A stretch of DNA of 64,000 nucleotides from the NCBI GenBank assembly GCA_044892525.1, contig CM097885.1, positions 67,332,001 through 67,396,000 of the forward strand, read 5' to 3'. Below, piece by piece: positions 1-64,000 of the stretch. The position numbers and the translations under genes were made by a program. The notes under the pieces are model-generated. The model had not been told where the DNA came from. It searched no databases and worked only from the letters and a program-made list of their open reading frames with translations. This DNA comes from Schmidtea polychroa (taxonomy: Eukaryota). How positions within the stretch are numbered: the first letter of the stretch is position 1; each line of letters begins with the position of its first letter.

Positions 1-593
1 ACTGGATTATCTGATTCTTTACCATGCACTTTCATTCGACTTACTATATCCCAGCCCCATGATTCGTTATCGTGTCCAACAAGCGACAAATAGTGGTCTT
101 CCTGCAACTTAGCTTTGTCTGTCGCTACACCAACAACAGCGTGAGTTCCTCTCATTGTCTGAGGCCAGTTAATTTCCCAAATATGAATACCTTCTGAATA
201 ACCGCGATTACCTCTGATGGCATCTGTGGAATTAGCTATAGGACTTCTATGAAAAACAAAAGGATTTGACTGCAACAAATTTATATTGAATGATTTCTGA
301 TTTTCCGACCATGAGTTTTCCAGCCTTTCACTATTTTCAACGCTGGGTTCGTCAAACATGAAAGGTATCCAATGCGATACGAACATTTTGGTCATCTTTG
401 ATGGATACAAAGTGATCTCAGTCAACATTGACAAGCGATAAAATGAAAATTTTTTCAGCATCCACCTTTTGTAGCGTTCATTTAAAAAATCCTTTTCCGA
501 CTTTAAAACTTGCGGAGAAACATAAAATGTAAATATATGATTGTTACTCACCTCGGAAAATCTTCTGCGGATATTTTCAATAATCTTTGCCAT
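1..593 (-). CDS. SPSB: SPRY-domain SOCS-box protein (SPSB/gustavus family), 5' part; runs off the window start
   Basis: Manual minus-strand translation. Exon 593-552 (MAKIIENIRRRFSE), 51-nt GT-AG intron, then exon 500-1 open to the window edge: ...NPFVFHRSPIANSTDAIRGNRGYSEGIHIWEINWPQTMRGTHAVVGVATDKAKLQEDHYLSLVGHDNESWGWDIV. This matches the SPSB1/gus motifs FHRxPVAQSTDAIRG, RGTHAVVGVAT and ESWGWD. Absent from the ORF track, probably because no stop lies in the window. FBXO45 has a similar SPRY domain, so the paralogue is not certain. Confidence 0.85.
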   Translation of the reverse strand, partial: MAKIIENIRRRFSEVSNNHIFTFYVSPQVLKSEKDFLNERYKRWMLKKFSFYRLSMLTEITLYPSKMTKMFVSHWIPFMFDEPSVENSERLENSWSENQKSFNINLLQSNPFVFHRSPIANSTDAIRGNRGYSEGIHIWEINWPQTMRGTHAVVGVATDKAKLQEDHYLSLVGHDNESWGWDIVSRMKVHGKESDNP

Positions 594-1156
594 TTGATAA
601 TCCTATAATGAAGTCCATATTAAACAAAAATTTAAAAACTCACATTAAGAGTAACCTTTCTATAGATTCATTCAGTATGAATTGAAAAATTAAGGTAAAG
701 GCAGCCATTGATATACAAATTATTTGCATACCGAAACACCTGAAATGCTAAACTTTGTAATCGGTGGCCGACATCTCACCGATTTATAAAGATAAGATTA
801 TCAGAAATTCAAAAGATTTGATTAAAATACATTTCGAAGTTTTCATGAAAATATTTAATTTGATGAGGAATGAAGTTACAAGGTATAATTATTGCTGGTC
901 AGTGAACTGAACCCTTAAGGGTTATTTGAACTCATTCGATATAACCAGTGGAGTATGAAAAGGTTTCCGTTAAAAATCTTTGACACAAATTTGCGGAATT
1001 ACCCAAACTAAAATGTGGTAGTTTAACACTAGTCAAATAAATGTAAAACGTGATTGGAAAAATAATTTCACCATATTAGTTATCACAACGCTCGATTCAA
1101 CTTTAAATGTTATATTCGCATAAACCAGTGATGCACAAACTTTTTCGGACTGCGAC

Positions 1157-1260
1157 TAGGATTGCCATCGCAAATCTGGGTCTCGCCTGGAGACAATAAC
1201 CCGGTGCCCGGAGATAACTCACTGAGTCTCCGAGCAAAACACAGAGAAGTGGTAACCCTA
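1157..1260. mobile_element. Short hAT-type MITE
   Basis: Imperfect TIRs TAGGATTGCCA ... TGGTAACCCTA (TAGGGTTGCCA-type end). No TSD found. Confidence 0.45.
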
Positions 1261-2169
1261 GTCTCTGCACTATAATTAATAGAATATAATTTCTATCAGC
1301 CTATTAAAATCAGTAGCAATTTAATTACATGAAAAGTAACTATCAATATAACTTACCATTTATCATCAATCAACACGGAACACGGATTATCAAACTAGTC
1401 TAGACCCTCTGAAAAGACTGACTGAAAAGACACAAAAAAAGATTCTTTATCAACGTCACCAATTTTAAAATTCAAAATAGCATTCGAAAATTTCTATTCA
1501 AATTTAAAACCTTCATTCAACGTTATATAACTTAAAAACTAAGTTATCACATTCTATTTCAAAACTACTTAATCACTCATATTAATATTTAAGATATTAA
1601 AGACTGTCATGTAATCATGATTGTGAAACATGAGACTTGGAATAAGTCGAAACCACAACGAAATAGTAGAAATATTAACTTAAAATACTAAATTAAAAGT
1701 GTACAACAATCGAGTTTTCTCAAAATTATATCATCATTTTGGTGCCCCCATGCTCCTGCTGTTCTTCCACGCCCACGAGGATCACCCTATTCACCAGCTT
1801 CTGAAAACATGGATTAAGTTTTTATTTACCATTTTTTATTTACAATTCCGATTAAATTGTCCTAAACTGGAAATCTATGCTAGAAAAACATTGGCATAAA
1901 AAATGAAATAAGTGTGAAAGGATAAGACCACCAGAAAGTGTTACCATAATAGTCTGTGTAAACTGTGAGGGTAAATAGATTCTCAAAATTATTAATTTGA
2001 AATTCTGAAATTCCAAAAGCGTTAGCATAATTTGACAAAGAAAAATGACCTGTTAATTACACTAATCAAAAAAGGCCTGGGTGGAAGTGGACATTTTTTG
2101 AAGTGGTTTATGATACTTCTATATTAAATGTATTAGTATATAATACATCTAATAACCTTCTGTTTTTAA

Positions 2170-4167
2170 AGCACTTCGTCTTTTGGAAAATGCTCCATCT
2201 CACTCACCAAAAGACATTTTAAAGATTTTAGACAATCTTTATTCTATGTCGACAGCACTCCTGACATTTCTCATATAGATCAGACGAGCCAAGTTTTGCG
2301 TTATGTATTGATTGATGGAGATAAAGTAAAGATAATGGAATCATTTGTTGATTTTATTGAAACAAAAAGTAAAACCGCCGAGAGCATTTCGATAATGATT
2401 TTGAAGAAATTAGAAAATGACGGACTTGATACTCAAAATTGTAGAGGACAAGCTTATGACAATGCTGCTGTGATGGCTGGAAAATGTACTGGTGTTCAAA
2501 AACGAATAAAACAAATTAATAGAAAAGCAGAGTTTGTTGCATGTACCAATCATACCCTGAATTTGTCCGGTCTACACGCAGCTTCAGTGGCCATCGATTC
2601 GGTAACTTTTTTTGGAGTTTTGGATCGCCTTTACGTATTTTTTTCTTCCTCTACTCATCGATGGGACATTCTGACATCGGCGACTTCTCAAAGTCTCAAA
2701 TGCGTAGTAGAAAGTCGATGGAGTGCAAGGGCTAAAGCTGTGAGTGTCTTAAAAAATAATTTCTCAAACATTTTAATTTCTTTGGAAGATTTGACTAGCG
2801 AAGAAGAAAACACATGCACCAGATCAGAAACTGGCGTACTACTTGGTGCATTGCAATCATTTTCATTTTTGTGTTTCCTCGGTCTATGGAAATTAATGAA
2901 ACACAGAATTAACTCCAAACTAAAGGGATAAATATACAAAATTGTGAAATAAAACTTAAGGCTTTAAAGTCATTTTTAATAGATAATAGGAATAAGCTAG
3001 TGGAAAATTCAATAATATATGCCAAGGAAATTTGTGCTGATTTAGGAATAATCATGGAGCGTCAGTGCAAAAAGAAAAAAGTATGTTTGATGAAGTATCC
3101 AATGATGCTGAATTGCAGTATGAAACTGAATTGCGAAGAGAAATGTATTCTTCTCTAGACAGGGTTAATCAAGAAATAAATACGAGATTTCAACAGATTC
3201 ATGTTCTTGCTGAAAAATATGGATTTCTTGCCTCATCTAATCTTTTAAACGAAGATTATAATTGTCAGATAAGTGATGATCATGACGATATTAATAAGGA
3301 AGAATTCTTTATTGAAAGAAAAAGATTAATAAGTTTCGTCGCTGCCGCAGCTATGCGAGACGAAACAGACATATTGAAAGAAAGCCCTTTTGAGCTTTTA
3401 CAGTTCATTCAAAAATATAATCTTGGAAATTCCGTACTCAATATTGTCATTTTATGACGAATTCTCCAGACAATTGCTGTAAGTGTGGCTAGCTGTGAGA
3501 GAAGTTTTTCAAAATTAAAATTAATTAAGAATTACTTAAGATCTTCTATGCACAGTTTACGATTGAGAAATCTTGCCATATTATCAATAGAACATCAATT
3601 AACGGAGGAAGCAGACTTCGATGATGTTATTGATGACTTTGAAGAGTAATTATGTAGATTGTAGAATATAGTTCTAAGCCAATTAAAAAGTATCAGTTGA
3701 TGATTGTTATATTATATTGTGTTTATTGTTATATTACATTAGTGTCCTTTTTTATTTTAATACCAATTTATATAAACAACTTTTGTATACAATATTTTTA
3801 GTTGTTGGCTAATTTTATAATTAATTAATTTTGTGTTTTTACTCTGTAATGATATGTTAATTTTGTCTTGTTTTATACTATTTGATATATTGCATTCTAT
3901 TGTATTATTTAAAAATTAAATATAATGATAATTTGACAATGCTTAATTTATTATATGTTTTAATGTATTATAAAACACTTTGTTTAAATAAGAAAAAAAT
4001 ATTTCATACAATAATAAATAGTATGTATATGTGAAGGGTATGTAGCGTATTTGGAAAGGGAGGCAAAATGGGCCTTCTGTTTTGGAAAGTTTTTATTTTA
4101 AAAATGTACAGGGGGGCGGCAATTTTAAGGATCGCCCCGGGTGGCACATACCCTAGCTACGCCACTG
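2170..4167 (+). mobile_element. 5'-truncated hAT transposon with a fragmented ZMYM1/DUF4371-type transposase
   Basis: ORFs 2296-2931 (CRGQAYDNAAVMAG, CTNHTLNL, SRWS) and 3065-3457, plus a hATC dimerisation motif (VSVASCERSFSKLKLIKNYLRSSM) at ~3475-3550. 3' terminus CTACGCCACTG (complement of a CAGTGGCGTAG hAT TIR) ends at 4167. The left boundary is approximate. Confidence 0.85.
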
Positions 4168-5236
4168 TTTGTACTTGCCAATAATTTTCATAGATTGTGA
4201 TAGAAAATTACAATAATCAAATTTGGTAAATTGTAGTATCAATAATAAATCAATAATAATGCCGAAGCTCAGAAATTTGATGTAGTCGGTTTCACATGAA
4301 AATTCAATAAAAACAATAAAAACATCGATAAATATATGAAAATTCTACAAAATCGTAAAACATTTATCAATATTTGTTGACAAAATCAAAAAGCAGTTAA
4401 AACTTGTTTTGTGTTAGCAGAAAGGTCAAATCACACTCGCCATTATTATTATTATAATTTGGCCATCATTCAGAAATATTTGCATGACTCAAATAGTACT
4501 TAGCAGCATCCTTACAAGAAACACTGACAAGAAAATCACCAAATTCTTTATAGGTTTCTAGAAGCCGCCCGCCTGCAAATTGAAAAATAGATATTTAATC
4601 GTAAGAATAATTGTGCTAGAAATTGGGGCGTTTACAATAAAAAAATCAAGAACACATTTTGATATAATTTTTACTACACTAAAATTTCCTTTCATAAGAC
4701 TAAAAATAAAAGCGTAACTGTTTGTTTTTAATTAAATTGTCTAATGTTATTTTCGGTAATCAAAAATTAAATAACAGTAAAAATGGGGAATGATTATTGG
4801 AAATGCAATGTCATTAGTGATGTAGCACCACGTCCTCTTTGTCAGATTATACTTTGTATCAGTATACATCACTTGTAATATACTCGGTTTCGTTTGATAT
4901 CATTGTTGTAATCCGCGTTGGAGTGACCCTAACCCGTATTTATAAGTTTAAGGATATATTTTAGTGTAATTCAATTTATGTAAAAATTTACATAATTTTT
5001 TCGTAATTATTGACTTTTTAATAAAAATTATGGAGGTAAAAAAGTTATTTATATATATTTGTTAGGTATGATCTTTATTTGAAAATATGAATTAAGTAAT
5101 TCTATTATTTATTAATAATTGAAATATTTTATTTATAGATTTACTAGCTGAAAACACCCCAAAACAATTTTGCGGATCCATTGTTATTTCAAAAAGCCAG
5201 CGGCAATTTTACCCTATCCTAACCCTAGCATCGTAG

Positions 5237-5694
5237 CACGTTAAAACGTCGAAAAAAGTTTATTAATATAGTATATAGTATATTAAAAAAAACTTTTCGT
5301 CTTAGTTTTAAATTTAAATTTTGAATATCATTAATGGAAGTTATTAAATCAAACAAAGGTAAAAACATGCTTTCATACGAAGGCTTCATATTAGATATAT
5401 TGGAATAAGATATAAGATATATTGGAAATGTCAGAATTCAGATTGCAAAGCAACTGCAATAACATCAATCAATTTTCAGAATTAAAGCCAATTCTATAAA
5501 TAATTTTAATTCAATAAATGAATTAATATCGAATGAAATCGGAAATAGTTCTAGGGCCATTGTCGCATATACTGAATCAGCAGACAGCCTAACTCAAATG
5601 GTACAGTATAATAAAGAAAGGAGCAATAATAACTCGAATGTTACTATTCAAGAATTTTGATTGGTCGACTTTTTTTTCTCGATGTTTTAACGTG
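5237..5694 (+). mobile_element. Mutator-like (FLYWCH) transposon relic
   Basis: Frameshifted reading from ATG 5334: MEVIKSNKGKNMLSYEGFI...IYWKCQNSDCKATAIT, a FLYWCH zinc-finger pattern. Flanked by inverted repeats CACGTTAAAACGTCGAAAAAAG and CTTTTTTTTTCTCGATGTTTTAACGTG. Confidence 0.55.
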
Positions 5695-7901
5695 GTACTC
5701 CTAGTATAGAGCTAGTATAGAAATCATACTACTCGTAATAGTAGTAGCTGTTGCTGTCGTGGTTTTGTATTTTAGTATTGGTCGTAGTGGATCCTCACAT
5801 TGGATGGCTTGTACTGTAGTGTGAGTAGTAGCCGATGGGTTGGGATTGGGTAGCCCTAGAAAAGTTACCATTTGTTTACGCGCGTGTGGTCATTATGAAG
5901 AAATAGTAACTAATAACCATGGTCAGTATGTTGGGTCATCGATTGGTCAGTACGTTACAAGTGATCACTATAGGGAGGCTGTAATTGCCACATGTGTACG
6001 AATGTTTGTGGGTAGCAACAGTTTGTGACGGGGTCAATTATTATGCAATCCCAGTACCCCTCTCCTTCCTTATTTTGTATCTGACGGGCTCACATGCTAC
6101 TAACCCAATCTAGCTCAAATATATTTCTTACAATTCAGTGGTGAATTTAATGAAAAAACATCGGTTTACTTGAATAAAACAAATCCTGTATATTATGAAG
6201 GTTTCTCAGGACTCGATATAAGTATGCCAAATTTCAAGTTTCTAGCATTTGTAATTTTATCAGAATTGAAGTGTGACCCATACTCATACAAAACAATTCC
6301 CCAAACTTAATCGCCAAATATTTCCATCGTCAACGATTTCCAAATAATTCTTTTAAGATGGCGGTAATAAAACTTCGAATTTTTATTTCTCAATTTATTC
6401 ATTTAAAATTTTTACTCTATCCTTGAAAAAGGTACTAGGAGTTCAAAGTACCGCGATTTTTTATTAGGGTAATTTAGTGGTGAGAGAAAATTAGAATTCT
6501 ATACACCGCGTTGCATTTAATTTATTTCTTTATCTAGTAATGCAAATTTGGATGCAGTAATTATCTTTTTAGTTTTTATATTTTTTTGAAGCTTATCGTA
6601 GAATTTTACAAAATTTGACAAATTTTACCGAAAAATTTACAATGTGCGTTGGCAGTATTTATATACAAAGAAAAATGAGTAATCATCGCGTACAATTTAA
6701 TATAATTAAATTCTGGAAATTTTACATTTTAAACTATTCTCCAATTATATCTACGTGGATTTTAATGGAAAAATTAATTCAAAAAAGTGTAAATTAAATC
6801 GAATTGTTAAAATTAATAAATAAATAGTTTCAAAAATTAAAATTTATTAAGGCAATAATTTCCCTTTAAGCAAAGATTTAAGAATTTTTTAATATAGTGA
6901 AAATGACTTTCGACCAATAATTAAGCAACAACTACTCATAATAAACAATTATATCTCACGAATTTCTTTCTTCCTTTTCCTAAAATGAAAACATTCTTAG
7001 AGAATATTTTCCAAGTTCATTTTATTTTCTATTATAGAAATTATCTATGCCGAGTTTGTATGTTTCATAAATTTTTCCTACCATATTTTGAAATCCATAA
7101 TAAATTGATGCAACCGCTAATGAATTTTTAACAGACATGAATTTGTATGCTTCTTATAATATAATTTATTGACTCTTCTCATAATATAGACAGTATTTAT
7201 ATATTGCAACGCAGTGTAATCTGCAAAATATTTGATATGCATATCTTAAGTACATTCTGTTCATTCTGTAAGTAAATTGTGTTGTGTGAGAAATTCTGTA
7301 GAATTATTTTTTAAAATTTATTGAAAATTAAATTAATCTCTCAGTGTAAAATTATTAAAAATTCAATTATAATTTTAAATATTTATGAATGTATGTTGGA
7401 TAAATACGGTAAATTATAAAATTAAATAAGTAATTTAATTTTAAAGCTATGTGAAAATTCAATATTTGTATGTTTCACAGTTCCGAAATTAAAAGTCCGA
7501 GAAATATATTAAATATTTTATTATAAATTACTTGGAATTTGTCTTAATACTAAAATTTAAATATGAATGAAGAGCAAATTAAGTTTAACTATTGGTAATG
7601 AAAGAGAATAATTAACTGTGATAAAGAATTCATTCATACTAAATTACAGAACTTTTGAGATTATTGAAATCTACAATGATCTATAAGTTATAATAAAATA
7701 ACTAATGGATGATATATTTAATGTAAATGCCCGTGTAATGCACGAGCTTTTCTTACTAAAAATTTTGCACACATTCATGTAGAACATGTACAAGACCAAA
7801 TATTTATATAGATACCTACCTCCATTCTACGCCCAGTGGCATAACTAGTACTCGTGTTGCAATACCTTTTCGAAAAACATACGATAATATAATAAACAGA
7901 A

Positions 7902-9296
7902 CATGGGCGTCCGCAGGAATTTTCCAGGGGGGGGGGCAAAAAAATAGAGAACTTCTACATATTAATGTAATACTTAAACATACAACAATTAGTATCGTTT
8001 AAATTCTTGTTATGCTCAATTACGAAAAAAAATTGTTACTATATATAATCAGATTAATAATAGTATATTGATGATTTCAATTAAAGTCATTTTTATCGTT
8101 GAAACATTAATGTGATTTTAGGTTAATAAACAGAATCAAAAAACGTAAAAAAAGTTCTTTTCTGTATATTTTCCATATATATTTATTCAATTATAAAAAC
8201 AAATTACAGACTTATTCATAAATTACTTTTTGAAAAGAAACTGCAAACGTCTGTGATCTTGACCAAATTTGTCCATTATTTTTCGCTTTTTTTACTGTCA
8301 TTGATTCTGTCACGATGAACACTCATCATGCAAAGTCCAGAAAGTCTATTTTCACACAGTGTGCTAAATGATCTTTCAACATTGCAAGTCGACACTGGCA
8401 ATGTTAAAGCAATAATAACTGCTTTCTTAATAGCTGGAAAAAGGTCCATCATTTAATCGCGACTTTTGATTTCAAAATCCGACTTTTATTTGACCACATC
8501 TCAAACCAAGTGCTTGCCTCAGCGTCAAAGTTTTCAATTTGATACTCCATTATGATGTTTTCTGTGTGAGTTTTGAATTCATCTTTTGAAAGTTTCAACA
8601 TTTCCGTTGGGTGAAGTGAAAATAGACTAAAATTGATTTTGTTATTGTCATTGAATCTGCTCTCCAACGATGAAATGATTGAATCTAAGTATGGTATAAA
8701 GACAGATCTTCGAAAGTATTCTTCAACAGTTGAAAATGATGACTCTTACATTGTCTGCGAATTGTTAACTGGATGTTTAATTGTGCTTCCAATTTCTCAC
8801 TTTGAGAAATAATGGTCTTAAATAACTCGTCGGCATTTTGTTTGTGCTGCATTTAGCTCTATTCTCTTTTATCAAAACTCACAAACCTTTCATCTTTTTT
8901 TTTCTCAAGTAAAATAATATTGTTCGACAAACACTTCAAAAAATGCAAAAAAAATGAAAAAAAATATTGATCTATAGTCGAAAATGAAGATACATCATTT
9001 GAATTAAAAAATAATCAATCAGTAAATAGAGGATTTATTATTAATTATTAAGCTTTACAATTTGTCAATAAGTTCCTTTATTATTTTCACTATTAATCAA
9101 TTTATTTATAAATCAATATTTGAGTAAAATAAATAAAAAACAGTGTTTAACATTAAAAACAAACAGAAAGCCTCTTTAATAAATTTCTTTATTAATTTTT
9201 GTCTTCGCTTTTTCCAACATTGATTGAGTGCATCTATTATTGTGTTTAAATTAATCGAAAAATAGAATGGTTTGGGAAATCCAGCGGACGCCCATG
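7902..9296 (-). mobile_element. Internally deleted hAT element
   Basis: TIRs CATGGGCGTCCGC ... GCGGACGCCCATG. TSD AAACAGAA/ATACAGAA (7/8). Minus-strand remnant includes ORF 8449-8667 and LPVSTCNVERSFSTL...ENRLSGLCMMSVHR (hATC domain). Confidence 0.85.
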
Positions 9297-9963
9297 ATAC
9301 AGAATATACTCGTAATAAGGATATAATACAAATAAAATGCAGTACCTACCTTAAAATACTATAATATATTACGAATAGTCACTACCTAACTACGCTTCTG
9401 GAAAATACTCTACTGTTTTTCAAGATAAATAGGGATACAGGGCCAGGTTAGGTTTTAAATTTTACTGCATTTAGACTGGATTCGTTCTGAAATATGCGGA
9501 TTCCACGAATAATCATTTCGATATTATTTGAAAATTATTGCTGAATTTTAAATAAGCAACATCTTTGAACTCCAGAACGTCAGGAATTACAATGAGTCTT
9601 TCTGTTGCATTTTCTATACTTCTCATTTAAAAAATAAAGATATATCATTAACTATCTTAGAAAAATAAAGTGTTCAGAAAGAAAGAAGAACGTTTTGTAT
9701 ATGGAGATATTTGATTGGAGATATTTGATTGATTTACTGCAAACTTTATAAACTTCAGTGATAACAAGAAATAATTATTCTTCAGATGCATTTAAGTTGC
9801 AAAAAAATATATAATATTTAGTTATTATATGTTATCATTCTGGAGATTTTATTCAATTTTACAACAGATAAAATAATTAATCAAATATTCTGTTTTACTG
9901 ATAATTACTGTCTGTTTGTGGCCCTTGATATTAAAAATGATGAAAACCCCCAATTTGATTGTT

Positions 9964-12900
9964 TCATGACATCCCAATTAAAACAATTGTATTCAATTTA
10001 ATAATATTGTTCACGAACTTACTCAATTCAGCAGTGAGTTCAATGGCTTCCGCTTGGCAGAATTCAATAAATCTAGTCGCCAACTGATACTGATGACCAG
10101 AAACTAATAAATCTATAACTTTATTGACTTCCTTAAGCGAGAGCAATTGCAAAAGAGTGCTACACTAAATGAGTAATAAAAATTATTGCCCGGAATTTAT
10201 ATGACAAGCTTTACAACTTTATAAGACTACCATTACTGAATTCAAAATGAGAAAATAAAATAAATTGGTAAATCAAAAATAGCATTAAAATGTATGAATG
10301 TTAGTTTTCTCTATATATTTTTCATAATTAATTCATAAACCGTATTTTAACGACAATACCGCACGTCGTATGTAAGATTTTACCTATCACGCATCATCAA
10401 TTTCGGATCAAATTTGTGGCTTGTATGCAGTAGCGGATTAAGGGGGCTGATCGGGCTAAATCCAGGGGCCCCAAAAATTTAAAAATAAAATTAGAGTAGC
10501 ATATTATGCTTTTACAAAAAATTAAAGCTTAAAACTTCTACTATGTTGATTACTGTGTTATTACAGTAGGTGTTAAAAACGATGGACTTTCGGAATAAAC
10601 TTGAACTGGAAGTCGCTATTTTACTTGAAATTTGAGACACAATTTTAGAAAGATTTCAGAAAACGAATTTGTCCCTTCAAGAGCAAGGACTTTGAATTCA
10701 ACCATCCATTTGTTGAAATTTCTCCTTGAGTTTGTTAAAAGACAGCGTTCTGAATTTGATTCTAATGAAGAAAAAGGAAAGCAGAAGTCTGTGGAGAAAG
10801 AGTATAAACAATCTTATATACGATCACAAAAGAGAAAGTGTTAGTTTGATGAAGGGCCATCAGCTGAAACAGTATTTTCACCGAGACAAAAATTCAAGAT
10901 TGAGGTATTTTTGGTAATAATTGACAAACTCTCTTCAGCTCTCCAACATCGGTTGGACGCATATGAAGACATCCATGAGAACTTTGGCTTTCTTACAAAC
11001 CTAACTGAGCTCAGCAATGACGCCATCCGAAGGGCAGCAGCCAAGTTAATGGAAAAATATTCAAGTGATTTCGAAGACTGCTTTCCTTCAGAGTTAGTTC
11101 AATTTTCCGAGCTCTTCAAGACAGTTATTGTCCAGCCCCAGGACCAGGCTCAAGGACAGAAAGAAGCACAATGCGAACCTCAAAATACACGTACAGAGCT
11201 AAAGATGTTGCTGTTTTTGAATGAGCTAAATTTTACACAGTCCTTCCCGAATGTTCACATCGCACTTCGCATCTATCTCTCAATGATGACATCAAACTGC
11301 AGCGAGAAAGATCATTTTCAAAGTTGAAAAGAATAAATAATGAAGTTAGAAGTTGCATGGGATAACAAAGGCTGAGTCTGCTCTCTCTAATGAGCATCAA
11401 AAGTGAAATTGTAAGCCCACTTAGTTTTACTAACATAATTGATAACTTCGCCATGAGAAAAGTTCGCAAGCGTAGGTTCTAGGTTGAAATATATAGTCTA
11501 ATAATAAATATTTTAATGAAGTGTGAATTCATTTAACTTTATATAAATTAAATTTACTTCTATTTAATTTTTTTTAACTCTGCCTTACAGTCATTTTAGC
11601 ACTTACAAGTTAGCAATCATTTTATATTGACGCTGGACTGGACCGGGCCCCAGTTTAAATTGCAGCCAAGGGCCCCGTGCAAGCTTAATCCGCCCCTGCT
11701 TGTATGTTTGTATAAAGTATCTATTCAGATCATCGAATTCGACTACTTTTACACTATGAATAGCAGCACATGGTTTAAAAGGGCTTGTGTGGTGTACACG
11801 CCTGTGCAATATTGTCGTGAATATATGGAAAATCTTTATTAACCCAAAAAACAACGAACATGAAAAAATATGATCGTATTAAATCTAACGATATCGAGGA
11901 TAATTCAGCAGATCAGTGGATATTTCAAATTAATTTCCAAGATCTTCAACCTGGTGGCTTAGAAGAGGCAAATTGATATAACCGATAAGAGATTTATGGT
12001 ATGTGTTTCATATCCCACAAAAAAAGCTCATTATAATTGCTTTAATCCAACTCCTGACTGGTGAGGCAACTTTCAACTTCGAGTTTTCTTACATAGAATT
12101 AAGGAAGGAAGTGTGCTATAACATTTAAATAGCATAAATCTGGACAACAAAAAAACATCGAATTTTTTCTAAAGCCTAAACAAGAAGAACTATATGAAAT
12201 AATAGTATCATTGGTACAAAAAATGTCAAAATATCAGAAAATAATCAAATGGCGTCAATCGTAAAGGAAATTGAATAAGGTTTAATTAGTGAATATGGTT
12301 AGCCCAAAATACCACCAATACAATAATGCAAATTGTCAGTAGAAAACAATTTTTCGTGAAAACTATTCCAAATAAACAATTTTGGATAGAACATTTGAAT
12401 ATTTTTATTTAAGTATCTTTGTTTTAGAAAATTTTTCTTAATTTTTCTGAATTTAAATTTTCAAGAACTCCAAGTCTCATATTAGAAGGTTTCAAATAAC
12501 TCAAAACACATTAATAGTACTATCAAAGGGTATTTTGTATTACATGTTTTATAGTTTTGCTGATATATAAACTTGAATTTATAAACAATAATATGTACAT
12601 AGTAAAATCTTTTTAATTGCAGTAAAATTATAATTTTTCTAACTCCAACGTTTGACAGTGTCATACATAAAATACTAAAGAAATACAGGTTCTGATAAAG
12701 TTAATTTATTCAAATACTTTATTATTATTTCCAGTATAATTTCCCAGAATCAAGCCTCTCACTTTTCTCGCAACACAGAAAATTGAAAGTTCTATTGCAT
12801 AGCCAATTTCACCAAAGTTAAAAAAATTTTTTTTGTCATAACTTTTAATGCTTCCATTACAATAATTCTGAAATTGGCTGATGCTTCATAATCAGTAGAT

Positions 12901-15900
12901 TGTTTCCTACTTTATAAATGATGATATCTTTTAAAACTATCAAATCAGTCATTTGAAACAATGAGCTAAGTAAATCCAGATATATTACACCCTGTGAAGT
13001 CATTCTTTCTCAATCATAAATTGTAGTTTTATTGCCGTTTCGATATTGTGAAGTGTTTTCGGCAGAGTTGAATATCTCGGATGATTTGTCGGAATAGTTT
13101 AAAATGAATTTAAGTAAAAAATAATTATTCCATTTAAATTTTAAATTCTTTGGATAAATATAAAAAGATTAAAAAAAAAGATTCAAATAATTGAAACTAT
13201 CAATTAATTAATTTAAAAAATAATATTTATTAAATGTTAATAAATAAAGTATCTATTTAAGTCCTAAATAATTTATTTATTATTAATTTATTATTATTAA
13301 GCATAGAAGGAATATTTGCTAAGTATTTAAATAAAAATAATAAAATAATTTAATTTAAATAAAAATAATTTAATCGAATAGTTAATTCATTAACAAAGCT
13401 TCTGTTGCTTTTCGTGCTCGTACTCGTTTTCTTTTCTCACCTAAAGGTGCTGGATAGAGTTTACAAAATTTCAATGTAATTGCCATACCATTTGCAATTA
13501 TATTCTTTAAGAAAATTGAAAAATCTGTTATTCCATTCTTATCCGATATCCAACAATACCACTTTCTATATTCCACATTTAAAGATCTTTGAACTGATCA
13601 AACGATGTTCATTTTTTTTCTTTTTTTATCTTTGTATTTCATTTTTTGTGATACTTTCTATCTCACCAGCTGGTATTTAGTAATCGGTAAAACCTTTGTT
13701 TTCGATGCTAATTTTAATACTAGTTTTGAAGATTTTGCGAAGATTTTAGTTCATTTTTTAAGTGGAAATAATATTATTAAATTTATTAAAAATCCAACTT
13801 ATTTACTAAGCATATACAAATTTTATTTATCATAAATCATCTTAGCTTTTATTTAAAATTACTTAGCATTTAAATAGGTGCCAATAAATAATAATATGAT
13901 CTCAATTAAGGCATCCAGTATCGGACTATTTTTCCAGCACCGGGATTGAGCGAAATTTCAAAATTTTTACCCAAAATTTAAAAAACCACACACTTACACA
14001 CTTTTTTTAATCCATTAATAAAACACAGTTTAAAACAAAAATAAATGAAATTAGGTACAAACAGAGGAACTGAAATTGACAGTATTTTTTGTTTATTTAT
14101 TCATTTAGCTTCCGTCTTGAAATATCCTCTCAATAAGGTCAAAATGCCTGTGCTCTCATCACTTAAAAATGATCTGATTTTGGCCACCGTTTTTCCGCAT
14201 CCTGAAAACACTCGTTCTGGTTCTAATTTTCGTAACATCTCTCAAGGGTAGCTCCACGTTTACCTTCGACTTCGACAATGGCCAATTCTTTTTTCATAAT
14301 GTTTGTTATATCTTTCGCTGTTCGTGATTTGGAAATTATTTTGGAATTCATTTCCTTATCGATGGCTCTGGCGAGCTTCTCTTGCATGAACAACTGTGAT
14401 TCGACTTCTCCTTCAACTGCCTCACTGTCCGATTCGGATTCAAATGACTCATTGAGGTCAAGTGGCTTTGTCAGACCAGAAACCATAGAAACAATCTTCG
14501 CTTTGTTTAGACGTGTAAAAATTTAAGAGAGGATCCAACTCCGATTCTGCATAATTTTGGTTGCCTTTGTGCAGATATTGAAGCAAACTTGAAACTTTCG
14601 TTCGCCGTTGGTTCAATCGACGTGAAAGTGTTTCCTTCAGCCGAACAGCTAAGTCGCTGCTGCCCAAATTATTTATCATGAATGAAATCGTTGTGTCAGC
14701 TGACAATAGTGTTGCGTTACGACGACAAAGTGCTTTCACAGCTAACTTTACTGGTTCAAGTGTTGTTACCAAATTTTGAATCATGTTCAGTTCTTCTTCT
14801 TCAAATGAAATAGCAGCACATCAATGATTTTAAAACGCAGTTTTTAACTTTATGGAAACTTTCCAGCATAGAAAAAAGACTGTTCCATCGCATCATTAAC
14901 TGAATTTCTTTTCCGAATTCTGCTTTGATATATTTCTGGAGAATGTCATTTTTTTCGGAGATTGACGAAATAGCTTGGCAACAGACCGTACTTTACCGAT
15001 GAATACATAAAGCTTATCCGTGAATTCTGGCTTATCTTCATTGCAAACAATTTGAAATCCGTCATATTCACCTTCATTGTCTGAATCGTTGTCATATTTA
15101 TCATCCACTTCTTCAATTGAGGTTGAAACAGGTTTTTTTGTAAAGGAAATTCACACCCGCCAGATGTATGGTATGTGTTAAACATAGTTGTTGCTCGCAA
15201 GAAAGCAATTTTCCCACTTTTACCATTACAGCGGCACCATCTGTCACGGTGCATACAATATCTTCGCGAAAATTTAATCCAAAAAACTCCAGTTTTTCGT
15301 CAATAAGTTTGATGCAGTTTTCTGCCGGCAAAGATCCATGCCCTCGAACGAGTCCTAAATTCCAAAATTTATTTTAAATGTGCATTTTTTGAATCCATTC
15401 GTCAAAGCTAATAGTGAATTTCTTCCGAGACTCCAAGATAAGTAATTCAAGCTTGTATTTTTGCTGAATCATTCGGCAATACTTCATGACCATAGTTGTT
15501 GGTTTTCTTACGTCAAATCCACGAGCCGACAATGATTTGCGTTCCTCCACCGATGATATAAAAAAGCTGAAAGGTAATCCATCGGAGGCTGTCATACGGG
15601 ATAATACTGCTTCCAGAGATCTATCGTAATGAACAAGATAATTAGTGATAAATATTTTGCTCGTAGAGGCTTGTAGGTCATTGATTTATCACGATGGAGT
15701 GAGTTGCGATGTGCTTATAGAAGCCGCTTGTCGATCCGCTCGTCGTTTTCAAAATTTTATGAAATATTTTACACTTGGCAGACTTTTCTTCTTGTCAAAT
15801 TGATTAAATTTTTACATACACTTTCTCCAAACAATCAAAAGACAGACAATAAAAACCATTAATAAAATTGAATAAATATTAAACTTCACACTTCCATAAA

Positions 15901-18900
15901 TGGTGAAGTAATCCGCTGATGCACACACCAACGTGTATTATAGAAACTTTTATATTTCGGATTTAGGTGTATTCAAGAGTATTCATGTCCATTATCGAGG
16001 GTGTATTGCGTTGGCGTTGATTTATACTCTTTCTAGTGCGCATGTATAATTTAAGAATAACTCAGGGGATAAAACCGATTCTCATCCGTTTTTAAATCAC
16101 TAAATAATTCCATAAAATTTTATTCAATAAAGGATATCTCAAAAAACTTGTCTGTCCTTATTTTTGTTATTTAAACAAATTTCAGATTTTCTTAAAATAT
16201 TTCTTTGATAAATTTCTTCTTTTTAAAATATTTTTCAATAAAAATATTTTTAAAATTTTTACCAAATTTCTAATTAATCTAAAGAATCTTTTAACTTCCT
16301 CATATCTCCCTCCTTAAGAAATTTTTTAAGTTTTTCCACCTTTCTTTCAATCTTTTTACCATTCTCGTTTCTTAAGATATATCGTCTGTCATGTACTTTC
16401 TCGATTACTTTATATGGTCCCTCATATCTGTCCTGGCTTTTGTTGCGTGTTTCTAATTTTACTAACACATCATCTCCTACGTCAAATTTCCTCCTTGTTT
16501 GTTCTTGTTCTTCCTTTACCTGTTTTTCTTTTGACCCGTACCATTTCTCCTTGCTAATCTTTTTTCCAAAAACTATCTCTGCCGGGCTTATTCCTGTCGT
16601 TTTTTGTTTGGTTGCATTTAATGTAAATTCGACTTCTGGTAGTATCTCTGCCGTCTTCCTTCTGTCTCGTAAAGTAGCATTTATCAGCTCTTGTATTGTC
16701 CTGAATTGCCTTTCTATCTGTCCATTTGTTTGGTGATGGTATGGACTCGAAAAACATAACTTAATATCAAGTTTCTTTGTGAATTCTCTCAACATTCCTG
16801 ATTCAAACGCCTTCCCACAATCAACTTTTATCTCCTTTGGACACCCGAATCTTAAAATCCATTTTTCTAAAACCGTTTTTTTTAATGTTTCTTCGTCTTG
16901 TCTTGTTATAGCTGTCAGGACTTGATACTTACTATACTGGTCTATTATACCCAATATATACTTCTTACGTCCTTTTATTTCTTGCATTGGTCCACCTATA
17001 TCCACAAATATAATTTCGAACATTTCGGTTGATTCTAATTTTTTTACTGGTTCCTTCGTTGTAATTGTTATAGCCTTGGTTTTTTGACAAGTCTCACAAC
17101 TTCGAATAGTTTCCTGAATCTGACTCCATAGGTTTTTCCCAATATATCTATCTTTCATATAATCAGCTATCTTCTCGACTCCAGCATGACACGCATTATG
17201 CAAATAAAATGAATTAAAAATTGGTACCGAATCCCGGTATTCTGACAATCTTAATCCCGGGATTTCGGTACCAAACAAATCCTGGATTGGATGCCTTAAT
17301 CTCAATAATAAGAATAATTCTTGAATAAGTGATAAGAACAAAATCTGAACAAATAGCAAATCAATTTATATAATAGATAAATTGCGCCAACAAGTATAAT
17401 TAATTTTGTGGAGGATACCTCGCAATTGAAATTTTTACGAAAAACAACATTTAAACGAAAAAATTCTTACCTTGACAGGTATTTGTGATTGAATACTATT
17501 AAGCGCAACTCTTTTTTTCATTTCACATATTTCTGATTCAGGCAAGGTACACTGAAAATGAAGATTAATCAGTAAATTCATAACACCACAACAATTAATA
17601 TTTTATTAATAAACACTATCCTAATCACATAATTCGAAGTAGCGGATTTACTACAGCCTACGAAAGGCCATAGATGAGGTCAAAAAATCAGTAAAGTTAT
17701 TTGAATTACTAAACATATTCAAATACAAACATGCACTTATGCTTACACTCGTTTGCAATGAATAAACGCATCTATAATGCTTAAAAAAATCAATAAGTTA
17801 ATATTATATAAACACACAAACTTACCCGCGCGCTGATTATTAGCGTTGCAATAAATAAAGGCATTTAATACACGAAACTCAACTTAGATACATTTTCTAT
17901 AGTGGCGGTTAGTGTGTATACCAATTGGTCAACAATTGGTGACTCACCAATTTAATGAATTCCATTTTTTCTAGAAATTTATTTTAATCATTTTTGAAAT
18001 GGCTTTCAGGTAAGATGCTTAATTTTCAATAAATTTTAAAAGACTTGAATTTTGATCCATATAGATATGATATTATTATTCGAATTCTTAAATATTACTT
18101 TTAGTCAACATTTGTCATTATATATTATTTTTAATTAATTTTCAGGTTTTTTGGAATTATTTTGATATAATGTAAGTCAGATATATTTTTAAATTATAAT
18201 TAAATCAATCACCAAAAATGGATTTTTCTTAAACATTCCTAAATAAAATATAAGAAATTCTAATGAATGTTTAACTTAATTTTAAGTCAAAAATAATTCT
18301 TACGATGATATTTCATTTTCATGACCATTAAAATATATTTAAAAACATTTTCAGTGATCTTTTTTTCCCTCAAAATTGTCTAAAATAAAGTTATTATAGA
18401 AATTTATCTCAACGGCGCATTTCTCTATATCGAAAGTTTGCATGTGTTTTTAGCATGTGTTGTGTTTCTGTGCAGTATTTAATTTTTCTCAACTTTTTAG
18501 ATTTCGATAGTGTAAGGTGTATCTCATTGCACTATCAATGAGAACATCAGCGTAAAATCAAAGGATGTATGTTTCTATAATGTAAGATGTAAACTGGTAG
18601 AAAAAAACTGACACACGAACACAACACATAGTAAAATATGCATGCGAAATTTCGATATGTAAAATCGTTGCAATGAATAAACGCACTATAATAAATCATT
18701 TACAGAAATTTTTAGAAAATGGCCGAAAAAACTTTAACGAAAATTCCGAAAACTCAATATTTTGTAAGATTTATCTTCAAATTAAATATAATAGTTTTTA
18801 GTATTTCACATTGAAATTTCCCTATCAATTTTGCCATCCAATGTTGATTCTGGGAAAAACTAGGAAATCGTAAATTTTATTAACCTTAATTTAAAAATCA

Positions 18901-21900
18901 ATGTCCCTCCAAAGGAGATTCGATTTAGTGAATGAGGCTTTAGGAAGTGAGTTGAAAAAGACGATTTTAGAAATTTGGAAAACTATTTTGACCACTTCGC
19001 CGTTTTTTCATAAATGTTGTAAAAAATAGATTTCTTTGGAGATAAATAAATTATATTTGTCAATTAATTTATTTAAAAATAAATGAACTCACGTTGTATC
19101 GAAATAAATCCAAATTTTTATTTATAAATATCTAAAAATCCTGTAAAAATTAATGATAAATAATTTATAATAGAAAATTTTGAGAAAAAGTAATATTTAA
19201 ATGATTTCATATCTGTATGGATCAAAATCCTTGTTTAGAAAGAAAGTGCTGTTGAAGATTTATTGATTTTATTAAATATAAGAACTTTCAATTTACGCCT
19301 ATGATTCATTTTCAATTGACATTGTATTTATTAAAAAATTGACTATCAATCAATATCGATATCGATGTTTTTTATATCTTTACTGATTCCTAGTCAACTT
19401 TTTAATCAATACGATTTTATTAAAGTTAATAAATAAATTTTCGCTAACCAATAAAATACCCGTTCTTATCATTTCTTAACTATAAGTAAAATAAATGGAA
19501 ATTATAAAAATAATTTACGAAAATGTATTGTGAATAGATAAAAAAACATTCAAAAAATATTTCACCTTCGCTAACCAAGTAGCAGTTTTCCATTCGTGAT
19601 AGGTTTCCAAATACCGACAAGCGTCCGACTGTTTGTTGATGGCACATAACAGTTGAACACCTTCTTTTAAACAGTTGTTGGAAATAAATTGTGTAGCTAC
19701 AAGTTTGACAGTACTGTGGTGAGCATTGATGCTGGATTCCGTTGACTCAGCATTGATTGCTCCATTGGCAGGTGGACGATTTGATTCGTTCGATTGATTG
19801 GCTAGCAAACAAGCCAACTGGAGATCAGAAACATAATTAGAATTGGTTGGTGGAGTTTCAAGCAGTAGTCGAACTGCTCTATCCAAATCTCCTAAATTGG
19901 TTTATTAAATTATAATATAATATTTTGGCGATAATTCCAGTGTTTTAAGATTATTGATTGGATTCGATTCCGAGTCGAATCTAATTACCAACATGAAACC
20001 GATATAAGTCATATAAGCTCAAAACAAATCTGACATTAGACATGACATCGAATATTGCTTTATGTTTTGTTAGGTTGATGATAAAAATGAATCAAATTTA
20101 AAGAAAAATTAAATTACATAATAGTCTTCGATCCCATAGAGATAAATACTTGAACTGTTATGTCATAAAATAGATTTTAGAATATACCAGACTTTGAATT
20201 ATTTAATAAAAACTAATAAAGAGAAATAATATAATGATTACTAATAAAATCCAAATATACTAACCCAACATCATAAATGCTTCTGCACATTTTTGGGTTT
20301 GTTTGTGAGTTGTTCTCTTCCTTTCTAGACTCCAAAGTCGAGACTTTTGGTAATATCGATATATTTCTGTTGACCAAAGAATCTCCCATGGTAGAAAGGT
20401 TTTGTAATTATCAGGGTAGAATACTTTTAGAACTACAATCCAAAATTTAAGCTCGTAATCATCACCGAATAGAATTGCAGTCAAATAACATCGAATGGCC
20501 AAATTCAAAGCAGTCGGTTTAGAGGCGTTCTTAAAAGAATCTAAAAATTGACTGGACGCAATTAAAAGAAATAAAATTATATCAGTATTGATCTAACTAA
20601 TTGTCAAGTTGTTCAAACATTTTTGTTAATTTAGGATCTTTGACTATATCATCTTCTGTTTCCCAAAGTTCAGGGGAAATAATATAATTCTGTCGCCAAG
20701 GTTGATGTTGTAAGTAATGCTTTAAAACAAATGATAGCTTTGGCGGGAGTAGAGAAAGACAAAATACTGGCTCTAAAATTACATTACATCAAAATAAACT
20801 ATTGGTTTTTATAATAAATGAAATTTTTTAGCATTGTTGCTACTTGCTTCTGCTAAATGCAATCTTCAGAAACTTAGTAAAATCACGACAAGCGAATTTT
20901 AAACTTCGAACGAGTATCCCTACATACAAAATTTCAAAGATTATGGATTACACAATACCAAAATATTCATTGAACCGAAAGTGATGTTGTTATATTCAAC
21001 CGCACGAATCTACTAATTAAAAAGATGTGTAGTCCAATCCAAATTATCTAAAATACGCCGCATTACCATAAAGATATGACCCCCTGCTTCACTGAATACC
21101 AATATTCGTCACATGTCAAAACTCATTATAAATCTCTAGATTTTTACTCTCTATATTAACTTTACTGATGTTTGTATGTGCCACGCAAATGTTGTAAGGC
21201 CAAATTTGCCTACTTTCCGCGATCGGATTGAGCTGAAATATGGCAAGTAGATTCGATTTCCAGAACACTACATGCTATCAAAATTTCAGATCGATCCGAT
21301 CACGGAAAATGGGTTAATTTAAAAAATATTGATATGTCAAATCTAGTGTTATTTCCTTATTTCAATGTAAAGTCTTATCTATTCATTAACTTCGGATTAA
21401 AGAGATAACGTAATTATATCTGAATATGTTATATAAGTTTGAACCAATAATTGATATGATTATCATTATCACATTATCACAATCACGTAATTTAGGGTTT
21501 CGTTTGGTCACGCAAAGTGATTTTACGTAATAATACATATTCTATATCTAGGAACTACTTGCTTTTCCCATGGCCAGTTGTATGTGGCGTGTTCAAGAAT
21601 AGGAACTGGTAAGAATTTGTACGTTTTTGCTCCTGACGGTAAAACCCGAAACATTGTATATCAAACTGCATTGTGATGAAAAAATAAATTTATTTCAACT
21701 GCATATTTTATTAAAAGTAACTAATTATACGGAAAATATCATTAACCAGACAATGATTACATTGACATTGTTGTCTCTTCGGCGAGATACATACTATCAA
21801 ATTATCTTGACTAATATCGGGTACCTCAACAAGTTAAATATATTTAAATAATTAAATAAATATATAAATATTTTCCTTACAGCAGCAAAAGTGTATAAAA

Positions 21901-23959
21901 TGCATTAAAATGAGTGATATAAAATCAACGAAATATAATAAACAAAATTAACCAGAAAAGTCCTCTAGGCTGACAACAGAACATGAGGTTTCAAGCGAGG
22001 TGGCTCTGACTATTCTAATATCCGATGTTGCCAGCAGAGCTAGAGTTTGGCCATCATCTAACCAATCAACTCCATTAATACGATTATTTATATCTTTCCC
22101 CCATTTGATTGTTTTCACCACCGTACACTTAAAATACACGACTAATCAATTTTTAATTTGTAAAAAATTGATAATTTGAACATAAAAAGAAGAATTTATC
22201 CTAAAAAATAGAACTATATCCATAATCTATATTCATCGCGGATTGACACTGCTCAAATAGCTTTTAATGATATTAATAAAAGGTAGGATATCAAAGAGGA
22301 AAATTTTATCGAATAGTTTACTGAATTCCAGGATTTAGAAACTAGAATTTAATGTATTTTTTTTAAAAAGTACAAAAGTCTACACTGTCAAAAATTATAA
22401 ATGTTAATTAGTCTGGGAAATCTCAAACATCAAAAGTAAAGAGTTAAGACTTTCTTGGACTGAGGACATTAAAATTGAAAGATTGCATGAAAGACAGACG
22501 GTTCTAAAAGTCGAGGAAATAAGACAAACTCTTTAATCAAGAATAAAGTAATATACTATTTTAACGAAAAGTAATAAAAAAGATATTAAAATACATTTAG
22601 ATAAAATAATAAAAATTATTAAATAATTTAATTTAAAACTTCATTGGAGGTAGTTGTGTAAAATAGTGTCATTTTTGTTGAATTTTATGATTATTTCATA
22701 CAATTTTGAGCTTTTTTAATAAAATTAGTTTTTGATAGGATAGAATAATTATTCTAGAGTCAGGTTTGTTGTAGATTTTTGGAGATTTCGACTTTATGTT
22801 TTTAGAATGATAATTTAGTTTGAAGATATCAATTACGTGTTTAGACTTTCTTGAAAACTGGATATTCATACTGACAAAGCCCTTAAATCTGATGATTGAA
22901 TTCATTACTAACTCTTTGTGATCAATTTAAACAATTGAATATATTTTTATGTAGTCGTATAAGTTTAATTTAATGGACAATTTTGGAAAATTAAAAATGA
23001 AAAAAACTGAAACTAAATTAAAGGTATTGATATTGACTTTGGTCATACTTTCTGACATAGAATGTGTCAAGTTACTTTAAAAGTGCTTTAATTCACGAAT
23101 GTAATACATTGTTTTGCAGATGCCAAGTGAAAGGAGGGACAGTATGAGTAGATGGATTGGGCACCGCTGGCACAAGGCACCGCTAGCACAGTACCCCCCT
23201 CCCCCTCCCCCCGTCAGTAAGATTTTCAAAAATATTCTAAGTCTAAAAGTACATTTTTTTTTCAAGGTCAAATTTAAACAAAGACATATGACTCATCAAG
23301 GTCATTGAAACAAAGACCATGAGTCATCCTATGACTCATCAAATTTTTCAAGGTCATTTAAACAAAGACCATGACTCATCCGATGACTCATCAAGGGCAT
23401 ATGACTCATAATATGACTCATCAAGGTCAAAAAAAATTTCTCAAGGTCATTTAAACGAAGACCATGACTCATCAAGGTCATTTTCAAGGTCATATGACTC
23501 ATAGTATGACTCATATGTCCTTGGAAATTTTTTTCAAGGTCATATGACTCATCAAGGACATTTTCAAGGTCATATGACTCATAGTATGACTCATTTGACC
23601 TTGAAAATTTTTTTTCAAGGTCATATGACTCATCCTATGACTCATCAAGGTCCCTTTCAAGGTCATATGCCTCATAGTATGACTCATTTGACCTTGAAAA
23701 ATTTTTTTCAAGGTCGTATGACTCATTCTATGACTCATCAAGGTCATTTTCAAGGTCATATGACTCATACTATGACTCATCAAGGTCATTCGCAAGGTCA
23801 TATGACTCATCCGATGACTCATCAAGGTCATATTATTATTTTTAAAAAATATTATTATTTTATTTTTAATTTTTTCAAAATTCCCGCTAACGAAAAATAA
23901 TAATCGATAGCTCATTTTAAAGCTCAATCCAAGACCTTTCGAATGAGCTATATAACTTG

Positions 23960-23998
<39 letters not shown>

Positions 23999-26900
23999 GT
24001 ATTAATCTATATACTCCGAGTCTATCCGACAAAATATTTTGTCCCCCTATGGGTAATGCTCACAAGGGTACTGCTCACGCTCAACAACTCGCATTCGATT
24101 ATTTTATTTTTTTAAGGTCATATCATTATTTTTCAAAATATTGCGTAATAATAATAATTTTCTTTAAATCGTTGATTATATGATAATATTTTTATTTTTG
24201 TTTTAATTATCGATTACTTAATAATTTAATTTTGTTTAAATCGTTGATTATATAATAATATTTTTGTTTTTGTTTTAATTATCGATTACTTAATAATTTA
24301 ATTTTGTTTAAATCGTTGATTATATAATAATATTTTTATTTTTGTTTTAATTATCGATTACTTAATAATTTCATTTTGTTTAAATCGTTGATTATATAAT
24401 AATATTTTTATTTTTGTTTTAATTATCGATTACTTAATAATTTCATTTTGTTTAAATCGTTGATTATATAATAATATTTTTGTTTTTGTTTTAATTATCG
24501 ATTACTTAATAATTTAATTTTGTTTAAATCGTTGATTATATAATAATATTTTTATTTTTGTTTTAATTATCGATTACTTAATAATTTCATTTTGTTTAAA
24601 TCGTTAATTATATAATAATATTTTTTGTTTTAATTATCAATTACATAATAATTTCATTTTGTTTAAATCGTTAATTATATAATAATATTTTTTGTTTTAA
24701 TTATCAATTACATAATAATTTCATTTTGTTTAAATCGTTGATTATATTATTTTTTTTGTTTTAATTATCGATTACGTTATTTTTTTTTTCAAGGTCATAT
24801 TATTATTTTTCAAAATATTATTATTTTCAAGGTCATATTATTAATTTTCAAAATATTATTATTTTCAAGGTTATATTATTATTTTTCAAAATTTTATTAT
24901 TTTCAAGGTCATATTATTACTTTTCAAAATATTATTATTTTCAAGGTCATATTATTATTTTTTGTTTTAATTATCAATTACTTAATAATTTAATTTTGTT
25001 TAAATCGTTGATTATATTATTTTTTTGTTTTAATTATCAATTACATAATAATTTCGTTTTGTTTAAATCGTTGATTATATCATTTTTTTTTGTTTTAATT
25101 ATCGATTATGTTTGTTTAAATTATCGACTATGTAATAATTTAATTTTGTTTAAATCGTTGATTATATTATTATTTTGTTTTAATTATCGATTACGTTATT
25201 TTTTTTTTCAAGGTCATATTATTATTTTTCAAAATATTATTATTTTCAAGGTCATATTATTAATTTTCAAAATATTATTATTTTCAAGGTCATATTATTA
25301 TTTTTCAAAATATTATTATTTTCAAGGTCATATTATTAATTTTCAAAATATTATTATTTTTAAGGTCATATTATTATTTTTTGTTTTAATTATCAATTAC
25401 TTAATAATTTAATTTTGTTTAAATCGTTGATTATATTATTTTTTTGTTTTAATTATCAATTACATAATAATTTCGTTTTGTTTAAATCGTTGATTATATC
25501 ATTTTTTTTGTTTTAATTATCGATTATGTTTGTTTAAATTATCGACTATGTAATAATTTAATTTTCTTTAAATCGTTGATTATATTATTATTTTGTTTTA
25601 ATTATCGATTACGTTATTTTTTTTTTCAAGGTCATATTATTATTTTTCAAAATATTATTATTTTCAAGGTCATATTATTAATTTTCAAAATATTATTATT
25701 TTCAAGGTTATATTATTATTTTTCAAAATATTATTATTTTCAAGGTCATATTATTATTTTTCAAAATATTATTATTTTCAAGGTCATATTATTAATTTTC
25801 AAAATATTATTATTTTCAAGGTCATATTATTATTTTCAAGGTCATATTATTATTTTTGTTTTAATTATCAATTACTTAATAATTTAAATTTGTTTAAATC
25901 GTTGATTATATTATTTTTTTGTTTTAATTATCAATTACATAATAATTTCGTTTTGTTTAAATCGTTGATTATATTATTTTTTGTTTTAATTATCGATTAC
26001 GTTTGTTTAAATTATCGATTATGTAATTATTTAATTTATTATTATTATTAGGAAAGATAATAACGCCCGCNNNNNNNNNNNNNNNNNNNNNNNNNNNNNN
26101 NNNNNNNNNNNNNNNNNNNNNNNNNNNNNNNNNNNNNNNNNNNNNNNNNNNNNNNNNNNNNNNNNNNNNNNNNNNNNNNNNNNNNNNNNNNNNNNNNNNN
26201 NNNNNNNNNNNNNNNNNNNNNNNNNNNNNNNNNNNNNNNNNNNNNNNNNNNNNNNNNNNNNNNNNNNNNNNNNNNNNNNNNNNNNNNNNNNNNNNNNNNN
26301 NNNNNNNNNNNNNNNNNNNNNNNNNNNNNNNNNNNNNNNNNNNNNNNNNNNNNNNNNNNNNNNNNNNNNNNNNNNTTCATAAAACTTAATTTCTACCTCA
26401 ATTACATGATTTTCAACATTTGCATGATTATTTTAATAATTTTCAATATTTTCATAATTTCCAACATTTTCATGATTTTCATAATTATTAATATTTTCAT
26501 GGATTTTTAACATTTTCATAATTTTCTACATTTTCAATATTTTCATTATTATTTCAGGAACATTTTCATTAGTTACATGAACATTTTCATCAAATATTTT
26601 TCAAAGTAATATTTCCGTTAGCTTATTTTCAAACAGTTCTTATTATTACTTTTATTATTATTTACAAAGTTGTATTATTATTATTATTATGGTTATTATT
26701 GCAAATATTCATAAAACTTAATTTCTACCATAATTACATGATTTTCCACATTTTCATCATTTGCATGATTATTTTAATAATTTTCAATATTTTCATAATT
26801 TTCTACATTTTCAATATTTTCATCATCATTTCAGGAACATTTTCATCAAATATTTTTCAGAGTATTATTTTCAAAGAATTATTTTCAAAGAATTATTATT

Positions 26901-27126
26901 ATTATTATTATTATTATTTTTATTATTTTTATTATTATTTGGAAAGTTCTAATTATTATTTACTTAAATATTTATAAAATATTTATAATTTATACGTCAA
27001 TTACATGATTTTCAACATTTTCATCATTTGCATGATTATTTTAATAATTTTCTACATTTTCATGATTATTTCAGGATTTTTTTCATCGAATATTTTTCAA
27101 AGTATTATTTTCAAAGTTTTTATCAA

Positions 27127-27157
<31 letters not shown>

Positions 27158-27539
27158 TGCGAAGTTCTCATTATTTTATTTTCGATGTTTTATTATTATT
27201 TACTTAAATATTCATAAAACTTAATTTCTGCATCAATTTACGATTTTCAATATTTGATGATTATTTTCAGGAACATTTTCATAATTTTTAACGTTTTCAT
27301 CATTTTCAATATTTTCATCATTTTCAACATTTTCATTATTTTCCATATTTTCACGATTTTCAACATTTTCAGGAACATTTTCATCATTTTCTATATTTTC
27401 ATGATTTTTAACATTTTCATAATTTTCACGATTTTCAATATTTTCATCATTACTTTCTTCAAAATTCTTAGTTTATAAAATATTATTATTATCATTTTCA
27501 AAATTATTTTCAAATTTCTTATTATTTATTTTCAAAGTA

Positions 27540-27623
<84 letters not shown>

Positions 27624-30600
27624 CTCCTTGTCTATCCGACAAAATATTTTGTCCCCTTATGGGTACTGCTCACACTCAACAGGTTGCAAGGTTACTAGTC
27701 ATGCTTATTATACATTTGATGGTTACAATTTCTAAATTTTGAAAACTCTAATTTGATTGGCTATCTCAATTTTAATAAATGTAAAAACAAAAGTAATTTA
27801 TTTATTAAGAAATTTATTACTGATGATTTCTACAAGTAAAACTGTTGAATATGAATGTGTAAATCACAAAACACATTTGGTAACTTTATTATTTTGTCAA
27901 TATTTTTTATATATGTCACTTATGTCCTACTAGAAATAAGGAAAAATTAAGTCCAACCTATTCTGAAATTTCATTGAAATTTTTCAACAACACAGTTGAA
28001 GATTTTATAAATAATCATGATACTTACAGTGATAAGCAAATCATAAATATTTTAAAAATTTTCAAACATTCCTCTATTGAATATTTGATTGATTTATTTA
28101 ATTATGATAAATGCATTTTGAAGTTATCTAGTTATTTAATGTATTTAGAAAAAACAGTGGTAAACAACGATTCACTGAATGAATTACTTTTGGAGTTGCA
28201 TGTATTTAAGGTTGAAACCGGGATATAGTAGATTGATTTATGAATGGATAGCAAAAGCCGACTTGATTGAAAATAAGCTAACGGAAAAACTGAACGATGT
28301 TAAGAAAAGGTATTTAACCTGTTCAATTTGTAAAGAAAATCAAGTTTCGATTTTGTATTTACCGTGTGGTCACGTAATTGTTTGTTCTAAGTGTCACGAG
28401 AAGAATGTTCGCAATCGTCAAGCCTGTTTAATACTGATTAATGAATATCATACTATATACATGTAAGTTCTCAATACAAATCAATACAATATCAAAGTCA
28501 AATGAATTATTAACAGACATAATGACGGTACTATAATGTAGGAAATTTTCAAACATTGAATAATATGAAATCAGCTTGGTAATTAATTATATTGGGCGCA
28601 ACTACCAAATGTTGATGATATGATGAAGGGAATGGTATTTATAATATTATTTTAAGATTATTCAAAATGAAATATAACCATGAGTTCATCAAAATGGAAA
28701 AAGATCTTCGCAAGAACCATGAAGATGCTGGATGTATTGGTTATTATTTTTTCGGAAATAAATGTTTTAATTTGTTTTTATAAATTTATTGTTTTATTGT
28801 AATACTTTTTGATTAAAATATATTCATTTTGTTTTAATATTTGTATTAATTTTTTTATATAGTGGTTATTATATATATGGAAATTTACAATTATATATAC
28901 AATTATATTTACAATTATTATAAATCATAATGATGCTTTTCTTCTGTCCATTGATTTTCCTCTGATATTACTGCCATAATCATCTTCGACAAAATGTAAA
29001 GATAATATTTCTAGTGTCTTTGTTAATTATGCCCATTTATTGCAAAGTCTTTGTTAATTATGCATTTGTATTGCAAATTTATTAGTTATACAATTATATT
29101 ATTTTTTCATAATATTATTATTTTTAATTTTATTATTATGATTATTTAACAATACCATATAGCAAATTTTTAGGCAATTTAGTGAAAAGTACATGGTTAT
29201 TTTAAATATATAACAATTTCTTAAGTAAAATATTTCCAGATAAATTTAAAAATTTAGTTAGAAATCCATGGTTTTTGGCTGTACCATTTAATTAAAATAT
29301 TCTTGGATTCATAACAAATTTTTTATATAGTTGATAGTAATACCAATTATCTCAATTATTTAACTAGAAACATAACTGAATTCTTAGGTAATATAGTATT
29401 TTTTTAGTTAATTTATAAATATTATCTGACATTTTGATGTATCAATGCAATATACAACAAATTAATCAATAAAAACCATAGCATATTGTAAGTTTTTATA
29501 TATAGTCTGAATTTATCCGACAATATATTTTGTCCCCCTATGTGTATTTGTCGTAAGGGTACTGCTTACATTCAACATGTCGCAAGGGTACTGCTTACAT
29601 TCAACATGTCGCAAGGGTACTGCTTACATTCAACATGTCGCAAGGGTATATTAATTAAAGCACATGTATATTAGTTAAATTTTCTTAGGTAATTTAGTGA
29701 GAAATGGATGATCATAGATATCAGAAATTCGTGAATATTTTGAATGTAACTTACCGAATTCTCATTTCGAGCGACTAATTTATTGGTTAACTTTGTCATG
29801 TTTAGTCATTTAAAATAATATTTAGCAAAAGGTAAGATATGAATATTTAGTATTTCATAGGTAATTTATTCATGTAATGTTCATTACAATAGTTAATATA
29901 ACTTCGTGGGAAATGCATATTCATTAATAACAACATATATTCATTGATAATTTTGGTAGAAAGTCTTTATCATTTGGAGTAAATTTCTATCTTTGTTTGA
30001 GGCAAAAGGAGTCATAATAGAAACATGATCATTTAGTTATCATTTAACCAATTAAGGTGCTTATTAGTTAGAAATATAGGGTTACAATTCTTTTCTAATT
30101 TATTGAGATGATCATTGGGTGTAATATATCTTTGTGAGAAATACATGCTTAACATTATTAAATAGGGATTTTGAGTAACCTTTTACCAAAACAGCGATAT
30201 TTTGTGCGAATAATTTAAGAATATTGGTTAATTTTCTCTTTTTTAGTCATTTAAAATAATATTTAACAAAGGTAATTTAGCAAAATATCATTGAAAGATT
30301 TATCCATCCGATAACTATATTTCTTCAATAGATTTTACCCTTAATATTCAACCGATTTAATTTCTAGAAATCTAATTAAAATCATAAAATATTTTCAATA
30401 AAGATCAATTTTCTTTAGCTGTTGTCGATTTCCAACTTTTAAGTCAATATTTCTCAAGTTTTGTCACAGATATCCCCACAATGAATAAAATAACTTCTTA
30501 AATAAAATAATTTAATAACCTTTGATATCAATCCCAATTAATTCTAAAGATTTCAAATATTTCATTGTCAAAACCAAGTAAATAGATCATTAACCCTAAA

Positions 30601-33600
30601 CGACTTAATAAAACAATGGTTAATTAATAAAAATTGGTTCTAAAACATAAATTACTGTACAATAACATTCATCACAACCTAATAAAACGATATAATTTCA
30701 CAGGAACTATTATTAATTCATAGCTAAATACTGACTATGTCCCTTTGATATTTTATCAATAAGAACATTGTCGATTTAAATAGAGATTTCAAACATTTCC
30801 GCCTTAACCGATCCCTCACTAAATATTTCTACCCCATTAAATACCCCCTTTAAAAATCATTTATTACCATCTTAACTGAACCTTCACTAAATCCAACCGA
30901 CTTTAATATATCAATTCTCTTAAAATCCATAGAAAATTCTTCAAAATATGAATTTTATTTAATTGTTACAGACATCCTTCCATTGAAATAATTTAGTATC
31001 TAAATTCATGTAGTAAGAGCCCACTAAAAGATCACTAAAATCAATATTTTCTACAAATATTTCACCACATTTACCATCAAATACCTAACTAGAAATGAAA
31101 TATATTGATCATAATTCTTCATCGATTCAGCCAATTATATAGCAATTATAACCGTGATATATCTTTCAAAATCACAAATTTCAGTATATTTTACAATAAT
31201 TTTCAAGTAGATTTCAAATATATCATCATGATAAAATTAGCTGGTTTCAACTTTAGATTTTCAATATTTAAAAGTTCATCAATATTCGTAGAAAATATAT
31301 GAAAGAATTATTTTGTCAATATCATTACAAAGTCATCATAAAAATTAAATAATAATCACTTGATTATTGTAAAAACTCTAATTATTAACCTAACTGTCAT
31401 TAAAAATAATTTTTATTTAAAATTAAATTTAAAAACAAGTCAATAAAATATAGCAAATTATCCAGAAATTAATTAAATTTGTCTTAGAATTTAAATTAGA
31501 CCTTAAATTTTCAATTATTCACAAAATGGTTAGTAATAATGTTAGTAAAATCCCGCTAACTCTAAAAATTACCAATGAATTTAATGCTAAATAATAACCA
31601 AATATTTGCCTAAATAAAAACATTAAAACACACCAGTACCTTTACGACCAGTACCCCTACGAGCAGTACCATTTGTGAACAGTACCCATAGAGGGAGAAA
31701 ATATCTTGTCGGATAAACTCAGAGTATATATAATAAAACGAATTAACAATAACTCCATCAAATTAAATCAGCCAAATTAACACAAATTTTGATAAAAAAT
31801 CTTATTCTAAAATGGTAAGAAGCGTAAAGTCGAAAGATAATTTTAATAACACTCGAGATAAATTAACAATATTATTCTCAGATGGTAAGAATCTTCATTA
31901 AAGTTAGAAATTATAAGAACCAACAATTGCTATAAAGTATTTAATCGAATTTGGTTTTGTTGTTTTATGTCTTTCGGTTATATTTGAGTAAGATTTCGTG
32001 TGTCCCTTTTAACTTTGAATGCTAATTTTCATTGAAAAGAGTAATGTATCTTAAATTATCTTTTAGAATATTTGTTTTTGAAAATGAAATATTTAGTGTA
32101 AAATAGTAAATTTAATAATAAATTGCTAATATATAAGGACTTAATCAAAATTTAAAATATGAATTTATCATAATTACTCAGTCAAATACCATTCACGGTT
32201 TCTTCTGTAATAAAATAATCATTTGGGTCAAAAATGGTACTGCTCGTAGGGGTACTGGTCGTAAAGGTACTGGTGTGTTTTAATGATTTTATTTAGGCAA
32301 ATTTTTGGTTATTAATTAGCATTAAATTCATTGGTAATTTTTAGAGTTAGCTGGATTTTACTAACATTATTACTAACCTTTTTGTGAATAATTGAAAATT
32401 TAAGGTCTAATTTAAATTCTAAGACAAATTTAATTAATTTCTTGATAATTTGCTATATTTTATTGACTTGTTTTTAAATTTAATTTTAAATAAAAATTAT
32501 TTTTAATGACAGTTAGGTTAATAATTAGAGTTTTTACAATAATCAAGTGATTATTATTTAATTTTTATGATGACTTTGTAATGATATTGACAAAATAATT
32601 CTTTCATATATTTTCTACGAATATTGATGAACTTTTAAATATTGAAAATCTAAAGTTGAAACCAGCTAATTTTATCATGATGATATATTTGAAATCTACT
32701 TGAAAATTATTGTAAAATATACTGAAATTTGTGATTTTGAAAGATATATCACGGTTATAATTGCTATATAATTGGCTGAATCGATGAAGAATTATGATCA
32801 ATATATTTCATTTCTAGTTAGGTATTTGATGGTAAATGTGGTGAAATATTTGTAGAAAATATTGATTTTAGTGATCTTTTAGTGGGCTCTTACTACATGA
32901 ATTTAGATACTAAATTATTTCAATGGAAGGATGTCTGTAACAATTAAATAAAATTCATATTTTGAAGAATTTTCTATGGATTTTAAGAGAATTGATATAT
33001 TAAAGTCGGTTGGATTTAGTGAAGGTTCAGTTAAGATGGTAATAAATGATTTTTAAAGGGGGTATTTAATGGGGTAGAAATATTTAGTGAGGGATCAGTT
33101 AAGGCGGAAATGTTTGAAATCTCTATTTAAATCGACAATGTTCTTATTGATAAAATATCAAAGGGACATAGTCAGTATTTAGCTATGAATTAATAATAGT
33201 TCCTGTGAAATTATATCGTTTTATTAGGTTGTGATGAATGTTATTGTACAGTAATTTATGTTTTAGAACCAATTTTTATTAATTAACCATTGTTTTATTA
33301 AGTCGTTTAGGGTTAATGATCTATTTACTTGGTTTTGACAATGAAATATTTGAAATCTTTAGAATTAATTGGGATTGATATCAAAGGTTATTAAATTATT
33401 TTATTTAAGAAGTTATTTTATTCATTGTGGGGATATCTGTGACAAAACTTGAGAAATATTGACTTAAAAGTTGGAAATCGACAACAGCTAAAGAAAATTG
33501 ATCTTTATTGAAAATATTTTATGATTTTAATTAGATTTCTAGAAATTAAATCGGTTGAATATTAAGGGTAAAATCTATTGAAGAAATATAGTTATCGGAT

Positions 33601-36282
33601 GGATAAATCTTTCAATGATATTTTGCTAAATTACCTTTGTTAAATATTATTTTAAATGACTAAAAAAGAGAAAATTAACCAATATTCTTAAATTATTCGC
33701 ACAAAATATCGCTGTTTTGGTAAAAGGTTACTCAAAATCCCTATTTAATAATGTTAAGCATGTATTTCTCACAAAGATATATTACACCCAATGATCATCT
33801 CAATAAATTAGAAAAGAATTGTAACCCTATATTTCTAACTAATAAGCACCTTAATTGGTTAAATGATAACTAAATGATCATGTTTCTATTATGACTCCTT
33901 TTGCCTCAAACAAAGATAGAAATTTACTCCAAATGATAAAGACTTTCTACCAAAATTATCAATGAATATATGTTGTTATTAATGAATATGCATTTCCCAC
34001 GAAGTTATATTAACTATTGTAATGAACATTACATGAATAAATTACCTATGAAATACTAAATATTCATATCTTACCTTTTGCTAAATATTATTTTAAATGA
34101 CTAAACATGACAAAGTTAACCAATAAATTAGTCGCTCGAAATGAGAATTCGGTAAGTTACATTCAAAATATTCACGAATTTCTGATATCTATGATCATCC
34201 ATTTCTCACTAAATTACCTAAGAAAATTTAACTAATATACATGTGCTTTAATTAATATACCCTTGCGACATGTTGAATGTAAGCAGTACCCTTGCGACAT
34301 GTTGAATGTAAGCAGTACCCTTGCGACATGTTGAATGTAAGCAGTACCCTTACGACAAATACACATAGGGGGACAAAATATATTGTCGGATAAATTCAGA
34401 CTATATATAAAAACTTACAATATGCTATGGTTTTTATTGATTAATTTGTTGTATATTGCATTGATACATCAAAATGTCAGATAATATTTATAAATTAACT
34501 AAAAAAATACTATATTACCTAAGAATTCAGTTATGTTTCTAGTTAAATAATTGAGATAATTGGTATTACTATCAACTATATAAAAAATTTGTTATGAATC
34601 CAAGAATATTTTAATTAAATGGTACAGCCAAAAACCATGGATTTCTAACTAAATTTTTAAATTTATCTGGAAATATTTTACTTAAGAAATTGTTATATAT
34701 TTAAAATAACCATGTACTTTTCACTAAATTGCCTAAAAATTTGCTATATGGTATTGTTAAATAATCATAATAATAAAATTAAAAATAATAATATTATGAA
34801 AAAATAATATAATTGTATAACTAATAAATTTGCAATACAAATGCATAATTAACAAAGACTTTGCAATAAATGGGCATAATTAACAAAGACACTAGAAATA
34901 TTATCTTTACATTTTGTCGAAGATGATTATGGCAGTAATATCAGAGGAAAATCAATGGACAGAAGAAAAGCATCATTATGATTTATAATAATTGTAAATA
35001 TAATTGTATATATAATTGTAAATTTCCATATATATAATAACCACTATATAAAAAAATTAATACAAATATTAAAACAAAATGAATATATTTTAATCAAAAA
35101 GTATTACAATAAAACAATAAATTTATAAAAACAAATTAAAACATTTATTTCCGAAAAAATAATAACCAATACATCCAGCATCTTCATGGTTCTTGCGAAG
35201 ATCTTTTTCCATTTTGATGAACTCATGGTTATATTTCATTTTGAATAATCTTAAAATAATATTATAAATACCATTCCCTTCATCATATCATCAACATTTG
35301 GTAGTTGCGCCCAATATAATTAATTACCAAGCTGATTTCATATTATTCAATGTTTGAAAATTTCCTACATTATAGTACCGTCATTATGTCTGTTAATAAT
35401 TCATTTGACTTTGATATTGTATTGATTTGTATTGAGAACTTACATGTATATAGTATGATATTCATTAATCAGTATTAAACAGGCTTGACGATTGCGAACA
35501 TTCTTCTCGTGACACTTAGAACAAACAATTACGTGACCACACGGTAAATACAAAATCGAAACTTGATTTTCTTTACAAATTGAACAGGTTAAATACCTTT
35601 TCTTAACATCGTTCAGTTTTTCCGTTAGCTTATTTTCAATCAAGTCGGCTTTTGCTATCCATTCATAAATCAATCTACTATATCCCGGTTTCAACCTTAA
35701 ATACATGCAACTCCAAAAGTAATTCATTCAGTGAATCGTTGTTTACCACTGTTTTTTCTAAATACATTAAATAACTAGATAACTTCAAAATGCATTTATC
35801 ATAATTAAATAAATCAATCAAATATTCAATAGAGGAATGTTTGAAAATTTTTAAAATATTTATGATTTGCTTATCACTGTAAGTATCATGATTATTTATA
35901 AAATCTTCAACTGTGTTGTTGAAAAATTTCAATGAAATTTCAGAATAGGTTGGACTTAATTTTTCCTTATTTCTAGTAGGACATAAGTGACATATATAAA
36001 AAATATTAACAAAATAATAAAGTTACCAAATGTGTTTTGTGATTTACACATTCATATTCAACAGTTTTACTTGTAGAAATCATCAGTAATAAATTTCTTA
36101 ATAAATAAATTACTTTTGTTTTTACATTTATTAAAATTGAGATAGCCAATCAAATTAGAGTTTTCAAAATTTAGAAATTGTAACCATCAAATGTATAATA
36201 AGCATGACTAGTAACCTTGCAACCTGTTGAGTGTGAGCAGTACCCATAAGGGGACAAAATATTTTGTCGGATAGACAAGGAG

Positions 36283-36336
<54 letters not shown>

Positions 36337-36713
36337 TACTTTGAAAATAAATAATAAGAAATTTGAAAATAATTTTGAAAATGATAATAATAATATTTTA
36401 TAAATAAACTAAGAATTTTGAAGAAAGTAATGATGAAAATATTGAAAATCGTGAAAATTATGAAAATGTTAAAAATCATGAAAATATAGAAAATGATGAA
36501 AATGTTCCTGAAAATGTTGAAAATCGTGAAAATATGGAAAATAATGAAAATGATGAAAATATTGAAAATGATGAAAACGTTAAAAATTATGAAAATGTTC
36601 CTGAAAATAATCATCAAATATTGAAAATCGTAAATTGATGCAGAAATTAAGTTTTATGAATATTTAAGTAAATAATAATAAAACATCGAAAATAAAATAA
36701 TGAGAACTTCGCA

Positions 36714-36762
<49 letters not shown>

Positions 36763-38827
36763 TTGATAAAAACTTTGAAAATAATACTTTGAAAAATATT
36801 CGATGAAAAAAATCCTGAAATAATCATGAAAATGTAGAAAATTATTAAAATAATCATGCAAATGATGAAAATGTTGAAAATCATGTAATTGACGTATAAA
36901 TTATAAATATTTTATAAATATTTAAGTAAATAATAATTAGAACTTTCCAAATAATAATAAAAATAATAAAAATAATAATAATAATAATAATAATAATTCT
37001 TTGAAAATAATTCTTTGAAAATAATACTCTGAAAAATATTTGATGAAAATGTTCCTGAAATGATGATGAAAATATTGAAAATGTAGAAAATTATGAAAAT
37101 ATTGAAAATTATTAAAATAATCATGCAAATGATGAAAATGTGGAAAATCATGTAATTATGGTAGAAATTAAGTTTTATGAATATTTGCAATAATAACCAT
37201 AATAATAATAATAATACAACTTTGTAAATAATAATAAAAGTAATAATAAGAACTGTTTGAAAATAAGCTAACGGAAATATTACTTTGAAAAATATTTGAT
37301 GAAAATGTTCATGTAACTAATGAAAATGTTCCTGAAATAATAATGAAAATATTGAAAATGTAGAAAATTATGAAAATGTTAAAAATCCATGAAAATATTA
37401 ATAATTATGAAAATCATGAAAATGTTGGAAATTATGAAAATATTGAAAATTATTAAAATAATCATGCAAATGTTGAAAATCATGTAATTGAGGTAGAAAT
37501 TAAGTTTTATGAANNNNNNNNNNNNNNNNNNNNNNNNNNNNNNNNNNNNNNNNNNNNNNNNNNNNNNNNNNNNNNNNNNNNNNNNNNNNNNNNNNNNNNN
37601 NNNNNNNNNNNNNNNNNNNNNNNNNNNNNNNNNNNNNNNNNNNNNNNNNNNNNNNNNNNNNNNNNNNNNNNNNNNNNNNNNNNNNNNNNNNNNNNNNNNN
37701 NNNNNNNNNNNNNNNNNNNNNNNNNNNNNNNNNNNNNNNNNNNNNNNNNNNNNNNNNNNNNNNNNNNNNNNNNNNNNNNNNNNNNNNNNNNNNNNNNNNN
37801 NNNNNNNNNNNNGCGGGCGTTATTATCTTTCCTAATAATAATAATAAATTAAATAATTACATAATCGATAATTTAAACAAACGTAATCGATAATTAAAAC
37901 AAAAAATAATATAATCAACGATTTAAACAAAACGAAATTATTATGTAATTGATAATTAAAACAAAAAAATAATATAATCAACGATTTAAACAAATTTAAA
38001 TTATTAAGTAATTGATAATTAAAACAAAAATAATAATATGACCTTGAAAATAATAATATGACCTTGAAAATAATAATATTTTGAAAAATAATAATATGAC
38101 CTTGAAAAAAAAATAACGTAATCGATAATTAAAACAAAAAAAATAATATAATCAACGATTTAAACAAAATGAAATTATTATGTAATTGATAATTAAAACA
38201 AAAAATATTATTATATAATTAACGATTTAAACAAAATGAAATTATTAAGTAATCGATAATTAAAACAAAAATAAAAATATTATTATATAATCAACGATTT
38301 AAACAAAATTAAATTATTAAGTAATCGATAATTAAAACAAAAACAAAAATATTATTATATAATCAACGATTTAAACAAAATGAAATTATTAAGTAATCGA
38401 TAATTAAAACAAAAATAAAAATATTATTATATAATCAACGATTTAAACAAAATGAAATTATTAAGTAATCGATAATTAAAACAAAAATAAAAATATTATT
38501 ATATAATCAACGATTTAAATAAAATTAGATTATTAAGTAATCGATAATTAAAACAAAAACAAAAATATTATTATATAATCAACGATTTAAACAAAATTAA
38601 ATTATTAAGTAATCGATAATTAAAACAAAAATAAAAATATTATCATATAATCAACGATTTAAAGAAAATTATTATTATTACGCAATATTTTGAAAAATAA
38701 TGATATGACCTTAAAAAAATAAAATAATCGAATGCGAGTTGTTGAGCGTGAGCAGTACCCTTGTGAGCATTACCCATAGGGGGACAAAATATTTTGTCGG
38801 ATAGACTCGGAGTATATAGATTAATAC

Positions 38828-38881
<54 letters not shown>

Positions 38882-41800
38882 TAACAAGTTATATAGCTCA
38901 TTCGAAAGGTCTTGGATTGAGCTTTAAAATGAGCTATCGATTATTATTTTTCGTTGGCGGGAATTTTGAAAAAATTAAAAATAAAATAATAATATTTTTT
39001 AAAAATAATAATATGACCTTGATGAGTCATCGGATGAGTCATATGACCTTGAGAATGACCTTGATGAGTCATAGTATGAGTCATATGACCTTGATGAGTC
39101 ATAGAATGAGGCATATGACCTTGGAAAAATTTTTCAAGGTCAAATGAGACATACTATGAGTCATATGACCTTGAAAGTGACCTTGATGAGGCATACTATG
39201 AGTCATATGACCTTGAAAATGACCTTGATGAGTCATAGTATGAGTCATATGACCTTGAAAAAAATTTCCAAGGCCATATGAGTCATACTATGAGTCATAT
39301 GACCTTGAAAATGACCTTGATGAGTCATGGTCTTCGTTTAAATGACCTTGAGAAATTTTTTTGACCTTGATGAGTCATATTATGAGTCATATGACCTTGA
39401 TGAGTCATCGGATGAGTCATGGTCTTTGTTTAAATGACCTTGAAAAATTTGATGAGTCATAGGATGACTCATGGTCTTTGTTTCAATGACCTTGATGAGT
39501 CATATGTCTTTGTTTAAATTTGACCTTGAAAAAAAATGTACTTTTAGACTTAGAATATTTTTGAAAATCTTACTGACGGGGGGGAGGGTACTGTGCTAGC
39601 GGTGCCCTGTGCCAGCGGTGCCCAATCCATCTACTAGTATGTGACATTTCCAGAAGTGTTGATTTAAGAAAAAAATGGGAGTTCGCCAAAGTGAGATTAA
39701 ACTTAAACATTTTACTTTTCATTTAGAATGTTTGAAGTAGACTAATTTTCCAAAAAAATATCCTCATTAAAATCCAGTTTTATAATTTTGACGCCCTTGC
39801 TAATAATTAAGAGACACCATATTGAAATGACAACCAAAAATTGAAAGAATCACGAAATTTGGTGCGTGCTAATCTACTACTCAATAACACGAAAACAAAA
39901 TTTCGAAGCATATTAAGACAACATGGTTCAGATAGATATTATTGTATATGCTAAGAAAAACGGTATAGAAATCTGTATAGAACTGATTAAACAAAGCTGT
40001 GAACTTGCTGACAATAACTGGAATGAGTAAAATTAATACATTCTAAAATGTAATATTCTGTTAAAGTTGAATATAAATTTGTTCCAACTGAACACAGATT
40101 TTGTGATATTAGTTACTAAGAAATCGACCAAACAACAAGGACAGATAAAACTGCATATTTCTACGACACTGATATCTAGGGTTTATATACCGGTTTACCG
40201 GAAAATTGGCAAAAAAACACTCGGTAAATTTACCGGTAAATTAAAAATTTTTGATAGAAATTTTTATTCTGAAATTTTATTCTGATATTTCCGATAGTGA
40301 ATATGATCACATGATCATTGAATCTTTTCAACGTGTTCTTCTAAAGAAAATACTAATTTATATGTGGCTGATGTAACGTTAAAATTTATGTTGAATGAAT
40401 TGTCTAAACAAAATAATTTTATAAGCACTGAATTAAAAAAAACCCTTAATATGCAGCATAAAGGAGAGAAGGATTATCCATTGAGATATTCTGCAATATT
40501 TGACAGACCCTAATTTGGTTTTTTCGAATCAGGAAAACTACGATATTTTTCATATCACAAATAAAGCAATTTTCGATTATTGTTGTTGATAGTCAGATTC
40601 AGTTATTCAGTCAAATTCATCCTGATTTGGACACCAGTTTAGAGTCAAATAATAAAAATATTGACACTTCTACAGTTAATGTAGAAATGCCTATGAATCA
40701 GAAATTATACTATCTGAATAAACAAAAAACCGAATGCCAGGAAGGATCAGTTCCACAACCAAAATAATTGGCAATATATTGTGAAAAAAGAATTGTAATA
40801 CTTCCGCCAAGAGAAAGTACGCGTAAAGTATATTCAAATGGTATATGATTATTTGATGACAATTCGTCCAACAAGTGTTGATTCAGAAAGGGTATTCTCG
40901 GGCTCTGGGTTATTTTGTACAAAAATAAAAACAAAATTAGGGAATAGGACTTTAAATAATTTAAGTTTTCTGAGGAGCTATTTTTTAAAAAATGTTAATA
41001 AATAGAAAACTATTATTTAATAAAGCTATTTCTGTGTCATTATTATTTTTTTTTACTTTATTTTTATTTGTTTCTAAAATATTGTTGGGTTATAAAATAA
41101 TTAAAATTAAAATTGAATTATATTTGTAATTAAAAGTGCCTAAAAGAGGAAAAACAAGAAAATGAAATTAATTAATTAGCTAGTAGAAAGAAATCCCGAG
41201 TTGGGTAAACAAAGAGAAAAGTAAACAGAAGGAAGATTTGGGCCCATTATCGTTTCACAATCATTAATGGGAGAAGACCAAGAAAAAGATAGTGCGTGCA
41301 GAAAGACCCAGGCGGGCCATTAATTATCTTTGTTCGTTGGACCATTCTGGGTGACAGCCGAAGCAGATTTGTGGAGTCGAATGTCAAGAGAGAGATGGGC
41401 TCGGCAATAACCATTTGTCATCCCGATTTCGAAGAGTATATAAGGAATGGAAAAATCAAAGCAAACAGGCATTTTGCCTCGGATAGGGACAAGAAGAAAC
41501 TGAGCTTAGGGTAATCAGAAAGTTAGGGAAACGAACGGATAGAGTTAGGAAATAATTGAGACGTGAAAAGAAAATTGAATTGGAAGCGGACCAGATCAAA
41601 TAGGAAAAATTCGACTAAAGGGTGAATATTGATAAAGATTTTGACAAAGCATGAGCGCCTAGCGGAGAACCGATTAAACTGGTAAAACTCTGTCGTTGAT
41701 TGTATCGTTGGATTGTGAGAGATTTGTGATTCGAATATACGTTGGGTAGTTTATTGTTTTGTAATTTACGATTAAAAGGACAAGTGGAGTCAGAGGTTAC

Positions 41801-44800
41801 CGACTTGAATTAATAAAACCCAACAATATTATTATAGTTTGTTTAGATTTATAATAATACATTAATCTATATTTCACATATTTTATATTTTTGAAATAAA
41901 AATCGTGAAATGGAAATTTAAATTTGTATTTTTGTCAACTTTATTTTATCTTTTAGTACGAAAAAATTTCCCGGTAATTTCCCGGTAAACCGGTAAATTG
42001 ACAATCCCTACTGATATCTATACGCTGTTTGATTTTACCCAAATTAACTTGAGCTGCTACCAATGACAATGTTTTTAAGTTCCAAAATAAAGTACATACT
42101 GTGCTCGGTATTAAGTTTAACTGGAAATTCATTTGGAACTTCTAGATTTTGTTTTTCTATATGAAGTTGACAAATTTCGAAATCTTTGTATTTCACTATG
42201 AATTCTATTAAAAATTCACCGTTTCTAATTTCTTCACCGGTCATTCAGCAAATAGAAGTGAAGTCTTTATGTTTACGTGCTGTAAATGGACAAATTCATT
42301 TAGCTAATTTGGTATCGAAAGAGAAATGTGGGAAAAACAAATTTTGATAGATTAAAATGAAATAAAATTTATTTTCTAAACCTTGTATACTCAAACCGAA
42401 AACCTTGATATTTGTAATTGTATAGAGTTCAATCGACCAATCAACAAATTCACATTTGTATTTCCATTATTAAAACTCCCGTATTTCACTTCTTCGTTCA
42501 ACTATATCTCAACATATATTTGCTAGCTTGTAGTATATTAAACAAGTAAATGATAATATAAGCCTTTTTGCTGCAAAGCATATATTAAATAAAATGAAAT
42601 AATTTTCAATTATAAAACTAATCCTTATCAATTTTGAAATTGATCTCTTAAAATTGATGAGGATTATTTTATAATCGAAGATTATTTCACTTTATTCAAT
42701 ATATACTTTGCAGCAAAAGGCTTATATTATCATTTACTTATTTAAAGAGTGACAAAGTTTCTCAATTAATTCAAAGTTTTATTTAAGTTACATAATCGGT
42801 AAGCAAACTCGGAGGAGTTTGCTCTCAATCAATATACCAGCACAAAACATCAACATAAGTGTAGTAATACTAGAAAAGAATTATTATTGCATTATTAGAT
42901 TAGATTTATTAAAAAAGCAAAAGATATGGTAGTTATTGGTCAAACGTATTTACCTGTTTCCAATCCCAAGTAGAAATTCCATCGGCACAAAGTATAACAA
43001 CAAATTTGTTTTGACCAAATGTGACACTATCAAATGATATACGATTGATTTTACCCAAATTAACTTGAACTGCTACCGATGTCAAAGTTTTAAAGTTCCA
43101 AAATAAAGCACTTCCATCAGAATCGCCAATTATTACCACATTATTTTTATAAGCCATAGCCGAAATCTTATTAACAGGAGTCTGAATTATTCGAACAGAC
43201 TATCAGAAAACATTCCACTAAATTCACTAACTTCAATGGGAACTTGACGACCCTTTATGATCACATTTCCCTCTACGATTACATGTTGCATGTAATTTCC
43301 AGAATCGATGCTGAGAAATTTTTCTTTCGAATAACTGTCATAAAAATTAAAATATGCAAATAAAAATGGAATTAAATATAAAATGTATCATTTTAAAAAC
43401 ATTGCAAAAGTCTTCAGACGTATACTGGAGATTCACCTTCACTGAAGTCAATGCAGAAAAAGTTTCTATGTTCATTCTCGATTTATCACTACTCCAGAAA
43501 TTATTAATAATTGAAATTACTCTTACAATAGGTATTTCTGGCCAGAAAAGCATTTGCTCATAGTTCCTGCATCAGATTAACGACATTTAACAAACAAGCA
43601 AGTGGTGCGTGTTAAGAAATCGGCTAATTCAACTAACGTCCCGCAGTGCCACCCCATTGAAAAAAATGCGCGCCGAAATTAAAATACAAGTGTTTCGTGA
43701 AATAAACAAATTTCAAATATATATATTGGAAACTTTCTTGCTGTTGAGTCTTGGCTATCGTAATGACATCTTCTGTTTACATCATTAGTATTGTGTATAT
43801 CTGTAGTTCCAATACACAAACCCTTATTATTGACTAAAATAATTTTGATAGAATAAACGTCGTATATATATAGAAATTAAATCTATAAAGTTCACCATTT
43901 AGACGGTGGTACTTCCGTGTTATCTTACCCCCAAAAATTAAATTATAAAATACAATTAAAATAACAATATAAAAAATGAGAGAATACATTATTGATGACA
44001 TTATTGAACATGAATTTATTAAGGCTACCTGTGATTTATGTGATTATGTGAGTTTATGTGGCGCAAACGTGTTCTAAGCAACAGTGCCGATGTGTTCGAC
44101 ACTATTCTCAACGACATTGTGGTTTTCTGGCCACCTGGATGACCATTTACAAACTCTTTACAAACTTTGCTGAGTTTGTAACTGTGATTTAGAAAATAAA
44201 TATAATAATTATATGTGTTCTTTTTTAATTTAATTTTTGGGGGTAAGATAACACGGAAGTACCTAGACTGTTAAGGTTAAAGAAGTAATTAATATCATTA
44301 TATCGATAGCTAATAATTCTAAAATTTTCGATACACAGTAGCGAAGTGACATTGGCACATATAATTCTGACAGCTATTTCTAGGTCCACTGCTATTTATT
44401 TTCATTAACTTCAACATTTTTTTCGTTCAAAGTCAGAAGCTTGAATTTGACAGATGAGTGCTTCTCTCATGAACAGCTGTGTGTGGGTGAATGACAAAGT
44501 CAAAGGATCGCTCAACATTGTTAATCATCGGCGATGATTAACAGGAGATTAAAAATATTGTATAATTTTTGAAAAAATCCGGGTCTTTTTCGTGGAAACC
44601 GGGACACGAATAAAAAATAGTTGAAAAATTCATTATCCTGCACCTGATGGTGCAATGTAAATACTTTCGTTCTAAATTTGAACCATTTTTAGTTTCACTG
44701 GTGAAAAACAATAATTAACATTAAATTTTATAATCGCTCTAACGTATATCTCTTGCATTGTAAAACAAAGAAAAACTTCAACGTACTAGAAAATTTTTGT

Positions 44801-47800
44801 TTTGTTGTAACGGAACTGCATCTAGTTTTTATGCAACGCAGATATATTTTTTATGAAAAATTCTATCTCAAAAAGGCAATCGTTAAATTCATTCTTACAT
44901 TGATCAAAAAATAGTAATTATTGATTTTGAGTGAATTGTAAGTATAGATATTGAAAAATTAACTTAATTTCGTGAATTTCACAATGCGACGAGCGATTAA
45001 GAGAAAAGTATTCAAATATTTTCCCATTAAAGTCAGGGACTGAGAAGATTTTGAAGGAAAAAATTTAAAAAATCATAGAAATTTACAATACGGGGACATA
45101 TTACCTCCAAACTCGGATTCTGAGACAAAGCTGAAAATCCCAGACTGTCCAGGCAAATTCCTTGCAACTGGCCACTAAGTATGGAAATCAGTTTGTAATC
45201 ACAGGATGAATAAAATAAATTATAATAAATAAAGAATAAATTTGAATTTATCTCGGATGAAGCCGAGTAATAAGCTAGTAGATTAATTAGATGTAATATG
45301 AAAATTAATGTTAATAAAATAGGATTAATGATATCAATTACTTATTATATCTTGAGCATCAAAACCGAAGACACTAAAAATACAACTAACCTTTCATCAC
45401 TGAGTACTCTATTCGAGTTCCTATTCAATCCGGTAGACCATTCCTGATGTTAACATAAATTTCATCAAAAAATTAAGATCAAAACCAGAATGGTTAAAGG
45501 TCGATTAGTAACAGGGATTTCTCTTATCTTGATCAATAGCCTACAATCCCAGATCTCAGCCGGTCCTTCTTTCAGTAGAATAACAAAATATTGCCGTAAA
45601 CTACTGACACGAACCATTTCAATCGGACTTTCAGGAGTGTCACTGCGTAGATCAATGATCTTTCCAATATCCAATCGAATTGCACAAAGACAATTTTTCA
45701 CTTTTGTCGAAGCCGTGGAAGACAACGACGAGCCAGTGGAACTATTTCCATATACAATGATTATTCCACGACAAGCGCTAGAAGATGCCACTTGAATCCA
45801 TTCAATACCACGAATGGGGCAATGAATCACTTGAAATTCTCTTTCAAGCTGGCTACTGACTACATTCCATATCTACGGCATTCATATAATTCATAATTCA
45901 TTAATTCCAAGTTTATTTTGTACTTGAACGACACCTTTAGAATTTCCAACCGCAAGCAAAGGATAATCGGTTTGATTCATATTGATGGGATTAGCACGAA
46001 TTACAGTCGGATCAGACAATAAACCTTGGTAAAAAGATACCATATTAATTGACAATTTGCCCCATGTTTCTAGTCGACCTCTGACATAATTAAAAGATTT
46101 ATCCCAATAAATGATCCACACATTGTAAATATATAATATGTAAAATGATAATGGTGAGTTATAAAAATAATTTAATTTAACAGTTTACTTATGATTTATC
46201 AGTAAAATATATAATATTAAATAAATTCTACTATTATTCTGAAAACAAAAATTATATGGGAAAAGGAAAGAATAAAATCATGTTTTTGGTAATTAAAATT
46301 ATCATAGATAACACTTGATAATGAAAATGTTTAAATTAATCATGATAAAATATAACAAGTATCAAGTAATTATTTTTAATTTTCAATCTCGGAATTTCTA
46401 ATTTGACACATTTCTTTATCTAAACTTTATAAAGACTGATCCACGATATTAATAGAAAGCAAATGTGCTGTTTTAACGTGAAGAAGAACAGAAAAGAACG
46501 TTTATTGTGACATAATTTAACTGCTTAGTGAGTGATATCACACAAGACACCAACAAGCCTTGCAAAGTTATTTTTCTAACTCATATTTGGGATTTTGCTT
46601 CTAGATTTTTATTAGGTCTAAGAACCACAGAAAAAAATAGCTAATTTGGCATAGCAAAACTTGCACTCTTTTCGATCAGCCGTTCCATTACCTGTTCGCT
46701 TATTTAAAATATTGGCGGCTGCTATTGAATAATCCTAACGGTAAGAGACAATTTCAAAAAATAGTTGTGGTGCTGGCGGCAAAGCACTGTCAGTCAAAAA
46801 TGACTGACATGGCAATGAGTGTTAAGAGATGAAGACGTCTTTCATCGCGTTCATTACATTGTTGTTTTTTCATATATGGAACACTGAAACCGCAAGAAAA
46901 GTTCAACTTTTGGAGGTTTTAATTTTTTAATAAAATCTTTTTAAAACCATCTTATTTTGAACATGAAATATGAGTCTGAATTTTGTGATATTGACTATTT
47001 TGGTGTTTCTGTGTATGTCAGCGACAGTCACTTTGAAGAGTACGGAATACCACTTTCTAACGATCTGGGTTGTTCATTTTCAAGGTTCTTAAAGTCTTTT
47101 CTCGTGGATCGATATGGTTATCGCCAATTTCGTTAATTAGGAATGTATTCATGACTAAAAGCATTTGTGTCAGTGATATGCCATGTCTACTGTTTGGAAT
47201 GTTCCATCATTCTAATAATGTGTATGGTATGTTTCAGATCCAATAGTTGTTTATTGCGGTTGAATCTTTTTCGTATATTTCGTTTAAACCATTACTCTGT
47301 GAACAGTGGCGTTACTAGGTTGGTGTCACCCAGTGTGGTAACGCATGGTGTCACCCTTCTCAAGACACCCCATAGACCTCCTCCGTGTCCACCAGTGCAT
47401 TATAACGGAAACATACAGAATCCTTAGTAACGTCTATAAATATAGTTCCTATATTTACAAAAGTAATAGAAGAAAAAATTAATTCAATGTCGGTTGGTAA
47501 AAGACTGTAAGAATTTAATTTTATGTCATATTAAATTTTGACTAAACCAGGAATTTCCTTTGTTGTTAATTACTTCATCGAAATCAACTCCTTTCGCCAA
47601 ATCACTTTCAAAAATTAATATTGCAAGATCAGAAAGCCTTGACTGTCCCATGGCAGATCGCAAATAGTTCTTTATAAACTTTAGCTTTGAAAAACTCCTC
47701 TCACATGAAGCCACGGTCACACAGATCGTAAGAAATAATTGTAGGCTCACTGAGAGATATGGGAGTCCCATTCAGTTGTGAATTTCAAAACTTCAAGTAT

Positions 47801-50800
47801 TGACCAGTCTTTGGCTTCTTCAAGATCAATCTCTGCTGCCTTCAGGTGTCTTCTCAGCCTTGGTATTTCTAATAAAAGCTCTTCCTTTGATAACTCATCA
47901 TAGAAAGTGGTCAATTTTGGAATGGACACCAGTAACTCTTCTTCAGTGGCAGATATCAAACTCTTGGTTTGAACAGCCTCAAACATAGCTGCTAATTCCT
48001 TGAAGGTTCTTGATATGATCTTGCAGAGTTAGTCCAGCATTTCTTGTCTTTTCACCTGTCATCCTCTTCTTGAACCTCGCTCTGCTCTCTACTGACATTC
48101 CATATTGGTCTGATTTTCAAAGCGCTTGTTCAATTGCAGATGATTACGCTGCTCGTACATAAAACGTCTAAGCGTCTCTAGCTTTATCACCCTCTTGTCA
48201 AGAGTTACGCCCTTTAAGCTGTATAAAATTAACTTCTTCAAGTACATCACACCAAAAGAAGAGGTAGCGCTGAGACAGGAACGCCGAAGCGGGCCTCTGG
48301 AAAAAGTTCTCGTCACCGCCGTCATTCTAATTTCATGGAGTGACAAAATCATAGACAGTGAAATTTTGCATTTTGGTGTCACCCGATGCGATCCGCACCC
48401 CTACTGATGCTATTGTTTGTGAATGGAATATTGATATTTAGTGTTTGTAGTCACGTGTTTTTTACAAAGGTTTGGAATAATTCAGATTCGAATTGTTAAT
48501 CTTCATCGAACATGACTCTTTTTGTTACTCGAAAACACAATATTTAAATGCCAATGATGAGTTTTACATTTCTAATCTCCAAATGAAGGCATGACTTCCT
48601 ATACCATTTCTGTCACCAAAGTAAAATTTTAAACAAATGCTAATAATATATATCAATAATAATATTTCAATAATAATAGATCAATAATAATATATCAATG
48701 ATAATATTTCAATAATAATATATTTCAATTAATATTAAAGAATCGATATATAGGATAATTCAAAGATATCATTGTTTTTTTTGATATTCACGAATTTTCA
48801 GCACAGCCCTTTTCAAAATCAAATTTTAATAAATACAATACATATACTATAAATCAATAAATCCATTATAATTACTTGGGAAGACCGTTTACTTGCTTAT
48901 CATCCGGTAAAATGCGATAAGATCCAATGATCTCTCCGTTTTGTTCAGCACGAATAAAGGTAGAGAAATCGACCATTGGTAACATGATATTGTAAAGCAT
49001 AACTGGCCATATTTGCTCTATACAGAAATTCGATGAAGGGAGTTTGACAAAATTCTGAGGAGATAACAAATATGAATTGTTTTCCGGGAAAACCTCTAAG
49101 GATATTGGATTGATTTGGAGCTCCCAAGTCTAATTGAAGTAGCAATATCAGCCTAGCTAAAATCCAAATACCTGGATTTTGGTGTCAGATGTAATTAAGG
49201 ATAGAAGAGTTTCGTTGCAAACCGCAACTGACATACTCTGAACTCGTACATTTCTAGTCAATCTCGGAAGGTCCGACTGACACAATTGTTGATAATGACC
49301 AGCTTCTACCCAACCAAAACGGTTGTTTCCATCATCAACTACATTTAAACCCATATTGAGTCTCACTGTAGATGTAATGAAATCTGCCTCATTCATTGGA
49401 TCCTTGATTTCCAGTTTCAAACTGCTGAAAAGTTCCCCGTCTTCTGTCACAATAATAGGACGCCGGCCTCTGACTGTGACAACTCCGTTTTCATGGAGAC
49501 AATACAAAATATCATTCTGCCAACAACTGTAGACCTAGATTCAAGTAGAAAATTATTGAAATAAAAAAAAATTAATATTATATATACTTTAAGAAAATTC
49601 GGAGTATTTTTATCAAGAGTAATGCTCGCAACTGCTTGAAAAATCATCAAATCCATTATAAGGACTTCGCGAGGATAAACAATAATGATGTGATTCTGGC
49701 AGTAGGAATGATATATAACTTGGATACAGTTGGAATTGTTCGTTTGAGATTGGACTGGTGCTTTGATTCTGTAATAGATTTCCAACGAATTTATTAAATA
49801 AATTCAAATAATTTGTACTTGAGTTTTGAAGCATATTTGACTAATAAATCTCAGTTTAACACTTATTCTAACACTAACTATATTAAAAAAATGTTTTCAC
49901 ATCCCTGTAACAGATAGCGCCACCAAATTTTCCATGAGGCTCCGATGGGTCCCGGGACAGATCGACATGGGGTTGGTTTGACCATCAGGAGTGAAGGGGA
50001 TGGTCTAACCCCCATTTTTTGTAAAAAATCATTAATAAATATCCAATTAATAAATATTTATTTTTTACCGTCTATTAATAAAGCTCAAGGTCAGTCATTT
50101 AAAGTTACTGGTATTAATCTAGGAACTCTTTGCTTTTCCCATGGTCATTTGTATGTGGCGTGTTCAAGAATAGGAACTGGTAAGAATTTGTACGTTTATG
50201 CTCCTGACGGTAAAACCCAAAACATTGTATATCAAACTGCATTGTAATGAAAAAATAAATTTATTTGAACTGTATATTTTATTAAAAATAACTAATAATA
50301 CGGAAAATATCATTAACTAGACAATGATTCAAGTGACATTTTGTCTCTCCGACGAGATACATACTATCAAATTATCTTGACTAATATCGGGTACCTCAGC
50401 TAGTAATAAATATTTTGCAACAAAGTCATATTTTGTCATTTACTAGTTTAAGGCTTAAATTAAGAAAGCTATTGTCAATTTTTTCATTTGTATTAAACAT
50501 ATTATTCGCAGCAAAAGACTTTAATTATCATTTAATTGTTTAAAATAATAATAATAATATTATGAAATACAATATATTAAATGTAGTGAAATCAAAAATT
50601 TTTATAATAATAATTAATTAATCATAATCAAACAATTAATCTATTAGTATTGCATTAACACTTAATTACACATCACTCAATTGATAAATATTATTACATG
50701 AGAGGTTGTGATAGAATAATACAAATATTGATCCAATGTATGATTTAATTTTTGTTTTACAAAGTGATGTATTTGGTCAATCTCATATTTATAACAGCAT

Positions 50801-53800
50801 CATCGTCATATGATGTTCATATTGAAAGAATTTCCATACGTTTGGTATATAACGGCTGTTTTTTAAAGAGTGTGAAGTGAGATCTAAAATAATCACTAAG
50901 TTTCAGTGAGAATGATCCCGTTGACTTAAGTTTCTACTTCCTTTATATGTATTTAATTATTAATAAATTGACATACATTTCCTATTTAACACAATTTTTT
51001 TATATTTATAAATAACACTTAAATAATCCAGTATGGAAATTTTGTGTTAAAAAGAAAATTGATCTTCAGTGAAAATCTAAATGAAAATAAATGAAATTCT
51101 AAAGGAAAAACACAGATCAAAAGAAAACAAACATAAACTACACCGATCAATTAACACAATGGATTTAGCATTTATTTGTTTATATTATTTGTCATTTCAT
51201 TTTGTTTTATGGATGTAAATAACTTTATCAATTATTTTAGTTGAAATGTTGTAACAGAAGAGTGAATCTACAAATGAAATTTAATAAATAATAAATTTAA
51301 TAAGCACTTAAAGTAAAATATCTTCCGGATATTATAAAAAATTGGATATTGAAAAATTAGTGTGGCAAAAGCGCTTGTATTGTACGTTCCATTTTAAAGA
51401 AATCAGCTATTACAAATCTGGCATTAATAACATTTCTTTCTGACAAAATGCATTTTATTGTATCTGGAAGTTAGTTTAATTTGTTTTTGAAGCTCTATTA
51501 TAAGAATTTAAAGCAATTCCTTTAAATAATGTTAACTCTGAGATATACATGAAATCTTGAGTGAATTCATATATCTCTAGTAATATTTCCTCAAACTGAA
51601 AAAAATTCCTTTCGAACATCACATCTATTTGTATCTGAATTAAATTGTGTTAATTTTACTTATTAAGTATAATATACAGACAGAACATAAATCTATTGAA
51701 AGTGAATTAACACTCTCAGTGCCATGTCAGTCATTTTTGACTGACAGTGCTTTGCCACTCGCACCAAAGAAAGAGAAAATACTGAAGTATTTTAGTCTAC
51801 TGTGATTTTTGTAATAGGTTAATGATTAACATATTCTGTGTCAGGTCGATTTGTCTGACAGAGACTTTTTAAAATAAACTTGTCAGGTCAATATGTCTGA
51901 CATTAACATGTTAAAAAGGCCTGTTTTTTCTGTGGCACTGAGAGTGTTAATGATAGATTATGCTGATGAAATTATTTAGTTGCCTAAAATGGCGTTGCAG
52001 CATTCTTTGGTTGAATATTAAAATTTGTCACCTACTAACATTATGAATATCATACAAATCGGTGATGGAACATTTTCTTTCATAAACATAATCATGAAAT
52101 AAAGATGATTTTCTTTCCAATTAGTAGCTAAACAAAAATAACAAAAAACAAAACAAAAGTGACATGCAGTTTATAATCAAAATGTTTTCCAATCTATTAA
52201 CAAAACACATTTTAAGAGATTTTAGAGATGTTTCTAAAAAATGAAATTTGAAAAGTCTTACTACAAATCTTTGAAAAATTATTAAAAATTGAAAATTTAT
52301 ATTCACAAATGCAAAAAAGTATAAATTCTTATAAGTGCTTACGTTTCATTATTACTGCCTCCAAGATCCATCACTAATTTGGTTGTGGCTTTTAGCAATT
52401 GGGCTGACTTGGAAACAACCATTTTATTAATTGATGGCGTTTTAATATCAGGAGGATTTTCTCCTATTATCATATCAATAATATATATGGGACAAAAGTA
52501 CAAAAAAATAAAGTTCAGTTACCAGACAAATATATATCAGTGGGTCGTATTAAATTTAAAGTTGTACCAAAATTAGAATCCTCATACATATATCACTAAT
52601 TTCTAGCAATTTTGTCTTCAAAAACGTTTGAAAACGAAATTATTTTTTATAAAATTAGAGTTGGTTGTACACTTGTAATTAAAAAATTAATAAAGTCATA
52701 AATAATAAAAAAACATAAACTGCAGTGAAATATTTTAATTTAATGGAGAAAATCAACTTTAGTTTCAAGTCCAATCTTGATTATTCATTTGAGTGATAAC
52801 ATAATAGCATGGAGTTTTGTTAGTAAACTAAGCCATACACTTCTGGATTGTTTTTGATATTTCTCTTCACATCTTGCGAATAACACGAATAGTAAGGTAG
52901 AATTACTTGTGCATTACTGGCAAAAATTTCAGACTTGATGTATTGGATGTATTGATGTATTTCCCCCGAATACCATATTTATGTACAACTGAGATGTTAA
53001 ATTAATTTTAATACTGTTCTTGTCAAAGCAACGAATCTGTCACTCGATTGACTATTTCAAGCTATTAAAATTTTATCACAAGCAAGTTCTTGATATATTC
53101 ATCGCATATGGGCGCCAATAAGATATTTTCAGGATACATTTTAAGCAGGTACAACTGATCCGTATTTAAATAATTCATTACCGTATCTTCGAGTTCAACA
53201 ACACCACCTGAAACCGGTTTCGGCTACGGATCAAATTCCTGCATGCATCTTATGTATCCTGCTTTAGTTTTAGGACCAATGGTTCTCCCATCAGTGACTT
53301 CTATTAGCTTCTTCAAAGGCAATTCGTTGGCATGCATTAAATATAATAACTTTTGAAGAGGTTCTTTGAGATTTGTTCAATTTTTCGGATTACTCCATTG
53401 TTTGCACCTATATTGACACTTGTCCCATCAGAAACAAGTGCGAGTAACGTTGTTTCGGAGTTTCTGGCAGTAATCACAAACAATATTTCTCAGTGTCATC
53501 AGAATTTCCCCATAAGGGAAAAACATGTTCAACATAATTTCGGCTTGAGCACGATACCAAAACATGGAGTTCTTTATTCAACGAATAGACGATGTATGTA
53601 TGTATGTGTGTGTCATCAATCTTGCAATGAAAATTAAGACAAATAATTCCTCGATTTTCAAATAATTCCGATTGCTGACTTTTCCTCGATCAAGAGTTTT
53701 GTATTTTGATATCTTTTTTGTTGACTACTTTTGGAACTGAATTCACTGTCACTATTTTTCTCTTTTATATCATCAATGTAGTTTCCATCAATATCTTCGT

Positions 53801-56800
53801 CATCTTTTCTAAATCTTATGAAAAGCTCTTTATTCATCCATTGTTCTGGTTTCAGTTTCATTATTTCTCAGCTTTCTTTTTTTCACTAGCTTTTATAGTT
53901 TACTTGTCACAACTGGATCAAACTTTCCAATCACCATTTTTCTAGAAGTCTTCTGATCCACCCACACTCACCTAGACAAATATCAAACAGGCTATAGAAA
54001 CTTAACAAGCATTTTTGGTATGTGTTAGATGTTCTTTTTGATTTCGGTTATTTTTGTAGATCGTTCCCTTTCTCAATAAGCGTTTTTATTTTTATCACTA
54101 TGCTGTCGAATGCAATGATAGATATGCTGGCAGTTTTTTCATATTTCGATCACCTCGCCATCTTCTGCCAAGAAGTCCTGCCGGGACTGCGTAGAGACCC
54201 AGCTCTCGCCCAAACAACCCGATATCATTTTTATGGGAACAAGTCAGGCGCCACAGGCGATCGCCTCTACGTCCCTTGCAATTCCAATCAACCCATCAAC
54301 ATCAAAACCAAAACGTCGGCTAATGTCCAGAGCCGAACGTAAAAGAAAACAGCGGGAGCGAATAGCTGCCCAGCATAATATACCACCAACGGAACTCACG
54401 AATGGAGTCAGCGTTCCCTCGGTAACAGTAGTCCCCACGTCGGAAGCAGCTGGGCGAATTATCTCTGCCGCTGGAGTTACTTGGGAAGAGAACGCCTCCG
54501 AGTTCTTCGACCTTGAAGAGCTGTTAGCAGCTACAGAATGGGAGAAGTGAGAATACCCTAGTGGAATAACTCTGTCGTTAGCGAGATCATCGAACTAAAA
54601 TCATCGTGTTCCTTCCTCATCTTGTCGCTTTATGTTGTAGATAACTCATTGATATTGTATAAGTTTGATGATACCGTAAATAAAATTTATGTCTTTATGT
54701 CCTTTAGTTTTATAAAAGGTTTAGTATGATGATAATAAAGAGAGTGGAAAGTCTTTTGTTTCGATATTCTAGTGATATTAGTCAGCCGTATCCCAACCAA
54801 AGGTAGAGCAGTGAATTTACAACTTAGATGGACGTAAGACCTTCTATCGGCAGTCGAGATTGGGAAGTCGAGGCCTCAGTAAGGAGTAGTCCTAAGGCAG
54901 GGGCTCACCTGCTCACTGGCGTCTCGCCGGCATGGTACAGTTCCAACGTGAAGTGACTCACGTGTACCATGTTGGAGGGCAGGTTATGTGGGGCTCTGCT
55001 CAAGGTTGACGAAGTGGTGTCGAGGATAATCGTAATGGGCATTCATCTCCTAGACTAGAGAAAACGGAATTACGGGAAGTCAACCGAGTAGTGCCCCAGC
55101 ATAAATTTAATATAATTAATATAATTAACTTTCTAAATTTGTGTGGCTTGTAGTAAAATAGTGTGTCAATATAAAGGCATTTTCTAAATTTAAGCGTCGA
55201 AAAAAAAATTTGTGTGTGATGAAGTAATTTTATGTAAATAAAATAAAATTTATATGCGAAAAATACCCAACAATACAATTTTATTTATAATAAGGCCCAA
55301 GCTTCTAGAATCTTTTGAAAAAATATTTCTAGTTCTAATATATACTCGCTTTCATTTTCTACAAATATCGTTCAAATAGATAATATGCTTCTTTCCGATT
55401 AAAATGACCCAAAACTTGAGTCATAAACTTTTGAAGTTCTTGAAGCAGTTTCTATTCCAAAAGGCATTTGAAAATGCAGTCTTTAATTTTGATTTATCTT
55501 CTAATTCTACATGATAAAAGACATTACCGAGGTCGATCGTGCTAAATATTTGTGATCCATTTAATATATCCATTATCTAATCTATATTTTATATTGAAAA
55601 TCGAGGTCTCTCCATAATTGTATAGTGCATGAAAATCTAAATATTCTAACATCCTATTTATTCTTTCATAAATTGATCCCATTCATTCATGAAACAAAAT
55701 CCAAACTTAAACAAAACGGATTTCAAATTTCTTTCATCGAAAAATATAATCCTTCCATCAACATCCAACTCGCATAGAATAACAACGTCCTTCCATTTAC
55801 AGAGTTTTCGGGTCAATTTCGTAATTTTAAACCTCAATTTCGTAATTTTAAAACTTAATTTCGTACATTTATTTAATTTACCCATATAATTAAATTTTTG
55901 AAAGGTCAATTTCGTATATTGAAAGATCAATTTCACTTTTTAGACAGTCGATTTCGTAATCAATTTATTATTATGTCTATGCAATCGCAAACCCCAAGAA
56001 TCAAGAGACAATCTTACAATAGAATCGACCCAAGCCTAAGATCTCGTATCATTCAAGCATATAATAACGGTCAATCAGTATCTTCATTATCAGCGTATGA
56101 AAACTTGCAACGCAGTACTATTTATAGTATAATTGTTACTTTAAAAAAAACTGGAACGTCTTCTGTTATTCCAAGAGGTGGATTGAGGCACAGTAAAGTA
56201 AACGAGGAGGTAAGGGAATATGTAAGGAATCTTGTTGATGCCGATTGCTCACTGTCTTTAAGACGTATTGGAGCCGCTGTTTTTGAAGGCTTAGGTATTA
56301 ACATATCCAATCCAACAATTTACAAGTGTCTAAAAGATTTGCACTATTCATTGAAGCTTATTAAGATATTACCTCAAAGAAGAAATGATTTTGATGTCAT
56401 CGAAACCAGAAGAATTTATTCTGCAAACTTTTATAACCTCGAGGAAAGATTTCCACCAAATAAAATTATTTTTCTTGATGAGGTAGGCTTCAACGTAAGT
56501 CTCAGAGTTAAACACGGGAGAGTCCCTGTGGGGGAGACTCCAACGACAATAGTTACAAATATTAGGTCGAGGAATATTTCAGTATGTTGCGCCATGACAG
56601 GATGCGACATGCTATTTAAAAAGGTAAATGACAGGCCCTATAATGAAATTATATTTCAAAATTATCTTAATTCTATCTTTGAATGCTTAAGAGAACGAAA
56701 TCTGGAAAATTGTATTATGACTATGGATAACGTGTCCTTTCACAGATATATGTCGATAAGAACATTATTAGAAGCTAATGGACATCAAGTGGTTTATTTA

Positions 56801-59800
56801 CCACCATATTCCCTTTCATTAAATCCCATTGAGGAATCGTTTTCTAAATGGAAAAATGTTGTGAGAAGAGCTAATTGTGCTAATGTTGAAAATCTCATGG
56901 TGGCTTTTGAGGATGGATGGAACAGTATAACTGTAGAAGATTGTGACGGTTATTATAGGCACGTGAAACGTGAATTACGAGTTGCAATGGAAAATCTGCC
57001 ATTTAATTGAGTATTTAAATTATTTATTAATTAATTTATTTATGTATTAATGTATTTATTTTTTTCCCAAATAAAACATTTACATGCTTGTATTTTTTTT
57101 ATTACGAAATTGACTTTCTAAAAAACGAATTCGTCATTTTTAAAATTAAATAATTATTCAATAAAATTAATTTAAATTCCAAAATAATTTTATTGTCGAT
57201 TTCATTTATTTTCATTTAATTTTCGATTAGATCAATGTTTTATATTTAACACAAATTTTCAGCCTATTATTTCAATGATTATCTAATTTTAAAATATAAA
57301 ATATTATTTGAATAAATAATTTGAGATTGGTAAACAAATATTTGAAAAAAGATGTGATGAAAATAAATTTAAAATGTTATCTATGGTTTTTAAATGAAGA
57401 TAAAGGAAATGAAAAGCACATCAGTTGAAAACGGTATTATCAACCATAAAGCCAACGTCGATTCCAAATGAAAGTAAGGATACTTATAAGAAAATTTAAT
57501 TCAAATTTTATTCTTATCAAAACATTAATGAAGCTATAAATTTAATTTCGATGAATTTACTGACATTAGAAATAAAAATTTTAATTTATTAGCTAAATTT
57601 AAACCAATTTACTTACCTTGATTACAAATATGAAATTTTCTCCCATTTCCTTCTGGTGCCTTTGTTAATGAGAAATCAGATACAAGCAATACGAAACCAT
57701 CACCTCGAACTGGATGAAGCAAATGTTATAGCACATAAATAAGCCATTATAAAACAAATTGAAAAATATAAACCACAAAGAGCAAGCAAGTATATACTAA
57801 TTTCAGGGTTGTGGAGTCAACGCCAACTCCATAAACTTAAAAGACAAAAATATATAAATCAATTGCGGGAATTCAAAGTGAGTAGGGAGTCTATATTTTT
57901 GAATAATGGATTTCTCTTCAAAAATAAAAGTATTTAAAAAGTGTGGAACAACAGTTTTTATTTAAAATAAATTCGGCATAATACAAAATTTTTCTAAGAA
58001 ATAATGGCTTCAATTAAATCCTCATTCATAGATGTCCTTAAATTCATTTTTAATTATTTTAAAGGCTGGAAATAATCATTCTACAATGACTTGTGTTCTA
58101 AACATATCCGACAAGAATCGAGTCGCTAATAGTTTCAGAGTAAAAAGCGATGGCTTATTCCATATTCAATTTTAATAAGCAGTCATATTTTTCAATTTTA
58201 TTTAATCCTTTTAAAAACTCCTGTTCAAATATTATTTTAGATATTTGTTGGATCTATTTCTTCATTCAAACTTATCCGATTCATTTTTGAAAGTTTTAAT
58301 TTATCTTAATATATCTTGAAGTTTAACTACATTTTATGAAAAAAATTATGGATCAGATATATATATTATTTTAGAAAATTTTAATTCTATTCAAATATTT
58401 TTAAATTAAAAAAATCGATGAAAAATTAAATAAATGGATTACATATTAAACGAATTATGTAAATGTATAAAAGTAGAATCGTAAAACAACTAGACAAAGC
58501 TGAAGATAGAGGAATGAGAGGTGTTATGAAAGATTGCAGAAAAGATTTTCTAATCGAATTTATGTTGTTTGAACTACATAAAGTTAATGAATTTGCAGAA
58601 CTTATTATTTTATTAAAATTTAATTAATTTTTTTTGTATTGTCTTAGATTTGTGTATTTAATAATATTTTAGTTTTGTTCTATACATTTATTTGTTTGTT
58701 TGTTTTATTAAATTAAATTAAATTTTTTTGGGGGGATAGAATATACTTGTCCTCGATCGGTGGGCAAAATATACCTGATCCAAAATTCCTATCTGCCATT
58801 ATATCATTGTTTGTTTAAAATTGTAATATGTAATTATGTTATTACACAACAATAATAAAAAAAAATTACCTATAACAATTTTAAATAATTTACACTTAGA
58901 ACAAAATAATCTAATATAAAAGTTGTGGAATATAGAAAGTGAAAATGATAACAATATTATAAAATAACAATAATACTGTTTATGTTGCTTTTTTGAGGGC
59001 CTACAATTATATTATATTCATAGGAAACTTTGGTTGGTCTATTGTATATTTAGCAAGCACGAGCTCATTGCACAAAATTATCGGCAGAAGTTCATACTAA
59101 AAACGATTTCTCGTTAATAACGAGTCGTTATAATGAAATGTGAAGTCGGAGTGGAATAAAATAAATCGACTATGACACCACAAACAAGAAACTCCTACTT
59201 CTCAGTCCTGATTAACTGGCCTAAAGTTTTATTAAACAGTATTTTTAACTTCATTTAACTATTAGGTGAGACTTATTGAACAAATCTTATCGCATAACAT
59301 CTAAACGTTTTTAATTTATAATTGGAAACTTTTCAAAATAAGATTTTGAGTCAACATAATTAGTCAACAAAAACCTTATTAGAAGGGACTCATCTTGGAA
59401 ATTGAAGTGATATTCAGCAAAGAATTCATCAAAACTTTTTTACTCTTGAAATTTCTTCACAATTGTTATATAATAATTGCGTTTCCATCCCATTATTATG
59501 ATGTAATTAGCTTTAAAAGATTAAAAATACTTATAATTTTAATTGATAACATGACATTTTTATTCCAATGTTATCTGAAAATCTACTTTCTTTAATCGAA
59601 TGATGCATAATATGTCTAATTTCACCCAGGAATTCTATTAAACGGTTATTCAATATTAAATATATTTTTTAATATAAATCACTAATTTTCATGGTAACGA
59701 TGAGTTGAAATAATTCTTAAATTTGCATTTTTATTATTAATATTAAATTATAGTTTTTTGGTAGCAGCATAAATTAAATATTAAATAAGTAAATGATAAG

Positions 59801-61773
59801 ATAAGCCTTTTGTTGCAATGTATTAAATGAAAAAAATTTCGATTATTAGATAATCCATTTCAATTTTTTTCAATTTATCTATTATTATCTACTATTTATT
59901 TATTTATTATTTTTAATATTAAAATTTTTTTATTTATTAATANNNNNNNNNNNNNNNNNNNNNNNNNNNNNNNNNNNNNNNNNNNNNNNNNNNNNNNNNN
60001 NNNNNNNNNNNNNNNNNNNNNNNNNNNNNNNNNNNNNNNNNNNNNNNNNNNNNNNNNNNNNNNNNNNNNNNNNNNNNNNNNNNNNNNNNNNNNNNNNNNN
60101 NNNNNNNNNNNNNNNNNNNNNNNNNNNNNNNNNNNNNNNNNNNNNNNNNNNNNNNNNNNNNNNNNNNNNNNNNNNNNNNNNNNNNNNNNNNNNNNNNNNN
60201 NNNNNNNNNGACCTTATGACGAGTACTAATTATTTTATTTAAGTTGAAGATAATAGAAATTAAAAATGAAAAAAAAATAAATAAAAAATTATAAATAATT
60301 TACAAACGTTATAAACTCACAAGCTAAATTTCGATAATCATGACAATCTATTGAGAAATCCAATATTTGATCTGTGTAGGATTTGCACCAAACTTTATTG
60401 CCACTGTCAGTGTTCCACATGACTAAATCCCCTCCATTGTGGAGAGCCAGTATAAAATCAATTGATACCTCTTGGTGTCTTGCCCAATGAAAATCTATAT
60501 TCAGTTTTCAAAACAAATAGTGTTTATCTTATCGATTATTACCCAAAACCTTTTTATTAGAATATCCAAAATCGGATAAAATAGTCGCGTACGTCGCTTC
60601 CCATACGACAATCGTTCCAGAAATATCAGCAGATGCCAGTTTAAGGGAATAATTTTTCTTTAAATCATGATAGAAATTTTCCGGTGCCCATTTGACCTAA
60701 TATTGCAAATCAATAACAGGTTTTGACCAATTACCGACCAATTTTCAATACAACATCACAAAATGGATGAGTGTCACTAAAATCCCCCAAAATCGTTGGC
60801 ATTCTTCATTTAAAAAAGGGAATTAATACGTTTATTGCCCCTTTATTCTTCGAAAAACCGCATTTAGTGAATTTAGTTTGCAGATGTAATTAATATGAGT
60901 TCAATGCTAAATTTCATGGACTTTTGGTGTTGTTTAACCGTTTCCAATTTCATTATTGCCAAACTTCAAACATTTTACGGAGATGAGATGCAAACATTAA
61001 AGCAGTCAATCGATCTTATTTTGTAACAGTTACGCTTCAAGGAACCAATGTAACCCCCGGGACTTCTTAAAACAATGATTTAAACTAAAAAATTAACTGG
61101 AAAAGAAAGTATGGCGTATTGCAAAGGACATTAGAAACTCAATGCAAATACGAAAGGAATTTCTTTTCAATAATAATATATGTTTAGCTGCGGTCTAAGT
61201 TGATGTATATAATTCTATAAGAATTAAACCAGTTGTAAAAGTAAAAGAATGCTTATTGTCAATGCTACAAACTATAGTAAATTAAGAAATACCAAAAGCA
61301 AAGATTACAGCTAAATCACGAATTGTGGAATCACAAGCCCTTTCTGTTGAAATTTTATCAAAAATTAAAAAGAAGCAATTAAATTCACAATTATAATTAT
61401 CATATTATAATTATTTATAATTATAATTATTTATATATATATACTAAAATTGAATAATTTATAAATTTTATTTTTGGTTAAATCTGAAAACATTAAATAT
61501 ATAAAGTTATTACCAGATGAACAGGTTGGGAGTGTTTTTCTAGAGTTTGAACTAACTGTAGTAAAAATTTCAAATAAACAACCAAATTTCAATTTACCTG
61601 GCCGGATTTGGGATCAACAATCTGAACAAAATTGTTATTTCCACACGCTAGTAAACCTTGCCATCCTCTGAAATTAATAAGAAAATAAAATTATTTATTA
61701 ATATTTAAACCTACATATCACTGCTGAAATAATTTTGAGAATGAAAAGTTCCAGGTAAGATCTTAAATTTCAT
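9964..61773 (-). CDS. WDR11: WD repeat-containing protein 11, multi-exon gene
   Basis: Exons were read manually and match WDR11 in order. 61773-61715 MKFKILPGTFHSQNYFSSD; 61667-61598 GWQGLLACGNNNFVQIVD; ~61557-61513 LVQTLEKHSQPVHL; ~60650-60330 KWAPENFYHD...LASADISG...VMWNTDSGNKVWCKSY; ~57730-57617 VSDFSLTKAPEGNGRKFHI; ~52465-52343; ~49770-48900 NHIIIVYPREVLIMDL, YCLHENG; ~46100-45390 PLLAVGNSKG, IRGIEW, PIEMVRVSSLRQY; ~43330-42952 IIGDSDGSALFWNFK; ~22139-21960; ~20790-20260 LFGDDYELKFW, KRTTHKQTQKC; ~19893-19566 DRAVRLLLET...ACRYLETYHEWKTATWLAK; 17551-17471; 10164 onward. Junctions checked are GT-AG. The 3' end is uncertain and an additional terminal exon is possible. Confidence 0.93.
10428..11698 (+). 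mobile_element. Internally deleted hAT element
   Basis: TIRs CAGTAGCGGATTAAG / CTTAATCCGCCCCTG. Perfect 8-bp TSD CTTGTATG on both sides. Transposase fragments in ORFs 10632-10844 and 10911-11327 (FPNVHIALRIYLSMMTSNCS.E). Confidence 0.92.
13907..17298 (-). mobile_element. hAT (Ac/hobo-like) element with a decayed transposase and an embedded Gypsy integrase fragment
   Basis: TIRs TAAGGCATCC ... GGATGCCTTA. Perfect 8-bp TSD ATCTCAAT (13899-13906 and 17299-17306). Subterminal CCGGG motifs. Transposase pieces FTISFDEW, TVTDGAAVMVKVG...CLTHTIHLA, LEPVKLAVKALCRRNATLL and ERVFSGCG at ~14100-15600. Confidence 0.92.
16274..17210 (-). CDS. Ty3/Gypsy-type integrase (HHCC, rve core, GPY/F), with an intact reading frame
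   Basis: Part of ORF 16274-17359: LHNACHAG...CETC zinc finger, FVDIGGP, IKVDCG, PYHHQTNGQIERQFRTI and YEGPYKVIEKV. A PPT-like purine tract AAGGAGGGAGA lies near the 3' end. The first ~50 codons of the track ORF come from flank and TIR sequence. Confidence 0.9.
21547..21830 (+). mobile_element. Helitron 3' fragment (PIF1-like helicase C-terminus)
   Basis: CFSHGQLYVACSRIGTGKNLYVFAPDGKTRNIVYQTAL* plus a 3' tail nearly identical to 50118-50400. Confidence 0.85.
23285..23830. repeat. Subterminal tandem array of ATGACTCAT and TCAAGGTCA motifs (left arm)
   Basis: About 22 ATGA(C/G)TCAT and about 15 TCAAGGTCA by eye. Mirrored, with different copy number, at ~39010-39520. Confidence 0.9.
24008..24085 (+). 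promoter_or_regulatory. Conserved internal module, copy 1 (TATA-ACTC/GAGT-TATCC-GACAAAATATTTTGTC-CCCCTAT-GGGTACTG repeats)
   Basis: The same module recurs at 27618-27697 (+), 29498-29648 (+) and 31633-31735 (-), with mirrored copies in the right arm. A regulatory function is inferred, not shown. Confidence 0.5.
24160..26040. repeat. 72-bp minisatellite plus ~18-21-bp TTTTCAAGGTCATATTATTA / TTTTCAAAATATTATTA subrepeats
   Basis: TTTGTTTAAATCG recurs at 24231, 24303 and 24375 (72-bp period). A shorter mirrored array lies at ~37850-38700. Confidence 0.9.
26071..26375. other. Assembly gap, mirrored by gap 37514-37812
   Basis: N run. Its flanks AACGCCCGC and TTCATAAAAC are the reverse complements of the flanks of the right-arm gap. 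Confidence 0.99.
26376..27480. repeat. 9-bp-period ATTTTC(A)/GAAAAT low-complexity array
   Basis: Tandem NNNGAAAAT units on the minus strand, mirrored at ~36420-37513. Followed by a (TTA)n microsatellite at ~27538-27620. Confidence 0.85.
27822..28466 (+). pseudogene. Frameshifted B-box-like plus C-terminal IAP-type RING E3 ligase gene (element cargo, left arm)
   Basis: ECVNHKTHLVTLLFCQ / YICHLC (two frames) leads into ORF 27974-28228. ORF 28179-28466 ends CSICKENQVSILYLPCGHVIVCSKC...CLIL...IYM*, an IAP/MYLIP-like RING with the last Cys lost. Confidence 0.7.
29900..31335 (-). pseudogene. Heavily decayed F-box-like/LRR-like gene (element cargo, left arm)
   Basis: Read from the mirrored + copy at ~32575-34000: LCNDIDKIILSYIF (F-box-like start), then LRR-like pieces MKYLKSLELIGIDI and LRNIDLKVGNRQQLKKIDL across many stops and frameshifts. 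Boundaries are approximate. Confidence 0.35.
31681..32225. other. Unique central spacer of the fold-back element
   Basis: No mirror symmetry between ~31681 and ~32225. Contains the TATA/palindrome core of module copy 4 (31681-31735). Confidence 0.85.
35440..36084 (-). pseudogene. Mirror copy of the B-box/RING cargo gene (right arm)
   Basis: ORFs 35440-35727 and 35678-35932 translate identically to the left-arm ORFs. Confidence 0.7.
40177..42010 (+). mobile_element. Internally deleted hAT element
   Basis: Ends TAGGGTTT... and ...CAATCCCTA with subterminal TTACCGG repeats. Perfect 8-bp TSD CTGATATC (40169-40176 and 42011-42018). + strand PTSVDSERVFSGSG...LSFLRSYFL at ~40866-40990. Confidence 0.9.
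41083..41825 (+). mobile_element. Solo LTR (Gypsy-like), nested in the hAT element
   Basis: TGTTGGGTT ... AACCCAACA termini, 4-bp TSD ATAT, and AATAAA near the 3' end. Confidence 0.75.
42538..42744. mobile_element. MITE with ~45-bp TIRs
   Basis: TTAAACAAGTAAATGATAATATAAGCCTTTTTGCTGCAAAG ... CTTTGCAGCAAAAGGCTTATATTATCATTTACTTATTTAA. Related half-copies near 50500 and 59790. Confidence 0.7.
43908..44263. mobile_element. MITE with 37-bp TIRs and an 8-bp TSD (Merlin- or hAT-like)
   Basis: GGTACTTCCGTGTTATCTTACCCCCAAAAATTAAATT is inverted at the other end. Flanks TAGACGGT/TAGACTGT (7/8). Confidence 0.8.
45252..45278 (+). mobile_element. Helitron-type 3' terminus
   Basis: Hairpin CTCGG-ATGAAG-CCGAG followed 7 nt later by CTAG then T. 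Confidence 0.5.
46770..46821 (-). mobile_element. End of a piggyBac-type MITE related to 51711-51946
   Basis: GGCAAAGCACTGTCAGTCAAAAATGACTGACATGGCAATGAGTG followed by TTAA is the reverse complement of the left end of the 51711 element. The other end was not found. Confidence 0.6.
47304..48415 (-). mobile_element. Internally deleted hAT element
   Basis: Left TIR CAGTGGCGTTA, degenerate right TIR TGATGCTATTG. TSD TCTGTGAA/TTTGTGAA (7/8). ORF 47526-47771 VASCERSFSKLKFIKNYLRSAM. Confidence 0.88.
49867..50403 (+). mobile_element. Short non-autonomous Helitron
   Basis: ORF 49945-50247 ends INKAQGQS...CFSHGHLYVACSRIG (PIF1-like helicase C-terminus). 3' end ...GGGTACCTCAGCTAG then T. Probable 5' TCTAACACTAACTATATT (approximate). 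Confidence 0.85.
51711..51946. mobile_element. piggyBac-type MITE
   Basis: TTAA flanks on both sides. 14-bp TIR CACTCTCAGTGCCA ... TGGCACTGAGAGTG. Confidence 0.85.
52850..53900 (-). pseudogene. Decayed cut-and-paste transposase (hAT-related, DGTxxNxG / HxNELP type)
   Basis: Minus-strand LVSDGTSVNIGANNGVIRKIEQ...HANELPLKKLIEVTDG across stops and frameshifts. Termini were not found. Confidence 0.55.
54233..54550 (+). CDS. Unknown 105-aa ORF (basic RAERKRKQRER segment, acidic C-terminus) in a GC-richer insert
   Basis: ORF track. Composition differs from the AT-rich surroundings. No family recognised. Confidence 0.3.
   Translation: MGTSQAPQAIASTSLAIPINPSTSKPKRRLMSRAERKRKQRERIAAQHNIPPTELTNGVSVPSVTVVPTSEAAGRIISAAGVTWEENASEFFDLEELLAATEWEK
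55790..57130 (+). mobile_element. Tc1/IS630-like DNA transposon
   Basis: Repeated (G)TCAATTTCGTA motif at ~55810-55960, inverted (ATTACGAAATTGAC) at ~57100, flanking the transposase. Exact ends and TA TSD not resolved. Confidence 0.75.
55898..57010 (+). CDS. Tc1/IS630-family DD34E transposase, uninterrupted ORF
   Basis: N-terminal HTH-like region, then FLDEVGF, MDNVSFH and LPPYSLSLNPIEESF, with 34 residues between the second D and the E. Likely ATG at ~55974 (MSMQSQ). Confidence 0.92.
   Translation: MKGQFRILKDQFHFLDSRFRNQFIIMSMQSQTPRIKRQSYNRIDPSLRSRIIQAYNNGQSVSSLSAYENLQRSTIYSIIVTLKKTGTSSVIPRGGLRHSKVNEEVREYVRNLVDADCSLSLRRIGAAVFEGLGINISNPTIYKCLKDLHYSLKLIKILPQRRNDFDVIETRRIYSANFYNLEERFPPNKIIFLDEVGFNVSLRVKHGRVPVGETPTTIVTNIRSRNISVCCAMTGCDMLFKKVNDRPYNEIIFQNYLNSIFECLRERNLENCIMTMDNVSFHRYMSIRTLLEANGHQVVYLPPYSLSLNPIEESFSKWKNVVRRANCANVENLMVAFEDGWNSITVEDCDGYYRHVKRELRVAMENLPFN
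59943..60209. other. Assembly gap in a WDR11 intron
   Basis: N run. Confidence 0.99.
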
Positions 61774-64000
61774 TAGAGAAATTAGCAAAATCTGAAAAAT
61801 GAATTTTAAAATGTTTTAAACTTTCAATTTTAACGTACAATTTGTTAAAATGTGAATAATTAATTTAAAATTTATTATTACTAGATTTAGAATTTTAAAT
61901 ATTTTATTAAGTTTGTAATTTTAGAATAATTCAAAATATAATTTATTTTCTTTAAATTTTAAAACAAATTGATGTTAAAATGACGAAGAATTAGTTTTTA
62001 AAAAATGGAAACATTTTCTATTAATTTTACAGTTTTTATGTATTTTGGACACATTTAATAAATTCAATTAACAATTATTTTATTTTATCCAATAGGTTGT
62101 TGTTATGTGATCCACGTACAAAAATTTGAAGAACCTGTATAATTATTAGGACTCAAAAAGAAATATTATAACCGTAGCTTACCTGACTACATCAGTTTAA
62201 CCGCCAGTATCCGTTTTTCTGAACAGTTTTTAAAACATTCGTAATTGATTAAAAATAATTAACGACAATTAAAAATTCTAGTATGATAAATATTGTTGAC
62301 ATCGATACCAAGAACGTTCAAATGCACCACAAGAAAAATACGGAAAATACGATCAAACATTAACTTAACAATAATACGAAAATAATAAGTAAAAGAATAT
62401 AAGAAAACGAATATAATAAAATTGCACCACAAGAAGTCGCAAAAATTAACAAATTAAGAATTATTGAATAATTAGAAGAGCACTTAATTGTCGAAATTCC
62501 CAATAAAAGACACAAAAGAATTGAAATTAATATGGCAACCAAAATAGCTAAAACGGTTAAAAGTAATTAAAAATTAATTAAATTGACACAAAGAAAACAA
62601 AACATTTGAATCAAATCCAATCATAAAATAAAAAGATGAAAAGAAAATGATTGGATTTGAAAGCATCACATATGGAGCGGAAAAAAAATGATTGACTAAC
62701 AAATACACACACGCAAATGTTGTAGGAGAATAAAGAAAAGGAATCACTGGGAATGCGATAGATGGTGTCTTCTAAAAATTATATATCTCGATAACTATTA
62801 GAGATAATAGACAAACTGGAGATGACCGAACGAAATGCACTGGATGTAGGAATCTAAACTAAAGTCAATATCAGTAAGTGCCTTTAGATTTCAGACTATG
62901 AAAGGAAACACAAAATGAATTTGTCACACTGTGACGACTCAATTTAGAACAATTCAGTCAAGAAAATATATAATGTAGAAACTCAACTCTTTTTGCTAAA
63001 ACTATCCCGGTATTAATTTGTTTGAGAAAAATAAAAAATATTTCTTTTCATACTAAGCTATAAGAAGTCGGAAATAGTTTGAATATCATTTTGATAGTTG
63101 GCCTCATCTCTAAAAGCTTGGTAATATTGATTAGGGATGAGTGTTAGTTAGGAGAGTGACATTGTTACCTTAACACATTACTAATCGAACGAATTGCGTT
63201 TGAGTATGACCTAGCTACCGCGCATTTTTTACAATTGACAACTAGTGACTTTCTTAAAAGTTTATCAGCGTTCCATTTTACTCTTTTTATTATAAAACAA
63301 ATTAGTGATAATTTAGCGTGAGTGAAGAAGTGAGCAAGCAAGAGGTATCAAAATATATTTGAAATATCCCGTTTACAGTACTGTGTTGCATTACATTCCT
63401 AAACGAGGAGATCTCTCCAAATAGTCGACAAAAAAACAAAAATAAAACTAAATTTAAATTAAAATCATAATTAACATCTTTTAGAACATTCATTTTTATT
63501 TAATTGAATATTTATGCGAAAATGCAAGCTAAAACACAATGAAAAATAAAATACAAGTTTTCAATTTAATAATCAACTTCATATAATTTTCCGGTGGTTT
63601 CAAAAGTTTGCATCAAAAGTACAACAGCTTAAAAAGTGGAATGTGTCATGTATATAAAGGCCATATTTACTGTAAATTTTCATTTAAATAGGGGAAATTT
63701 CCTAGAAAATCGAGATTATTTCATTGATTTGTCAAAAACAAATCTTAGTCTCAAACTTCTTATTAGTCGTATTAGAAACATAAAACCTTTTATATTTTTA
63801 ATTTAAATTAAATTTATATTATTTTTTTTTAAAGAAAAAAAATATTTTTAAAATTTTTCCATAAATCTTTATTTTGTACCTATGGGAATTTTCCTTTTTG
63901 TTAAATTTTTAGTTTTATTGAAACTTCCTAGTTCAATTCAGAGTTTCCTCCCAATACAGCGATGTCCGAAAGGCCCTCAACAACTTCATAAGATTGAAAA

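Follow-up and report, generated by a model that had tools for sequence, protein, structure and literature searches.

A palindromic Polinton-type derivative in a WDR11 intron of Schmidtea polychroa and its possible fold-back origin

An inverted element within a WDR11 intron

The window analysed here, a 64,000-nucleotide stretch of the Schmidtea polychroa assembly GCA_044892525.1 (contig CM097885.1, positions 67,332,001 to 67,396,000, forward strand), carries a 16,489-bp element, 604 N among them, inside a single intron of WDR11 (Table 1). The exons on either side of the element are consecutive; the weak downstream exon is followed by stronger WDR11 exons at 20773-19554, and the best named match for the gene is from an insect (46%). 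The element has a GC content of 22%, compared with 30% for its flanks.

The termini are AGTAGATGG at 23147 and CCATCTACT at 39635, and the terminal inverted repeat (TIR) ends precisely where the target site duplication (TSD) begins. This agrees with the initial annotation, which had described AG...CT ends and a perfect 6-bp TSD: AGTATG stands on both sides, an exact 6-mer match with a chance of ~3e-4, and the duplication is 6 bp, not 7, as the 7-mers at the two flanks are unequal. Maverick ends carry the motif (AGT)2//(ACT)2 or (AG)3//(CT)3; AGTAGA//TCTACT agrees with (AGT)2 at 5 of 6 bases, the motifs being derived from vertebrate elements. The Polinton-like length proposed earlier was also borne out, since 16,489 bp (N included) lies within the 13-25 kb Polinton/Maverick range and near the vertebrate Maverick mean of 16,862 +/- 1,678 bp. 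The 47.5 kb of flanking DNA in the window contains no further copy.

As assembled, the element consists of an 8,532-bp left arm and a 7,408-bp right arm in inverted orientation, separated by a spacer of 549 bp, much as had been proposed (~8.5, ~7.4 and ~0.55 kb). Self-BLAST of the window pairs both arm segments as inverted copies: 26376-31678 matches 37513-32228 (98.7% over 5,325 columns, with 9 mismatches and 4 gaps), and 23147-25102 matches 39635-37835. The difference in arm length is mostly due to a 990-bp tandem-array block that is missing in the right arm. Tandem repeats cover 77-81% of the terminal blocks, and unique nonrepeat DNA amounts to only ~4.6 kb; the AT-rich arrays include TTA microsatellites and are interrupted by the N gap. 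No Rfam family was found in 23147-32300.

Table 1. Features of the element and its insertion site (positions in the window)
Feature	Position	Strand	Remarks
Whole element	23147..39635	.	16,489 bp including 604 N
Left TSD, AGTATG	23141..23146	+	6 bp, flanks left end
Right TSD, AGTATG	39636..39641	+	6 bp, flanks right end
Left arm	23147..31678	+	exact complementarity to 31674, then 1 mismatch and 3 matches
Right arm, inverted copy of left	32228..39635	-	7,408 bp
Unique spacer	31679..32227	.	549 bp, N-free; begins with the 5' half of cassette 4 (74 bp)
Outer zone, candidate native TIR	23147..23888	+	2.1% divergence; mirror 38956-39635
Loop-proximal zone	31463..31674	+	6 substitutions in 212 bp, all transversions; mirror 32232-32443
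Subterminal 21/42-bp array	23258..23831	+	rich in TCAAGGTCA and TGACTCA words; mirror ~39010-39530
AT-rich tandem arrays	24157..27620	+	72-, 63-, 38-, 419- and 9/18/27-bp units; mirror 36286-38669
Left assembly gap	26071..26375	.	305 N
Right assembly gap	37514..37812	.	299 N; same arm position as left gap
Cassette 1	24005..24095	+	TATA-like word, 16-bp palindrome, GGTACTG repeats; mirror near 38804 (-)
Cassette 2, upstream of RING gene	27615..27700	+	mirror near 36274 (-)
Broken gene, helical plus IAP/MYLIP-type C3HC4 RING	27974..28466	+	Pfam zf-C3HC4_3, E 7e-10
Mirror copy of broken RING gene	35440..35932	-	same breaks as left copy
Cassette 3	29496..29650	+	29-bp tandem repeats; mirror near 34393 (-)
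Cassette 4, intact	31628..31743	-	spans left arm/spacer boundary
Cassette 4, truncated copy (recombinant junction)	32228..32275	+	new junction
WDR11 exon upstream of element	42945..43178	-	profile positions 564-639
Next WDR11 exon, downstream of element	21972..22130	-	profile positions 636-686; alone weak (5.3 bits), in register

Gene content and family assignment

The earlier statement that no gene is readable held for the core genes by Pfam and did not hold overall, as both arms contain a RING pseudogene. Its lesions are a frameshift near 28180 and a substitution at one RING cysteine position, and the region 27823-28466 shows 1 difference from its mirror in 644 bp. PDB profile matches of the protein were cIAP and XIAP RINGs. 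An intact relative elsewhere, P0002, is 92% identical, and the gene in the element is intronless by comparison; because P0002 and a further relative, P0011, lie elsewhere, the family is probably multicopy. A tie of this family to Polintons was not found among sequence matches, which came without names, or among fold matches, where RING alone was matched at TM-scores of ~0.3; the main text of the adintovirus paper uses "RING" 0 times and "apoptosis" 0 times. Searches for phage relatives of P0002 or of the gene block gave no match, 0 of 15 RING-family members matched PHROGs, and the ESM Atlas returned only generic RING clusters below 0.9, with no match for the N-terminal part of P0013. A scan of bacterial and archaeal genomes yielded 2 loci from 6 pattern matches, in the RING region only.

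A candidate F-box/LRR-like remnant, seen by eye at ~30200-31400 on the minus strand, was rejected: it had 0 Pfam hits and a weak codon signal, and 0 of 435 candidates reached E <= 1 in the one frame searched. A stop-depletion test was powerless here, as the RING control failed too.

None of the 18 six-frame translations of the left arm and spacer matched pPolB (Pfam, outside the N gaps), and neither rve integrase nor a transposase was detected by Pfam in the same sequence; the scan did pick up rve in an unrelated flank open reading frame (16274-17365). Packaging ATPase, protease, and major and minor capsid genes also gave no Pfam match, although decayed or divergent capsid genes may escape such a search, with only the ~4.6 kb of unique nonrepeat DNA to hold them. 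Because none of these Polinton genes was found, the element is a Polinton-type derivative and not a Polinton, and it is placed in this family by its ends, TSD, and size. It has in common with Polintons/Mavericks (adintoviruses) the 6-bp TSD, AG...CT ends near (AGT)2//(ACT)2, a length of ~16.5 kb, and an accessory-type gene within the end region (PMC8097293). The differences are that no core gene is present, that only 549 bp are unique in the element, and that the inverted repeat measures 7.4-8.5 kb versus 46-1,500 bp. Polinton TIRs have been reported at 46-1,447 bp in one source and 100-1,500 bp in another, so these arms lie outside the 0.05-1.5 kb range and, as noted at the outset, far beyond usual TIRs, at 5-6 times the reported maximum of ~1.5 kb. 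The Polinton-type ends and TSD described in the initial annotation are thus upheld.

Junctions, assembly gaps, and arm divergence

The repeated cassette 4 runs unbroken through the left junction and is truncated at the right one, so that one native and one recombinant junction are seen; this supports fold-back copying of one end. At the putative switch point, 3 matching bases beyond 1 mismatch (p ~0.03) may represent microhomology. Both arm/spacer junctions are free of N. Two N gaps interrupt the arms at an identical base, which suggests that reads from the two arms were probably pooled in the assembly; at each of the four gap-bounding ends the two arms agree to the base, in exact runs of 275 and 782 bp, and the inner contig (26376-37513) connects to the flanks solely across the gaps. 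The palindromic core depends on scaffolding, and the short-read-style assembly leaves the middle of the element unproven. Because 6 sites distinguish the two arm ends, which a fresh fold-back chimera would not show, an MDA-type library chimera is unlikely.

Divergence between the arms is 2.1% in the outer 0.74 kb, 0.27% in the next zone, and 0.04% in the inner 5 kb, and it reaches 2.8% in the 212 bp adjoining the spacer. As assembled, the inner arms (2 substitutions in 5,048 positions) differ from the loop zone (6 in 212; p = 1e-7) and from the nonarray part of the outer zone (3 in 382; p = 0.003); the outer and loop zones show no significant difference from each other (p = 0.6). The outer zone holds 14 of the 17 outer substitutions, 11 of these 14 within a tandem array, in which shuffled units raise the count, and away from the loop the inner arms differ at 2 substitutions and 4 indels. 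In a post hoc observation, transitions made up 0 of 6 substitutions in the loop zone, whereas two control repeat pairs had 13 among 28 (P = 0.024), a hint that another process acted at the loop zone. Such uneven divergence is not expected if a snap-back molecule simply formed and then inserted, barring assembly collapse or homogenisation of the arms. A collapse model (3.2%, word size 65) retained a mean of 7.3 substitutions beside the anchor, and in this model assembly collapse by itself reproduced the observed profile. Given this result and the similar divergence of the outer and loop zones, the arms may be equally old along their whole length, as a fold-back route outside the chromosome predicts.

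Fold-back copying, alternatives, and related systems

Because the arms extend beyond TIR maxima of ~1.5 kb and contain a gene, DNA that is normally unique was duplicated, and, as assembled, the same end is present twice in inverted orientation. We regard a fold-back origin, by whatever route, as fairly probable. Our main reading, with a probability of roughly 0.4, is that the element is a dead, nonautonomous Polinton/Maverick-type derivative that was fold-back copied from one end by an extrachromosomal route. A polymerase starting at one end would have copied ~9 kb inward, after which the 3' end would have folded back on a short imperfect match in the repeated cassette and re-copied the same end; the resulting molecule would have carried the same end twice and no core genes, and the retroviral-type integrase of a helper element could have inserted it in the WDR11 intron, generating the 6-bp TSD. 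The Polinton parent, the template switch, and the helper are what we infer. The fold-back of one end proposed in the initial annotation is thus favored by the asymmetric, one-ended duplication and by cassette 4; it would have taken place either during extrachromosomal replication or by repair after insertion.

The same arrangement could also have arisen within the chromosome, which seems rather unlikely to us: an element with a TIR of ~0.75 kb would have inserted, break repair would have copied ~8 kb of the left end rightward, and the core would have been deleted, as in Galileo 2RT copies, leaving a one-off palindrome that was never mobile. The divergence gradient suits an older native TIR plus a younger copy, the outer zone falls inside reported TIR ranges, the RING breaks are common to both arms, and the transversion-only cluster at the junction could reflect error-prone repair synthesis. 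Nevertheless, the array inflates the outer counts, collapse alone gives the same profile, and a random window would more readily catch a member of a multicopy family than a one-off; moreover, the mechanism set out for Galileo recruited tracts of hundreds of bases, not 7 kb (PMC3573991). It is also possible, if unlikely, that the element and its outer TIRs are real and the interior is an assembly artefact, the inner contig being misplaced from another copy or replacing a longer core. The flanks are correctly joined (consecutive WDR11 exons, exact TSD), the spacer is N-free and lacks an exact internal repeat across which a core could have dropped out (the best repeat is 30 bp at 83%), and the inner arms keep their indels and substitutions away from the loop; such an artefact would fit, however, with the identical gap-bounding ends and near-equal gap estimates (305/299), with near-identity of the arms far from unique anchors, and with a probably multicopy family. 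The two arm ends represent different haplotypes, and each continues into its own end of the spacer; an arm-spacer-arm junction with at least 0.2 kb per side therefore probably exists somewhere in the genome.

A parent with native, gene-bearing TIRs of at least 8 kb, of which the present copy is an internal deletion that clipped the right TIR, appears highly improbable: reported Polinton TIRs are far shorter (see above), and with a core added to its two 8.5-kb TIRs such a parent would be longer than the usual 13-25 kb, although a 40-kb maximum has been reported. An asymmetric deletion would, however, give an identical junction, and TIR length has been called undefined and variable (PMC11131425). 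A Foldback-like nonautonomous DNA transposon belonging to a superfamily other than Polintons, with a captured RING gene, would account for the long, internally repetitive TIRs, a Foldback/Galileo hallmark, and for the lack of detected Polinton genes. We consider this extremely improbable, since the TSD is 6 bp versus 7 for Galileo, the termini come close to Maverick motifs, and the RING gene, intronless and with its own repeated upstream cassette, looks more virus-like than host-like.

In linear, end-primed replicons, one end can be copied back on itself, as in the hairpin and palindromic plasmids derived from pGKL1 and the snap-back genomes of adenovirus and AAV. A precedent is phi29, a protein-primed replicon whose template-switch subgenomic DNAs, of 1-8 kb, derive mainly from one end (PMC4974454). 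All four yield free molecules; the present copy lies in the chromosome, flanked by a TSD, and any replication of it would be hypothetical. By analogy, the phi29 molecules and the Galileo 2RT copies are the closest precedents. The latter (Foldback-like, P superfamily) are likewise nonautonomous and consist of nearly nothing but long, internally repetitive TIRs, extended by recruiting sequence adjoining one TIR (PMC3573991). Galileo differs in its TIRs, which reach ~1.26 kb, the present arms being 6 times longer, and in its 7-bp TSD and P-type transposase, versus a 6-bp TSD and no transposase found. Inverted-repeat expansion is said to have been reported for Polintons, with Jurka et al. 2007 among the sources cited (PMC3573991). 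Halocafeteria virophage/PLV copies that lack most core genes carry TIRs and TSDs; they are also integrated, with a proposed dependence on complete copies, and differ in having 52-nt terminal palindromes rather than a whole-element palindrome (10.64898/2026.07.28.741278).

If a family of such fold-back elements exists, it would be a material trace left by end-primed strand-displacement replication, and a narrow spread of lengths within it would serve as a test of packaging. The packaging-size selection suggested in the initial annotation would be read from one copy, whose length takes in gap estimates and arrays of unequal size. Polinton replication and virions have been inferred nearly entirely from gene content. 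We regard it as quite doubtful that these are multicopy, helper-dependent Polinton satellites, in which one-end palindromes are replicated, packaged at parent length, and integrated in trans; that tandem arrays and enhancer-like repeats pad them to parent size is a similarly speculative part of that proposal. Were it correct, polintovirus defective-interfering particles would have been kept in an animal germ line, and the virion stage would gain indirect evidence. Should the element stem from a single repair event or from faulty scaffolding, it would be a curiosity. Surveys that demand core genes, or that accept TIRs only up to 2.5 kb and loops only from 15 kb upward, miss elements of this kind (PMC11131425).

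Insertion site and palindromic structure

The insertion is real, and its architecture is unusual. Its AGTAGATGG start at 23147 and CCATCTACT end at 39635 are flanked on either side by AGTATG, bearing out the position and 6-bp TSD proposed in the initial annotation (the chance of such a 6-mer is ~3e-4), and no match between the element and the 47.5 kb of flank was found at E <= 1e-4. In the host, an AT-rich animal, WDR11 exons lie in both flanks on the minus strand (Pfam), and a profile from seven homologs gave 13 exon matches of at least 5 bits, in order across the window. As the exons bracketing the element are consecutive, it lies within a single intron, which measures ~20.8 kb, or ~4.3 kb without the element; together with the exact TSD, this indicates a genuine insertion with correctly joined flanks.

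The palindrome, with its arms of 8,532 and 7,408 bp and 549-bp spacer, also holds as assembled: in self-BLAST, 26376-31678 aligns to 37513-32228 at 98.7%, with a corresponding match between the outer parts. Two N gaps, absent from the initial annotation, lie at an equal position in each arm, and all four bounding ends are base-identical, which we infer to be the outcome expected from pooled reads of both arms. Because there is a gap in each arm, the palindromic core is a separate 11.1-kb contig linked to the flanks by scaffolding only, and an interior misplaced in the assembly is conceivable, if unlikely. Points in favor of the core are that the spacer is N-free and lacks exact internal repeats and that the arm ends joined to it on its two sides are different variants. 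At the gaps, both outer contigs break off at a short GC-rich word surrounded by very AT-rich sequence; the 300 bp left unread there may be hard to sequence.

Features in and around the element (window positions)
Feature	Position	Strand	Basis or remark
WDR11 second beta-propeller	45465-45872	minus	Pfam
TPR_WDR11	19515-19901	minus	Pfam
WDR11 exon, profile positions 564-639	43178-42945	minus	profile; nearest to element on one side
WDR11 exon, profile positions 636-686	22130-21972	minus	profile; weak alone; nearest on other side
N gaps	26071-26375; 37514-37812
GC-rich words at contig ends	26064-26070; 37813-37819
Broken RING gene	27974-28466
C3HC4 RING domain	~28317-28433		Pfam
Short open frame	27823-27935		by eye
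Internal cassettes with GGTACTG	24022; 27632; 29513; 31716
GGTACTG in terminal 50 bp	23188-23195
TCAAGGTCA zones	23258-25844; 38039-39529
Direct repeat in arm	29764-29835; 30199-30275
Tc1-like transposase frame	55877-57010	plus	DDE_3, E 1e-24
Inverted repeats near Tc1-like frame	near 55887-55963; 57098-57154
Integrase fragment	16274-17365	minus	H2C2, rve, SH3-like domains
hAT-like transposase fragments	2170-3457; 10845-11327; 14458-15685		weak Pfam for two, remainder by eye
MITE-like elements	42538-42745; 43908-44263
Dispersed repeat	21546-21845; 50117-50415		92%

Coding content and repeats

The left arm and spacer were scanned in full against Pfam in all six frames, with stops given as X (18 frames). 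No pPolB, integrase, ATPase, protease, or capsid was found; the sole family type was the RING domain, part of a broken gene whose breaks are common to both arms. The one match among 53 candidates was P0002, an intact relative of 163 aa on an 862-bp record (cluster of five sequences), from which the element's gene differs at 13 of 163 residues outside the break; the search identity of 85% is too low, since the X read-through was set ~35 bases past the true break. A wider RING-protein search gave 338 matches at E <= 0.001, mostly to the RING only, and the alignment took in 13 short matches also covering the helical part. The element's RING is of the IAP/MYLIP type, and its structure model has a pLDDT of 83. 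Large DNA viruses commonly encode small RING E3s, but the match is confined to the RING and provides no tie to Polintons. A short open frame 5' of the gene has Cys/His spacing that appears B-box-like; it had no Pfam match, and P0002 begins further downstream.

Tandem repeats occupy 77% of the left arm's terminal 4.5 kb (3,225 of 4,169 bases), compared with 1-2% of the flanks. A ~70-bp cassette, of which the left arm and spacer together hold four copies, contains a TATA-like word, a 16-bp palindrome, and GGTACTG repeats; a role as promoter or origin is a guess. GGTACTG recurs near the terminus and may be a candidate binding site of an element or host protein. All but one of the 53 window occurrences of TCAAGGTCA fall inside the element (0.36 expected), as do 41 TGA[CG]TCA words (7 in the flanks), counts that are not independent because the words belong to tandem-array units. 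They match NR5A/FTZ-F1-type and AP-1-type sites, and the subterminal array is possibly enhancer-like. The direct repeat within the arm aligns over 78 columns at 81%, and both copies lie between AG and GT, as a short exon would.

Origin of the palindrome

As assembled, the element probably derives from a Polinton-type element by fold-back. Cassette 4 crosses the boundary between spacer and left arm unbroken, and the right arm starts mid-cassette, which marks the left arm and spacer as original and 32228 as the new joint. Past one mismatch at the junction, three more bases match (p ~0.03), possibly a remnant of the annealing site; the junction is consistent with fold-back copying of one end. The best reading, to which we assign a probability of about 0.4, is that the template was switched while the element replicated from its end and that the fold-back product would then have been inserted by the integrase of a helper element. 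Phi29, for which PMC4974454 describes accumulating template-switch molecules of 1-8 kb, mostly from one end, is a precedent for such an end-primed origin. The main rival, chromosomal repair after insertion, is less likely; such repair has been put forward to explain Galileo copies that carry recruited TIRs (PMC3573991). The cut cassette is also consistent with asymmetric deletion in a parent with natively long TIRs, which we regard as improbable. A non-Polinton origin seems very improbable. Set against Polintons as described in PMC8097293 and PMC10748475, the element agrees in TSD and size and nearly in end motif, but it lacks the defining genes and lies outside the TIR range. We class it as derived from the Polinton type rather than as a Polinton itself; in the way it works it resembles a Galileo 2RT copy, built almost wholly of two long TIRs, or a snap-back defective genome.

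Divergence between the arms is uneven. The outer 0.74 kb has 14 substitutions in 668 aligned bases (2.1%), 11 of which fall inside a tandem array; the next stretch inward has 3 in 1,125, the inner arms have 2 in 5,048, and the loop zone beside the spacer has 6 in 212 (2.8%). The inner arms differ from the loop zone at p = 1e-7, whereas outer versus loop gives p = 0.6. An older native TIR with a recent copy of the interior fits this pattern, as do arm-to-arm homogenization and arms truly 2-3% diverged throughout, their middle merged by the assembler. When merging was simulated at 3.2% with word size 65, 7.3 substitutions were kept on average, and of 15 parameter pairs, 9 gave a probability above 0.2 of keeping 7 or more; the simulation aimed at 7 loop substitutions, a count now 6 with the junction base left out. 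None of the 6 loop substitutions is a transition, whereas two control repeat pairs have 13 transitions among 28 (P = 0.024); this deficit is a hint only, as it was spotted after looking at the data.

Precedents, length, and neighboring elements

No description of a whole-element palindromic Polinton was found in the full-text literature searched, most subscription papers and Repbase being outside its coverage; it included passages of PMC6431247, PMC11131425, PMC8502044, PMC8532177, PMC4443254, and 10.64898/2025.12.11.693146. For nonautonomous or defective Polintons, a single paper, on Tlr1, was found there. Inverted-repeat expansion is stated as reported for Polintons, citing Jurka et al. 2007 among others, in PMC3573991. 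Virophages and PLVs are known to have core-less copies that retain TIRs and TSDs (10.64898/2026.07.28.741278). Supplementary element tables of Polinton papers could contain long-TIR copies, and an earlier description of such a palindromic element is quite possible.

The element's length, which includes estimated gaps, is 0.2 SD off the vertebrate Maverick mean, and symmetric versions would measure 15.4 or 17.6 kb; the suggested packaging selection is beyond the reach of the present data, which comprise one copy.

Another WDR11 intron carries the uninterrupted 377-codon Tc1-like frame, with short inverted repeats nearby. The retroviral-type integrase fragment, which we take to be Gypsy-like, lies 5.8 kb from the element. 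The window also holds hAT-like fragments, two small MITE-like inverted-repeat elements, and a 300-bp dispersed repeat.

Follow-up and report, generated by a model that had tools for sequence, protein, structure and literature searches.

A repeated TATA-like and palindrome module, a predicted promoter unit, in a fold-back Polinton-type element of Schmidtea polychroa

Comparable systems

In promoters of the snRNA type (PSE plus TATA, SNAPc-dependent), the TATA box and a block of roughly 20 bp are separated by a constant distance. This is also the geometry of a 53-bp module repeated in the 64-kb window (64,000 nucleotides) analyzed here; the two differ in that no conserved RNA-like sequence lies on either side of the module. 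No flatworm PSE for comparison was found in the literature. The module is similar as well to TATA-box core promoters of RNA polymerase II, with a TATA-like hexamer and strict downstream spacing; in mouse, the accessible text of one study places the functional TATA window at −32 to −29 from the start (PMC1779604). It differs from them in that two of its four copies miss the TATAWAWR consensus and no core of the putative planarian Initiator is found nearby.

In virophages and polinton-like viruses one motif is likewise reused across a Polinton-related genome, and the early motif of Gezel-14T/PgVV and the late motif of Mavirus and Sputnik are taken as promoters in the consulted part of the source (10.1101/2022.07.28.501842). 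These are short words borrowed from the helper giant virus and located near start codons, whereas the module is a composite of 53 bp that includes a TATA-like box, belongs to an animal nuclear element and is linked to a gene start for one copy only. Baculovirus hrs resemble the module in being scattered through AT-rich DNA as repeats of some 60 bp, each of which contains an imperfect palindrome. As the available text describes them, however, their genomes are circular and each locus groups 2-8 palindromes (PMC4535591), whereas the host of the module is a linear integrated element in which every locus has a single palindrome, joined to a TATA-like box. No description of such a module was found in our literature search, whose coverage did not extend to subscription journals and Repbase entries.

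The host element and its module copies

The module lies in a Polinton-type element of fold-back structure, which spans 16,489 bp (23147-39635) and is flanked by a target duplication of 6 bp. Its AG...CT ends are a feature of Polinton/Maverick elements, to which it is also similar in its terminal inverted repeats (ends at 23147 and 39635), its 6-bp target duplication and its size of 16.5 kb. The Polinton target duplication is typically 5-8 bp according to the portion seen of 10.1101/2023.08.22.554363. The element differs from Polintons in its arms, of about 7.4-8.5 kb compared with 100-1500 bp, and in having the relic of a RING-finger gene as its sole recognizable gene. Among the frames of at least 100 aa inspected in the element, all were repeats, gaps or the RING relic, and none corresponded to a protein-primed PolB, an integrase, an ATPase or a capsid protein; in addition, a Pfam search on the frames of 27700-32231 returned only the RING domain. 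Because these polymerase, integrase, ATPase and capsid frames are absent, the host is probably a non-autonomous Polinton derivative and not an autonomous member. The features are as follows.

23141-23146, + strand: left 6-bp copy of the target site duplication (identical 6-mer at both flanks)
23147-39635, no strand assigned: fold-back element, probably non-autonomous, with Polinton/Maverick-type ends AGTAG...CTACT, 16,489 bp
23189-23196, − strand: terminal GGGTACTG, with a mirror at 39586-39593
24008-24060, + strand: core of module copy 1; palindrome at 24028-24043, array units starting at 24051 and 24066; an (ATT)n run lies upstream
27618-27670, + strand: core of module copy 2; palindrome at 27638-27653, array units at 27661 and 27690; (ATT)27 lies upstream
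27823-28445, + strand: decayed RING-finger gene relic, with frameshifts and stops
29499-29551, + strand: core of module copy 3; palindrome at 29519-29534 with one mismatch
29549-29648, + strand: array of copy 3, a 29-bp unit repeated 3.4 times, with GGGTACTG
31632-31686, − strand: array of copy 4, a 15/16-bp unit repeated 3.6 times; the left fold-back arm ends inside it, at 31678
31678-31730, − strand: core of module copy 4, in the unique fold-back centre; palindrome at 31695-31710 with two mismatches
31679-32227, no strand assigned: unique centre separating both fold-back arms, 549 bp
32228-32274, + strand: cut mirror of copy 4, array units without the core; the right arm begins here
34355-34407, − strand: mirror of copy 3, not independent
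36236-36288, − strand: mirror of copy 2, not independent
38766-38818, − strand: mirror of copy 1, not independent
39636-39641, + strand: right 6-bp copy of the target site duplication (identical 6-mer at both flanks)

The original prediction of four copies was borne out, with TATATA at 24008+, 27618+, 29499+ and 31730−, a palindrome that is perfect in copies 1 and 2 and has one mismatch in copy 3 and two in copy 4, and tandem arrays of 29 bp (3.4 units, 29549-29648) and 15 bp (3.6 units, 31632-31686). The giant inverted-repeat nature of the host had been overlooked. Since the element is such a repeat, it holds seven full cores, three of which are plain mirror images of copies 1 to 3; the fold-back junction cuts the array of copy 4. 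The element is rich in internal duplications and the rest of the non-coding arm is made of motif arrays, including 38 matches to the core of the published putative planarian Initiator at 24111-26060. Two further words had 41 and 52 copies in the element, while the 47 kb beyond it contained 3 and 1, respectively. A stretch near 6052 considered as a relic of a terminus was rejected, as 46 of 300 shuffles scored equally.

The four copies were gap-free over 53 bp and 75-89% alike in pairwise comparison. All of them showed a sharp border at the TA run, and their flanks were unrelated, with upstream likeness at background (0.27-0.47); copies 1 and 2 were nevertheless 91% alike over 109 bp, upstream ATT run included. 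When matrices were built leaving one copy out and every position of the window was scored, the held-out copies reached 51-67 bits compared with at most 13.5 at any other position, and no module copy was found in the 47 kb of the window flanking the element. Exact matches to the octamer GGGTACTG numbered 16 in the window (0.15 expected), 15 of them inside the element. Its presence in the terminus (23189-23196) was correctly noted in the original prediction; the sharing itself was at chance level, given that 130-494 of 3000 trials with shuffled termini gave a shared word of equal length, and 221 of 3000 gave a 7-mer common to all four copies.

The TATATA and a 23-bp block were near-invariant, while the 9-bp spacer between them differed in sequence and was constant in length (variable columns: 0 of 6, 2 of 23 and 6 of 9, respectively). 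This pattern of constraint gave a Fisher P of 0.002 with blocks picked post hoc and 0.035 in a permutation without block choice, both on four related sequences. The constant length of the spacer despite its varying sequence therefore suggests two putative protein sites at a fixed spacing. The claim that the module was conserved while the adjacent ORFs decayed is weakly favoured, with none of the best 40 of 263 variant rows falling in the modules (P about 0.05).

A hairpin or folding signal was absent from the modules (z from −0.01 to −1.35, DNA parameters), as were compensatory changes, the palindrome changes of copies 3 and 4 being uncompensated. A structured RNA gene was rejected on these grounds and in the lack of any Rfam or tRNA match at the module: the five sub-threshold miRNA-like Rfam hits were all in the subterminal array, and the tRNA search of the region found none. 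A short coding exon was also rejected, as the array periods of 15, 16 and 29 break the reading frame and third positions were unvaried.

Gene relics and contig evidence

The RING gene predicted after copy 2 was found as a relic backed by PF13920 (E 3.5e-10). Its first candidate ATG is 205 nt downstream of the TATATA of copy 2, with a reverse CCAAT word between them at 27755. Near the start of the relic there is a B-box-like Cys/His pattern, judged by eye only. The frame 27884-28225 had no relatives in viral contigs, and in the ESM Atlas it reached only unnamed clusters (0.90-0.92) with a low recognition score. The coding-signal test, a rough one in which one of four control stretches also reached z 4.0, gave z 4.0 for the RING relic compared with 0.2 for the LRR-like region. 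The LRR-like gene that copy 4 was claimed to precede did not stand up: this region had no Pfam match in any frame, a single phmmer match, to a repeat protein, which was spurious, and no coding signal. That claim had rested on an eye-level resemblance. No significant likeness was found between 29130-29480 and 29660-31450 (150 of 200 shuffles scored equally). Copy 2 is therefore the only one with a verified gene relic ahead of it; copy 1 faces tandem arrays only, and on the array side of copy 3 no gene start is present. In all four copies an ATG lies 41 nt past the TATATA and opens a short frame of 10-44 codons ahead of any downstream gene.

With respect to contigs, the module bins of run X1 stood at only 1.3, 1.5 and 2.7 times the median taken over the 27 remaining bins. 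None of the contigs ran into unlike sequence, in a test limited by short contigs, and the best 24 of 1867 rows included no loose end located at the TATA edge. Run X14 (organism B) had about 100 times the median depth, which is not a copy number, in the bin containing the copy 4 core, but not in either neighbouring bin; two bins without the core were as deep as the module bins. One loose end in X14 showed the core with a different array-side flank. A second organism also carries the core at 82% or more, while neighbouring bins drop away. Both sides of copy 3 were covered in X1 and X14. Finally, X1 contained one joint from the array of copy 2 to that of copy 3 (27672 to 29615), which would drop the RING relic. 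Depth in runs X8 and X17, which are contigs and only presumed to be RNA, was left aside as a sign of transcription.

Searches of viral contigs with exact patterns returned no stretches for two core forms and none for the subterminal word. A paired-octamer scan gave 120 stretches. A metagenome scan gave 7, which had 41-46% GC, lacked the octamer and had no blastn match to the element. All 127 loci were rejected as chance hits, with at most 24.6 matrix bits compared with 66-78 for true copies, and viral and metagenome contigs yielded no relatives.

A promoter-type reading and its alternatives

We predict from the sequence, with about even confidence, that the module is an element-borne TATA promoter unit, acting as a protein-binding, double-stranded transcription control of the Polinton family. 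In this model, a 9-bp spacer would separate the TATA-like hexamer from a recognition block of 23 bp, which consists of TATCC and the palindrome and is probably the target of a dimer; farther on, GGGTACTG sites would follow in varying number. Repeated copying of the module within an ancestral element may have supplied accessory genes with a complete promoter. These genes would have decayed later, and the fold-back event would then have doubled three copies. Binding by TBP and by a second factor, transcription and the direction of firing are all what we infer; the direction is not fixed by TATATA because it reads alike on both strands. If firing were towards the array, the start would fall in the palindrome and the block would cover the start site; if away from it, block and array would be ordinary upstream activator sites.

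The promoter suggested in the original prediction is consistent with the fixed spacing between TATA and block and with the lack of folding and coding signals, but only one of the four copies could be placed upstream of a verified gene relic. The surroundings of copy 3, which sits among five copies of an 11-bp motif on both its sides (29172-30270) in an insertion-like manner, also argue against it, as does the short frame that the ATG past each TATATA would place before a downstream gene. TATAWAWR was matched on both strands in copies 3 and 4 and on neither in copies 1 and 2, and none of the four had, in either direction, the core of the putative planarian Initiator (motif taken from Table S3 of PMC10558129). 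In the available text of the same study, this Initiator occurs in only 10-40% of planarian promoters and TATA boxes in only 5% (PMC10558129). In favour of a promoter are the position of copy 2 ahead of the RING relic, the motif arrays in the rest of the non-coding arm and, in X14, the isolated depth at the copy 4 core together with the loose end; the two equally deep X14 bins without a core count against it. Polintons also gain H3K4me3 and RNA during planarian differentiation, according to the accessible part of PMC8532177.

Another explanation, which we consider unlikely, is that a small mobile element entered the Polinton several times and left the copies as its ends or remnants. It would be either a MITE that targets TA or an element of the Helitron/Helentron type whose end bears a palindrome of 16 bp; the TATA would be its target site, the arrays its subterminal repeats and copies 3 and 4 the inverted ends of a 2.2-kb unit. 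The sharp TA-run border of all four copies, the inverted orientation of copies 3 and 4 towards each other and the interruption by copy 3 of the region with the 11-bp motif agree with this explanation, and a 16-20-bp palindrome near the end is a Helitron feature in the text seen of PMC6544945. Nevertheless, the four copies share no second end, as inverted MITE ends would require, and no CTRR, expected at a Helitron 3′ end, is present at the TA border of any copy, even if the palindrome length fits. The absence of copies in the 47 kb outside the element, the modest X1 depths with neither contigs running into unlike sequence nor TATA-edge loose ends among those best rows, and the coverage of both sides of copy 3 in both runs are also unfavourable, and the contigs make a MITE scattered genome-wide in this species a disfavoured option. 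Passive duplication also appears rather improbable; here slippage and local duplication would have spread a piece, once functional or never so, through an element full of repeats, and the copies would serve no purpose today. The ATT run shared upstream of copies 1 and 2, the abundance of internal duplications and plain mirrors, and the borderline present-day constraint fit it, but changes cluster in the spacer, the 53 columns stay gap-free at 11-25% divergence, and the core is kept in the second organism where its neighbours are not.

We give a similarly low probability to a replication, packaging or recombination signal, that is, an hr-like origin/enhancer or a site of template switching or cassette deletion. 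As protein-primed replication begins at the termini, it needs no internal origin, which counts against this explanation. The hr-like version, raised in the original prediction, is not sustained: there is one palindrome per locus compared with three to eight in the SpltNPVII hrs, of which a lone unit works poorly in the available text (PMC4535591), and the sharing of the octamer with the terminus does not reach significance. In addition, there is no stable hairpin, and the palindrome changes of copies 3 and 4 are uncompensated. The resolution site, also proposed there, has a single anecdote in its favour, the fold-back junction inside the array of copy 4; modules and arrays cover 424 of 8589 bp, so this is about a 1-in-20 coincidence for a single event. 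The X1 joint between two arrays points in the same direction but is equally explained by a variant copy mapped across two similar arrays. A non-autonomous element would presumably need cis-signals more than promoters.

To return to the promoter unit, a more specific and highly speculative version would be a dedicated class of animal-Polinton promoters with the fixed geometry of snRNA promoters, read by a short TATA-binding protein and a dimeric sequence-specific factor, whose arrays double as switch points for cassette deletion and the birth of fold-back satellites. If the module were an inserted fragment or a passive duplicate, it would be ordinary repeat anatomy. How genes are switched on in animal Polintons has hardly been described. 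In this regard, the small size (53 bp) and fixed geometry of the unit make it suitable as a bait in reporter, footprinting and pull-down assays, and as a tag for tracing the autonomous partner of this high-copy fold-back family.

The module and its copies

The four copies of the module had been placed correctly in the original prediction. Each consists of a 53-bp core (TATATA, a 9-bp spacer, a 23-bp block and a tail) with a tandem array beyond it, and all are found in a fold-back, Polinton-type element.

23147-39635: fold-back element, 16,489 bp, starting with AGTAG and ending with CTACT, with an identical 6-mer on both flanks
24008-24060, plus strand: core of copy 1
27618-27670, plus strand: core of copy 2
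27823-28445, plus strand: RING relic, a decayed gene
29499-29551, plus strand: core of copy 3
31678-31730, minus strand: core of copy 4

The copies aligned gap-free across 53 columns, and pairs of them matched at 41-49 positions over 55 columns. In the 55 nt flanking the TATA end, pairs matched at 0.27-0.47, and in the 55 nt past the other end at 0.16-0.35, apart from one pair at 0.60 that has array units in common. With the matrix of the other three, each held-out copy scored 51-67 bits, and no other place in the window exceeded 13.5. The element contained seven full cores, three of which, the right-arm mirror images of copies 1-3, are not independent; copy 4 has a truncated mirror, since the left arm stops within the copy 4 array, at 31678.

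Fourteen of the 53 columns varied: 0/6 in TATATA, 6/9 in the spacer, 2/23 in the block, which contains TATCC and the 16-bp palindrome, and 6/15 in the tail. The spacer differed from the block with P 0.002 for blocks picked after inspection, while a permutation free of block choice gave P 0.035 for both features jointly and 0.14 and 0.10 singly. The copies showed no more folding than shuffled sequences (z -0.01 to -1.35), and no compensation was found for the bases changed in the palindromes of copies 3 and 4. The first array unit lay 28 nt past TATCC in all four copies, each with two to five units spaced 15, 16 or 29 nt apart. An ATG stands right before the first unit in every copy; a common reading frame through the arrays was ruled out by this unit spacing. 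We infer from the sequence that the module, as double-stranded DNA, may carry a pair of constantly spaced protein sites together with repeated accessory sites.

The sequence GGGTACTG had 16 matches in the window (0.15 expected), 15 of them inside the element. It was present in the terminus, as had been proposed, but this is not telling, given that in 130-494 of 3000 shuffles the terminus had a word of that length in common with a copy. The sole match outside the element, at 6052, lies in a 290-bp stretch (5826-6115) with words recalling the element terminus at both ends, a likeness that was not significant in a shuffle test (46/300 shuffles).

The host element

Ends of the form AG...CT are a Polinton feature. 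Inverted termini and target duplications of 5-8 bp are further ones (10.1101/2023.08.22.554363). Two arms of about 7.4-8.5 kb, inverted relative to each other around a 549-bp centre, make up almost the entire element: 27570-31678 is mirrored across these 549 nt by 32228-36336 at 100% (rounded), and the longest arm-to-arm match was 98.7% over 5325 columns. The arms are unequal in array copy number, and each has an assembly gap, at mirrored places. The structure resembles a snap-back defective genome. No Polinton core genes were seen among the element's frames of 100 aa or more, nor by Pfam in the frames of 27700-32231. The element probably sits inside an intron of a WDR11-like gene, since WDR11-like exons flank it on the minus strand, at 19515-20592 (left, E-value 2.5e-08) and 45465-49803 (right, 1.6e-04, below the cut-off).

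The subterminal arrays (23260-23830 and 39011-39530) are rich in ATGACTCA (41 inside the element and 3 elsewhere in the window) and TCAAGGTCA (52 and 1), which we take to resemble AP-1 and NR5A/FTZ-F1 sites. One word, TCCCGC then TAAC, presumably E2F-like, occurred both at 23882, about 125 nt outside copy 1 on the TATA side, and at 31551, about 80 nt past the array of copy 4. Downstream of the latter array, on the minus strand (31500-31560), two adjoining splice-branch-point-like TACTAAC words may be a local duplication. Elsewhere in the window, frames at 2170-3457, 10845-11327, 14458-15299, 16274-17365 and 55877-57010 include by eye what we presume to be hAT-type transposase pieces, a gypsy-type integrase and a Tc1-like transposase.

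Neighboring genes and promoter signals

Copy 2 does stand ahead of the RING gene, as originally predicted: the first candidate ATG of this broken gene is 205 nt further on, and the gene ends in a RING finger (PF13920, E 3.5e-10). Its coding signal was z 4.0 on the plus strand in a rough test that gave z 4.0 in one of four control stretches also. Between copy 2 and the relic there is a reverse CCAAT word at 27755, which could belong to a promoter of its own. The LRR-like gene proposed for copy 4 was not upheld, with a coding signal of z 0.2 in the same rough test and no supporting Pfam family; 12 frames with X at stops returned only the RING and one weak unrelated match, and the protein search one spurious repeat protein among 1.84 billion. 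By eye, leucine-rich-like pieces flank copy 3 on both sides on the minus strand, and 29172-30270 contains five occurrences of an 11-bp motif, two to the left and three to the right of copy 3. Copy 1 has tandem arrays on either side. In the direction opposite to the array, the first ATG past 30 nt was at +98, +128, +72 and +87 in copies 1-4, none in a verified gene. On the minus strand of 26380-27540, repeats with a 9-bp period make up four units of about 256 bp; they read as low-complexity Glu-Asn-x frames, whose coding score (z 5.9) is probably a composition effect.

TATATA is symmetric and the same on both strands, and TATAWAWR was found on both strands in copies 3 and 4 and on neither in copies 1 and 2. 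The single TATAAAC of the element lies at none of the modules. If the mouse TATA spacing of -32 to -29 holds (PMC1779604), a promoter that fires towards the array would have its start inside the palindrome. The putative planarian Initiator, taken as the consensus and about two thirds of the matrix rows in Table S3 of PMC10558129, was absent from the module in both directions. The core of this motif had 38 one-strand matches at 24111-26060 vs. 27 for the two strands together in the 47 kb beyond the element. These matches sit in 72-bp and related tandem arrays mirrored in the right arm, where 22 were found on the other strand. The array word presumably resembles a forkhead site. It could be that this Polinton array consists of Initiators, or that repeats of its kind contributed to the published motif.

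Distribution and interpretation of the module

The stretch, whole or in part, was present in 20 of 24 sequencing runs from 7 studies, and the contigs of four runs were compared over 27600-32300. In one run (organism A), 64,004 contigs covered all 30 bins, and therefore the element family is large. Relative to the median of the other 27, its module bins were 1.3-, 1.5- and 2.7-fold as deep, as expected from cross-mapping between copies, and the fraction of contigs that continued into dissimilar sequence was 0; with short contigs, and with depth not being copy number, a free MITE in organism A is disfavored by these values. The run from organism B contained a small share of words, with module bins at 27, 31 and 100 times the median. 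Here the RING relic and the bins next to copies 2 and 4 were nearly empty, but those at 30269-30425 and surrounding copy 3 were as deep as the module bins, so organism B may carry mainly a copy-3-like arrangement. A loose end in this run (5 records) had the core with another array-side flank. No variants fell inside modules among the 40 listed of 263 rows (7.2% expected, P about 0.05). Scans of viral and metagenome contigs gave no true relatives.

The most likely reading, to which we give about an even chance, is that the module would be a promoter reused for accessory genes, with predicted binding, start site and direction. A nested mobile element, which would be consistent with the TA border and with where copy 3 lies, is unlikely, as a second end, a CTRR terminus (PMC6544945) and, in the 47 kb of flanking window, dispersed copies are all missing. 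Somewhat less probable still is a replication or recombination site: the fold-back junction lies within the array of copy 4 (modules make up 424 of 8589 bp), and a single joint in the organism A run connects the array of copy 2 with that of copy 3, but each locus has one palindrome, in contrast to the three to eight of baculovirus hrs (PMC4535591). Passive duplication is doubtful to the same degree.

Shared promoter motifs are on record in virophages and polinton-like viruses (10.1101/2022.07.28.501842), and planarian Polintons are transcribed and piRNA-controlled (PMC8532177). The available parts of PMC6431247, 10.1101/2025.02.07.637071 and PMC11410931 hold no account of such a module, nor was one found in the open literature searched; the element family may be described in subscription papers, Repbase or preprint supplements. 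The module is real, modest and undescribed within the literature searched; it would work like an element-specific promoter, as a candidate member of this class.
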